Source: Bacillota bacterium | GTDB lineage: Bacteria > Patescibacteriota > Patescibacteriia > Patescibacteriales > UBA12465 | Reading direction: 5' to 3' | NCBI GenBank assembly: GCA_050259635.1 | Contig: JBLNBA010000003.1 | Location: forward strand, 1 to 47,399 | DNA: 47,399 bases | Shown here: one piece after another, positions 1 to 47,399 of the stretch | Layout: every line of letters begins with the position of its first letter | Position numbering within the stretch: the stretch's first letter is position 1 | The notes under the pieces: generated by a model | Database searches by the model: none | What the model saw: the letters and a program-made list of their open reading frames with translations, nothing else | What the model was told of the DNA's origin: nothing | Made by a program: the position numbers and the translations under genes

Positions 1-154
1 CTTCTCTCCAAGCAATACCCAAGACCTTGGACCCCTCCGCCTCGGATATCTCTTTCCAAACCGGAGACTGCAAAACCTCCGCCCCTTCTCCAAAACCCCC
101 CAGGGCGGGTTCCCAATCCTCAACGGATAATTGTCCTTCATTTAGTATTTCCAT
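1..154 (-). CDS. hypothetical protein, N-terminal part only (runs off left edge)
   Basis: The minus-strand ATG at 152-154 opens a frame that stays open to base 1: MEILNEGQLSVEDWEPALGGFGEGAEVLQSPVWKEISEAEGSKVLGIAWRE. It is shorter than the 60-aa cut-off of the supplied track. It sits just downstream of the hairpin at 183-212. Confidence 0.35.
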   Translation of the reverse strand, partial: MEILNEGQLSVEDWEPALGGFGEGAEVLQSPVWKEISEAEGSKVLGIAWRE

Positions 155-182
155 ATGAAAAGTATAGCATACCGGCACAAAC

Positions 183-212
183 AAAAAACCTCTCGGGAAA
201 GAGAGGTTTTTT
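183..212 (-). terminator. intrinsic terminator hairpin after the distal pilin gene
   Basis: CCTCTC (189-194) pairs with GAGAGG (201-206) around a GGGAAA loop. It is flanked by an A-run (183-188) and a T-run (207-212), so it gives a U-tract on either strand. Confidence 0.7.
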
Positions 213-224
213 AATGGGAAATAT

Positions 225-677
225 TTACTTCAAAACAGAAGCTACGCCCGCCGGAGAAGCAGTTTGAGGTCCTGATTCAACATTACCAGTATCTGCCCCC
301 AAGCAATATGTGAGGGTATAAGAAGCAGATCCTTGGCCGCTCGCACCGGCCTGACGAGCATAGACATATCTATTGCTGCCATCAGCGTCCGTGCAGGTTC
401 CATCTGCCGGAAGCGGAGCTTTAGGGACCACCCTTAATAAAGGAGGAGTTGTCGAGGCCAATGCAGCAAGACCAGGGCTCGTAGCAGGATAATCATTATT
501 ATCGTTATAATACATCTCCAATGCAGTCTGCATTTGTTTCACGTCGGCAATACGCTTGGCGTCTCTCGAGCGAGCGCGGGCGCTATTTAATGCCAACACA
601 GACAGTGTGGAAAGCAAACCAATGATCGCAATTACGACCAAGAGTTCGATTAAGGTAAAACCTTTTTTATTACGCAT
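225..677 (-). CDS. type IV pilin / pseudopilin (prepilin-type N-terminal cleavage-methylation domain)
   Basis: The N-terminus MRNKKG|FTLIELLVVIAIIGLL has a short basic leader, G-1, F+1 and E+5, followed by a hydrophobic helix. A Cys pair lies near the C-terminus (GTCTDADG ... YCLG). ATG at 675-677. Confidence 0.9.
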   Translation of the reverse strand: MRNKKGFTLIELLVVIAIIGLLSTLSVLALNSARARSRDAKRIADVKQMQTALEMYYNDNNDYPATSPGLAALASTTPPLLRVVPKAPLPADGTCTDADGSNRYVYARQAGASGQGSASYTLTYCLGADTGNVESGPQTASPAGVASVLK

Positions 678-774
678 ACACGTAAATACTGATCCTATAT
701 GGGATCGTGCAATTAAGAATTAGAGCACGAAAAAGGTGCTTACTTAGATGTTAGCATAGATTAATTAAATAAAA

Positions 775-806
775 AACCCCACAAACAAAGAGAGGGGGGT
801 TTTTTA
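775..806 (-). terminator. weak terminator-like hairpin between the two pilin genes
   Basis: AACCCC (775-780) can pair with GGGGTT (796-801) over a long loop, with an A-run before and a T-run after. The stem is short, hence the low confidence. Confidence 0.35.
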
Positions 807-811
807 TGAAA

Positions 812-1258
812 CTATTTGAGATTGGACGCCACACCTGCAGGGGTGGCTATCTGGGGTCCCTTTAAGACATTCCCCGTATCCGCACCTAAACAATAAGAGA
901 GCGTATAAGAGGATGACCCGGTTCCACCGGAACCTTCAGCCACCGTATTATAGGCATAAGTATAGGTGTTCTGAGCTGTCGAGCAATTGCCATCAGCCGG
1001 AGTCGGCTCCTTGGGGACGACTTTTAATAAAGGAGGTGTGGTAGAGGCCAGCGCCGTCAATGCGCTAGGATAATTATTTGCATCATTATAATACATCTCC
1101 AATGCTGTCTGTACCTGCTTTATATCAGCGATACGCTTCGCATCTCTAGCTCGAGCGCGGGCGCTATTTAATGCCAATACGGACAGTGTGGAAAGCAAAC
1201 CGATGATCGCGATTACGACCAAGAGTTCGATTAATGTAAAACCTTTTTTCTTTTTCAT
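812..1258 (-). CDS. type IV pilin / pseudopilin, tandem paralog of 225-677
   Basis: The N-terminus is MKKKKG|FTLIELLVVIAIIGLLSTLSVLALNSARARARDAKR. The C-terminus YTLSYCLGADTGNVLKGPQIATPAGVASNLK parallels the neighbouring pilin. A strong SD-like AAAGGGGGTGA lies just upstream of the ATG at 1256-1258. Confidence 0.9.
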   Translation of the reverse strand: MKKKKGFTLIELLVVIAIIGLLSTLSVLALNSARARARDAKRIADIKQVQTALEMYYNDANNYPSALTALASTTPPLLKVVPKEPTPADGNCSTAQNTYTYAYNTVAEGSGGTGSSSYTLSYCLGADTGNVLKGPQIATPAGVASNLK

Positions 1259-1381
1259 AAATTCACCCCCTTTCGATAATTTCCGTTTACGCCCTTAATA
1301 CCGGTTGTAAGAGCATAAACGCAAACGGTTATTAACATATCCTAATTATAGCAAAGCCGAAGAAGAGCCGCAACAATCTGG

Positions 1382-2590
1382 CTAGAACTGGCTGGCCATG
1401 TTATACATTGGCATCAAGACGGCAGCCACCATGATACCCACCCCCACCCCCATAACTACCATGATAAGGGGCTCCATGAGGGCGCTCAGATTGGCCAGCA
1501 TCGCCGCGGATTCACGGCCATAGAAATCAGTTATCTTATCTAACACCGAATCCAGCCTCCCTGTCCTTTCCCCGATATTTATCATCTGTGGCACCATTTT
1601 AGGGACATCAGAGCTGGCTTCCATAACGGTCGAAAAAGGATTGCCATCATTAATGGATTCAAGGGTCCGCATGATGAGATCGCGGTAAATCACATTCCCC
1701 ACTACGTTCGAGGTAATCTCCAGGCTCCTGGTGATGGTGACGCCGCCCTTGAGCAGAGTGGAAAGGGACCGGGTAAAACGCATGAGATAGATATACTTGA
1801 AAAGCTTCCCGAAAATCGGCATCCTGAGCTTTACCGCGTCAATCTGGTATCTTCCCAGTTCAGTCTTGAGGTAATACCTTATGCCCATCGCCAGTCCGGC
1901 AACTACCAATCCGATGAGGATCAAGTAATCTCGCATGAAATTGGAGACGGCAATGATAATCCTGGTAGCCAGCGGAAGCTTCATGCCGGTTTCCGTCAAG
2001 ATCTGTGTAAGATTCGGGATAACGTAAACCATCAAGACGATGCCCACCCCCGTCAAACCGCAGAGAATGAAAACCGGATAAATCATCGCGCCCTTGATCT
2101 TCGAGTTCATGTCGTAGCTCTTCTCCATTTCATCGGCCAGATAGGTCAATACTTCATCCAATTTACCCGAGGTTTCACCGCTCTTGATGATATTAACGAA
2201 AAACTCAGAAAAGATTTTCGGCCGCTTGCCAAAGGCATCGGAGAGCAAAGCGCCGCTGTCCACCTCGAAGGCGATATCGGCGATCATATTCTTGAGGGAG
2301 AAATTATTCGTCTGGTCGATAAGGATGAGCAGAGACTCCACCACCGGCATATTTGCCGAGATCATGACGGCGAACTGGCGCGCGAAAATCACCAAATCCT
2401 TGACCTTGATAGGGTTAAGGATCAGTTGGATCTTGGCATCAAGGCTGCCGGTCATATCGGTCAGCGCCAAGACGGCCATATCCTGCTTACGCAGGCGGGT
2501 AGCTACCTCTCCTTCGTTGACCCCTACGGTCAGTTCGGATTTTGTCTTTCCGGTAGTATTATTTTTGGCTTTGTACTTATAAATCGGCAT
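1382..2590 (-). CDS. pilC: type IV pilus platform protein PilC (GspF family)
   Basis: 402-aa polytopic protein with the two-fold repeated GspF-type architecture. It sits directly downstream of the PilB ATPase, with the PilB stop 3 nt upstream. Confidence 0.85.
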   Translation of the reverse strand: MPIYKYKAKNNTTGKTKSELTVGVNEGEVATRLRKQDMAVLALTDMTGSLDAKIQLILNPIKVKDLVIFARQFAVMISANMPVVESLLILIDQTNNFSLKNMIADIAFEVDSGALLSDAFGKRPKIFSEFFVNIIKSGETSGKLDEVLTYLADEMEKSYDMNSKIKGAMIYPVFILCGLTGVGIVLMVYVIPNLTQILTETGMKLPLATRIIIAVSNFMRDYLILIGLVVAGLAMGIRYYLKTELGRYQIDAVKLRMPIFGKLFKYIYLMRFTRSLSTLLKGGVTITRSLEITSNVVGNVIYRDLIMRTLESINDGNPFSTVMEASSDVPKMVPQMINIGERTGRLDSVLDKITDFYGRESAAMLANLSALMEPLIMVVMGVGVGIMVAAVLMPMYNMASQF

Positions 2591-2593
2591 AGT

Positions 2594-4348
2594 TTAGCTT
2601 TCAATGACACGTAAGACTTCTTCCATCGTCGTTACTCCCTTCACCACCTTAACCACCCCGTCCTGTTTGATGGATATGAAATCCTGGCTCTTCTTAACAG
2701 TTTCCAAATTAAAATCCTTGCTGCCTTGGCTGATAAGCTCTTTCAAAGTGTCGTTAATATCGATAACTTCCGAGATGGCAACGCGTCCGGTAAAACCGGT
2801 ATTCTCACAGTGAGTGCAGCCGACCGGCGCATAGAATTTCACCTTAGAAAGATCTATCGCCTCTCCCATCTCCGGAAGCTCCTGTTTCAGGATCGCCGGC
2901 GGCACCGCCTTGAGGTCCGCCGCAAGCTCATCCATCTCCGTTTGCGGCAAAGTAATTTCCTTCTTGCAACGATCGCAAAGGCGACGCGCCAAGCGCTGGG
3001 CGACCACCGTTTTCAAGGTAGAGGCTAAAAGGAAACGTTCTATCTTCATGTCGATCAAGCGCAACACCGCTCCCAAGGCATCGTTAGTATGCAAGGTGGA
3101 GACGACCAAATGTCCGGTAAGGGAGGCATGGATAGAAAGCTCAGCTGTTTCTTCATCGCGGATTTCGCCGACCATGATGATATTAGGATCTTGGCGCAGT
3201 AAGGAGCGGAGACCGGTAGCAAAGGTGAAGCCCACCTTCGGCCTCACCTGGGATTGGTTTATCCCTTTCATTTCATATTCGATCGGGTCTTCAAGAGTAG
3301 AAATATTCACCCCTTCCTTATTCAGAATATCTAACAAGGAATATAAAGTCGTCGTCTTACCGGAACCGGTAGGACCGGTGACCAGGATGATGCCGCTCGT
3401 CTTCTGGGCGGCCGCATGCAAGACCCGGAGAGAATTCTGGTTGAAACCCAGATCCTCCAAAGCCGGAGCGCCTTTAGCGGTATCAAGGATACGCATCACG
3501 ACCTTCTCTTGGCTCGCCAGAGGAAGGGTGGAAACGCGGAAATCCACCGGGCGTCCGCTCACCAGTAAGCGGATACGTCCGTCCTGAGGAATGCGGGTTT
3601 CATCCAGTTTCAGTTTACTCATGACTTTGATACGGGCGATGATGGCGTTATGGATACTCTTAGGCAAAGTAAGCGAAGTATGGAGGATGCCGTCGATACG
3701 GTAGCGGACTCGGCTTTCCTTGTCGAAAGGCTCGATATGGATATCGCTCGCCCGCGCTTCCACGGCGTGCCTGATAATGACCGATACAATGCGGGAAACC
3801 GGAGCGCTATTGATATCTTCATCGGCCAGAGCATTCTCATCGCCCTTTATCGCCACTACTTCGTCTCCTTCTTCTTTCGCTTTCACCTCAAGGGCGCTCG
3901 AGATTTCTTCCTCGATCTTCTGATACTGCTTGAAGATCTTCTGCCAGCTAGACTGGGAAATGAGATGGTACTGGACGATGAGCTTCTCATCCAAAGCAAG
4001 GAAGTTCACCGCCTCCATCGCCTTGAGGTTAGGTTCGGTAAGCCCCATGCGGATGGTCTTCCCTTCTCTCGCAAAACAGACGATATTATAATTGCGGGCG
4101 ATTTCCTCGGGAATGAAGTTCAAGACTTCCTCGGGGATCTTTTCATCGGAATAAAGGAAATAGGGCAGGTTGTATAAGGCGGCCCGCGCTTCTGTCAGCT
4201 GCTCTTCGTTAAGGATCTTCTTCGTTATCAAAAAACTCGGGAGCTCCTGTTTGGGCTCCGTTGTCTGATTCTTGAATTCTTCCGCTTGCTCACCGGTAAG
4301 CAGATTGCGGTCGATGAGCAATTTCAGCAGTTGTTCCTGTTTCTCCAT
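2594..4348 (-). CDS. pilB: type IV pilus assembly ATPase PilB (GspE family)
   Basis: Walker A GPTGSGKTTT, His box TGHLVVSTLHTND and the tetracysteine motif CDRCKK...CTHCENTG are present. I place the start at MEKQEQLL (ATG 4346-4348), 1 nt after the TGA of the upstream ORF. The 17 codons upstream in the track overlap that ORF. Confidence 0.92.
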   Translation of the reverse strand: MEKQEQLLKLLIDRNLLTGEQAEEFKNQTTEPKQELPSFLITKKILNEEQLTEARAALYNLPYFLYSDEKIPEEVLNFIPEEIARNYNIVCFAREGKTIRMGLTEPNLKAMEAVNFLALDEKLIVQYHLISQSSWQKIFKQYQKIEEEISSALEVKAKEEGDEVVAIKGDENALADEDINSAPVSRIVSVIIRHAVEARASDIHIEPFDKESRVRYRIDGILHTSLTLPKSIHNAIIARIKVMSKLKLDETRIPQDGRIRLLVSGRPVDFRVSTLPLASQEKVVMRILDTAKGAPALEDLGFNQNSLRVLHAAAQKTSGIILVTGPTGSGKTTTLYSLLDILNKEGVNISTLEDPIEYEMKGINQSQVRPKVGFTFATGLRSLLRQDPNIIMVGEIRDEETAELSIHASLTGHLVVSTLHTNDALGAVLRLIDMKIERFLLASTLKTVVAQRLARRLCDRCKKEITLPQTEMDELAADLKAVPPAILKQELPEMGEAIDLSKVKFYAPVGCTHCENTGFTGRVAISEVIDINDTLKELISQGSKDFNLETVKKSQDFISIKQDGVVKVVKGVTTMEEVLRVIES

Positions 4349-4349
4349 A

Positions 4350-4733
4350 TCATTTCTTCTCAATCTTCTTATCTGCTTCCTTCTCAATCGGACGCACAAA
4401 GGGACTGTTATTGCCGAGATAAACCGGCTGCCAGGCTGGCGGCTGGATAGTGGCTCCCAAAGCGGAGTCTATCACCGGTTTGCCCACATAATTAAAATCA
4501 AAATATAGCACGCTATCCTGCAGTTTCTTGAAAGACGGATCGGCCAAGATCTGGATATCCGGCAGATTGCCGGCATCCGGTTGGAGCGGCCGCTCTTCCC
4601 CTATGGCCTCGTTTCCGAATACCCGCGTGCTCACCATGCCTAAAATCCTGCCCTTTAAAGCAAAGATGAGGATCCCGGCTAAAAGCAGGATGGCTGTGAG
4701 GATATAGATGCTGGCATTACGCAAGGAGGTCAT
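4350..4733 (-). CDS. small bitopic membrane protein of unknown family inside the pilus operon
   Basis: One N-terminal TM (IYILTAILLLAGILIFAL) and a soluble C-terminal part. It is tightly packed between the pilO-like gene and pilB, a position where PilP-type accessory proteins sit in other systems. Confidence 0.6.
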   Translation of the reverse strand: MTSLRNASIYILTAILLLAGILIFALKGRILGMVSTRVFGNEAIGEERPLQPDAGNLPDIQILADPSFKKLQDSVLYFDFNYVGKPVIDSALGATIQPPAWQPVYLGNNSPFVRPIEKEADKKIEKK

Positions 4734-5369
4734 CTATTTAAAATAATAAGTGTCTACGGACAAGACGGCCGTTTTGGCCGCGGGATCGAAATCCATCACC
4801 CTTATGTCCAATAATTGAAGATTCTGTTCCAAAAGCGGCAGCAGGTTCTTGAGGCCGGCGTAATCTACAGAACCCAATCCCATCTCCGCCGTTACCACCC
4901 CGATATGCTCGCCTCCGGGCAAATCTATCCGACGCTCAGATTTGGGTGCCATCGGATTAGCTGCCGTCTCCGCGCTTTCCCCGTCTTTTGCAAGCGCTAA
5001 GGAGGTCAGGGTGAGGCCGCGTTGCAAGACGATATCTTCCAACTCCCCGAACAGTTTCTCCTTGGCATATTCATCCGGCAGGATAGAATTAACCTTCTCC
5101 ACATCCGCCTCGTCGATCTTCCGATATAAAGTAGCGGCTGCCTGGAGATCGGCCAGTTTCTGCCGCTGGCTTTGATAGAAGGTTTCCTGCTGGGAAATAT
5201 TATCCCGGACCGCCATGAGCGTCATCTGGAATTTCGGGCGGATAAGGAGGATATAGGCGACAAAAAGGAAAACGATCACGAAAAAGACGACCAAAAGATT
5301 GAAATTCTCATTCAGAAAAGTGTTGATCGCATTCTGAGTATTGTTTTTTCTGGCCTGTACGGGAACCAT
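4734..5369 (-). CDS. pilO: PilO-like pilus assembly protein
   Basis: N-terminal TM (LLVVFFVIVFLFVAYILLI), a coiled-coil segment and a C-terminal globular part. It immediately follows the pilN-like gene. The call rests on architecture and synteny. Confidence 0.5.
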   Translation of the reverse strand: MVPVQARKNNTQNAINTFLNENFNLLVVFFVIVFLFVAYILLIRPKFQMTLMAVRDNISQQETFYQSQRQKLADLQAAATLYRKIDEADVEKVNSILPDEYAKEKLFGELEDIVLQRGLTLTSLALAKDGESAETAANPMAPKSERRIDLPGGEHIGVVTAEMGLGSVDYAGLKNLLPLLEQNLQLLDIRVMDFDPAAKTAVLSVDTYYFK

Positions 5370-5371
5370 AA

Positions 5372-6013
5372 TTATTTGGCGCTCATGAAGAGCTTGGGGT
5401 CCACTTTAAGATTGAGGGTGAAAGTCACTCCCTCAGGCGCATTCTCAGCCGCTCCTTCCTCTTTCCCGGCCGTCCCGCTATCCACCTTGGCTGCCTTTAC
5501 CGAAGGGTCTGCCAGCATTGCCCGGGTCTGCCAGCTGATATCGCGGAATGTCTTAGCGGTGGCCGCTAACTCATATTCGCCATCGGCGCCGCCGGAGAAA
5601 GAAAGATAATTTACGCTGCTCAATGTATTCTTTTCCAACCAATTAAAGAAGTTGGTCCAATAGACATGATTGTCCAAAAGCCCTTGCGCTAAGTCCGAGC
5701 GCTGCTTGAAAGCCAGGATTTCATCGGACTCTGTGCGCATATCCTTGATCTGCTTGGACACGGCGTCATATTTGGCCTGGGTAGCCTGCACCCGCTCTTC
5801 TTCATATTGGGACCACCAATTCATCCCGACGTATATTTCCGCAATAAAGAGAGCGGCCACAAAAAAAGCGAAAAGCAGGGTTCCGAAATTCTGACGCCAA
5901 TCAAAATCAACCTGCATCTCATCCTTGATCAGGTTGACCTCCAGAACTTTGGGGTTCTGGCTTAGGTTACGCTCGGGCGCAACCGGCTTGTTTTTAGTAT
6001 TGAAATTCAGCAC
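5372..6013 (-). CDS. pilN: PilN-like pilus assembly protein
   Basis: Bitopic protein (TM LLFAFFVAALFIAEIYVGM) with a coiled coil, directly downstream of pilM. The start codon is GTG at 6011-6013. Confidence 0.5.
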   Translation of the reverse strand: MLNFNTKNKPVAPERNLSQNPKVLEVNLIKDEMQVDFDWRQNFGTLLFAFFVAALFIAEIYVGMNWWSQYEEERVQATQAKYDAVSKQIKDMRTESDEILAFKQRSDLAQGLLDNHVYWTNFFNWLEKNTLSSVNYLSFSGGADGEYELAATAKTFRDISWQTRAMLADPSVKAAKVDSGTAGKEEGAAENAPEGVTFTLNLKVDPKLFMSAK

Positions 6014-6023
6014 AGGATCGTGT

Positions 6024-7073
6024 TCAAGCGATCTCGCGCAAAGCGAGACCGGCAGCTACCGCCAGCTTGGGGCCGACTTCGGCAATAATGGGTTTCATTT
6101 CCTGGGGATAGGCCAAGCGGCTAAAAGGATCACCGATGATGACTTGCATGTTCAGATGTTGGGAAAGATAATCAGCTAAGCCGGCAAGCAAGGCGCCTCC
6201 TCCGGACAGGACAATCTTTTCGATCTTCTTCCCTTTGGAATTACCTTGGAAGAACTCCCGCATATACTCGATCTCATGGATGACCGGCGCGATGGTTTTG
6301 AGGATAAGCTGGGGCAGTTCTTCTTTGGAGCCATCGGACAAAGAAACGGAAAGGTCCACCTTGAACTGCTCCGCCTGGGCGAAGCTCACTCCCAATTTTT
6401 CCGCCAAAGCGCTGGTGATCGTCCCACCGCAGACCTCCAAGCTCCGATTCAAAACCGGGATGCTTTCCTGCACGACCGAGAGGTCGGTGCTGTTCGCCCC
6501 GATCTCGACGATCATCACGGTCGAGGGATCATTGCCCATCAAGGCCCGGACCAGAGAAAAAGTTTCGGTCTCGAGGCTGGCCAGTTCCAGTTTAGCTTCG
6601 CGGAAAATATTTATATAGCGCCTTACCAGTTTTTTTGGCGAACCCGTCAGGAAGACCCTAGTACCCTCCTTGTTGTCTGTCCCGGCCGGATCAACCGGCT
6701 TCCAATCCAGGATCATTTCTTCCAAAGGAAGGGGTATCACTTTTTTAGCTTCCTCCGAAACGACCGCGTCCATATTCTTCTTGTCGGTCGGCGGAACAGT
6801 AATGATGGAAGAAAAGACAGAAAAAGTGGGCAGCGAAGCGGTGACACGCCGCGCCTTGATACCGGCCTCGGCCTTCACCTTGAGGATCGCCTGAGCGAGA
6901 TACTGGATATCGTCTACTTTGGTAAAATTAATGCCGCTCACGTTCTCACTAAAAGCGTAATTGGAGAGCAGGATCTTCTTGTTCTTCTTATGCAGCTCGA
7001 CCATCTTCAAAGACGAATCGCCGATATCGATGCCGAGATATAAATTCTCATCTTTGGAGGAAAAAAGTCCCAT
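6024..7073 (-). CDS. pilM: type IV pilus assembly protein PilM (actin-like ATPase fold)
   Basis: The N-terminal YLGIDIGDSSLKMVEL phosphate-1-like motif, a size of 349 aa and its position as first gene of a pilMNO array support the call. Confidence 0.8.
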   Translation of the reverse strand: MGLFSSKDENLYLGIDIGDSSLKMVELHKKNKKILLSNYAFSENVSGINFTKVDDIQYLAQAILKVKAEAGIKARRVTASLPTFSVFSSIITVPPTDKKNMDAVVSEEAKKVIPLPLEEMILDWKPVDPAGTDNKEGTRVFLTGSPKKLVRRYINIFREAKLELASLETETFSLVRALMGNDPSTVMIVEIGANSTDLSVVQESIPVLNRSLEVCGGTITSALAEKLGVSFAQAEQFKVDLSVSLSDGSKEELPQLILKTIAPVIHEIEYMREFFQGNSKGKKIEKIVLSGGGALLAGLADYLSQHLNMQVIIGDPFSRLAYPQEMKPIIAEVGPKLAVAAGLALREIA

Positions 7074-7114
7074 ACAGGAATAAAAAAATTAACGCCGAGC
7101 GCCCAAGGCTGAAA

Positions 7115-7143
7115 TTGTGCTATCTATCTATCTAGTATATAAT
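7115..7143 (+). promoter_or_regulatory. sigma70-type promoter candidate for the 7230 gene
   Basis: TTGTGC (7115-7120), a 17-nt spacer containing a (TATC)3 run, then TATAAT (7138-7143). Confidence 0.5.
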
Positions 7144-7229
7144 ATTTGGTATCAAGCGACAAGGAAAAACGAGCCTTCGCGCGCTGAGATAATTGTACCA
7201 CATGCTCGTGAATAAAAAAATAAAAACTT

Positions 7230-8489
7230 ATGGGCTTCTTCAGCCGTTACAAGAAAATTTTCATCTCCTTGGGCTTCATCCTGGCCGTCGCGCTGCTCGC
7301 CTATCTGCTTTGGACCTTTTTCTTTAAGCAGCCGGCGGCACCGATCGAAACACTGGAACCCGGCGGCATCATGGGCGGCCTCACTCCTTCCGGCGATGGC
7401 AGTCCGAACTATTCCACTTCCACCGGCCCGGGCAAGCTAGAACCAGGAAGCGGCCGCGACAACCAGAACCAAGGAACAACTTTGCCCCCGGATTCCAATG
7501 AAGCCTCAGATGTCGCCTTGGGCGGCATCACCAAGACGGATCTCGCGGTAAGCGACAATGTGAGCTCCGCCACCATGACAGAAAACGGCCAGTTACGCTA
7601 TTATAGCGAAACAGACGGCAAATTCTATCGTCTCTCCCAAGATGGGCCGGTAGCTCTGAGCGACAAGGTCTTCCATGAAGTAAGCGACGTGGTCTGGTCC
7701 GGCAACGGCGGAAAGGCCATTATCGAATATCCGGATGGTTCCAAGATCAGCTACGACTTCGACACCGGCAAACAAGTTACCCTGCCCAAGCACTGGGAAG
7801 ACTTCTCCTTCTCCCCTGATGCTACCCGCATCTCCGCTAAAAGCCTGGGCGCGGACGTGGAAAACCGTTATCTGGTGGTCGCCAACGCCGATGGCAGCCG
7901 CGCGCGTTCCTTGAGCGCCATCGGCAACAATGACAAGGATGTCTATCCCGTCTGGTCTCCCAATAATCAAGCGGCTGCCATGTATACCCGCGGAGTAGAT
8001 TTCAACCGCCAAGAAGTCTTTTTCGTGGGCTTGAACGGAGAGAATTTCAAATCAACCATCGTCAACGGCCGCGGCTTCCAGCCTCTATGGTCCGATAGCG
8101 GAGACAAGCTCCTCTATAGCGTCTATAGCAGCGATCGGGGTATGAATCCGAGCCTCTGGATAGTGGGTGCCCAAGGAGACGAGATCGGACAGAACCGCAC
8201 GGAGCTCGGCCTAAATACCTGGGCGGAGAAATGCAACTTCGCCACTAACACCGACCTTTATTGCGCCGTCCCGGAAAGCCTGCCGGAAGGCGCCGGACTC
8301 TTCCCTGAACTAGCCACCAATACTTCCGACCTCCTGTACAAGATAGACCTCAAGACCGGAGCCAAGAAACTCATCGCCATACCCGACTCAGGAGCCACCA
8401 TTGCTAATATCATGGTTTCCGATACCCAAGACCTGCTCTATTACACCGATGCCCAGACAGGAAAGCTATATGAGATAAGGCTGAAATAG
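7230..8489 (+). CDS. membrane-anchored TolB-like (PD40/WD40-like beta-propeller) protein
   Basis: N-terminal TM (IFISLGFILAVALLAYLLW), a low-complexity linker, then repeated SPD/WSP-type blades (FSFSPDATRISAKS, YPVWSPNNQAAAMY, PLWSDSGDKLLYS). Confidence 0.5.
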   Translation: MGFFSRYKKIFISLGFILAVALLAYLLWTFFFKQPAAPIETLEPGGIMGGLTPSGDGSPNYSTSTGPGKLEPGSGRDNQNQGTTLPPDSNEASDVALGGITKTDLAVSDNVSSATMTENGQLRYYSETDGKFYRLSQDGPVALSDKVFHEVSDVVWSGNGGKAIIEYPDGSKISYDFDTGKQVTLPKHWEDFSFSPDATRISAKSLGADVENRYLVVANADGSRARSLSAIGNNDKDVYPVWSPNNQAAAMYTRGVDFNRQEVFFVGLNGENFKSTIVNGRGFQPLWSDSGDKLLYSVYSSDRGMNPSLWIVGAQGDEIGQNRTELGLNTWAEKCNFATNTDLYCAVPESLPEGAGLFPELATNTSDLLYKIDLKTGAKKLIAIPDSGATIANIMVSDTQDLLYYTDAQTGKLYEIRLK

Positions 8490-8528
8490 TAATATTAGAA
8501 TATCTTCCCTTTGAATCCATATATTAAA

Positions 8529-8549
8529 ACCACCGCCCTTGGCGGTGGT
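8529..8549. terminator. strong hairpin between convergent genes
   Basis: ACCACCGCC (8529-8537) pairs with GGCGGTGGT (8541-8549) around a CTT loop, with A-rich sequence before and T-rich sequence after. Confidence 0.7.
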
Positions 8550-8581
8550 TTCTATTATTCATAGTATTCCCGTTACCCCTG

Positions 8582-9841
8582 TTACACCTCTAAATTTACA
8601 AAAGGAAATAATACAGCCGGGATGAAATATATTCCATCTTCGTATTTCAAGGCATTCTTAGTCAGCATAATTCTCATCTTCCCTTCCGGATATTTTCTTG
8701 GGAAGGTTTTCATTGGCAGAGTAACCATTGTCTTGCTCCGATATTTTACTTCAATAAGTAATAAGGACTTTCCTTTCCCCTCAATAACGAAATCAATTTC
8801 GCTGCCGCTGTTGGTGCGGTAGTAATGGATATTATCCTTGTCAAACCGAGCCAATAATTCTAAATATATAGAGTTTTCGACCACATTCCCCATTTCTTGG
8901 CTTTCCAAAGAATATGACCTCAGCAAATAATTCCTTATCCCGGTATCAAGAAGGAAGATCTTCGGCATTTTAGAGATTTCCGTTCGGATATTGCGGAAAT
9001 ATGGCCTGACAAAATCTACGATATATGTACCTGAGAGGATTTCTAAGTATCGCCTTAGCGTATTGGTTGCCAGATTAGCGGTATCAGATAACTCTTTATA
9101 TCTCACTAATTGCCCTGCTTGGGAAGCAAGAATCTTTATCAGGTTATTGAAGCCGGTTACATTTTCAACCTGCAACTGGTTGATGATATCCTTGTCAATA
9201 TAGGTCTTGATAATGGACTTTAATATTTCTTCCTTCTGCTCAACGTCATCGGTAATCAAGACTTCAGGATATCCGCCATAAGAAAGATAGGTGCCGAAAG
9301 TAGCCTCCAGTCTTGGACCGGACAAAGCATAGAAATTTTTCAGCTTCTTAAAATCAGACAAAGGCATAAGCTCCGTTGCGGTTCCTTCCTCATAATCAAA
9401 ATACTCCTTAAAACTGACTCTACCCACATTAAAGTGTATAGCCCTCCCCGTGAGGTACTCAGAATTCTTATTTATCTCCAGGGAGCTTGAGCCGCTTACT
9501 ATCAGTCTGATTTCTGACCGGTACCGATCATAGACGTTCTTCAAGAAGACGCCAGCTTCCTCGATTACCTGGAACTCGTCAATCATGAGATATATCACTC
9601 CATTGGGAAATCCATGGTACTGCCTAAGATAAGCTTCTAAAGAAGACAAACTAGAAAAAATTGGCCGGTTATCAATATCATCAGCCAATAAGTAAACCAC
9701 CTTTTCGCCTCGAGATTCTAGTTCATTTTTCAGCTGCTTCATTATGAACGTTTTCCCGACCTGGCGAGCTCCTTTAATTATAAGGATTTTTTCCTTATCT
9801 AACCAAGGCAAAATTTTTTCTAATATTTCTCTTTTAATCAT
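8582..9841 (-). CDS. AAA+ ATPase with C-terminal DUF4143-type domain
   Basis: Walker A GARQVGKT and Walker B-like LMIDEFQ are present. The C-terminal ...HYYRTNSGSEIDFVIE... resembles the restriction-endonuclease-like tail of this family. I prefer the ATG at 9839-9841; the track start at 9850 is TTG. The gene is visibly AT-rich relative to its neighbours. Confidence 0.75.
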   Translation of the reverse strand: MIKREILEKILPWLDKEKILIIKGARQVGKTFIMKQLKNELESRGEKVVYLLADDIDNRPIFSSLSSLEAYLRQYHGFPNGVIYLMIDEFQVIEEAGVFLKNVYDRYRSEIRLIVSGSSSLEINKNSEYLTGRAIHFNVGRVSFKEYFDYEEGTATELMPLSDFKKLKNFYALSGPRLEATFGTYLSYGGYPEVLITDDVEQKEEILKSIIKTYIDKDIINQLQVENVTGFNNLIKILASQAGQLVRYKELSDTANLATNTLRRYLEILSGTYIVDFVRPYFRNIRTEISKMPKIFLLDTGIRNYLLRSYSLESQEMGNVVENSIYLELLARFDKDNIHYYRTNSGSEIDFVIEGKGKSLLLIEVKYRSKTMVTLPMKTFPRKYPEGKMRIMLTKNALKYEDGIYFIPAVLFPFVNLEV

Positions 9842-9890
9842 ATATATCAAGAATTATATCATAGGTCTGATATAAAATCAATAGAATTAC

Positions 9891-9904
9891 ATCAGTCGAC
9901 TGAT
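9891..9904. repeat. perfect 14-bp palindrome ATCAGTCGACTGAT
   Basis: Read directly from the intergenic region between the AAA+ ATPase start and the thrS leader. A CTGATAT half-site recurs at about 9867. Confidence 0.6.
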
Positions 9905-10028
9905 ATTTTCCTTGATTTTTCAATTATTACGCTTATATTAAATGAAAAAAACTATAGATTATTTCTAGGTACCGATGATCTATTTACTATTTCCTCATTT
10001 TACGCTATCATTAAGCCATTCCTGATTG

Positions 10029-10180
10029 CCGGACCCACCAAGTCCGGGGATATCCGCCGCATGGCCTAAGGGAAAGATTAGAGCGCCCCTCTCGGGGAAG
10101 CTGGGTGGAACCGCGAGACAGAAGTCCCGTCCCGGCAGAAACAGCTTTGGCTGTTTTTGCGAGGAGGGGACTTTTTTTTA
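10029..10180 (+). promoter_or_regulatory. T-box-like leader (tRNA-sensing riboswitch) of thrS
   Basis: GAAGCTGGGTGGAACCGCGAGA (10098-10119) matches the conserved T-box AAnnnGGGTGGtACCGCG. It is preceded by a small CCCC-TCTC-GGGG hairpin. It is followed by a terminator in which AGTCCC (10123-10128) pairs with GGGACT (10167-10172), then a T8 run (10172-10179). The upstream hairpin CCGGAC-[CCACCAA]-GTCCGG (10029-10047) displays the Thr codon ACC followed by A. Confidence 0.6.
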
Positions 10181-10203
10181 TTCCCTCCCCTAATTATATA
10201 AAT

Positions 10204-11940
10204 ATGAGCAACATTGAAACGAAGAGGCATTCCCTCGCCCATCTCCTGGCTGCCGCCATCCTTGAGCTTTATCCGGAAGCGAAGTTGGCAATCGGGCCGG
10301 CGATTGAAAATGGCTTCTATTACGATATCGATTTCGGGGATAAGGCGATAAGCGATTCCCAGCTGAAAGATATCGAGAAGAAAATGGCGCACCTGGCAAA
10401 ACAGAACCTGGCTTTCAGCCGTGAGGATAAGGGTATCGATGAAGCTCTATCCTGGGCGAAAAAGGAAGCTAACCCCTACAAAGAGGAAATCCTTTCAGAT
10501 CTCAAGGCAGCCGGTGAAGCCGCTGTTAGTTTCTATACGGTCGGGAAGTTCACCGATCTCTGCCGCGGTCCTCATATCGAAAACACCAAGGAGATCAAGC
10601 CGGGCAGTTTCAAGTTGGATAAATTAGCCGGCGCCTATTGGCGCGGTGATGAAAAGAATCGCATGCTCACCCGCATATACGGCTTAGCCTTCGATACCAA
10701 GGAAGAATTGGATGATCATCTCAAGATGATCGCCGAAGCGGAAAAGAGAGACCACCGTAAGCTCGGCAAAGAGCTGGACCTCTTCATGAACCATGAATAT
10801 GCCCCCGGCATGCCCTTCTTCCTCCCTAAAGGCATGATCCTTTTGCAAGAATTATCTTCTTTCGTCCGCCGCTATTCATACGGAGAGGGATACAAGGAAG
10901 TGCGCACTCCTCAGCTTTTTAACGCGGAACTCTGGAAGACTTCCGGACATTGGGGCCATTACCAGGAAGATATGTTCTGCCTGCACCATGCGGAAGATGA
11001 CATCGATATGGGCGTGAAACCAATGAATTGTCCGGCCCACATGCTGGTATTCAAGCGCGATCTCCATTCATACCGCGATCTGCCTTTGCGCCTGGCCGAG
11101 ATGACCACCCTTTACCGTAACGAGAAATCCGGCACTCTCCATGGCCTTACCCGCGTCCGCAGCCTTTCCCAGGATGACTCCCATATCTTCGTCCGCCCCG
11201 ATCAGATCCTCTCCGAAATCACCGACCTGCTAGATAAGATAAAGATGATCTACAAGGTCTTCGGGCTGGAAATCGACCAAATCCACCTTTCTACCCGTCC
11301 AGAGCAATATCTCGGAGAAAAAGCGGATTGGGACAAAGCGGAACAAGCCCTCAAGGAAGCCTTGGAAGGAGCGAAACTGGACTACCAGATCAACGAAGGC
11401 GACGGCGCCTTCTATGGCCCCAAGATCGACGTCAAGGTAAAAGATGCCATCGGCCGCCAATGGCAGCTCGCCACTATCCAGCTGGACTTCCAGATGCCTC
11501 TCCGCTTCGAGCTCAAGTATACTGATGCCGATGGCTCCGCCAAGACCCCCATTGCCATCCACCGCGCCCTCTTGGGTTCATTAGAGCGTTTCTTAGGAGT
11601 CATTATCGAACACTATGCCGGCGCTTTCCCGCTCTGGCTCTCACCGGTGCAGGTGAAGATAGTCTCGGTCGCCGAAGCGCATATCCCTGCTTGCCGCAAA
11701 TTGGCGGATGAACTACTGGCGGCGGGAATAAGGGTAGAGATTGATGATAATAACGAAACGGTGGGTAATAAGATCCGCAAAGCCGTTGCGGAGAAGGTTC
11801 CGTACATGCTGGTAATCGGGGATAAGGAGGCGACAGCGGAGAACCTGAGCGTCCGCGACCGCGGCGCCCAGGAAACCCGGGAAATAAGCCGCGCGGACTT
11901 CATTAAAGAGGCTAAAAATAAAATTGAAAACTTCCAGTAA
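10204..11940 (+). CDS. thrS: threonyl-tRNA synthetase (short form, no N-terminal TGS domain)
   Basis: The protein starts MSNIETKRHSLAHLLAAA (editing-domain HxxxH) and carries class II motifs (GLTRVRSLSQDDSHIF, GDGAFYGPKID) and a C-terminal anticodon-binding domain. I place the start at ATG 10204. The track ORF start at 10105 reads through the leader RNA. Confidence 0.95.
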   Translation: MSNIETKRHSLAHLLAAAILELYPEAKLAIGPAIENGFYYDIDFGDKAISDSQLKDIEKKMAHLAKQNLAFSREDKGIDEALSWAKKEANPYKEEILSDLKAAGEAAVSFYTVGKFTDLCRGPHIENTKEIKPGSFKLDKLAGAYWRGDEKNRMLTRIYGLAFDTKEELDDHLKMIAEAEKRDHRKLGKELDLFMNHEYAPGMPFFLPKGMILLQELSSFVRRYSYGEGYKEVRTPQLFNAELWKTSGHWGHYQEDMFCLHHAEDDIDMGVKPMNCPAHMLVFKRDLHSYRDLPLRLAEMTTLYRNEKSGTLHGLTRVRSLSQDDSHIFVRPDQILSEITDLLDKIKMIYKVFGLEIDQIHLSTRPEQYLGEKADWDKAEQALKEALEGAKLDYQINEGDGAFYGPKIDVKVKDAIGRQWQLATIQLDFQMPLRFELKYTDADGSAKTPIAIHRALLGSLERFLGVIIEHYAGAFPLWLSPVQVKIVSVAEAHIPACRKLADELLAAGIRVEIDDNNETVGNKIRKAVAEKVPYMLVIGDKEATAENLSVRDRGAQETREISRADFIKEAKNKIENFQ

Positions 11941-11961
11941 GAATAAATCAAACAGAACATT

Positions 11962-11985
11962 AAAACGGGCCATAGGCCCGTTTTA
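11962..11985 (+). terminator. intrinsic terminator of thrS
   Basis: AAAACGGGCC (11962-11971), ATA loop, GGCCCGTTTT (11975-11984). Confidence 0.8.
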
Positions 11986-12091
11986 ACGAACCGTTAACCA
12001 AGAGATAACCAAAATCGCTGAAGCTAGCACATATTCTCAAAGTGCCTTTTTTATGATAAAATATAGCTTATTATAAACTAATTAATACCTT

Positions 12092-12457
12092 ATGAATAAA
12101 GATAAGAAACAGCGCTTAGCCTGGATAATCGGCACGGTCGCCATCGTGGCCGTAGCCTTGGCCCTCTTGGCTACCGGTGGAAACGGAAATTACAATCCGA
12201 ACAAAATGACGCTGTTCTATAGCAACTCCTGCCCCCATTGCCTTAATGTGGAAAATTATATCGAAGCCAACAAAGTCCAGGACCGTTTCGATTTCCAGCG
12301 CCTCGAGGTTTCCGCAAGCCAGCGCAACAGCCAGCGCCTGATAGATAAAGCGCAGGCCTGCGGCCTAGATACGAACAGCCTTGGCGTGCCCTTCCTCTGG
12401 ACCGGAGACAAGTGCCTGATGGGCGATGAGGCCATCATTGAATTCTTCAAGAGCTGA
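12092..12457 (+). CDS. membrane-anchored thioredoxin/glutaredoxin-fold protein with CPHC active site
   Basis: N-terminal TM (LAWIIGTVAIVAVALALLA), then TLFYSNSCPHCLNVENYI. CPHC is the DsbA-type active-site tetrad. Confidence 0.6.
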   Translation: MNKDKKQRLAWIIGTVAIVAVALALLATGGNGNYNPNKMTLFYSNSCPHCLNVENYIEANKVQDRFDFQRLEVSASQRNSQRLIDKAQACGLDTNSLGVPFLWTGDKCLMGDEAIIEFFKS

Positions 12458-12458
12458 T

Positions 12459-12968
12459 ATGAAATTAAAGCATATCTTTACCATCGCCGGCTTACTGTTC
12501 CTTAAAGCCCTCCCCGCTAAAGCGGTCTGCCCGGTATGCGTGGTGGCGGTTGGCGCCGGCTTGGGGCTTTCCCAATACCTGGGCATAGACGATACCATCG
12601 CAGGCGCCTGGATCGGCGGCATGCTGGTAGCGGTCAGTACATGGACGATAGAACTCTTTGAAAAGAAGTCTTGGCTTAACCAGTTCAGGTCTCCCCGCAA
12701 CCTGCTTATCTTCCTTGCCTATTACGGCCTCGTTATCTGGTCCCTTTTCCGCCAAGGCCTTCTCGGCACGCCGGGGAACACCTTATACGGCTCGGATAAG
12801 CTAGCCTTGGGGATTGCCGCCGGCTCGATATTTTTTGCGGCGGCGGTTGCGACTTACGAAAAGATGAAGCGGAGTAACGGCAAGGCCCATTTCCCTTTTG
12901 AGAAGGTAGTCTTGCCGGTAGGGACACTCGCTTTCTTGAGCCTTGTCTTCTACATTCTCACAAGATAA
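12459..12968 (+). CDS. polytopic membrane protein with a single CPVC motif, unknown family
   Basis: The ATG at 12459 lies 1 nt after the upstream TGA. The protein has a signal/TM segment MKLKHIFTIAGLLFLKALPAKA, then VCPVCVV, then 4 more hydrophobic helices. These are its only two Cys. Confidence 0.6.
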   Translation: MKLKHIFTIAGLLFLKALPAKAVCPVCVVAVGAGLGLSQYLGIDDTIAGAWIGGMLVAVSTWTIELFEKKSWLNQFRSPRNLLIFLAYYGLVIWSLFRQGLLGTPGNTLYGSDKLALGIAAGSIFFAAAVATYEKMKRSNGKAHFPFEKVVLPVGTLAFLSLVFYILTR

Positions 12969-12975
12969 TAATCAT

Positions 12976-13515
12976 ATGGAAAACGACAAAAATCCTATTA
13001 AGGATCTTCAGGAATTCATCGACAAAGCGGACTCCATGAAGAAACAGGAAAAGACGGACCTGTCTTCGGACCAAGACCTCTCCATCGCCATCATGAATTT
13101 GGTAAGTATCGAAGAGCACTTCTTTTTCACCGGTGCCAAAACCGGCAAAACGGAATACTACGACCTCATCAGCGAAGTCCGCGAGATGCGCAAGACTCTG
13201 CTGCAGAAGATCATTAAGGAATATGAAGGCGAGGTCTGGTGCATCTCGAAACACCTCTTGGCTGCCAGCTACCGCCTGATGGAGGTAGGAACCAAACAGC
13301 TTGGCCGGGGCCAGAAAGAAGAAGCTTATGAGATGTTTAACAAGGCCTATGAACTCTACTCCACTTTCTGGGGCCTCAATATGAAACTCATCGGCACCGG
13401 GGACGTGAAAAAGATCGATGAAGAAGCCTTAGACAAGCACGACAAGGAAAAGAAAGGCTTCGGCGCCAAGCTCGGAGAGCTGGTGAAAAAAGCGATTAAT
13501 TGCTGCATCGAATAA
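12976..13515 (+). CDS. hypothetical soluble protein ending in NCCIE
   Basis: The ATG at 12976 lies 7 nt after the upstream TAA. The protein is helical and charged, with no TM segment. It is the third gene of a tight tricistron. Confidence 0.55.
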   Translation: MENDKNPIKDLQEFIDKADSMKKQEKTDLSSDQDLSIAIMNLVSIEEHFFFTGAKTGKTEYYDLISEVREMRKTLLQKIIKEYEGEVWCISKHLLAASYRLMEVGTKQLGRGQKEEAYEMFNKAYELYSTFWGLNMKLIGTGDVKKIDEEALDKHDKEKKGFGAKLGELVKKAINCCIE

Positions 13516-13589
13516 ATACAACCAAAGAAAAAAAGGGCTCGCATTGAGTCCTTTTTAGTTAGTAAAACGGTTATCCTCCCATTATTACC

Positions 13590-14300
13590 TTAATCATCTT
13601 CATCTACCTCATCCGGTGCCAGCTCCTTTATGCCGACACATTGCTTGCTGAGATTCTTATGGTGATACCATTTAACCGCCTCGGGATTAATCTCCCTAAG
13701 CTTCTGCAACTGGGCATTACTCAGAGAAAGCTTATCCAGCTCCACGGCGACGATATCCGGAGAAATATTCACGTAGGCAACGGCGATCTCATAGAACTCA
13801 ATTCTATCGTTGTCTGTTTCTACCCGGATACTATTGGGCGAGAAACGTACCAGCTGGTTAGGGCGATACACCCTTTCCCTTATCTCCAAATCACAGGCGA
13901 TGGAAGACGGCTTCGTCATGCAGTAATTACCTGATCCGGCCAACTTATTGGTATCCTCATACAGCGTCATTGCCTCGCTATTATGGGCTCTAAGTTCCTT
14001 CACTTGATGTTTACTGAGAACCAGCATGTTGAGCTCGATAGTATATGCCATGGTGGCATTATCGAAATATATTACGTCAATCATGTAGGCTAACACGCCC
14101 TTTCCTCTTCGAAGGGCGATAGTTTCAGGATAGTACATGACCTGTTTATCCGACAAATAACTCGTCTCCTTGTCCTCAGTAAATATCATTCCCTTCCTTG
14201 TCGGCTTGGTCATGGCAATATGGCCCTGTCCAGGAGCAAAATTCTTAAAATTTTCCACTTTTTTCCCATTGTATGGGACACCATTCTGTTTACCGTTCAT
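13590..14300 (-). CDS. hypothetical protein built from two tandem copies of one domain
   Basis: Two internal segments of about 65 aa share Y-x-P...F/Y...AY...L..LS..Q.K.LR..N.EA...Y. The tail is acidic (PDEVDEDD). Confidence 0.55.
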   Translation of the reverse strand: MNGKQNGVPYNGKKVENFKNFAPGQGHIAMTKPTRKGMIFTEDKETSYLSDKQVMYYPETIALRRGKGVLAYMIDVIYFDNATMAYTIELNMLVLSKHQVKELRAHNSEAMTLYEDTNKLAGSGNYCMTKPSSIACDLEIRERVYRPNQLVRFSPNSIRVETDNDRIEFYEIAVAYVNISPDIVAVELDKLSLSNAQLQKLREINPEAVKWYHHKNLSKQCVGIKELAPDEVDEDD

Positions 14301-14348
14301 TTTCTTGCTGCTTTAAATTGTTTTGAATGTACTGTTTAGTTTCAAATG

Positions 14349-14377
14349 ATTATAATACGTTTCAGTTAGGTTGTAAA
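14349..14377 (-). promoter_or_regulatory. near-consensus sigma70-type promoter for 13590-14300
   Basis: On the minus strand: TTTACA (14372-14377), a 17-nt spacer, then TATAAT (14349-14354). Confidence 0.6.
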
Positions 14378-14404
14378 TAGCAGACGGCAAAAGCTTAACT
14401 AAAC

Positions 14405-14433
14405 AAAAAAGGCGTTATCTAAACGCCTTTTTT
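14405..14433 (-). terminator. intrinsic terminator after 14443-15186
   Basis: GGCGTT (14411-14416) pairs with AACGCC (14422-14427), flanked by an A-run and a T-run. Confidence 0.75.
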
Positions 14434-14442
14434 CTTATAATA

Positions 14443-15186
14443 TCATCTCCCGCCAAATATCGTTTCGAAGGAAAGTCCGCCATCTTCGATCATAAGTTTA
14501 GTGCCGGTAGCGCTAGCCGGGCGGCAGGCCTGCAAATCGGCTTGATAAGCATTCCACGTCGCTTGCTGGGCAGTCTTGGCCAAGATCGCAATCTCCTTAC
14601 CCGTTGCTTGGAAGGTCTCAATACAAGCCCTTAGACTTATCGCTTGGGTAGAGGTGGCGATAATCGCTTTCTTCTGGCAAGCGTTGCGAGCGTCTATAGC
14701 CGCGCTCAAAGCGGTAGTGCTACTGGCAACGATTCCTTTCACGGCCGCATCTTTCTTGTCGATTGCCGAGGAGGCACAGGCGGAAAGTTCAGGAGAAATA
14801 ATCGTTGTTTTTTCAGGCGTTTCTTTCCGTACGCCCCAGAGCGAAGCCCCGATCTTGGTCACTTTGTTATATAAGCGGATGAATTCGGGCGATATGATCT
14901 TTTCAAAGGCACTACCGTCCGAAACCTTGATTGCTACCGCCTCCAAGGTGGAAGAACTGATCTTCACCTCGTTCCTGATACCCCATAGAGCATTACCCTC
15001 TTTCTTGATCACCCTGTAATCCTTGATTGCCTCAGGAGAAGGAATCCGTTCAAGCAAGTCTTGGCGGACCTGCAGCTTCAGGTTCACTGCCGAACCAGCC
15101 GCCCCTTCCTCCGCCTTGGCGGGAAGAAAAATAAAAGCGGCGAATACGATCAGGAGGAGGAGAGATAGGGATAAGATTTTTTTCAT
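14443..15186 (-). CDS. secreted hypothetical protein
   Basis: Signal peptide MKKILSLSLLLLIVFAAFIFLPAKA. An internal repeat is visible (KKEGNALWGIRNE / TKIGASLWGVRKE), and the C-terminal half is Ala/Thr-rich and helical with 4 Cys. Confidence 0.6.
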   Translation of the reverse strand: MKKILSLSLLLLIVFAAFIFLPAKAEEGAAGSAVNLKLQVRQDLLERIPSPEAIKDYRVIKKEGNALWGIRNEVKISSSTLEAVAIKVSDGSAFEKIISPEFIRLYNKVTKIGASLWGVRKETPEKTTIISPELSACASSAIDKKDAAVKGIVASSTTALSAAIDARNACQKKAIIATSTQAISLRACIETFQATGKEIAILAKTAQQATWNAYQADLQACRPASATGTKLMIEDGGLSFETIFGGR

Positions 15187-15341
15187 AAGAAAAGGATGTT
15201 AATTTGTATCTTATCCTATCATACCATGAAGCGCCTTTTCGAGCGAGAGAGAAGAACTTGAATATAAGCTTAAAATAAGATATAATAGGCGCTATATACT
15301 GGAAACTTTAATTAATTCATTTGTTGAATAATAGAAAAAAT

Positions 15342-16775
15342 ATGGAAGAAAATACCTCCGGGTCAACTGGCCAAGATAAGATCCTTAAGCCTCTTTTGAA
15401 GCTTGCCCTGCCCATCATCTTAGCCCAATTATTCCAAGTTGCTTATTCCTTTACCGATACCTATTGGGTGGGAAAGCTGGGCGGAAACGCCGTGGCTTCC
15501 ATCACCATGAGCATGCCAATCCTGTATCTCTTGACCAGTTTGGGAATCGGGTTCGCAATTGCCGGGTCCACCTTGACCGCGCAATATTTCGGGGCCAAAG
15601 ATGAAAAGAACCTGAGCCGTTCCGCCGCTCAGACCATGCTGATGGTAGTCGCGGTCTCGCTCGTAGTCAGCATAATCGGTTTTATCTTCTCAGCGGATAT
15701 CCTGCACCTGCTGGGTGCAGACCCGGCAATCTTCGCGGATGCCCTAAGCTATCTGCGCATCGAATTCGTCGCCTTGATCTTCAACTTTGCTTTCTTCATC
15801 TTCCAGTCGATCATGCGCAGCGTCGGACGCCCCCAGACTCCGGTTTATATTGTCGTTGGTACCGTCATCCTTAATTTTGTCTTGGATCCCTTGTTCATGT
15901 TCGGCTGGGGTCCGATTAACGGCTCTGGCGTGGCCGGAGTTGCCATCGCCACCGCCCTCACCCAGTCCATTGCCGCCATTGCCGGCCTCAGTTTGCTTTT
16001 CGGGGGCAAGCACGGCATCCATCTTCACTGGCATGATTTCAGACCGGACTTCGCTTTCATCAAGAAGGCTTTCTTCCTTGGCCTTCCTGCCTCGATCGAA
16101 CAATCTGCGCGCAGCTTGAGCCTCACGGTCATTACCGGGCTCATCGCCGCTTTCGGGACGGTAGCAGTAGCGGCTTACGGGCTCGGAACGAATATACTCC
16201 AGCTCATGCTCATGGCTTCCTTCGGTTTGGCCGGAGCTACCGCCGCCATGGTTGGGCATAGCCTCGGTGCCGGAGACCCCAAGCGGGCAAAAAGAGTGGC
16301 TCTATTAGGGATGAAGCTTTCCGCCGCCGCCTTCACGACCATCGGTGTTATCGCCTTCATCTTCGCTCCTTCCCTGATCCGCTTCTTTGTCCCTCATGAA
16401 ATCGAAGTGATCACCGCCGGCACGAGATATCTGCACTATATCGCTCCCATTTTCGCCCTAATCGCCATCCAGATTATCGCCGGCAGCTCTCTGCAGGCAT
16501 CCGGACACACGGCCAAAGCGATGAAACTCACGCTCTTCTCCCAATGGGTGGTACAGATCCCACTAATCTACGCTTTTTCCCGCTTCACTAATCTGGGGAT
16601 AGACGGGATTTGGCTGGCCTTTCCCGTGACTAGCGTTATCATGTCCGCCATCTATCTATATATATTCTTCAAGAGCGGCTGGGAAAACAAAAAGCTTATC
16701 TCTCAGGAAGATAAGCTCTCAGTAGAAGTCCAGCAAGAATCCGAAACGGAAACCGGCGTTCCCTACGAAACTTAA
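15342..16775 (+). CDS. MATE family efflux transporter
   Basis: 12-TM architecture with an N-terminal ...LKLALPIILAQLFQVAYSFTDTYWVGKLG... MatE-type motif and a second repeat half. I prefer the ATG at 15342 over the TTG at 15321. Confidence 0.85.
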   Translation: MEENTSGSTGQDKILKPLLKLALPIILAQLFQVAYSFTDTYWVGKLGGNAVASITMSMPILYLLTSLGIGFAIAGSTLTAQYFGAKDEKNLSRSAAQTMLMVVAVSLVVSIIGFIFSADILHLLGADPAIFADALSYLRIEFVALIFNFAFFIFQSIMRSVGRPQTPVYIVVGTVILNFVLDPLFMFGWGPINGSGVAGVAIATALTQSIAAIAGLSLLFGGKHGIHLHWHDFRPDFAFIKKAFFLGLPASIEQSARSLSLTVITGLIAAFGTVAVAAYGLGTNILQLMLMASFGLAGATAAMVGHSLGAGDPKRAKRVALLGMKLSAAAFTTIGVIAFIFAPSLIRFFVPHEIEVITAGTRYLHYIAPIFALIAIQIIAGSSLQASGHTAKAMKLTLFSQWVVQIPLIYAFSRFTNLGIDGIWLAFPVTSVIMSAIYLYIFFKSGWENKKLISQEDKLSVEVQQESETETGVPYET

Positions 16776-16777
16776 AG

Positions 16778-17236
16778 TTATCTAGTCAAGGCCTTCGCCC
16801 AAGCGAGGGCTTTTTCTATTTCCCCTTCCAGCAGAGGGCCCTGCTTATCCTTGACCATCAAGGTTACGGGGTCGCCGGCAGAAATTGCACCCTGAGCCAA
16901 AAGCATATTCATTGTGGAGCGATCCGCGTAGCCTAAAATCCTGATAATGAATTTCAGGAAGAGGTTCTGACCGTCTCGGGGGATTCCCGTGCTGAAGACT
17001 GCCACCTTTTTCCCTTTCCACGCTCCGGCTGGCAATTCCTTGAAGAAAGATAAGACGGCAGAACTAGCGCGCCCGCCATGAGTGGGCGTACCGATGAGAA
17101 TACAATCGTTCTCCAGCAATATTTCCTTCTTGGCTGCCGAAATGTGGACCAAGGAGGCATCTAGAGCCGGAGCTATAGCTTCTGCGATCTTCCCCGTATT
17201 GCCATAGATAGAATCATAGATAATGGCTGTTTTCAT
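16778..17236 (-). CDS. flavodoxin-like protein
   Basis: MKTAIIYDSIYGNTGKIAEAI is a flavodoxin FMN phosphate-binding loop. The size is 152 aa. Confidence 0.75.
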   Translation of the reverse strand: MKTAIIYDSIYGNTGKIAEAIAPALDASLVHISAAKKEILLENDCILIGTPTHGGRASSAVLSFFKELPAGAWKGKKVAVFSTGIPRDGQNLFLKFIIRILGYADRSTMNMLLAQGAISAGDPVTLMVKDKQGPLLEGEIEKALAWAKALTR

Positions 17237-17237
17237 A

Positions 17238-17408
17238 TTAGTCTAATGACTGGAAGAAGTCGCAATGCGCCCCGGCCGAGACGTCCGCCTGCGCTTCACT
17301 GCAATAGCCGCTTCCATCCTCACGGATGAAATAGCTGGTACAACGGGCACATTGCGTCGCTTCATTCTCCCACTCTACTTTATAGTCTGCTTCTATTTCA
17401 TGTGACAT
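17238..17408 (-). CDS. 56-aa four-cysteine protein with HiPIP-like Cys spacing (not in supplied ORF track)
   Basis: My own translation is MSHEIEADYKVEWENEATQCARCTSYFIREDGSGYCSEAQADVSAGAHCDFFQSLD. The ATG is at 17406-17408 and the TAA at 17238-17240, 1 nt before the flavodoxin ATG. The Cys pattern is CxxC-x12-C-x12-C, with GYC and HCDFF contexts. Confidence 0.5.
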   Translation of the reverse strand: MSHEIEADYKVEWENEATQCARCTSYFIREDGSGYCSEAQADVSAGAHCDFFQSLD

Positions 17409-17433
17409 AGACTGATAATAATTATTGTCCTAA

Positions 17434-19506
17434 TTAAAGTCCATTTAACACCGCCCCGCTATTTCCCCTGCCTCGATCGTATAGGGTTTTGACTTCCGAG
17501 GCGGAAAGCGGACGATTGTACATTTTGAAATCCGACATCAATCCATCGGTCGTCCAGCCGTATACTTGACCGATGCTTAGGTTGCCATTATTTCTTATAG
17601 AGCCAGTAACAGCGCTGATATTACTCTCACTCGTTTGCTTGACGCCGTTTACATACGCGTATATCCTATCCGCACTTCGATCGACAACTAAGGCATAATG
17701 AGTCCACTTATTTAGCGCACTAGCGTTAGGGGAATTTAAATACAAAGATCCCCAATAGCGGTTTACGCCATCATTGATACAAACATTAATGGCTTGAGCG
17801 GCATATGAGTGTCCAAAATCCCAACCCTTGCCCCCAGTATTATAGCATTGGGGACTCGATTTTTTTATGGGTGCGATAGTTTTTGGATAAACAAAATCCC
17901 TGTATAACGCCCAAAACGAGACTGATAATTCCTCGGTATCAATAGAATCGTTATGCGCAACCTCGACAAAGGCATTCGAATTTAAATCGACATTATTTTG
18001 ATTATAGACCGGAGTACCGTAGATTTTAGCGGAATTTGTATAACCGCCCCGATCCGTAAAATACCCCCCGTTCTTATATTTATTATATAAAGGCTGGTCT
18101 ACAACTAAGCCCTTACTTAAGGAATCCCCTGTTGCTGGGGGATTATAGCTGCTATACAACAAGCTCATCTCTCCGGCCGATAAGGCACGGTTATATATTC
18201 TCACATCGGCAATATCGCCATTGGTAACGTAAGTATTAGTTTGATATCTTCCAATTTCCCTGGCTACACCTAAGAGATTGCCAGATACGGGGTTAGTTGC
18301 AGTCACTTGCCCATCAATCCATGATTTTAGGCTCGTTCCATCATAGGTAAGGCCAACCATATGCCATTTGCCATCGGTCAAACCAGAGCCACTGTTAAAT
18401 ACTTGACGCGCCTGTGCATCCGTTACCACGCCTGTCCTGAGAAAACCAGAGGTGTAAATGGACACTTCAACCGCTGAAGCTCCGGTTATAATATGATACC
18501 CGCCAGCCGGTTCTCCAGTTTTTTTAAACCAAGCGACAACCGATGTCTGTTTAACGGGATTGGCATAATTTATCGCTATCTTACTATCAACACCGTTGAA
18601 ATGCATTGCGCCGCCAGACTTCCCTGCCCTGTCATTAGTGATCGTTCCCCCCATATTCGTTCCATGGTTACCATATCCGGATATATCGGTTACCCTGCCA
18701 GAGGATGGGTCGAAATTATTTTCATCCAGCGGCCAATATCCAATTAATCCTTTTTCTATTGAGGAAATCTGATACTTTGGCTTGAATTCATTATATAATT
18801 TAGATACTTCTATTTGAGAAAAAGCCCGCTCATAGATACGTGCATTAGATATAACTCCTCCCCAAAATCTCACTGTTTGCGCTCCTTGATTTCCAAACTT
18901 TATGTTATTAATCCCAATATTACTTACAGCCGTGCCCCATAAATATGAGCCATCCAGATATACAGTTAACTGACCGGAAGTTTTAACAACTACGAGCTGG
19001 TGCCATTGTTGTCCGCTTATAGTCACTCCGGAGTTTAATGAAGCAGTAGTTGGATCCCAATAAACTTGCAAAACTGAGTTGTTCAATCGAACAGTTCCAT
19101 TGTTACTGTCTGAACCAAAAAAAGTCCTTAACCCGGTTGAGCCGAGCCTGTTAAACCAAACGGAATATGTTATATCCTGCTGTGCTGTAAAATCATAAGT
19201 TGTTACCACCTCATCGCTATTTCCGTTAAAAGCCATCGCTCCTTCGCTCTTACCATCCTTATCCGGAGCAAAAACAGCGGCATTAGTAGATACGGCATTG
19301 TTGTTATTCCCACTCTTGTCCCGGAAAGTTCTAGTAACGGCGTCATAATTTTCCTCGCTGAAATCTATATCCAAAACTAGACCGTCATTATTATTATTCT
19401 GGCCATAGCCAAAAGCCCAGCCAGCTAAAACAGCTCCCAAGAGGAAAATAGCGGCGGAGAGAGAAACCCGCAAACGCCAACCAGCTTTTCTCAGCTTAAA
19501 TCGCAT
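17434..19506 (-). CDS. surface/secreted protein with three LamG-like (concanavalin A-type lectin) domains
   Basis: N-terminal signal anchor. Three domain ends carry the LamG_3-type signature: ARIYERAFSQIEVSKLY, VRIYNRALSAGEMSLLY, FKMYNRPLSASEVKTLY. The gene is AT-rich. Confidence 0.65.
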   Translation of the reverse strand: MRFKLRKAGWRLRVSLSAAIFLLGAVLAGWAFGYGQNNNNDGLVLDIDFSEENYDAVTRTFRDKSGNNNNAVSTNAAVFAPDKDGKSEGAMAFNGNSDEVVTTYDFTAQQDITYSVWFNRLGSTGLRTFFGSDSNNGTVRLNNSVLQVYWDPTTASLNSGVTISGQQWHQLVVVKTSGQLTVYLDGSYLWGTAVSNIGINNIKFGNQGAQTVRFWGGVISNARIYERAFSQIEVSKLYNEFKPKYQISSIEKGLIGYWPLDENNFDPSSGRVTDISGYGNHGTNMGGTITNDRAGKSGGAMHFNGVDSKIAINYANPVKQTSVVAWFKKTGEPAGGYHIITGASAVEVSIYTSGFLRTGVVTDAQARQVFNSGSGLTDGKWHMVGLTYDGTSLKSWIDGQVTATNPVSGNLLGVAREIGRYQTNTYVTNGDIADVRIYNRALSAGEMSLLYSSYNPPATGDSLSKGLVVDQPLYNKYKNGGYFTDRGGYTNSAKIYGTPVYNQNNVDLNSNAFVEVAHNDSIDTEELSVSFWALYRDFVYPKTIAPIKKSSPQCYNTGGKGWDFGHSYAAQAINVCINDGVNRYWGSLYLNSPNASALNKWTHYALVVDRSADRIYAYVNGVKQTSESNISAVTGSIRNNGNLSIGQVYGWTTDGLMSDFKMYNRPLSASEVKTLYDRGRGNSGAVLNGL

Positions 19507-19536
19507 ATTTCTATTATACCAAAACCTGGAAACAAT

Positions 19537-19566
19537 TAAAAAAAGAGGGATAATATTAACCCCTCT
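19537..19566 (-). terminator. terminator-like hairpin after 19567-19986
   Basis: AGAGGG (19544-19549) pairs with CCCTCT (19561-19566). The A-run at 19537-19543 gives a U-tract on the minus strand. Confidence 0.6.
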
Positions 19567-19986
19567 TTAGGAAGCCGCATTTTGCGCAGGGATATGGAAA
19601 GCCATGACTACGCATTTTACTTCCCCGTCGCTGCGGTGATCGACAAAAAGACGATATTTGTAATCCGTTAAATTTCGGCCGCGTCCCTTAAGGCGTTCAC
19701 CCAAACGCCACAAGCTATCTTTCATCTCCTCATACAGGCAGACAAACAGCGAAATCCGCATGAGCGTTCCCTGTTTGGCACCCTTGTCATATTCTAGACT
19801 CACCGTAAAAGAATAATCTTCCTTGCTTGAAGCGATGGGATAACCTATGGTTGCCATCCTCACTTTATTGACGCAAATCTTTTCTTTATTGCTCTCCAAA
19901 AAGGAATTTGCCGCCTTCTCGATTTCTAATGCCTCCTTATCGGTGGCGGCAAACTCTATCGTCTTGTTAGTCTTTTTATAGTTCAT
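19567..19986 (-). CDS. hypothetical protein
   Basis: 139-aa ORF with an ATG start and its own hairpin terminator. I recognise no motif. Confidence 0.5.
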   Translation of the reverse strand: MNYKKTNKTIEFAATDKEALEIEKAANSFLESNKEKICVNKVRMATIGYPIASSKEDYSFTVSLEYDKGAKQGTLMRISLFVCLYEEMKDSLWRLGERLKGRGRNLTDYKYRLFVDHRSDGEVKCVVMAFHIPAQNAAS

Positions 19987-20065
19987 CTCCTGGTTGTTTT
20001 AAGGTACGGCGGGTATTATAACCCCGTCGGAGAAAGCTGTCGATACTTACTTCCAATAGACTAAA

Positions 20066-20099
20066 TATAAAAGACGGGTCATTCATGCCCGTCTTTTAT
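20066..20099 (-). terminator. intrinsic terminator after the cupin gene
   Basis: AAGACGGG (20071-20078) pairs with CCCGTCTT (20088-20095), with A/T runs on both sides. Confidence 0.7.
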
Positions 20100-20123
20100 G
20101 GTAATAATCAAAAGATATCTTCC

Positions 20124-20522
20124 CTATTCCGTGGTAGCGCCATCAAATTCTTCGGCCTCTTCTTCCGCTTGTTTCTTTGTCTTGCGCACGATCCCGTCCT
20201 TGTGATGCGGCGGAGAGTATAGCGTATAGAGCTTGAGCTTCATCTGCGATGAAGTGTTAATGATATTATGTTCCGCGCCAGCCGGTATAACCACGGCCGA
20301 ACCATCGCCGATAGCGTATTCATTGCCGTCAATGATGCACAAGCCCTGTCCCTGCTCTATCCGGATAAACTGATCGTTGTCCGCATGTATTTCCGTCCCA
20401 ATCTCCTCCTCCGGCTTAAGGCTCATAAGGACGAGCTGCGTATTTCCCCCGGTGTACAAGACTTTCCTGAAATTGTCGTTTTCGAGCGTTTCTGCCTCGA
20501 TGTTAGCATTAAATCCTTTCAT
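20124..20522 (-). CDS. cupin domain protein
   Basis: GTEIHADNDQFIRIEQGQG...GDGSAVVIPAGAEHNIIN matches the two cupin motifs G(x)5H and G(x)5PxG(x)2H. Confidence 0.7.
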   Translation of the reverse strand: MKGFNANIEAETLENDNFRKVLYTGGNTQLVLMSLKPEEEIGTEIHADNDQFIRIEQGQGLCIIDGNEYAIGDGSAVVIPAGAEHNIINTSSQMKLKLYTLYSPPHHKDGIVRKTKKQAEEEAEEFDGATTE

Positions 20523-20585
20523 ATTTTTTTAAAATTAGCTTCCTAACAAGAGCATTATAGCATAATTTGGGCTTTATTTAAAGAC

Positions 20586-20611
20586 AAAAAAAGGACTGTT
20601 TTATCAGTCCC
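20586..20611 (-). terminator. intrinsic terminator after 20618-20887
   Basis: GGACTG (20593-20598) pairs with CAGTCC (20605-20610). The A7 run upstream gives a U-tract on the minus strand. Confidence 0.75.
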
Positions 20612-20617
20612 TATTGT

Positions 20618-20887
20618 CTAAAATATTAGCAAATTCTTATCGAGCGATTTTCTTCCCAGTTTTTTAATAAGGATATTCACTCCTAGCGAGCTCAAAAGAC
20701 CTGTTCCAATAAAAGCCATTGAAGCTAAAAGAAATGAGCAATCGGCATCCGATACGCCTACCAGCCCTTGATGAGTGCTATAGCTTAGCACCCAGAAAGT
20801 GAAAGCGCACCACAAGATAAAAGCGGCAAGGAAAAGCAGAGTCAAAAGCGCACTGCCTATATAAGCAATCTTAATGATTTTTTTCAT
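20618..20887 (-). CDS. small membrane protein (3 predicted TM helices)
   Basis: 89 aa and almost entirely hydrophobic. It has an ATG start and its own terminator. Confidence 0.55.
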   Translation of the reverse strand: MKKIIKIAYIGSALLTLLFLAAFILWCAFTFWVLSYSTHQGLVGVSDADCSFLLASMAFIGTGLLSSLGVNILIKKLGRKSLDKNLLIF

Positions 20888-21022
20888 GATACGTGGTTTT
20901 AAGGTTCTACAGACATACTAACATATTTAATATAAATTGTCAATATAAGTCCGGCTAATCTTGAGGAAACCCCCTAAAAATGCTATAATATAGCCCCTTT
21001 CTTAATTAACACACCAAACCAT

Positions 21023-21811
21023 ATGCGCTCAATTTGGACGGGTTCCCTCAACTTCGGCCTGATCAACATCCCTGTTCGCATATATAGCGCTTCCGAAGAA
21101 CGAGCCATTAAATTCCGCCTACTCGATAAGCACGGCAACTGCCCGGTAAGCTACCTCAAGGTCTGTCGCACCAACGGCAAAACGGTTAAGTATGAAGACA
21201 TCGTGCGGGGCTATGAATACCAAAAAGGAGACTTCGTCATTCTTAGCGACGAAGAACTCAAAAGGGCCGCCCCCAAGAAAACCAAGCTTATCCAGGTAAT
21301 GAACTTTGTTTCGGAAGACGAGATCCCGGAGAAGATTGTAAACAAGCCATACTATATCGAACCGGACGCCAAGGCGGAAAAAGCCTATGTCCTTCTCCGC
21401 GAAGCCTTGAAAAAAGCGGACAAGGTGGGCGTGGCCAAATTCGTCCTCAGGGACAAGGAACATCTTGCTATCATCAAGCCGGAAGACAAGGCGCTCATGC
21501 TCATCACCCTCCGTTACCAGGACGAGCTCCGGGAACCGGAAAAGCTAAACATCCCGGAAAATAGCGACTTCTCTCCCAAGGAACTGGATATGGCGCTCAT
21601 GCTCATCAACCATCTCGAGGAACATTTCAAGCTATCGGATTACAGCGATACCTATACCAAAGAGGTGAAGAAACTCATCGAGAAGAAGGCCCAGGGCAAA
21701 CCCATCCGCATCAAAGACGAGAAAGAACCGCCCATGACGGATATGCGCAATCTCATGCAGACCCTAAAACTTAGTCTCGAACGGGAAAAAACAAAAACGA
21801 GAGGAAAATAA
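21023..21811 (+). CDS. ku: Ku DNA end-binding protein (NHEJ)
   Basis: MRSIWTGSLNFGLINIPVRIYSA is the characteristic bacterial Ku N-terminus. The size is 262 aa and the tail is basic. Confidence 0.92.
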   Translation: MRSIWTGSLNFGLINIPVRIYSASEERAIKFRLLDKHGNCPVSYLKVCRTNGKTVKYEDIVRGYEYQKGDFVILSDEELKRAAPKKTKLIQVMNFVSEDEIPEKIVNKPYYIEPDAKAEKAYVLLREALKKADKVGVAKFVLRDKEHLAIIKPEDKALMLITLRYQDELREPEKLNIPENSDFSPKELDMALMLINHLEEHFKLSDYSDTYTKEVKKLIEKKAQGKPIRIKDEKEPPMTDMRNLMQTLKLSLEREKTKTRGK

Positions 21812-21812
21812 T

Positions 21813-24182
21813 ATGGCCCTCCAAGACTATAAGCGCAAACGTAATTTCGGACGAACGCCCGAGCCTTCGCCCGGCGAAGGCACTCCTGCCGGTCGTTTGC
21901 GTTTTTTTGTCCAAAAGCATGCCGCCTCCCACCTCCATTATGATTTCCGCCTCGAGCTTGATGGCGTCCTTAAAAGCTGGGCCGTCCCCAAAGGACCTTC
22001 TCTAAAGCCGGCAGACAAGCGCCTAGCAGTAATGGTGGAAGATCATCCGCTAGACTATGGATACTTCGAAGGCCGCATACCCAAAGGCAACTACGGTGCC
22101 GGCACCGTCCAGGTCTGGGACAAAGGCATCTATACGGAAGCATCCACAGACAAACTCCTGGAAGCGCAAAGGAACCTAAAGAAGGGACTCAAGAAAGGCC
22201 ATATCAAAATCGTCCTCTACGGCGAAAAGCTCAAAGGAGGTTTTAATCTGGTGCGCCTGCAAGACGGGAAGAACTGGCTGCTAATCAAAGAAAAAGATGA
22301 GTATGCCGATCTCGGAAAAAGGAAAAAGAACGATCCGATGCCGACAGGCATAAAGCCGATGCTGGCCAGGCGGCTAGACAAACCCTTCGACCGCAAGGGC
22401 TGGATCTTTGAAATCAAATGGGACGGATACCGTGCGCTTGCAGAAATTTATAAGGGAAAAGTAAGACTATATTCTAGGAATGGAATAGATCTAAGGCACC
22501 GTTTTCCTCAAATCACCAAAAACCTCGAGGAATTAGCGATAGATGCCGTCTTGGATGGAGAAATAATCGCCATGAAAGACGGGCTTCCAAATTTCCATGC
22601 ACTACAAGACCAGGCATCTAAAGCTCCCATCATCTATACCATCTTCGATCTCCTCTACTTAGACGGGAAAGACCTCCGCTCCCTGCCTCTAAGGGAAAGA
22701 AGGGCCCGCCTGCAGACCCTCTTGCCAACAGATAACATCATCATTTCCGAAGCCATCGAGGAAGCAGGAAAAGCCCTCTTTAAAGCCGCTAAGAATAAAG
22801 GACTGGAAGGCATTATCGCTAAAGATGTGGATAGTACCTATCAGGAAGGCGTCCGCTCTTCCTCCTGGCTAAAAATCAAGGCGATCGAGACCCAAGAAGC
22901 GGTCATTATCGGCTACACCGCGCCACGGGGCGGGCGCAGGTATTTAGGCGCCTTAGTCCTTGGCTCATATGACCAAGGGAAACTCAAATATATTGGTCAT
23001 TCCGGAGGAGGTTTTAGCGAGAAAGAACTTGAACACCTCATCACGCTACTGGGAAAGATAAGGCGCCAGACCAGTCCGGTCAAGGAAAAGGTCCCTACCA
23101 ATTCACCCATCACCTGGGTCCGCCCCCAATATGTCTGCCAAGTCAGTTTCAGCGAGTGGACTCCGGACGGACGGATGAGGCACCCCGTATATCTGGGATT
23201 AAGGAACGACAAGCCTCCTAAAGAAGTAAGCAAGGAGGTGCCGGGGACAAAAATAAAAAAGCTAAAGCCTATGAAAAAAATTAATCAATATAAGATCAGC
23301 AACCCGGAAAAGGTATATTGGCCGGATGAAGGCTACACCAAAGGAGATCTTCTCGATTACTACGACCGGATCGCCGATTACATCCTCCCCTATCTCAAAG
23401 ACCGCCCGGAAAATCTTTCCCGGCACCCGGATGGAATAAAGAAAGCGGGCTTCTATCACAAAGACATCACTTTCGCTCCTCCGGATTTTGTAAAGACAGA
23501 AAACATTTGGTCAGACCACAACGAGGGAAAGATAAACTATCTGCTCTGCCAAAATAAGGAATCTTTGCTGTATATGGCCAATCTCGGCTGCATCGAGATC
23601 AACCCCTGGAACTCGAGGATAAAGAACATCGACAAGCCGGATTATATGGTTATAGATCTCGACCCGGGAAAGAAAAGCTTCGAAGATATAATTACGATCG
23701 CCAAGGAAACGCACAAGGTGCTGCGCTTGGCTTGCGAAGACAGCTATATCAAGACCTCGGGAAAATCCGGCCTACATATCTTTGTCCCTACCGGCGGACG
23801 TTATTACTATGAACAGATAAAAGACCTTGCCTATCTCATCGTTAGGATCGTCAACCGCCGCCTGCCGGCCCTCACTTCTCTTGAACGGATTCCCGGCAAA
23901 CGCAACGGAAAGGCCTATCTGGATTATCTCCAGAACAGGAGAGGACAAACCATTGCCTCGGCATATTCTTTACGCCCGGTGCCAGGAGCCCCGGTATCTA
24001 CCCCTCTCGAATGGAAAGAAGTGAAGACGGGCCTTGATCCGAAAAAATTCAATATCGAGACGATCTTCCCTCGCCTGGCAAAGAAAGGCGACCTATGGAA
24101 GCCCATCGTCAAAGGCTCCCTTAATCTGCAGCAAACCTTGCGCTGTTTGGATAAGAATTTCAGTAAAGAAATAGGGAACTAA
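21813..24182 (+). CDS. ligD: multidomain ATP-dependent DNA ligase LigD (phosphoesterase-ligase-polymerase order)
   Basis: PE domain HYDFRLELDGVLKSWAVPKGPS, ligase motif I EIKWDGYR, and the C-terminal primase-polymerase domain (MVIDLDPG, KTSGKSGLHIFVP). The start lies 1 nt after the ku stop. Confidence 0.92.
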   Translation: MALQDYKRKRNFGRTPEPSPGEGTPAGRLRFFVQKHAASHLHYDFRLELDGVLKSWAVPKGPSLKPADKRLAVMVEDHPLDYGYFEGRIPKGNYGAGTVQVWDKGIYTEASTDKLLEAQRNLKKGLKKGHIKIVLYGEKLKGGFNLVRLQDGKNWLLIKEKDEYADLGKRKKNDPMPTGIKPMLARRLDKPFDRKGWIFEIKWDGYRALAEIYKGKVRLYSRNGIDLRHRFPQITKNLEELAIDAVLDGEIIAMKDGLPNFHALQDQASKAPIIYTIFDLLYLDGKDLRSLPLRERRARLQTLLPTDNIIISEAIEEAGKALFKAAKNKGLEGIIAKDVDSTYQEGVRSSSWLKIKAIETQEAVIIGYTAPRGGRRYLGALVLGSYDQGKLKYIGHSGGGFSEKELEHLITLLGKIRRQTSPVKEKVPTNSPITWVRPQYVCQVSFSEWTPDGRMRHPVYLGLRNDKPPKEVSKEVPGTKIKKLKPMKKINQYKISNPEKVYWPDEGYTKGDLLDYYDRIADYILPYLKDRPENLSRHPDGIKKAGFYHKDITFAPPDFVKTENIWSDHNEGKINYLLCQNKESLLYMANLGCIEINPWNSRIKNIDKPDYMVIDLDPGKKSFEDIITIAKETHKVLRLACEDSYIKTSGKSGLHIFVPTGGRYYYEQIKDLAYLIVRIVNRRLPALTSLERIPGKRNGKAYLDYLQNRRGQTIASAYSLRPVPGAPVSTPLEWKEVKTGLDPKKFNIETIFPRLAKKGDLWKPIVKGSLNLQQTLRCLDKNFSKEIGN

Positions 24183-24237
24183 AAAAGGCCCAATAAATAT
24201 TGAGCCCTAAGATCAATGTAACCTCTCCCTTGTAATA

Positions 24238-24717
24238 TTAGATCCTTTGGAAAGCATAGGCCCAGCATTTGCTTTGGCCGGAGTAGTCTGGCAACAATAC
24301 GGTCCTGAGGATAAAGATTCCATTTTCATAGATTAATGCCAGCTGCTCGCTTTTTCCCTCCTCGATAAAAGGGTCGTGGAAAGCTAGCACCGTTTGGAAA
24401 TTGAAACTCTCCATGAAGTCGGCCTTGAGAGAAATGAATAGCAGACAGGCGGCTTCGAGACAAATGTTGCCACATAACTGGCGTCTCGACTCAAAAGCCA
24501 ATAACTGATAGCTCAGGTGCGACCGATGGAATGAATGGCCGTCGAACAATACCACTTCATAAAGAGAGCGGCGATAATAGGGGCGAGCTACGATCTTTTC
24601 CTCAACATCACCTGCGACCTGGACCCCTGCCTGCCTGAGTCGCTTGACCCAATCCGAAGGCTTATCCCCTGCAGACAAAAAGACGTCATGCATCATACCT
24701 TTTTCTCCAATTTTCAT
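24238..24717 (-). CDS. hypothetical protein
   Basis: 159-aa ORF downstream of, and co-directional with, the EEP-fold gene. I recognise no motif. Confidence 0.5.
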   Translation of the reverse strand: MKIGEKGMMHDVFLSAGDKPSDWVKRLRQAGVQVAGDVEEKIVARPYYRRSLYEVVLFDGHSFHRSHLSYQLLAFESRRQLCGNICLEAACLLFISLKADFMESFNFQTVLAFHDPFIEEGKSEQLALIYENGIFILRTVLLPDYSGQSKCWAYAFQRI

Positions 24718-24795
24718 AGTACTCCGTTTTTTAAAGAGCTAACTCAGCATACCATATTTTTGCGCCTTCATCAAGCCCAAACTTAAATAAGCACG

Positions 24796-25533
24796 CTAAT
24801 GAGTGAATTCTAGGGACAAGGGCAAATGGTCAGATACGTCATCTTGAAGCACCCTGAAATCTATAACCTTGAGACCACTTGTGACAAAGGCATAATCCGC
24901 AAAGGGCATTACTATTTGTTTTACATAGTTAGCGTTCCTTGTCGTCTTAAAAGCACCCTCACGCACAAGATTCCTCATCCCATGCTCCTCGAACTTCATA
25001 ATCGCGGCGGTATCCATATCCAAATTGAAATCGCCAACTAAGATATTAGGCCTGTCACCAACGATGCGTTCTAACACGCGTTTTGTCTGCACTCCCCTTT
25101 CCGGTGTATCGCCTTTCGATCCCCCCGGAATCCCGTGAAAATTATGGACTATCAACCCATCCCCAAGGAAAATGGTTTGCATTACCCGAGGATAATAATT
25201 ACTGCCATCCGCTCTCTTTAAATGTCTTGTTTCCTCGGCACTAAGTATAAGACTAGACTCAACTTTTTCCACCACGATATTCTTGCGCACGAAAGAAGCG
25301 AGGCCAACCCCGGGAACCATAGGAATATAATGGCCAATATAGTCAGGGAGCAAGGTCTGCATATCGGCATAGAATTCCTCATGTTCCAATGGCGGCCTAT
25401 CGCCATTCTTATATCCGCCATTTCTTACTTCTTGAAAACAGAAAATATCCGTTTTGTCCGCCAAACCTTTAATGAAACCGGTTAGCTGTTCCCACCTAAT
25501 TCCGCACCAAGCATTTAATGATATTAATCGCAT
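24796..25533 (-). CDS. endonuclease/exonuclease/phosphatase (EEP) family protein
   Basis: The N-terminus MRLISLNAW...IFCFQEV and the C-terminus DVSDHLPLSLEF are typical EEP catalytic motifs. An alternative ATG at 25560 would add 9 aa. Confidence 0.7.
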   Translation of the reverse strand: MRLISLNAWCGIRWEQLTGFIKGLADKTDIFCFQEVRNGGYKNGDRPPLEHEEFYADMQTLLPDYIGHYIPMVPGVGLASFVRKNIVVEKVESSLILSAEETRHLKRADGSNYYPRVMQTIFLGDGLIVHNFHGIPGGSKGDTPERGVQTKRVLERIVGDRPNILVGDFNLDMDTAAIMKFEEHGMRNLVREGAFKTTRNANYVKQIVMPFADYAFVTSGLKVIDFRVLQDDVSDHLPLSLEFTH

Positions 25534-25754
25534 ATTATTATATATGCTAAATAATAGCATCGTTTATTAACAAAAACCACTTATTTCAATGGATTCAGAA
25601 CTAAATTTATAACTTTCCGCTTATCCTTAGGATTACTTTCTGCCACTAATAGAGTAAGGGCAGTCAAGGCGGAAGTACTTTCTAATTACAAAAAATACAC
25701 CGTAAATGGTGCATTTTTTTACGAAGAGAAATGGAATGCGTTAATCGTTTCCAA

Positions 25755-26681
25755 TTATTCTTTAGTCCCCTTTCTAATATTTTCTAAATTTTCCAAAACT
25801 TGGCCGCTTTTCTCATCACTTTCAAACTTATTAAAATAATCATACACCAGCCTGTCTATGTCTTTATCTTCATAGATATCATAGTAAGCCAGGATCCTGA
25901 GAGAATTCTTACCAAACATTTTTTCTATTTCTCTCAGGTGCATCATTTCCCCGGTAAACATGCCCTCTTCGAATTTCTTTAGCAGATCATCTTCTGGAAG
26001 TAATTCTTTCTCTGACAATTTCCTTAGCAACATGCTTGAAAATTGGCTATAACGACCTTTTATAGGCTTAAAAAAGCTTTCTTTATCTTCCTCTGATACA
26101 TTCTTATCGCCAAAATAAGATATATTATCTTTAATATCCTTGATATTGCCAGACAATATTTTTGAAACGATTAATTCCGTTAAACCTTCATTTAATCCGA
26201 CAAAATTACGAGCATCATATTCATTATATCCCACCCGAGCGACCTGATATAATTTATCGTTTTCATCCAAATTGATTTTATGGAAAGAATAGTAATGGAT
26301 CATTTCATGCATCAAAGTGTGAAATGTTTCCAAGCCGTTCTTTTTTAGACAAATTAAACCCGCCTCCATAATATAACCACCGGCGGTTTTATCTTCTTTC
26401 TCAAATAATTTATTAAAGTTATCAGTTGTAAAAAACTTTATCTTCTCTTCAAGAATCGGCGCCACTGTTATGCCAAAAAGCTTAATTTCTTTCTGTAAGT
26501 AATTATTATAACTGTTGATCACTAAAATATCTTCGGTGGTTTTTTCTTCTTCAATCTCCGAGTTAAAATATTCCGCCACGCTATTCGTCTGCTCTTCAAT
26601 CGAACCGAATCTACTATCTTCCCCCTCCCTCTTATTTATTATCCTATTTGAGATAGGCGGTAAATCAAATTTGTTTTCCAT
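25755..26681 (-). CDS. hypothetical HExxH protein (possible gluzincin-like metallopeptidase)
   Basis: TLMHEMIHYYSF is followed downstream by GLNEGLTE. There is no signal peptide. The gene is very AT-rich and Lys/Glu-rich. Confidence 0.45.
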   Translation of the reverse strand: MENKFDLPPISNRIINKREGEDSRFGSIEEQTNSVAEYFNSEIEEEKTTEDILVINSYNNYLQKEIKLFGITVAPILEEKIKFFTTDNFNKLFEKEDKTAGGYIMEAGLICLKKNGLETFHTLMHEMIHYYSFHKINLDENDKLYQVARVGYNEYDARNFVGLNEGLTELIVSKILSGNIKDIKDNISYFGDKNVSEEDKESFFKPIKGRYSQFSSMLLRKLSEKELLPEDDLLKKFEEGMFTGEMMHLREIEKMFGKNSLRILAYYDIYEDKDIDRLVYDYFNKFESDEKSGQVLENLENIRKGTKE

Positions 26682-26820
26682 AAAAGTATAAGTTATTTCT
26701 TTATATATTATATCATATCATTCCCAAGAATGAACTTCCCATAAAAAAACAACTCTAATATTCGTGCTATTAATAATAAAGGAAAGACGGTGGTGTAGCA
26801 GGAACGGTAATTGTTAACAA

Positions 26821-26851
26821 ATAAAAAGGAAGTCTGGTGTTATAGACTTCC
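26821..26851 (-). terminator. orphan terminator-like hairpin in ORF-free spacer
   Basis: GGAAGTCT (26828-26835) pairs with AGACTTCC (26844-26851). The A5 run at 26823-26827 gives a U-tract on the minus strand. No ORF of 60 aa or more lies upstream of it. Confidence 0.5.
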
Positions 26852-27078
26852 TCGCAACTCATTCGGCGGATTCTTTACTTATTATTATAGCATCATTAAC
26901 AGGTAACCTTTCCAACCTATAATTATCATCCAAGTAAGCTCTTGCATTTGCATAATAATAAATGCTATGAGCAAAAATGCGAATGAATAATAATAGAAAT
27001 AATTTAAACTATTTAAATTTACTTTCTATTTTTTGTTCTTCATCTGATTTCATGGTTATATTTTTTAAGATCAAATAT

Positions 27079-27131
27079 TTGGGTTAATTACCAAGTGCAC
27101 CGAGCGCCGATGAATTTAGTAATTAACCCAA
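27079..27131. repeat. 13-bp perfect inverted repeat with a 27-nt GC-richer loop
   Basis: TTGGGTTAATTAC (27079-27091) is the reverse complement of GTAATTAACCCAA (27119-27131). The loop is caagtgcaccgagcgccgatgaattta. Confidence 0.7.
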
Positions 27132-27162
27132 TATAATCCCATTTTTTAATGATCAATATAAC

Positions 27163-27189
27163 AAAAAAGCATACCATAGATATGCTTTT
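27163..27189 (-). terminator. intrinsic terminator after 27242-27829
   Basis: AAAGCATA (27166-27173) pairs with TATGCTTT (27181-27188). The preceding A-run gives a U-tract on the minus strand. Confidence 0.7.
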
Positions 27190-27197
27190 GTCAATAC

Positions 27198-27213
27198 TGC
27201 GGAGAGGGTGGGA
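27198..27213 (-). repeat. partial copy of the tRNA-Ser 3' end (att-like direct repeat)
   Basis: ctgcggagagggtggg (27198-27213) compared with ctgcggagaggcgggg (27920-27935) gives 11 exact matches, then 14 of 16 overall. The orientation is the same. The copy covers the 3' acceptor strand, the discriminator and 3 flanking nt of the tRNA. Confidence 0.6.
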
Positions 27214-27241
27214 CGTAGTTGGCTCGGTTTTGGGCGCGATT

Positions 27242-27829
27242 TTAACCCATCCTCAAATTAAACCTAATTTTTTTTCTAATAACCGCAAACATTAAAGACG
27301 AGTCGATAAATATTAAATAAACCGGAAAAGCTAATTCGACAAACCCCCACATCCTTATCGCCCCAAAACTTGTTAGCGCATTTATTAGTCCAGTGCTATA
27401 AGGAGCTATAGTTTCTGTCTCAGGATATCTCCATGATTTTACTAAAGTTGGAACTGCCGCAATAAGATCACTAGCAATAGCAAAGACAATTGCAATAGCT
27501 GGTTGCTTGGTAACTGCCCATAGAACTAGGGCGAGTAGTGAAACAAATCCACATAAATAATCAAATTTCACTAATTTCCAATATGATTTTTTATTAGTAA
27601 AGGAGAGAATAAATATTATTAACGGCCCAAAACCAGACATAAATACCGGAATGACAGCCAGGCTAACTCCACTAGCTAGACCAGCAGCCGTGGCGATTAG
27701 AGGGGCAATCGACCACATAAGCCAAGTTACCCTATTCGGTTTTGCATTTCCTCTTACGACCTCTCGTCCATAAGAATAAATTCCAATTAACTGAACCAAC
27801 ACTCCAACGAAAACTAAATATTTTAACAT
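27242..27829 (-). CDS. polytopic membrane protein of unknown family
   Basis: 195 aa with about 6-7 hydrophobic helices and an ATG start. It lies between the tRNA-Ser gene and the copy of its 3' end. Confidence 0.6.
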   Translation of the reverse strand: MLKYLVFVGVLVQLIGIYSYGREVVRGNAKPNRVTWLMWSIAPLIATAAGLASGVSLAVIPVFMSGFGPLIIFILSFTNKKSYWKLVKFDYLCGFVSLLALVLWAVTKQPAIAIVFAIASDLIAAVPTLVKSWRYPETETIAPYSTGLINALTSFGAIRMWGFVELAFPVYLIFIDSSLMFAVIRKKIRFNLRMG

Positions 27830-27922
27830 AACATTATTTATTGATTAATATTAGCATCACTTATGCCAAAGTTCAATTTTCGCTACAAAAAATAGCCCCT
27901 ATTTCAGGGCTATTTACATCTG

Positions 27923-28013
27923 CGGAGAGGCGGGGATTCGAACCCCGGATACGCCCAAAAAGACGTATAACAGGTTAGCAACCTGCCGCTTTCAGCCGCT
28001 CAGCCACCTCTCC
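27923..28013 (-). tRNA. tRNA-Ser (anticodon GCU), class II with long variable arm
   Basis: Folded by hand. The acceptor is GGAGAGG/CCTCTCC, with a 3-bp D stem. The anticodon stem GCAGG/CCTGT closes the loop TTGCTAA. The variable arm ATACG..CGTAT spans 21 nt. The T arm is CGGGG-TTCGAAT-CCCCG and the discriminator is G. No CCA is encoded. Confidence 0.9.
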
Positions 28014-28085
28014 CTGTTTTATTCTAATGTTTTAGAATTTATGTTATAATCACTATATAAAATCTACTTTCCATTGTCAAACAAT

Positions 28086-28601
28086 ATGCAAGAAAGCGCC
28101 AATTTCATCGAATGGCAGGTCCCTGAGTACAGACGCCCGGAAAGGAGTGCTAAATGGTATCTCCTGGCCGGCCTTTTCATTATTATCTGCCTCTTTTTCT
28201 CCTTCTTTTCCTTCGAAGGCGGGCAGATAGTCTTTCTCGGCGCCCGTTCCAACTTCCTCTTTGCTCTCATTATCCTCATTTCCTCCGCCATTCTAGTTAT
28301 CAACGATGGCGGCGAACCCAAGATGGTAACGATCAAGCTAAAGCCGGACGGCATCCAGGTCGGCCGCCGCTTTTACGACTATGATGCCATCAAGGCTTTC
28401 TGTGTCTTGTATAAACCCCGCCAAAGCGTCAAGAACCTGTACTTGGAATTCAGCAATAAGATGATGCCGAGACTGGCCATTCCTTTGCGCCGCCAAGATC
28501 CTTTACGTGTCCGTAATTACTTGGCCCGCTACTTGAACGAAGACCTTGAGCGCATTTCCCCGCCTCTTTCTGAAGAGTTGACTAAATTACTCCGGCTATA
28601 G
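28086..28601 (+). CDS. hypothetical membrane protein
   Basis: MQESANFIEWQVPEYRRPERSAKWYLLAGLFIIICLFF, two TM helices, then a soluble C-terminal domain. I prefer the ATG at 28086 over the TTG at 28074. An extended -10 (TGTTATAAT) lies at 28042-28050. Confidence 0.6.
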   Translation: MQESANFIEWQVPEYRRPERSAKWYLLAGLFIIICLFFSFFSFEGGQIVFLGARSNFLFALIILISSAILVINDGGEPKMVTIKLKPDGIQVGRRFYDYDAIKAFCVLYKPRQSVKNLYLEFSNKMMPRLAIPLRRQDPLRVRNYLARYLNEDLERISPPLSEELTKLLRL

Positions 28602-28622
28602 TATAATTCGCCTATCGAAATA

Positions 28623-28694
28623 GCCCTTGTAGTTTAATGGATAGAACGCAAGATTGCGGATCTTGTAATCCAGGTCCGATTCCTGGCGGGGGCA
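28623..28694 (+). tRNA. tRNA-Arg with anticodon GCG and a non-canonical T loop
   Basis: Folded by hand. The acceptor GCCCTTG/CGGGGGC includes two G-U pairs. The D arm is GTTT-AATGGATA-GAAC. The anticodon stem CAAGA/TCTTG closes the loop TTGCGGA. The T arm is CCAGG-TCCGATT-CCTGG and the discriminator is A. No CCA is encoded. Confidence 0.75.
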
Positions 28695-28705
28695 CTAGAA
28701 TATTT

Positions 28706-28730
28706 ATAGGCGCTTAAGGCGCCTATTTTT
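28706..28730 (+). terminator. terminator hairpin after tRNA-Arg, 6 nt before recG
   Basis: TAGGCGC (28707-28713) pairs with GCGCCTA (28719-28725), followed by T5 (28726-28730). Confidence 0.7.
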
Positions 28731-28736
28731 ATACCT

Positions 28737-30803
28737 ATGCTACTATCCCTTCCCTTGTCTTCCCTGAGCAGGGTCGGCAAGACTACCGCCAATTCACTTC
28801 ATAAGCTCGGTCTGGAGACCGTTTCCGACCTCCTTTTCTATTTCCCTTTCCGCTATGAAGATTATAGCCAGACCTCCCCTATCGGGAACATCGAGGCGGG
28901 CATGAACGTGAGTATCACTGGCACCATTGAGATGATAACGAACAAGCGCAGCCTCCGCCAGCGCCGTCAGCTTACAGAAGCCTTGGTTAGCGATGAAACC
29001 GGGATGATAAAGGTGGTCTGGTTCAACCAACCCTTCATCGCCCAAAACCTCAAAGCCGGAGATTTGGTTTCTCTGGCCGGTAAGGCGGCCGAAAGCTACG
29101 GCCAGCTCTCTTTGGTTTCTCCCCAATACGAAAAGGCCTCCTCCCAAGGGCTAATCCATACCCAAGGCCTCATTCCCATATACCATCTCAATTCCGATCT
29201 CAGCCAAAAGCAGCTGCGCTTTCTCATCAAGCAAGCCCTCCCAGCCAGTGATAGTCTGGAAGAGTGGCTTCCAGCTGATCTAATCAGCAAATTAGGGCTC
29301 CTGCCTCTCAAGGAAGCGATAAGGCAGGTGCATTTTCCCGAGAGCTTAGACCTCGCTCAGGCAGCCAGGAGGCGCTTGGGCTTCAGCGAGCTTTTCTTGA
29401 GACAGCTCCGCTCCCAAAGCCTCAAGCACCAGCTAAAGAATAAGCAAGCGCCCAAAGTTTCTTTCCAGGAATTACTTACCCGCAAATTCGTCTCTTCCCT
29501 TCCTTTCGAGCTCACTAAGGGCCAGAAACAGGCCGCTTGGGAAATACTGCAAGATATCGATCGAGAAGCGCCGATGTCCCGCCTTTTAGAAGGAGATGTC
29601 GGTTCTGGAAAGACTGTGGTCGCAGCCATGGCCCTCCTCAATGCGGCCGCCAACCGTTACCAAGCCGCTCTCATGGCCCCGACCGAGATCCTTGCCTCCC
29701 AGCATTATGAAAGCCTCAAGAAACTCATCGCTTCTTTCAATATTAAAATCGCTCTCCTCACCGGAAGCCAAGCAGAAGCTACTTTCGACCTGCCAAAAAC
29801 CAAGAAAGAACGGAAAGAAGCGATCATAAAAGAAGCCGAAATTATCATCGGGACGCAAGCCCTCATCCAGGATTATGAAATTCCCCGCCTCGCCTTGGTC
29901 ATTGTAGACGAACAGCATCGTTTCGGCGTACGCCAACGCCAGAAGCTCCAAAGGAGCGGCGGCGGCCTCTGGCCGCACTTCCTTTCCATGACCGCCACCC
30001 CTATCCCCCGTTCTCTGGCACTGGCGATCTACGGCGACCTGGATCTTTCCCTCATCCGCGAATTACCCAAAACGAGGAAGCCCATCATCACCAGGGTCGT
30101 ATCCGCCCAGGACCGGGACGATGCCTATGCTTTCATCAGGAAAGAGATAGACAAAGGGCGGCAAGCTTTCATCATCTGTCCCTTGGTGGAGGAATCGGAT
30201 AAGCTCGGGGCCAAATCAGCCACCGCGGAATATCGCAAGCTCAAACGCGACATCTACCCGGATCTTGAAATCGGCCTCATCCATGGCAAACTCAAAAGCG
30301 CCGAGAAAGAAAAAACGATGAAAGAATTCGCCGAAGGAAAAACCAAGATCTTAGTAGCCACCGCCGTGGTTGAGGTCGGAGTTGATGTCCAAAATGCCAG
30401 CGTCATGCTGATAGAAGGAGCGGAAAGATTCGGTTTGGCCCAGCTCCATCAGTTCCGCGGACGCGTAGGCAGAGGAGAGCACCAGTCATACTGCCTGCTC
30501 ATGACCAGCTTGGAAGAACAGAGCCCAAAGACGGCCGAACGTCTTCGTGCCTTGAGCAAATACAGCGACGGGCTTTCCTTATCTAAGATCGATCTTGACC
30601 TGCGCGGCTCGGGAGATATCTATGGCCTAGTCCAAAGCGGCTTTCCCGAACTCAGAATCGCATCCCTGTTCGACTACGAGGCGATTAAATCAGCCCAGAA
30701 AGCAGCCGAGGAGCTCATATCCTCGGACCCCGGCCTGGACAAGCATCCGTTAATCAAGGAGAAGCTAGCTGAAGCCCCGGAAGGAGAGGCCCACCTGGAG
30801 TGA
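28737..30803 (+). CDS. recG: ATP-dependent DNA helicase RecG
   Basis: N-terminal wedge region LSRVGKTTANSLHKLGLETVSDLLFYFPFRYED, then the helicase motifs GDVGSGKT, VDEQHRFG, TATPIPRS and QLHQFRGRVGRG. The gene ends with TGA. Confidence 0.95.
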   Translation: MLLSLPLSSLSRVGKTTANSLHKLGLETVSDLLFYFPFRYEDYSQTSPIGNIEAGMNVSITGTIEMITNKRSLRQRRQLTEALVSDETGMIKVVWFNQPFIAQNLKAGDLVSLAGKAAESYGQLSLVSPQYEKASSQGLIHTQGLIPIYHLNSDLSQKQLRFLIKQALPASDSLEEWLPADLISKLGLLPLKEAIRQVHFPESLDLAQAARRRLGFSELFLRQLRSQSLKHQLKNKQAPKVSFQELLTRKFVSSLPFELTKGQKQAAWEILQDIDREAPMSRLLEGDVGSGKTVVAAMALLNAAANRYQAALMAPTEILASQHYESLKKLIASFNIKIALLTGSQAEATFDLPKTKKERKEAIIKEAEIIIGTQALIQDYEIPRLALVIVDEQHRFGVRQRQKLQRSGGGLWPHFLSMTATPIPRSLALAIYGDLDLSLIRELPKTRKPIITRVVSAQDRDDAYAFIRKEIDKGRQAFIICPLVEESDKLGAKSATAEYRKLKRDIYPDLEIGLIHGKLKSAEKEKTMKEFAEGKTKILVATAVVEVGVDVQNASVMLIEGAERFGLAQLHQFRGRVGRGEHQSYCLLMTSLEEQSPKTAERLRALSKYSDGLSLSKIDLDLRGSGDIYGLVQSGFPELRIASLFDYEAIKSAQKAAEELISSDPGLDKHPLIKEKLAEAPEGEAHLE

Positions 30804-30879
30804 CTTGACAAACTTACCGAAAATATATAATATGGCGGTATTGTAACTTAACATATTGTTTAACCAAAAAAGACAGAAA

Positions 30880-31329
30880 ATGATTTATCAAGCGTCTTAC
30901 CGGGGCCAGAAAATTGTTTTCCATAAGGAAAACATATTTGTAGAAAAGAAAAGTATAATAATAAAGTCACCTCGAGTCTGCCTGGAGGAAGACGAAAAGA
31001 AAATCTTTAATGGATTCCATCAAGGAGTTGAAATCTGCTTCGGTAGAGAAAATCTCTATAAAGAGCAGGAAAAAATCGTTGTAAAATACGCCAGGAACTG
31101 CGATAGCACCTCGGACCGCCCCGTCCCTTCAACGATAGCCATTAAAGATATATTATTGCCTGAGGCAGAAAAACAATTGATCAGAGAAATCATGAATCAG
31201 CATATGCCGCTTCCCGAGCGCATCCCGCTTGACGAGCTGAATATGCACGCAGATGCTCTTTTTAGCATTAAACAATATTATAAAAAACAAACGGAAAAAA
31301 GACACCGCCGACGTCTAGCTAAGGCATAA
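30880..31329 (+). CDS. hypothetical protein
   Basis: I prefer the ATG at 30880; the track start at 30856 is TTG. A short internal repeat is visible (KIVFHKENIFVEKKSIIIK / EICFGRENLYKEQEKIVVK), and the C-terminus is basic. Confidence 0.5.
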   Translation: MIYQASYRGQKIVFHKENIFVEKKSIIIKSPRVCLEEDEKKIFNGFHQGVEICFGRENLYKEQEKIVVKYARNCDSTSDRPVPSTIAIKDILLPEAEKQLIREIMNQHMPLPERIPLDELNMHADALFSIKQYYKKQTEKRHRRRLAKA

Positions 31330-31346
31330 AACAAGTAAAGAAATCA

Positions 31347-31371
31347 ACCTTCCCCTCTAGGAAGGTTTTTT
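31347..31371 (+). terminator. intrinsic terminator after 30880-31329
   Basis: ACCTTCC (31347-31353) pairs with GGAAGGT (31360-31366), followed by a T-run. Confidence 0.8.
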
Positions 31372-31373
31372 AT

Positions 31374-31400
31374 ATAAAAAAAGACTTCTCATGGAGAAGC
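31374..31400 (-). terminator. intrinsic terminator after 31429-31659
   Basis: CTTCTC (31385-31390) pairs with GAGAAG (31394-31399). The A7 run at 31374-31380 gives a U-tract on the minus strand. Confidence 0.6.
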
Positions 31401-31428
31401 CGTTTTTAATTTTTTTTCGAAAGAGCTA

Positions 31429-31659
31429 TCAGCCTATCATCGGCATAACCCGCTTGGAAGCGAAGAAAGCAGAGATGATGAGGGATATCATGATAACGCA
31501 GTTTACCGGATTCATGGCAAATATCATTATACTGCCGGTGTAAGGGGTACCATCAAAGATGACTGAGGCGAAAGAGATTAACGCAAGAAAAATGATAATG
31601 CCAGAAATTATTCCAAGAACAAACAATACAACTGATGAAATGTCGATAAACTTTTTCAT
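31429..31659 (-). CDS. small two-TM membrane protein
   Basis: 76 aa, hydrophobic, with an ATG start and a downstream terminator. Confidence 0.5.
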   Translation of the reverse strand: MKKFIDISSVVLFVLGIISGIIIFLALISFASVIFDGTPYTGSIMIFAMNPVNCVIMISLIISAFFASKRVMPMIG

Positions 31660-31758
31660 GATCTATAGGTTTATATGAAATGAACAAGCGTTAACTATGG
31701 TAAAATAATAGCACATATAATATAAAATGTCAATATGTGCCATCTCTCTATCTATTTT

Positions 31759-33108
31759 TTAGGCTAATAATTCAGCAAGTTCTCCTAAATTCTTTATCCT
31801 TATAAGCTTCAATTTGCCTCCTTTGTAATCCGTCCCCTCCGGCACGACCGCACTCTTGAACCCAAGCTTCTCCGCTTCTTTCAGGCGCTGCTCCAAGCGG
31901 AAGACCGGCCTCAGCTCGGCTCCCAAACCTATCTCGCCGATGAAAGCCGTACCGACCGGCAGGGCCTTATTAAGATAAGAAGAAATGATAGCGGCACAGA
32001 CAGCCAGATCCAAAGCGGGATCATTAATCTTGAGACCGCCCACCACGTTCAGGATGATGTCCCTGGTAACCAGGTTTATCTTGCTCAATCTCTTAGCGAT
32101 TACAGCGCTTAGTACCTGCAAACGATTTAGGTCGAAACCGCTGGCCTTCCTCTGCGGATAACCGAAGATAGTCTTCGTCACTAGAGCTTGGATATTTACT
32201 AAGAAAGGACGCGTGCCTTCCAGAACGCAACCGATCGCCGATCCTGGCGCCGTTTCCATGGCCGCTCCCAAGAAGGCAGAACTTGGATCCTTGGCTTCCA
32301 CGAAACCTTTGCCGGTCATCTCAAGGACGCCCAGCTCATTCACGGAACCAAAACGGTTCTTACTGGCACGAAGGAGGCAATAACTGCTTCCGGGCTCATT
32401 CTCCAAAGATAAGACCGTATCGACAATGTGTTCCAAGGATTTAGGGCCGGCAAGTTGGCCGTCCTTCGTGATATGTCCGATCAAAAGCACGCTGATACCC
32501 TTTTCCTTGGCCAGTTCGAGGAATCTCACCGCCACCGCCCGGATCTGGCTCAAGCTGCCAGCTTCCGAAGGGATGAGCGAAGAATATATCGTCTGGATGG
32601 AGTCTACCACCATCAAGGCGGGCTTCACTTTTTCCGCGGCTGAGGCAATCTTCTCCACGCCAGTATCGCCGATAAAGCGCAACCTGGTAAGATCGCAGCC
32701 GAGGCGCTCTAAGCGAGACTTTACCTGGACCGCGGATTCTTCTCCGCTGACATACAATATTTCCCCTTGCCGACTTAATTTATCCGCCAATTGCGCCGCT
32801 AATGTGCTCTTCCCGATTCCCGGCTCCCCGCTTAAGAGCAAGAGCGATCCGGGAAGGAGGCCTCCGCCCAAAACGCGGTCTATCTCCTCCCAGCCGCTCT
32901 GCACTCGCACCTCATTACCGCCTTTAAGGCCCCGGAGATCGATAACATCGGCTTCACCCGCTTTCTTCGCTTCTTCTTTTTTCTCGCTCTTCGCATCCAA
33001 AGTCTCTTCTTCCAGCGTTCCCCAAGAACCGCATTCTAAGCAACGCCCGCTCCACTTAGGGAACTGGGCGTCGCAATGGGAACAAGTATATACCTTCTTT
33101 ATTGCCAT
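31759..33108 (-). CDS. radA: DNA repair/recombination protein RadA (Sms)
   Basis: N-terminal zinc finger CSHCDAQFPKWSGRCLECGSWG, Walker A GEPGIGKST, the KNRFG motif (ASKNRFGS) and a Lon-protease-like C-terminal domain. I place the start at ATG 33106-33108, 2 nt after the upstream TAA. The track start at 33123 is TTG. Confidence 0.95.
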   Translation of the reverse strand: MAIKKVYTCSHCDAQFPKWSGRCLECGSWGTLEEETLDAKSEKKEEAKKAGEADVIDLRGLKGGNEVRVQSGWEEIDRVLGGGLLPGSLLLLSGEPGIGKSTLAAQLADKLSRQGEILYVSGEESAVQVKSRLERLGCDLTRLRFIGDTGVEKIASAAEKVKPALMVVDSIQTIYSSLIPSEAGSLSQIRAVAVRFLELAKEKGISVLLIGHITKDGQLAGPKSLEHIVDTVLSLENEPGSSYCLLRASKNRFGSVNELGVLEMTGKGFVEAKDPSSAFLGAAMETAPGSAIGCVLEGTRPFLVNIQALVTKTIFGYPQRKASGFDLNRLQVLSAVIAKRLSKINLVTRDIILNVVGGLKINDPALDLAVCAAIISSYLNKALPVGTAFIGEIGLGAELRPVFRLEQRLKEAEKLGFKSAVVPEGTDYKGGKLKLIRIKNLGELAELLA

Positions 33109-33110
33109 AG

Positions 33111-33725
33111 TTATTCGAGCCAATACGCTCCATCTACCAGCCAGCGTCCATTCTCACGGACGAAGACGAGCAGCAGATCCTGATTATAATTATTCTCTCC
33201 TCCTTGTCCTCTCACTTCCCGGCGCTGGGTCCCCACTACAATTTCCGCCTTGCCGGCGTTGGCATCGAAACTCTTGGCCTCGGTACTCACCGCAATCGTT
33301 GTCATGCCGTAATAACTGCCGTCATAGGCATTATCCTGTCTCATCTTAGCCACGTATCCGTCCGCCCATTCGCGCATATTGGCGGTCATGAAGATATCCA
33401 AATCATCAAAATTGCTGTAATCGGATTGATTGGAAAATGATCCCAGCCTTTCAGCAAAAGAAGCCGCCAACTTGGAAACGTCCGCCGAATCGGTTTCATG
33501 TGGCGCTTCCTTGCTGATATCATATTGCTGATAATTGCGCGGCTTGTCTCCCGGAGTAATATCACTCTCTTCCGGTGTCGGCAATTGCCCGGTGGTGGTT
33601 GCCCCAGGATTATCAAGCGGGGACGGCGTTTCCGGTTTCTTGAGGAATATGAAATAGACGATAGCGGCAATAATCAGTAAGCCGATGACGATGACCAGTA
33701 ATCCGGTCTTTTGGCGGTTGTTCAT
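33111..33725 (-). CDS. bitopic protein with VirB8-like architecture (N-terminal TM plus NTF2-like C-terminal domain)
   Basis: TM helix GLLVIVIGLLIIAAIVYFIFL and a Pro/Thr-rich linker. The C-terminal ...KAEIVVGTQRREV...QDLLLVFVRENGRWLVDGAYW is typical of a cone-shaped alpha+beta fold. It lies directly downstream of virB4. The call rests on architecture only. Confidence 0.4.
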   Translation of the reverse strand: MNNRQKTGLLVIVIGLLIIAAIVYFIFLKKPETPSPLDNPGATTTGQLPTPEESDITPGDKPRNYQQYDISKEAPHETDSADVSKLAASFAERLGSFSNQSDYSNFDDLDIFMTANMREWADGYVAKMRQDNAYDGSYYGMTTIAVSTEAKSFDANAGKAEIVVGTQRREVRGQGGENNYNQDLLLVFVRENGRWLVDGAYWLE

Positions 33726-33731
33726 ATATTT

Positions 33732-35630
33732 TTATGATTGCTTTTCTTCTTGCATGCTTTCTTCAAACTCTCTCTTCGCTTCCTCGATCTCCAGGAGCTG
33801 GCGAGGATCGGAAGTGATGAGCTGGTCTTCCGTATAGGAGGCCACCACCTTCATCGCCACATGCTTATTGCCGGCAAAGAAGATGCCTTCCCCGATGCCG
33901 CACTCGAGCAAGAGATATTTTTCGCCTTCAGTGAGAAGGAAGGTCTTCTGGACCAAGTCGATCGCCGCCGGAGACTGCTTGAGCAGGATCTGCATCGAAG
34001 AGTTGGTAACGATCGCCTGGCCGTATGGCGAGGTGAGAAAGTCATTCACGTCCTGGGTAATAGTGGTGACGCCGAGATAGTACTTGCGGCAGCGCTTCAC
34101 CAGGGCATAGACGAACTTGGCGCTGTCTTCATTCTGCATCATCCACCAGGCTTCATCTATCACCAAAATGCGCTGACGCATTTCGCTGCGGACCGTATTC
34201 CAGATGTAATTGATAATGGTATATATGGCGAGAGGCCTCAGTTCATCCTCCAGATCACGGGTAGAGAAACAGACAAGCTGGTTATCCATCTCGACATTGG
34301 TGGGACTATTCAGGAGCCCGGAAAAGGTGCCTTCAGTGAACTTCTTCAAGCGCAAGGCGAGATCCGCTCCGCCCTCCATGCCTTCCAAGACTTGTTCGAA
34401 ATCCGACATGATCGGCGGTTCGATGACGGAAAGGTCCGAATCCGGAGTAATATCCTTCTTGGCATAAGTCTCAAGCAAGGCGCGATCGACGATCGAGTCT
34501 TCATCATAGCTCAGCTTGCCCAGCATCAGGCGGACCAGACCCTTGAGGGTGATGACGGCGCTGCGGATAATATCTTTCGGCTTGGTCTCACCGGCGATTC
34601 CCCGCGGGAGATCAAAAGGATTGATCTTATTCTCGGAAGCCAACGATATCTTGATATAAGTCCCCCCTACGGCTTCCGCCAAATGCTTATATTCATATTC
34701 CGGATCGATAACGATGACTTCCGTCCCCAGCATCAAAGCCCGGAGGATCTCCAGCTTGATAGCATACGATTTTCCGGCACCGGAAGTGGCAAAAACGACA
34801 GAATTCGCATTCTGCAGGGAGAAACGATCAAAGAGGATAAGGCTGTTATTATGCCGGTTAATCCCGTATAGGACGCCGCGGTCGCTGGTCAATTCGCTGG
34901 AAATAAAAGGGAAAGAGGAAGCGATCGGCGACGAATTCATGTTGAAAGTAATATAGAGCTCATCATTGCAAAGCGGCAAAGTGGAATTGAACCCCTGTTC
35001 GGATTGGAAATACACGCGGCGGGAATATACCAGCCTGGAACCAAAGATATCTTCCACCTGGTCGGACATGCGGTCCAACTCTTCCTGATTATCCGCATAA
35101 AGGGTGACGTAAAGCGAAAACTGAAAGAATTTCTCGGTTCCCTGGGTCAGAGCGTCGCGCAGAGCTTCAATGTCCCGCAAAGCGGTTTCGCGCAGCGGAT
35201 CGCGGGCCGCTCCCTTTTCAGCGTCAGAAATGATCTGAGCCTCCAAAGTACCGACCTTGTTCTTCAGTTGCTTCAGGATGATGGCGCTCTTCACCGGATA
35301 GAAGAACATCGAGACGTCAAAGGTAAGGTTCAAATTGATGATCGGAGCGAACCAGCCAACACTGATATAGCGGGGATAGCTGATAACGAAAAGCGTACGG
35401 ACCAGCTTCGAACCCAGCATGAGATGGTTGGGTTTCACTTGCAAGCTGGCCGGTGAGATAATATCCCGCACCGTCAAGACGCCGCGGCGGAAGGCTTTCT
35501 CTTCCTCGATGATCTCCCGAGTGAGGCGCGGATCCGCTTCGATCGGCTTCTCCTTCCCTTTGGACGCCAAAGTGATCGGGGTGTTCAGCCCGATCTTCTG
35601 CTTGTCCTCATTCTTATTGAAATTGATCAT
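33732..35630 (-). CDS. virB4: VirB4/TrbE-family type IV secretion ATPase
   Basis: Walker A FATSGAGKSYAIK and Walker B RILVIDEAWWMM. The N-terminal domain (ISYPRYISVGWFAPII) is of VirB4 type. The size is 632 aa. Confidence 0.8.
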   Translation of the reverse strand: MINFNKNEDKQKIGLNTPITLASKGKEKPIEADPRLTREIIEEEKAFRRGVLTVRDIISPASLQVKPNHLMLGSKLVRTLFVISYPRYISVGWFAPIINLNLTFDVSMFFYPVKSAIILKQLKNKVGTLEAQIISDAEKGAARDPLRETALRDIEALRDALTQGTEKFFQFSLYVTLYADNQEELDRMSDQVEDIFGSRLVYSRRVYFQSEQGFNSTLPLCNDELYITFNMNSSPIASSFPFISSELTSDRGVLYGINRHNNSLILFDRFSLQNANSVVFATSGAGKSYAIKLEILRALMLGTEVIVIDPEYEYKHLAEAVGGTYIKISLASENKINPFDLPRGIAGETKPKDIIRSAVITLKGLVRLMLGKLSYDEDSIVDRALLETYAKKDITPDSDLSVIEPPIMSDFEQVLEGMEGGADLALRLKKFTEGTFSGLLNSPTNVEMDNQLVCFSTRDLEDELRPLAIYTIINYIWNTVRSEMRQRILVIDEAWWMMQNEDSAKFVYALVKRCRKYYLGVTTITQDVNDFLTSPYGQAIVTNSSMQILLKQSPAAIDLVQKTFLLTEGEKYLLLECGIGEGIFFAGNKHVAMKVVASYTEDQLITSDPRQLLEIEEAKREFEESMQEEKQS

Positions 35631-35638
35631 ACGATTCC

Positions 35639-36325
35639 TTAGTTCTTCTCCACCCTGAGCTTGTCTATTTCGGCCAGGCTCTGGTTCTTGGACGTCTCAG
35701 GGTTATAGGTTTTGTAATACAATTCGATCAGGCTCTGGGTATCCAAGCGAGCGACAGATACGCCCATCGATTCCAAGCCACCGATGACGCTCTCTAAGCG
35801 GCGATTGAGCATTTCCTTATAGCGCTGAAAACCCTTCTCTTTCAGAGAAATCGAAGTCGCCGGCTTGATTGCCTCGCCCAAAAGCGTAAAGAAACCCTTA
35901 TGCTTATCCGAAAGCGGATTATACGGGACGACGACGTAGAAGCGCTTGTTCATGATCTTTCCGATAGAAGTCAGCTCCTTGATATATTCCACATACTCCG
36001 CCGTTTGCATCTTGAGAAGCTTATTCAATTGCTGCTTTTCCTTCTCTTTAAGGTAATTAAGGTAATTATCAATATCCAGTTCGCGCGATTGGATCACGAT
36101 CTCCAGCATGAAGCCGAGATTGTTCAAGAACATCACGTAGGAATTTATCACAGCGTTCTGTTCATCCTCACTTTTCAAGGCGAAATTAATGCTCGATACC
36201 AGCAAGACCGCGCGCAAAGTACCGTCCTTCATGATGACGACGTCGTCCTTTATCTCCGCGATATCCAGATACTGCTGAGTCGAGGAGTTCACTTTGTTAC
36301 GCACCAAGCTATTGGTTTCTGGCAT
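35639..36325 (-). CDS. hypothetical protein resembling the N-terminal domain of Gram-positive VirB4 (ConE/Orf16-type), no ATPase domain
   Basis: IAEIKDDVVIMKDGTLRAVLLVSSINFALKSEDEQNAVINSYVMFLNNLGFMLEIVIQSR follows the pattern I know from the N-termini of Firmicute conjugation ATPases. No Walker motifs are present. Confidence 0.4.
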   Translation of the reverse strand: MPETNSLVRNKVNSSTQQYLDIAEIKDDVVIMKDGTLRAVLLVSSINFALKSEDEQNAVINSYVMFLNNLGFMLEIVIQSRELDIDNYLNYLKEKEKQQLNKLLKMQTAEYVEYIKELTSIGKIMNKRFYVVVPYNPLSDKHKGFFTLLGEAIKPATSISLKEKGFQRYKEMLNRRLESVIGGLESMGVSVARLDTQSLIELYYKTYNPETSKNQSLAEIDKLRVEKN

Positions 36326-36330
36326 ATAGA

Positions 36331-36759
36331 TTAATTATTTCCTTCCTCACCGCGATATCTTCCCTTCGTATCCACCACCAGGGCGAGTTCCGCCAATCGT
36401 GAATTCTGGAAAGGATCTTTCGGTTTAGATGCTTCCGCCGGCTTAGCTGTTACCTCGATATCCGGTGTTATGGGATTTTGAGCCTGAGCCCAAACACGGA
36501 GCTTGGGACGGCGGAAAGTCTGGATAAAATTTAGGATGAAAAAATGGAAGGGGCGGCCGTTGACCTTCACGAACGAAAAGATGCCGGCGATCATGGATAA
36601 GATGATGGCGATGGTAAGGAAAAGAGCGAAATCGAACAACTTGTAGCTCAAACCGATGATTATCGCCGTACTCAAGAAAATCAAAAACTGGCGCGTCGTT
36701 ATCGGTCCGATAATCTTGCTTTCCACGTCGATGAATTGAGGTACGGTGAATTGCTGCAT
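36331..36759 (-). CDS. PrgI-family (VirB3-like) small membrane protein
   Basis: MQQFTVPQFIDVESKIIGPITTRQFLIFLSTAIIIGL followed by a second TM is the PrgI-type signature. It is positioned upstream of virB4, as in Gram-positive T4SS. Confidence 0.55.
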   Translation of the reverse strand: MQQFTVPQFIDVESKIIGPITTRQFLIFLSTAIIIGLSYKLFDFALFLTIAIILSMIAGIFSFVKVNGRPFHFFILNFIQTFRRPKLRVWAQAQNPITPDIEVTAKPAEASKPKDPFQNSRLAELALVVDTKGRYRGEEGNN

Positions 36760-36760
36760 A

Positions 36761-38305
36761 TTAAAACATGAGCTGAGAATTCATGGCTACCACGGCTTCG
36801 ATTTCTTCCATCGTCAGGGTTTCTTTCTTTTCCGCCTGGCGGGCAGCCACAGCATCGCGCAAAGTCACTCCTTTCATCACCGCTTCTTGCGCCAAGCGCA
36901 GATAGAGACGGTTTACCGGGCTCTGTCGCCAAGCCTTTACTCCCTCGACCATGCGGTCATAGCCATCCTTCTCGAGAAGACGGATCTTCATTACGATCTT
37001 TGCGCAAATTTCTTGAGGGTCCTTGCCTAAGCGGCGAAAATTCAAGACATCGAGAAAACGGAGTTCTTCCAAAGGACCCATTACCTTGGGTTTCAACTTC
37101 ACATCCTCGATCTTAGGGCGGGATTCGCTGGAGGCGGCCGGACGCACTGCCGTCTGGGTCTTCGCTACCGCTTCCATCACCGCTTCTTCCAGATGATGGG
37201 ATCCAGCCACCGCCGCCGGAGCGATAGTCGGCTTAGGAGCGTTTTGCTTGAATAATTTCCCCCATAAGCCCTTCATTTCATCGGGCTTCTTGGCAGTCGG
37301 AGGAACGATGCTCGTTTTGGCAAGGTTAGACGGCTTATTCTCAGCTATGGATTTAGCGGCAACCGGAGCAGGAGTAGGCTTAACAGGCTCCGCCTTCGAT
37401 GCCGGCGCTATAGGCTGCTTTGCTGCTAAAGGCTTCTGTTCTGTCTTCATCGGAACGGCCGTTACTGGGACGGGAACATTAGGTTTGATGGACTCCGCTT
37501 CCTTTTCCGGCACCCCTAACACCGGGATATTATCCGGCGCTTCAATCGCTATCTGTTTCTTCGGAGCGGAAATTTCATGAGCAGTATCGTCTTTAGCGGC
37601 CTTGAATCTATCCGCCAGCGCCGCCGGCGGCTTTATCTCCCCCCGAGCTAATGCTGACTTGAAATCATAAGCAGGAACATCATTCTTGCGGATAAGTTCA
37701 TCAATGGGATTGACCGATTTTTCGGGCTGCGGCTGCTCGACAACAGGCCGGGGAGATTCAGGTTTCTTATCCACCGGAACGAAACCCGCAGGGCGATCGA
37801 GAGCGCGGATCAAACGATCCGCGGCGGCAGGATCCAAAGACAAGCCACCTTCATTGGCCGGGCGCACCAAGGCATCGCGGGCATCGATCTTGGAACGTAC
37901 TCCCCGACGATACGTATTTAGGATCAGGCGACAGCGGACGACTAGGTCTTGAGAAGCCAATATGACTCCATTCTCTTTCATCAAAACTTCGATTTCTTTA
38001 TCTTCCGTATTTAAAGGTGCGGCAGGCTTGAGACCGAGATAGGCGGCCACCAAAAAGAATAATTTTTCCTGTAGTTCTCGAGCCAACGACTGTGCCTTCT
38101 CCGGAGCGAGAGATAATTCGGCCACGAAATAAGAAGGCAAGTCTCGAACAGGAATCTGTTTGATCATCACCAGCATAACGACCATCGCCAGGCTGATGCC
38201 GTATTTGGATTCCAAAGACGACAAAATCTCCATCGCCGCGGGCGAGGAGACTTTTTCTCTCAATTCTTTAGGTAACTTATTGAATTGTTGCAAGTAATCG
38301 AACAT
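36761..38305 (-). CDS. hypothetical protein, paralogous N-terminal domain shared with 38463-39392, Pro/Ala-rich middle
   Basis: The N-terminus FNKLPKELREKVSSPAAMEILSSLESKYGISLAMVVMLVMIKQIPVRDLPSYF aligns with the neighbour's FRKLPRELKELFGGPDAMESILEIEERYRINTSFVVVLVAIGDLSVQDVASYL. A long PA/PV/PK low-complexity linker follows. Confidence 0.6.
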   Translation of the reverse strand: MFDYLQQFNKLPKELREKVSSPAAMEILSSLESKYGISLAMVVMLVMIKQIPVRDLPSYFVAELSLAPEKAQSLARELQEKLFFLVAAYLGLKPAAPLNTEDKEIEVLMKENGVILASQDLVVRCRLILNTYRRGVRSKIDARDALVRPANEGGLSLDPAAADRLIRALDRPAGFVPVDKKPESPRPVVEQPQPEKSVNPIDELIRKNDVPAYDFKSALARGEIKPPAALADRFKAAKDDTAHEISAPKKQIAIEAPDNIPVLGVPEKEAESIKPNVPVPVTAVPMKTEQKPLAAKQPIAPASKAEPVKPTPAPVAAKSIAENKPSNLAKTSIVPPTAKKPDEMKGLWGKLFKQNAPKPTIAPAAVAGSHHLEEAVMEAVAKTQTAVRPAASSESRPKIEDVKLKPKVMGPLEELRFLDVLNFRRLGKDPQEICAKIVMKIRLLEKDGYDRMVEGVKAWRQSPVNRLYLRLAQEAVMKGVTLRDAVAARQAEKKETLTMEEIEAVVAMNSQLMF

Positions 38306-38365
38306 GGGAAATGGGGATGTATAAGAAAATAGCTCAGCCGAAAATCTACTGCGGGCATTATCTTC

Positions 38366-38374
38366 ATTTTAGCA
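38366..38374 (-). promoter_or_regulatory. extended -10 promoter element candidate for the 38305 transcription unit
   Basis: The minus strand reads TGCTAAAAT (TGn plus TAAAAT). It lies between the terminator at 38429-38456 and the ATG at 38305. Confidence 0.4.
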
Positions 38375-38428
38375 TATATGGCCAAAAATGGAAAAGATGA
38401 TTAGGGCTATAAATAGACTGAATACTAA

Positions 38429-38456
38429 ATAAAAAACCGCCCCAGACGGGGCGGCT
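38429..38456 (-). terminator. strong intrinsic terminator inside the T4SS-like cluster
   Basis: CCGCCCC (38437-38443) pairs with GGGGCGG (38448-38454) around an AGAC loop. The A6 run at 38431-38436 gives a U-tract on the minus strand. Confidence 0.8.
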
Positions 38457-38462
38457 TCCAAT

Positions 38463-39392
38463 CTAATTTTTTACGGCGGCAGTCATCCGCAACCGGTCTA
38501 ATTCCTGTTTTATAACCTTATATTCCAGGCTGTCCGAGGGATAGTCGTTTAGAGCTGCTTGGAGCTTGGAGGCTTGGGACTCTTCTGCGGGCACAATTTC
38601 CGGCTCAGGTTTCTCTTGGATAGGCCTGGATATAGATTTCCTCTCCGGTAACGGTGCCGGATCTTCCTTATGAGTGGTTTCCAAAGGGATAAAATTCCAC
38701 AGCTTAACCGGCTTCTTATCCGTTATTTCATCGAAGTAAGCGACATTGCGATAAAAACGTAAAGCCCGGCCCAAAATGATCTTATCCGCTTCCGCCAACT
38801 GGGAAGCATTAGGTGAATCGCTCAGATAATGGGCCAGGACGAGCTCATCGAAATTGCCGGCCCCGCTGGCAGCTGCGAAATCCTTAATCCAATTAGCCAG
38901 CGTCGGCTGCGCCGAGCCTTTTCCCGAAATAATTTTTTTCTCCCCGATCTTGATCGGATGGTTGAGCAAGGCGTTTTCCAATTCCGCAAGGAGCTCCGGG
39001 CGTTTAGTCAGGCTGCTAAAAAAATGTTGATTGAAATTCTCGGCGGCCTGGGGATCCGACAATAAATCCAAAAGCTTTTCCTTTGCTTCCGTGATCCCGT
39101 CAAATTCCTTCCCCGGCAAAAGCAAAGCCAGAGAAAATATTTCCCTAAGCAGTATGCTGGATATTTCTACCGCATCTTCTTCGCTTAAGCCATGTTTCAA
39201 TTGCAGATAAGAGGCCACATCCTGGACAGACAGGTCGCCGATGGCCACCAGGACCACGACAAAACTAGTATTGATTCGATATCTTTCCTCTATCTCCAAG
39301 ATGCTTTCCATGGCATCGGGTCCGCCAAAAAGTTCTTTTAATTCCCGAGGAAGCTTGCGGAATCTTTCCAAGCATTGAGCGATATATTCCAT
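38463..39392 (-). CDS. hypothetical protein, paralog (N-terminal domain) of 36761-38305
   Basis: See the alignment of N-termini given for 36761-38305. The size is 309 aa, with no TM segment. Confidence 0.6.
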   Translation of the reverse strand: MEYIAQCLERFRKLPRELKELFGGPDAMESILEIEERYRINTSFVVVLVAIGDLSVQDVASYLQLKHGLSEEDAVEISSILLREIFSLALLLPGKEFDGITEAKEKLLDLLSDPQAAENFNQHFFSSLTKRPELLAELENALLNHPIKIGEKKIISGKGSAQPTLANWIKDFAAASGAGNFDELVLAHYLSDSPNASQLAEADKIILGRALRFYRNVAYFDEITDKKPVKLWNFIPLETTHKEDPAPLPERKSISRPIQEKPEPEIVPAEESQASKLQAALNDYPSDSLEYKVIKQELDRLRMTAAVKN

Positions 39393-39396
39393 AGTA

Positions 39397-42084
39397 TTAT
39401 GCTTTTATCTCTGGGTTATCGAAATCGGAGACCTTGGGCAGTTGGTTATATATCACATCCATCTCCAGAGGCGTCTCCGCTTTGTCGGCGCCTAGGATCG
39501 GCAGGACGCCGCCTGTCTCCTTGCCGCCGGAAGCAACCTTGCTCCCCAAGCTCTTAAACCAGCGGGCGAAATGGGCTCTAGTGGCCACTTTCGATAAGTC
39601 ACCGCCTTTAGGAGCGGCAAACTTAAGTTCCAGATCATTAAGCTTTTCGGCAAAATTGTCTAGAGAGGCCGTAGCCTGAGAGGCGTCAATCTTAACAGCC
39701 ATTCCCTTTTCTTCTTCATCAAACACGATATCTTGCGGTTTCTTGGTTTCCGGCTTCTCTTTCAAGATATCGTCTATCTGGCTTCTATCGGAGCGAGCTG
39801 CATAATTGCGGGTTTCAATGATCTTCTGAGTAGCGGATTCGACATCCTTTTCATTATCTATTCCCTGGGCATGGATGGATTCATGGATCATCGTTTCCTT
39901 CACATCGCCGACCTTGTAATCGGCTGCGCTGGAATTAACCAATTGGACGTTGCTCAACGCTTTCGGGTCGGCAAGGCGGGTTTGAGCTTCTTTCAAATTA
40001 GATAGCCTGACCTCTTCTCCCTGAGTACGTATTGGTTTTGCTTCTAGCGAGAAGATTTCCGATCCGATAACGGAAGACATCTTTTCTGCAATCTTTCCGA
40101 TCAAGGTCGGGTCGGTGGTATTGATGCCTCTCGTATTGCGCCAATCCTTATCCCCTTCCGCTCCTTTCTTTATCTCCGGGATACCAAGCTTATCAAAATC
40201 CACCGCCATCACCGAGTTTCCCTTGGCAAAGCCATTGATGGCCGTGTTGCCATTTCCGCGCGGCTGTTCCTGATTTTCAAGCGGCACGCTTTCATGCTCT
40301 TCAACCACTTTATTCTTAGATACTAAGTAGTCTGTCCGATGTTTTCCTTCACGACGAAGTTCTTCTAAATCATCCGGCGAAGGCGGACGCGTCGCGTTCA
40401 TGTAGCTTCCGTAAGTATTTTCGCTATACCCTGGATCCCTTCGATCTATATTTTGCATGGTATTTCCCTTAGAATCCATCCCAGGCACAAAGGTAGCGAG
40501 ATGAGCATCCTGCCTTCCATAATTGTAAGCACCTCTTTCATCGGAGTTCCTCTGGACATAAGATAAGGCGCGCCCTCTCAAGGCAGCCCCAGATTTTCCA
40601 ATCGCATGCCATTCGGCATCGCTCAATTTTCCCATCGTTTCTTTGCTCATCCCCGCTAAAGCATCGGCTATCTTGACAGGATTCCCGAGAGCACTTGGCA
40701 TCTTATCTGCAGCCTTGCTCTTCAATGCCTGACCCATGGCAGTTATTCCCCCTCCTTCCTTAACATAACGGCCGATTACGCGAGCATCTTTCAGATCATT
40801 AATCTTTGCTTCGGCTTTATCAGAGACTTTCTTTTGCGCCTTATTCAATCCCACTAAGCTTCTGGTAGCCAAACCTCGGACGCCAGTAGCGGCCAAGGCC
40901 TTGCCCAGCACTCCGGATTGGCTAGCGACGGTTCCAAGCTTATCTTTCAGCTTAACCTTCTTCGCTAAACCTAACCCTACGCTTGTGGCTCCGCCCACTA
41001 GCGCACCCTTACCGAAAGCCATGGCTCCTGAGCCCATCTTATTCAGCCTGCTCATTCCTTTGCCAGCGATGGAACCGGCCGACCCGCCGATCTCCTGCGC
41101 GATTTTCAAGCCGCCGATCAGCATGCCGATGGCGAGCACGAACTTAATCAAGGCACTCGGACGAGAGGCTTCAGTTACAGACACCGGCTCGTCGCTTAAC
41201 TGGCCGATATCGTTCGAAACCTCATTATCTGCCGCCGTATAATTAACATCATTACCGGTCTGCAGCATCATCAAAGAGAGCCAAATAAAGAAAGCCAAGA
41301 CCGGACCGACAATGAGGTTCTTCGTAAAATCAGACCACCATTTGGAAGCATATGTTCCTCCCCCAGGAAAAGCGGAAAGCAAGTATGCTAAAGGCGAAAG
41401 CACGACATAGATCCAGATCATCACGAGCCGCATGACCAGGATCATGAGCATAGTGGTTATCACGACCAAGCTAATGATCATGTATATCAAGCCCAAGACA
41501 TACGCCCCGATAATCGCCCAGAAACCGGCATCTTCCGAACTGTTTGCAAAAGTAATGACATCCCTGATCCCCAGCATGTCAATCAGGTTGCCCCCGGCAA
41601 TATCTTTGAAAGAGTTGACGAAGGTAAGCATGACAATCTGGGTAACATCGATCAGGAGACCGCAAATCGTCTTGGAAAAATTCACCAGGATCGCCATTAA
41701 AACCAGCTTCGGGAGCCATTTCCTATAGCTGTAATTCTCGTAATTCAAGATGGTAGAGAAAGCAATGATGAGAAGCACCACCACGAAAAACATGTTGGCG
41801 AGGTCACGCACGATCCGCCAGCCCTCGATGACTCCCTGCTGATTGATAAAATCCTGGTAAGAAGCGACCAGTATCAAGCACTTCACTACCAGGACCAGGA
41901 TCTGTCCTAAAGCCCAGATTATAGCGCCAATTATGGACCCTAGAATCTCTCCCGCCCACTCCGCGGCGGCAAAGGCGTGAGGGGCAAGCAGAAAACTGGC
42001 GAATATTAATATTACCGCCGGAATCAGAGTCGCTGCGCGCGTCATCTTGACCTTACCCTTTAACATGTTTAAAAATCTCAACAT
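39397..42084 (-). CDS. VirB6/TrbL-like polytopic membrane protein with a ~560-aa soluble C-terminal extension
   Basis: Signal-like MTRAATLIPAVILIFASFLLAPHAFA, then about 7 TM helices (aa ~40-330) in a TrbL-like arrangement, then a long Gly/Ala/Lys-rich and charged C-terminal region. Possible ATG starts are at 42084, 42066 and 42045. Confidence 0.5.
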   Translation of the reverse strand: MLRFLNMLKGKVKMTRAATLIPAVILIFASFLLAPHAFAAAEWAGEILGSIIGAIIWALGQILVLVVKCLILVASYQDFINQQGVIEGWRIVRDLANMFFVVVLLIIAFSTILNYENYSYRKWLPKLVLMAILVNFSKTICGLLIDVTQIVMLTFVNSFKDIAGGNLIDMLGIRDVITFANSSEDAGFWAIIGAYVLGLIYMIISLVVITTMLMILVMRLVMIWIYVVLSPLAYLLSAFPGGGTYASKWWSDFTKNLIVGPVLAFFIWLSLMMLQTGNDVNYTAADNEVSNDIGQLSDEPVSVTEASRPSALIKFVLAIGMLIGGLKIAQEIGGSAGSIAGKGMSRLNKMGSGAMAFGKGALVGGATSVGLGLAKKVKLKDKLGTVASQSGVLGKALAATGVRGLATRSLVGLNKAQKKVSDKAEAKINDLKDARVIGRYVKEGGGITAMGQALKSKAADKMPSALGNPVKIADALAGMSKETMGKLSDAEWHAIGKSGAALRGRALSYVQRNSDERGAYNYGRQDAHLATFVPGMDSKGNTMQNIDRRDPGYSENTYGSYMNATRPPSPDDLEELRREGKHRTDYLVSKNKVVEEHESVPLENQEQPRGNGNTAINGFAKGNSVMAVDFDKLGIPEIKKGAEGDKDWRNTRGINTTDPTLIGKIAEKMSSVIGSEIFSLEAKPIRTQGEEVRLSNLKEAQTRLADPKALSNVQLVNSSAADYKVGDVKETMIHESIHAQGIDNEKDVESATQKIIETRNYAARSDRSQIDDILKEKPETKKPQDIVFDEEEKGMAVKIDASQATASLDNFAEKLNDLELKFAAPKGGDLSKVATRAHFARWFKSLGSKVASGGKETGGVLPILGADKAETPLEMDVIYNQLPKVSDFDNPEIKA

Positions 42085-42088
42085 ATCC

Positions 42089-42679
42089 TTAATCCAAATT
42101 GAAAAGACTTTTTAAAATTTCAATAGCGGAACGGAGAGGATTGCTTACCACTCCCATTATCATCGCTATTACCGACAAAATACCCAGGAACAGGAATAGC
42201 AACGCCAGAGTGACAGCGGCAACCCCGATAGTCTCTCCCATTCTTTGAGAGCTGCCTTTCGCATCTCTTTGCTGTACGGTCATGCCGGGCTTATCTCCCC
42301 ATTCAGCCCCTAAAGGCGCGAAGAAACGCTCGCCAAACACATTCCGCAAAAACAAATGGACGTATACGTAAAGGAAAGAAAAACCGAAAGTGGCCACAAT
42401 ATTTTTCCAGGCCGATTGTAACATGCGGCTTGATCCGGTGCTCAGGCTTGCTTGGGATGGAGCTTGTTTTATCGACCCTTCTGCATCCACACCTTTAGAA
42501 CCAAACTTCCGCCGCTGGCCCCGGCTGGATTGCCAATCTGCTGAGGAACCGGCATTAAATCCCCTGACTCGCCGGCGCAACTCCCCCGCCCGATCCGTGC
42601 TAGCTTCAGGCTCTTCCTCTTGGTCCGTCTCTTTTTCCTCAATGGGGCTCGCCTGCAGGAGGCGATCGTCAATAGACAT
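42089..42679 (-). CDS. hypothetical membrane protein (disordered charged N-terminus plus two C-terminal TM helices)
   Basis: The TM helices are NIVATFGFSFLYVYVHLFL and IGVAAVTLALLFLFLGILSVIAMIMGVV. It is the first gene of the cluster. A VirB2-like role is only a guess from the two-TM layout. Confidence 0.5.
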   Translation of the reverse strand: MSIDDRLLQASPIEEKETDQEEEPEASTDRAGELRRRVRGFNAGSSADWQSSRGQRRKFGSKGVDAEGSIKQAPSQASLSTGSSRMLQSAWKNIVATFGFSFLYVYVHLFLRNVFGERFFAPLGAEWGDKPGMTVQQRDAKGSSQRMGETIGVAAVTLALLFLFLGILSVIAMIMGVVSNPLRSAIEILKSLFNLD

Positions 42680-42801
42680 AAAATGCGCCGAAGCTTATGG
42701 TTCGTTACCTATATTTTACTATAACCACAGGGAAAAGGAAAGGAAATCTCTCTTTGGCTTGCCTTTACTTTTCGGCTTCTATAAGGTAATTTTATAGTAT
42801 A

Positions 42802-44469
42802 ATGACCAGTTATATGGATAATGCCAAAGGAAAGCTCATCGCCCGCCTCTTTCCGGACCGATTAATCCCGCCGGAGGAATTGGAGACCAAATATCCCAAG
42901 AGAAATCTTCCGGAAGGAGCCATGGTTACCAGGGTAGCCCCCAGCCCCACCGGTTCCGTCCACTTTGGAGGACTGTATGCCTCCCTGATCTCCGAGCGCC
43001 TGGCTCATCAGAGCCAAGGAGTCTTTATCTTGCGCATCGAAGACACCGACAAGAAGCGTGAAATCGAAGGTGCGGCCGGTCTTTTCTCGGCTGCCTTGGA
43101 AAGATATGGGATTCTTTTTGATGAAGGCCCCGACAAGACAGGAAAAGAAAAGGGAGAATATGGACCATATAAGCAGAGTGATCGCTCCACCCTGTATCAT
43201 TCATATATTAAGCTCCTTCTCGAGAAAGATCTTGCCTATCCCTGCTTTGCCACACCGGAAGAACTGGAAGAATTAAGATCCCGCCAGGAAGCCTTGGGAC
43301 AGCGAAGCGGCTACTACGGAGAATTTGCCGTCTGGCGCCACAAAAGCCCGGAAGAAGCCCTGGAAGCTCTAGATAAAGGCCTAAAACCGGTAATCCGCTT
43401 CCGCTCACCGGGTGATTTCAACCGCAAGATCAGGATAGAAGATCTCCTCTTGGGAAAACGGGAGATGCCGGAAAACGATCAGGATATCGTCATCATGAAA
43501 ACCGATGGCCTCCCGACATATCACTTCGCCCACGCCATAGACGACCATTTAATGAGAACCACCCATGTCATCCGGGGCAACGAATGGTTCCCCTCCCTCC
43601 CTCTCCACCTCCAGCTCTTCGATGCTTTAGGCTTTGCGCGTCCAGCCTATGCCCACTTGGCCCCCATCCAGAAGATGGAGGAGGGCAAGAAGCGCAAGCT
43701 TTCCAAACGTAAAGATCCCGAAGCCGATATTAACTTCTATCGCCAAGCCGGATATCCAGAAGAAGCAGTGATAGAGTACCTGCTCAATCTGGCCAATTCC
43801 AATTTCGAGGATTGGCGCCGGGAAAACGGGGAGAAGGATAATAGAGAATTCCAGCTAAGCTTCAAGAAGCTCGCTAATTCCAGCGGCCCCCTTTTCGATC
43901 TCACAAAACTTGCGGATATAAGCAAAGACATCGTTGCCCGCCTGGACGCAGAAACACTATTTGTACGCATCCTTGCCTGGGCAAAGGAATTCGATCTCGA
44001 ATTGGCCGAGATGCTAATGAGAGACAAAGAATATGCCATTAAGATTTTGGATATAGAGCGCTCGGGAGTAGATAAGCCCAGGAAAGATATCGGGCGTTTC
44101 GCCGATGCCAAGGATCAGATCTCTTACTTCTACGATGATAAATTTATCCTCTCCCCGGAAATCAGGAAAGAGGCGGAAGAAGGCCTTAATGGAGCTGATG
44201 GATATGCGGCGATATCGGAATTCATGGCTGCATATGATGGAAACGAGGATCCAACAATCTGGTTTGATAAGCTGAAAATAATCGGCGGAAAACATGGTTT
44301 CTCCCCTTCCCCAGCAGAGCTCAAAGCCCATCCGGAAAAATACCAAACCGGAGTCGGTTCGCTAGCCAAGCTGATACGAGTGCTTCTCACCGGGAGGACA
44401 CAAACTCCCAATCTCTGCTACATCATGAGGGTAATGGGGAGAGACAGGATAGAAAATAGATTAAAATAA
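42802..44469 (+). CDS. gltX: glutamyl-tRNA synthetase (class I, GluRS family)
   Basis: TRVAPSPTGSVHFGG (HIGH-region variant), the KLSKR (KMSKS) loop, and RIEDTD and DGLPTYHFAH motifs. Confidence 0.85.
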   Translation: MTSYMDNAKGKLIARLFPDRLIPPEELETKYPKRNLPEGAMVTRVAPSPTGSVHFGGLYASLISERLAHQSQGVFILRIEDTDKKREIEGAAGLFSAALERYGILFDEGPDKTGKEKGEYGPYKQSDRSTLYHSYIKLLLEKDLAYPCFATPEELEELRSRQEALGQRSGYYGEFAVWRHKSPEEALEALDKGLKPVIRFRSPGDFNRKIRIEDLLLGKREMPENDQDIVIMKTDGLPTYHFAHAIDDHLMRTTHVIRGNEWFPSLPLHLQLFDALGFARPAYAHLAPIQKMEEGKKRKLSKRKDPEADINFYRQAGYPEEAVIEYLLNLANSNFEDWRRENGEKDNREFQLSFKKLANSSGPLFDLTKLADISKDIVARLDAETLFVRILAWAKEFDLELAEMLMRDKEYAIKILDIERSGVDKPRKDIGRFADAKDQISYFYDDKFILSPEIRKEAEEGLNGADGYAAISEFMAAYDGNEDPTIWFDKLKIIGGKHGFSPSPAELKAHPEKYQTGVGSLAKLIRVLLTGRTQTPNLCYIMRVMGRDRIENRLK

Positions 44470-44484
44470 AACAGAGACAAGAAA

Positions 44485-44508
44485 AGAGCCCCCAAAGGGC
44501 TCTTTTTT
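44485..44508 (+). terminator. intrinsic terminator of gltX
   Basis: AGAGCCC (44485-44491) pairs with GGGCTCT (44497-44503), followed by a T-run. Confidence 0.85.
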
Positions 44509-44559
44509 ATGAGAATTTCCAAAATTAAAAGAAGCTGGCTTAGAGCTTCTTTATAGTTC

Positions 44560-44913
44560 TTAGACTTCGTTTAATAGCCTAATTTCTTCTTCCAAATAAG
44601 ATTTTTTGACACTTGCTAAATCAAGTTCCTGCTGTACATCTTCTAATTCGTCAGAAAGTTTTTTCTGAAAATATTTGTGAATTTTTTCTTCAGATATTTT
44701 GCCGGCAGGAGCCAATACTAACAAAAATAGGTAGAGTAGTGTTGTAAGACAAATACAAGGGAAAACAATCTCACTGTTGATAATAAAGCCTTCTGCGAGA
44801 AGGATGATAGGTAAAGGAATAATGGCAAATTTAAACTGTCGAGATTTCTTTTCTATCCGGGCACTTCCAATTGCGCTCTCCTTTAATCGTCTGATTAATT
44901 CTTCTTTTTCCAT
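44560..44913 (-). CDS. hypothetical membrane protein
   Basis: 117 aa with two central TM helices flanked by charged helical ends. ATG start. Confidence 0.5.
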   Translation of the reverse strand: MEKEELIRRLKESAIGSARIEKKSRQFKFAIIPLPIILLAEGFIINSEIVFPCICLTTLLYLFLLVLAPAGKISEEKIHKYFQKKLSDELEDVQQELDLASVKKSYLEEEIRLLNEV

Positions 44914-45098
44914 CTTAGTCTGTTTTTTAAGTTTGTACTGCTAATTTTAAAGTTCTATTCTAACTCTGCAGTATAATGAATACCTAAATATTTGTCAATA
45001 GCCATTTATTTGCCTTATATTATACCTCTATTTACAGAGACTTCGTATAATTTGTCCTTTTTTTGTGATACAATATAATACAGTAAACTAAGATTTTT

Positions 45099-46022
45099 AT
45101 GAAAAACAATCTCCTCAAAGAAATAACACAAATTGTGTTCTTTACGGCTGTTGTCTTTTTCTCCGCCTATTACTTCGTTCCTGGGGTAGCGGAGGCGATT
45201 AATAATATAGATGAGGGTTACAGGCTCGTGCCCACTCAAACAGTAACTTTGGCGGTTCATGGAGTCCAATGCAAAGAGATAACGGCAAATGGCAGTAAAG
45301 ATGTGTTCTTGCCATCAAGATCTTCAGAGGAATATACGGCATTTTTAGCACACAAACCTTCTGATGTAACGGTAATAGACTGCACTGTTCCGGATACCTG
45401 TGAAACAGAAACGGTATCTTGGGGAGGAAAAACCTACTCCGGAGTGCGAATAGGCAACCAGTGCTGGATGAACAAGAACCTAAACTACGGGACATTACTA
45501 GGCTCCACTCAATACCCTACGAACAACGGAATCTCTGAAAAGGCTTGCCCCGGAAATGTAGAGTCCGGCTGTACGAATGGCGCCTTATATACTTTAAGCG
45601 AGGCAATGAATTATAGCACCACGGAGGGCGCTCAAGGAATCTGCCCGCCTGGCTGGCATATACCAACCAGGTCAGAACATGACTTGCTTGTCGAAACCGA
45701 GGTCGGGGCATTGCCTACAACCTTTGGCGCCGTGAAGAATGCCTTGGGCCCGGGAACAACATTTGATAATATTATCGTTGGTTATGGCGTTTGGGCGGGG
45801 TATACACCTAATCAATATTGGAATTATGCAGGAGCGGGAACTGATAGTAAATTAGTTCTTTCTTCCCAGTGCACAGACTGCGCCCCTAATTTTCCTAATT
45901 ATGCCTTAGAAGTTACGACTAATTACCAGTCTGCTTCATATGTAAACCCCACCTTATCAAATGATGCTAACCCGGTCCGCTGCATAAAAGGTGCATATAC
46001 GGCCCCTCCACCAATGAACTAA
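45099..46022 (+). CDS. FISUMP (Fibrobacter succinogenes major paralogous) domain surface protein
   Basis: N-terminal TM/signal, then GGKTYSGVRIGNQCWMNKNLNY ... CPPGWHIPTRSEHDLL ... VRCIKG, which are hallmarks of the FISUMP domain. Confidence 0.7.
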   Translation: MKNNLLKEITQIVFFTAVVFFSAYYFVPGVAEAINNIDEGYRLVPTQTVTLAVHGVQCKEITANGSKDVFLPSRSSEEYTAFLAHKPSDVTVIDCTVPDTCETETVSWGGKTYSGVRIGNQCWMNKNLNYGTLLGSTQYPTNNGISEKACPGNVESGCTNGALYTLSEAMNYSTTEGAQGICPPGWHIPTRSEHDLLVETEVGALPTTFGAVKNALGPGTTFDNIIVGYGVWAGYTPNQYWNYAGAGTDSKLVLSSQCTDCAPNFPNYALEVTTNYQSASYVNPTLSNDANPVRCIKGAYTAPPPMN

Positions 46023-46045
46023 TAAGCTTAGGCAAAAGAAAAAGA

Positions 46046-46082
46046 GCTATCTATATAGAAAATAGATAGCCCATTTTTTTTA
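46046..46082. terminator. bidirectional terminator between convergent genes
   Basis: GCTATCTAT (46046-46054) pairs with ATAGATAGC (46062-46070). A T-run follows on the plus strand and an A-rich run precedes it. Confidence 0.75.
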
Positions 46083-46085
46083 ACC

Positions 46086-47399
46086 CTAATTTTTTAAACA
46101 ACGGATTGCCATCCCGCAAGTGCTGGGATTTCCCGCAAGCCAAATTTGATCGTTCACTACCTGTCCCCCGGTATAGAATGTCCAATAATACCCAGGATCC
46201 ATAATTGTTGTTGTCCACCAAGGTGCGCGCGATGACCCTTCCAGGAAATACCCATCTCTGAATCTAAATCCACCGGGAATAGCAGTAAAGCCGGTAGAAT
46301 TGTTCCCTCTTATATAAGCTGGGATCCAATAATGATTACTCCTTATGCTCTTTCCTCCTTTGTAGATATACTGGTAAGGATTACCCTGTTGATCGGTAAC
46401 ATATTCTTCCAGACCAAAGTAATCTCCGAATACCATGATATCCTCTTTGGAAGGAATTCTATAACCCTCAGGAGCTACGCCTCTTGGATCTACAATAACT
46501 TTGTAATTATATAGAGCACCAAAAGCAGTGTTTGCTCTAGTGGCGTCATTATCATACCAGCAATATGCCGGATTAGCATGAGCCGCCCATTCCCCGTCAT
46601 CGGTAACATAGTTGATCGCATCCCCATTATTGAAATGAGTGGTTTTCAGGTTGGCGGTAAGCCAGACCTGGCTGCCTATGCGTACTCCGAGGTAATAATT
46701 GCCATCTGCATCTACGACGGAGTCATAGGTATAGAAAGAGATAGGGTCGCCGTAGTTTGTACCAACAACGTTGGTAACATAGATTCTGGCGATGTAATCG
46801 CTGAGTTTTTCCAGACCAGGAGCCCGGACAGTGAATTTGCCCACACCGGGGTTACTGATCGCTTGGCGATAATCATAGATATCTGGTGTCCCGCTCTTAG
46901 ACCAGCAGATACCCACTTCATTGATATGGCAGTAACCGCTGTCTATTACCGTGCCGGTAAAGATAGCGCTGTTACTGGTCCTACTCATCAGTATTCCTTC
47001 ATCGATATCGGCCATCCTCGGTTCGGGAGGAAGAGCGTTATCTGTCTTGAAGGTTATACATCCGCCATAGGATACGCCGACACTATTTTTAGCATAGGCC
47101 CTGACGGTGTAGGTAGTACTCGGAGATACGTTCAGCTCGACGCTAAAGACGTCTTCCTTTACGTATACTCTCCGGGTGAGACCCAAAACCGTGGGTTCCA
47201 GGCTATCGTTCCGCCAGCAGATGCCGGCCTCGGTGATAGAGGTGCCGCCATTATCATTAATGATGCAGTTTACGATCACCAGACTGGGGTTCTGGTACAT
47301 GATCTCTATCGTGTTAACAACTGGCACGACAGGGGTGGGGTTAACCGGGTTAACCGGTTCATCTGGCTCGCAGCCAGAAATGATAATTGCGCTGAGCGC
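46086..47399 (-). CDS. lipoprotein with two Ig-like repeats and a C-terminal FISUMP domain (5' end beyond right edge)
   Basis: The C-terminal part reads DADGNYYLGVRIGSQVWLTANL ... APEGYRIPSKEDIMVF ... GMAIRCLKN. The frame stays open upstream of the track's GTG (47327) to the window end, reading ALSAIIISGCEPDEPVNPVNPTPVVPVV. This contains a lipobox (IISGC) and a Pro-rich tether. Confidence 0.7.
   Translation of the reverse strand, partial: ALSAIIISGCEPDEPVNPVNPTPVVPVVNTIEIMYQNPSLVIVNCIINDNGGTSITEAGICWRNDSLEPTVLGLTRRVYVKEDVFSVELNVSPSTTYTVRAYAKNSVGVSYGGCITFKTDNALPPEPRMADIDEGILMSRTSNSAIFTGTVIDSGYCHINEVGICWSKSGTPDIYDYRQAISNPGVGKFTVRAPGLEKLSDYIARIYVTNVVGTNYGDPISFYTYDSVVDADGNYYLGVRIGSQVWLTANLKTTHFNNGDAINYVTDDGEWAAHANPAYCWYDNDATRANTAFGALYNYKVIVDPRGVAPEGYRIPSKEDIMVFGDYFGLEEYVTDQQGNPYQYIYKGGKSIRSNHYWIPAYIRGNNSTGFTAIPGGFRFRDGYFLEGSSRAPWWTTTIMDPGYYWTFYTGGQVVNDQIWLAGNPSTCGMAIRCLKN

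Follow-up and report, generated by a model that had tools for sequence, protein, structure and literature searches.

Is the T4SS-like gene cluster on this contig part of a conjugative element, or is it a resident machine of the chromosome, and what are those of its proteins that could not be assigned to a family? The window analysed here is the entire contig, a stretch of 47,399 bp with 44 ORFs, and our searches of the source genome cover this contig only. A previous sequence-only reading had described a cluster of eight co-directional genes on the minus strand, and all eight ORFs were found intact. The intergenic gaps within the cluster are 1–8 nt, with the sole exception of 38306–38462. In addition, the ATG of the co-directional radA gene at 33108 lies 2 nt past the stop of the 204-aa VirB8-like gene, which suggests that the eight-gene description was incomplete and that radA is probably a ninth gene, transcribed as part of the second unit and as its last large gene. 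Listed in the direction of transcription, the features are:

42713–42741, minus strand: promoter-like element before the first unit, TTTCCT-N17-TAAAAT (motif scan)
42089–42679, minus strand: ORF of 196 aa (confirmed)
39397–42084, minus strand: ORF of 895 aa (confirmed)
39850–39885, minus strand: HExxHxxGxxxE motif, residues 734–745, in the tail of the 895-aa VirB6-like protein (homologue alignment)
38463–39392, minus strand: ORF of 309 aa (confirmed)
38432–38459, minus strand: intrinsic terminator closing the first unit (196-895-309), with a stem of 12 bp, 7 of them G-C, plus a T-run
38366–38394, minus strand: promoter-like element before the second unit, TTTCCA-N17-TGcTAAAAT (motif scan)
36761–38305, minus strand: ORF of 514 aa (confirmed)
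36331–36759, minus strand: ORF of 142 aa, PrgI/VirB3-like (Pfam match)
35639–36325, minus strand: ORF of 228 aa, TrsD-like (NCBIfam matches)
33732–35630, minus strand: ORF of 632 aa, VirB4 (NCBIfam and Pfam matches)
33111–33725, minus strand: ORF of 204 aa, VirB8-like (predicted fold)
31759–33108, minus strand: radA (Pfam; sequence)

The strong internal terminator proposed at 38429–38456 is real, with its hairpin running from 38459 to 38432 on the minus strand, and it is retained with compensatory stem changes in five close relatives (L001, L004, L007 and L013 among them), marking off the two units from each other in this clade. Both units appear to begin with the same rare promoter-like element, a feature that is new in this analysis. 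The motif TTTCCW-N17-TAAAAT has only two matches in the window, with 0.03 expected, and one of these lies ahead of each unit. The block before the first unit is conserved in relatives, while the −10 block of the second is invariant across five relatives, and L001, L004, L019 and L047 carry the same element at the same place before this unit. No reads fell on 30500–45000 in any of three metatranscriptomes of the source soil sample; as the organism reaches only ∼3–4× in the DNA run, these absent reads neither support nor refute expression.

The VirB4 assignment, which had been made from a Walker A motif (GAGKS, within SGAGKS) and a Walker B motif (VIDEAW), was borne out: both motifs are present in the sequence, and the 632-aa protein passes the curated cut-off of NCBIfam conju_CD1110 (3.7e-107, 359 bits versus 325) and also matches Pfam P-loop_TraG (3.6e-28). 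The conju_CD1110 match spans profile positions 179–733 of 752, and the protein does not have the extreme N-terminal domain. Exactly this missing part is covered by the 228-aa protein, which had been called unassignable but maps to N-terminal positions of four VirB4/TrsD models in NCBIfam: VirB4_plasma (2e-11, profile 97–233), TrsD (3.4e-8), VirB4_CagE (1.6e-4, profile 5–174) and CD1110 (4e-4, profile 2–102). Its TrsD score of 33.6 bits is far under the curated cut-off of 200, and the protein is therefore a homologue outside NF041427 proper; an orthologue has a precomputed match to PF26593 (TraC-like). Going by these profile matches, the 228-aa protein is a VirB4 N-terminal domain (TrsD-like) encoded as a separate gene. 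A frameshift origin was ruled out because VirB4 is split into two genes in 80/80 loci. Alignment of the 228-aa family with the 632-aa VirB4 family using hhalign revealed no similarity, and a search of PDB sequences with the 228-aa family profile returned nothing usable. The two proteins are complementary parts, not paralogues.

The 142-aa protein, whose gene adjoins the TrsD-like and virB4 genes, matches Pfam PF12666 above its cut-off (E = 4.7e-8, 33.9 bits versus 27) and features two TM segments in a hairpin, in agreement with its description as PrgI/VirB3-like. The bitopic 204-aa protein consists of a TM helix, a disordered linker and an NTF2-like domain, and the VirB8-like architecture claimed for it was recovered as a predicted VirB8-type fold. 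The best Foldseek match of its AF2 model (pLDDT 86) is CagV (6iqt, E = 2.6e-5, TM-score 0.71), and other leading matches include TrwG, R388 8rtd_Y, TraE, PrgL (7aed) and TraH (5aiw), with the VirB8 homologues interleaved with other NTF2-like proteins. The sequence profile of this family had no match in the PDB, and a TraM match (E = 0.0027) that covers only the TM and linker region was rejected as compositional.

The 895-aa protein had been read as VirB6/TrbL-like. A TM scan placed a signal-like helix and ∼7 TM segments in residues 1–345 (bases 41050–42084), followed by a hydrophilic tail of ∼550 aa, and this polytopic architecture is in keeping with that reading, although no direct match was obtained in Pfam, NCBIfam or the PDB. 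Among 49 relatives, TrbL (PF04610) was the only recurrent family, with eight matches (best E = 9.8e-5), and a few homologues carry a precomputed PF19590 tag that was not reproduced by Pfam search. On its architecture, together with weak and indirect TrbL matches in its relatives, the protein is a putative 'extended VirB6'. Its N-domain belongs to a family of 22,523 cluster representatives, and a tblastn search of 72,556 plasmids with this domain found no match. The variable tail contains a conserved HExxH motif that is new in this analysis. The H, E, H, G and E positions of the full motif are invariant in 15 diverse homologues, and the motif was found in 23/31 homologues. This is possibly a zincin-like site, with matches to known families confined to the motif itself: PDB 3e11 (E = 0.13), Zincin_1 (0.17) and SprT-like (0.18).

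Four of the eight ORFs had been considered unassignable; with the 228-aa protein accounted for, this still holds for the 196-, 309- and 514-aa proteins, which are lineage-specific, as it does for the tail of the 895-aa protein. In the 196-aa protein, a disordered, acidic N-terminal region precedes a conserved hydrophobic core (LLKxAWxNLI...LGxEW), and a TM helix lies at the C-terminal end. The 25 orthologues of this protein share no recurrent Pfam family, neither it nor these orthologues match VirB2/TrbC, and in 32 loci its gene immediately precedes that of the VirB6-like protein. The 309-aa protein is soluble and matches no Pfam or NCBIfam family. It shares 37% identity with the 514-aa protein (BLASTP, E = 5e-13) and the profiles of the two merge into one family, which indicates that they are paralogues via an 81-aa N-terminal helical domain. 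The 514-aa protein is likewise soluble, with three helical domains (residues 1–90, 100–170 and 410–514, AF2 pLDDT >90 in each) and a disordered Pro/Ala/Lys-rich linker of ∼230 aa. The best Foldseek matches of its model in the PDB (E = 1.9) and in BFVD (E = 0.65) were not significant, and the one marginal match obtained when the family profile was compared with PDB sequences, YeeU (E = 0.009), was treated as chance. All of its 319 homologues are annotated as 'hypothetical', with no recurring Pfam family, and its gene is directly upstream of that for PrgI in 77/80 loci. These three proteins offer concrete starting points for structural studies, and for asking which cargo is carried and what takes over from the coupling protein.

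To what does this gene set correspond? Very likely, the locus is a known Patescibacteria T4SS, a minimal single-membrane machine that descends from the Gram-positive conjugation apparatus (MPF_FATA) and has become fixed in the chromosome, here in a Falkowbacteria/ABY1 relative. A survey of the phylum showed that the Patescibacteria VirB4 clade is monophyletic inside MPF_FATA, that TrsD, PrgI and VirB6 adjoin virB4, and that relaxases are nearly absent (Quinonero-Coronel et al. 2025, PMC12102498). The ABY1 arrangement described there matches the present locus in being chromosomal, in the lack of a relaxase, in its MPF_FATA-type VirB4, in the TrsD-like and PrgI proteins encoded beside virB4, in the VirB8-like and putative VirB6-like proteins, and in the radA and recG neighbours. 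A difference is the lack of a VirB2-like pilin, for which the cluster and up to 10 kb around it in 80 relatives gave no candidate. No cluster protein gave a TrbC/VirB2 match, and no small two-TM protein besides PrgI was recurrent within 10 kb across the 80 loci. The survey does not describe the 514/309 pair, the 196-aa protein, the HExxH tail or the shared promoter-like element.

The cluster of Southlakia epibionticum ML1 (SEML1_0006-0019), where the T4SS is essential to epibiotic growth, has the same order of large membrane protein, PrgI, small hypothetical protein and VirB4, and likewise contains neither a recognisable relaxase nor a recognisable coupling protein (Wang et al. 2023, PMC10633639). 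This organism belongs to another class, Saccharimonadia, and its system differs in an essential VirB2-like pilin array, in peptidase and lysozyme genes beside virB4, and in that no structural VirB8 homologue was detected. The Trs system of pGO1/pSK41 (TrsC, TrsD and TrsE; an MPF_FATA subclass) shares the division of VirB4 function between TrsD, a homologue of the VirB4 N-terminus, and an ATPase, with a VirB3-like protein encoded just upstream. In contrast, the conjugative plasmid pGO1 encodes a relaxase, a T4CP and the wall hydrolase TrsG, and has no VirB6 homologue. Because this system was already published in 2023–2025, including its radA/recG context in ABY1 (PMC12102498, PMC10633639, PMC12857230), its novelty was overrated in the earlier reading. 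The locus adds nothing categorical, but is a clean, compact ABY1 example in which the core order of VirB3, split VirB4 and VirB8 is complete, the operon link to radA is tight and the two units are putatively co-regulated.

PrgI and the TrsD-like protein would tether a VirB4 hexamer to the membrane, and the channel with its collar would be built from the VirB6-like and VirB8-like proteins. By hydrolysing ATP, VirB4 may power assembly and the translocation of macromolecules across the envelope at contact with a host cell, in a T4SS that would not mobilise itself by conjugation. Its most likely role would be epibiotic host interaction, as in cultured Saccharibacteria, although these represent another class of the phylum. 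For this very large phylum, most of which is uncultured, the Patescibacteria T4SS is one of a small number of machines whose essential role in epibiotic life has been demonstrated.

To assess residency, we compared the locus across its relatives, of which 486 were found; synteny counts rest on the best 80 of these, all Patescibacteria/Falkowbacteria MAGs with 79–92% identity. The exact VirB4 sequence matched no record in the contig index. The locus is syntenic in these 80 species, and the order 514-PrgI-TrsD-VirB4-VirB8-radA is kept in 76–80 of the 80. Some relatives carry housekeeping genes between the two T4SS units (PPDK parts, MetK, AdoHcyase and PfkB). Pfam searches (E ≤ 1e-3) of the 36 other ORFs of the window identified no relaxase, T4CP, VirB11, integrase or transposase, and no recognisable wall hydrolase was found among these ORFs or within 10 kb in the 80 relatives. 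The reported absence of a relaxase, VirD4/TraG, VirB11, hydrolase, integrase and transposase thus holds for the window, and the contig has no flanking att-like repeats, only short repeats at chance level. As the contig carries neither a relaxase or coupling protein nor an integrase or att site, the locus is resident and very probably not conjugative. This agrees with the earlier proposal that a CPR-type organism carries a chromosomal T4SS of a resident, non-conjugative type, for which DNA uptake or host contact had been suggested as roles.

The alternative that survives best, although we still regard it as rather unlikely, is a DNA-import machine like Helicobacter ComB or crenarchaeal Ced, in which RadA, as a product of the same transcript, and RecG would receive single strands for use in recombination or nucleotide salvage. 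The gene order is compatible with this: in 63/76 related species the VirB8-like gene is followed by radA at a distance of no more than 60 nt (median 13 nt; 2 nt here), in 59 loci recG comes next among the conserved neighbours, ABY1 loci are reported beside comF, recG and radA (PMC12102498), and both a relaxase and a T4CP are absent from the contig. The ComB system of Helicobacter pylori and Ced are likewise T4SS-derived, chromosomal and relaxase-free. However, the double-membrane ComB system includes VirB7, VirB9 and VirB10, and Ced uses CedA/A1/A2, none of which are present at this locus. The NCBIfam CedB and CedD models match only the generic ATPase core of the cluster VirB4, CedB with 47 bits versus a cut-off of 700. 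Furthermore, gene order need not mirror function in such compact genomes, the window encodes a type IV pilus cluster of its own, and competence in Saccharibacteria uses type IV pili and ComEC, with the T4SS still essential without ComEC (PMC12857230). We favour a T4SS that most likely serves host contact. The conserved operon link to radA, circumstantial as a sign of DNA uptake, makes nucleic acid a serious cargo candidate.

A more elaborate scenario, which we consider doubtful, is that the Falkowbacteria T4SS has been rebuilt as a dedicated device for nucleic-acid import and recombination, with the 514/309 paralogues as substrate receptors replacing the coupling protein, a zincin-like cytoplasmic tail on VirB6, co-transcription of radA and one shared promoter type. 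It is improbable that the locus belongs to a conjugative apparatus served in trans by a relaxase, coupling protein and oriT located elsewhere in the genome. Known systems often have T4CP and relaxase genes far from virB4, VirD4-like matches are common in Patescibacteria genomes (PMC12102498) and the present genome is known here from a single 47-kb contig, but relaxases were found in only 103/3,035 Patescibacteria genomes, in which the T4SSs are no different (PMC12102498), and the locus shows vertical conservation, with housekeeping genes interspersed.

Decay from a plasmid or an integrated conjugative element, as the reduced gene set and the several ORFs without a known family might suggest, was rejected on synteny and conservation as a highly implausible origin, since all eight ORFs are intact, their order is conserved across 76 species or more, median identity is higher for VirB4 and the TrsD-like protein (86% and 77%) than for RadA and RecG (67% and 58%), and the composition is native, with no integrase, att site or adjacent tRNA. 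The nearest tRNA is ∼4.4 kb from the cluster. As had been noted, base composition resembles that of the flanking housekeeping genes: the GC content is 0.496 in the cluster versus 0.474 across the window, and GC3 of the cluster is within the housekeeping range.

[quoted passage not shown] They are tightly packed: only 1-8 nt separate neighbouring genes, apart from a 157-nt spacer (38306-38462), at the start of which lies the strong internal terminator that had also been proposed. This arrangement comprises a first unit of three genes and a second unit of five that runs on into radA:

42741..42713, minus strand, TTTCCW-N17-TAAAAT element, copy 1, directly upstream of the first unit
42089-42679, minus strand, 196-aa protein
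39397-42084, minus strand, 895-aa VirB6-like protein
39850-39885, HExxHxxGxxxE motif, residues 734-745 of the 895-aa protein
38463-39392, minus strand, 309-aa protein
38459..38432, minus strand, intrinsic terminator (12-bp stem with 7 G-C pairs, T-run)
38394..38366, minus strand, TTTCCW-N17-TAAAAT element, copy 2, directly upstream of the second unit
38345-38362, minus strand, block AGATAATGCCCG, just downstream of the second unit's -10 box and conserved in the related loci L001, L004 and L007
36761-38305, minus strand, 514-aa protein
36331-36759, minus strand, 142-aa PrgI/VirB3-like protein
35639-36325, minus strand, 228-aa TrsD-like protein
33732-35630, minus strand, 632-aa VirB4 protein
33111-33725, minus strand, 204-aa VirB8-like protein

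The 632-aa VirB4 protein carries both Walker motifs previously noted (SGAGKS and VIDEAW) and its family assignment was confirmed by NCBIfam conju_CD1110 (359 bits, cut-off 325), although it aligns only to positions 179-733 of this 752-position profile. Profile searches matched the 228-aa protein to the N-terminal positions of four models: VirB4_plasma (2e-11, profile 97-233), TrsD (3.4e-8), VirB4_CagE (1.6e-4, profile 5-174) and CD1110 (4e-4, profile 2-102). An orthologue has a precomputed match to the TraC-like family PF26593. Because all four models were matched at their N-terminal positions, while a comparison with the 632-aa VirB4 family itself gave no similarity, the 228-aa protein can be identified as the VirB4 N-domain in detached form, like TrsD of pGO1. 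The 142-aa protein, a two-helix hairpin, also proved to belong to its proposed PrgI family (33.9 bits, Pfam cut-off 27).

Searching a single genome for each GTDB species with the VirB4 protein identified 486 relatives, the best 80 of which are all Patescibacteria MAGs (VirB4 identity 79-92%), many of them named Candidatus Falkowbacteria. VirB4 is split in all 80 of these loci, with a median gap of 9 nt, so the split is ancestral and a frameshift origin is ruled out. The synteny comparison called for earlier showed that the block 514-PrgI-TrsD-VirB4-VirB8-radA is kept in 76-80 of the 80 species. In 63 of 76 loci, radA begins no more than 60 nt from the VirB8-like gene (the median distance is 13 nt; in the window, the radA ATG is 2 nt past the VirB8-like stop codon), and recG, convergent with radA, is the next conserved neighbour. 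Across the 80 species, VirB4 and the TrsD-like protein have median identities of 86% and 77%, higher than those of RadA (67%) and RecG (58%), whose genes lie within 28737-33123; this indicates strong purifying selection on the motor. Downstream of radA and in the same orientation, the window has a small ORF (31429-31659, minus strand) with two or three transmembrane (TM) segments, in a stretch of lower GC and with no relative in the 80 loci; small TM ORFs follow radA in many species (related loci L001, L002, L014, L021 and L025, at ~14.0-14.5 kb) but are mutually non-homologous.

The genes of the first unit, 196-895-309, are neighbours in about half of the loci. When the 309- and 514-aa genes directly adjoin, the gap is below 30 nt in ~29 loci, which suggests one long operon, and the spacer is 126-276 nt in eight loci that include the closest relatives of the window. 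In seven loci, the two units are separated by 4-6 kb of metabolic genes (PPDK parts, MetK, AdoHcyase, PfkB). This comparative anatomy therefore excludes a mobile island and indicates that the two-unit layout is lineage-specific.

Within the clade of the window, compensatory changes preserve the terminator hairpin, after which comes a promoter-like block whose TGcTAAAAT is invariant. The 47.4-kb window contains just two copies of the TTTCCW-N17-TAAAAT element, both on the minus strand (chance expectation 0.03; two matches in 0 of 100 shuffles), and relatives carry the element at the same two positions. This suggests a shared, non-consensus -35 or regulator site and, since the same promoter-like element precedes both units, that they are co-regulated. 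Block AGATAATGCCCG matches no Rfam family and may be an operator or 5'-leader element. Three metatranscriptomes of the same soil sample contained no read mapping to 30500-45000, an outcome that weighs neither for nor against expression at the organism's depth of only ~3-4x in the DNA run.

Sequence searches with the 204-aa protein gave no match. An AlphaFold2 model (57-sequence alignment, pLDDT 86) features a TM helix, a disordered linker and a four-stranded sheet with three helices packed on top. Its best Foldseek match was the VirB8 homologue CagV (6iqt; E 2.6e-5, TM-score 0.71), and TrwG, R388 8rtd_Y, TraE, PrgL 7aed and TraH 5aiw were also among the leading matches, with VirB8 homologues interleaved with other NTF2-like proteins. 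The predicted fold thus supports the VirB8-like architecture that had been proposed.

The 895-aa protein consists of a signal-like helix, ~7 TM segments within residues 1-345 and a ~550-aa hydrophilic tail, with no direct match in Pfam, NCBIfam, PDB sequences or plasmids. A profile of its N-domain retrieved 22,523 cluster representatives (E<=1e-3), and TrbL/VirB6 was the only recurrent Pfam family among 49 of these (eight members, best E 9.8e-5). The earlier VirB6/TrbL call therefore stands on architecture, with weak, indirect support from sequence. By the positive-inside rule, the lysine/arginine-rich stretch that directly follows the last TM helix suggests a cytoplasmic tail. This tail varies between species: 23 of 31 homologues share a ~200-aa module with invariant G, G, F, L, G and N residues and the HExxHxxGxxxE motif, and the remainder have an unrelated tail. 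The only family-level echoes were 3e11, a 'predicted zincin-like metalloprotease' (E 0.13), and one weak match each to Zincin_1 and SprT-like, so the resemblance to minimal zincins is at motif level and is a lead rather than an assignment.

Besides the 228-aa protein, three ORFs had been considered unassignable, and family searches with these indeed came back empty. The 514- and 309-aa proteins cluster in one family, sharing an 81-aa N-terminal domain (37% identity, E 5e-13), and both lack TM or signal segments. Three helical domains of the 514-aa protein are modelled with confidence, along with a ~230-aa disordered linker; two fold searches with this model gave no match, and no recurrent family emerged from a Pfam scan of 56 homologues. 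A marginal profile match of residues 91-145 to the YeeU/CbeA antitoxin (PDB 2h28, E 0.009) lacked fold support and is probably due to chance. The 196-aa protein matched no family, VirB2/TrbC included; its acidic N-terminus is variable, its hydrophobic core is conserved, and it has a TM helix at the C-terminal end.

The system recognised here has already been described by Quinonero-Coronel et al. 2025 (PMC12102498), and the locus adds one more example. A set of 2,425 VirB4 proteins makes up a monophyletic Patescibacteria clade nested in MPF_FATA, a class found in single-membrane bacteria; the T4SS genes are chromosomal, and virB4 is adjoined by TrsD, PrgI/VirB3 and VirB6, with VirB8 homologues almost only in ABY1, the class of Falkowbacteria in that data set, whose loci adjoin comF, recG and radA (PMC12102498). 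A 2025 review places such systems on a new branch of the T4SS superfamily (PMC12857230). The core order is also that of Southlakia epibionticum: large membrane protein, PrgI, hypothetical protein (293 aa in Southlakia) and VirB4 (PMC10633639). Three features have no published description that we could find: the 196-aa protein and the 514/309 paralogues as conserved partners specific to the lineage, the HExxH module in the tail of the VirB6-like protein, and the promoter-like element common to both units. They are modest additions to a known T4SS.

By analogy with R388 (PMC9259494), PrgI/VirB3 and the TrsD-like domain would dock a VirB4 hexamer on the membrane, and the VirB6-like and VirB8-like proteins would build the channel and collar; ATP hydrolysis would, as in solved T4SSs, drive assembly and transport across the single-membrane envelope. 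The most probable role is as an essential part of host-cell interaction, as shown genetically for Saccharibacteria; the T4SS of S. epibionticum is essential for epibiotic growth by Tn-seq (Wang et al. 2023, PMC10633639). Transfer of DNA or RNA is a serious alternative given the radA operon link, but we consider it rather unlikely: the Southlakia T4SS stays essential independently of ComEC-dependent competence (PMC12857230), and the contig has its own type IV pilus cluster. Conjugation is very unlikely because of the lack of a relaxase or coupling protein on the contig, the vertical inheritance of the cluster and the near absence of relaxases across the phylum (103 of 3,035 Patescibacteria genomes; PMC12102498), which agrees with the resident, non-conjugative machine originally envisaged.

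The window covers the entire 47,399-bp contig. As that reading had stated, no relaxase, coupling protein, VirB11, integrase or transposase was present among the 36 other ORFs by Pfam scan, which identified ThrRS, a MatE transporter, flavodoxin, RecG, RadA and GltX. No att-like repeats flank the cluster, and tRNAs occur solely at 27.9 and 28.6 kb. The base composition is native, as proposed, with a GC of 0.496 versus 0.474 for the window, and a GC3 of 0.52-0.67 in cluster genes, bracketing the 0.55-0.63 of housekeeping genes. Further features of the contig are:

225-7073, type IV pilus cluster (two pilins, PilC, PilB, three small bitopic proteins, PilM), 26 kb from the T4SS
17434-19506, 690-aa protein with three LamG domains (Pfam)
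45099-46022 and 46086-47327, two Fib_succ_major-domain proteins (Pfam)

The large predicted surface proteins with LamG or Fib_succ_major domains are candidate adhesins. An AAA_14/DUF4143 ATPase gene (8582-9850) has a low GC (0.37). Ku and a LigD with all three domains (phosphoesterase, ligase, primase-polymerase) at 21023-24182 give this reduced Patescibacteria genome a complete NHEJ pair. A low-GC island (25000-28000, GC 0.32-0.39), which contains two ORFs without family matches (25755-26681 and 27242-27829) and lies beside tRNA-Ser (27922-28013) and tRNA-Arg (28623-28695), may be a small acquired islet.
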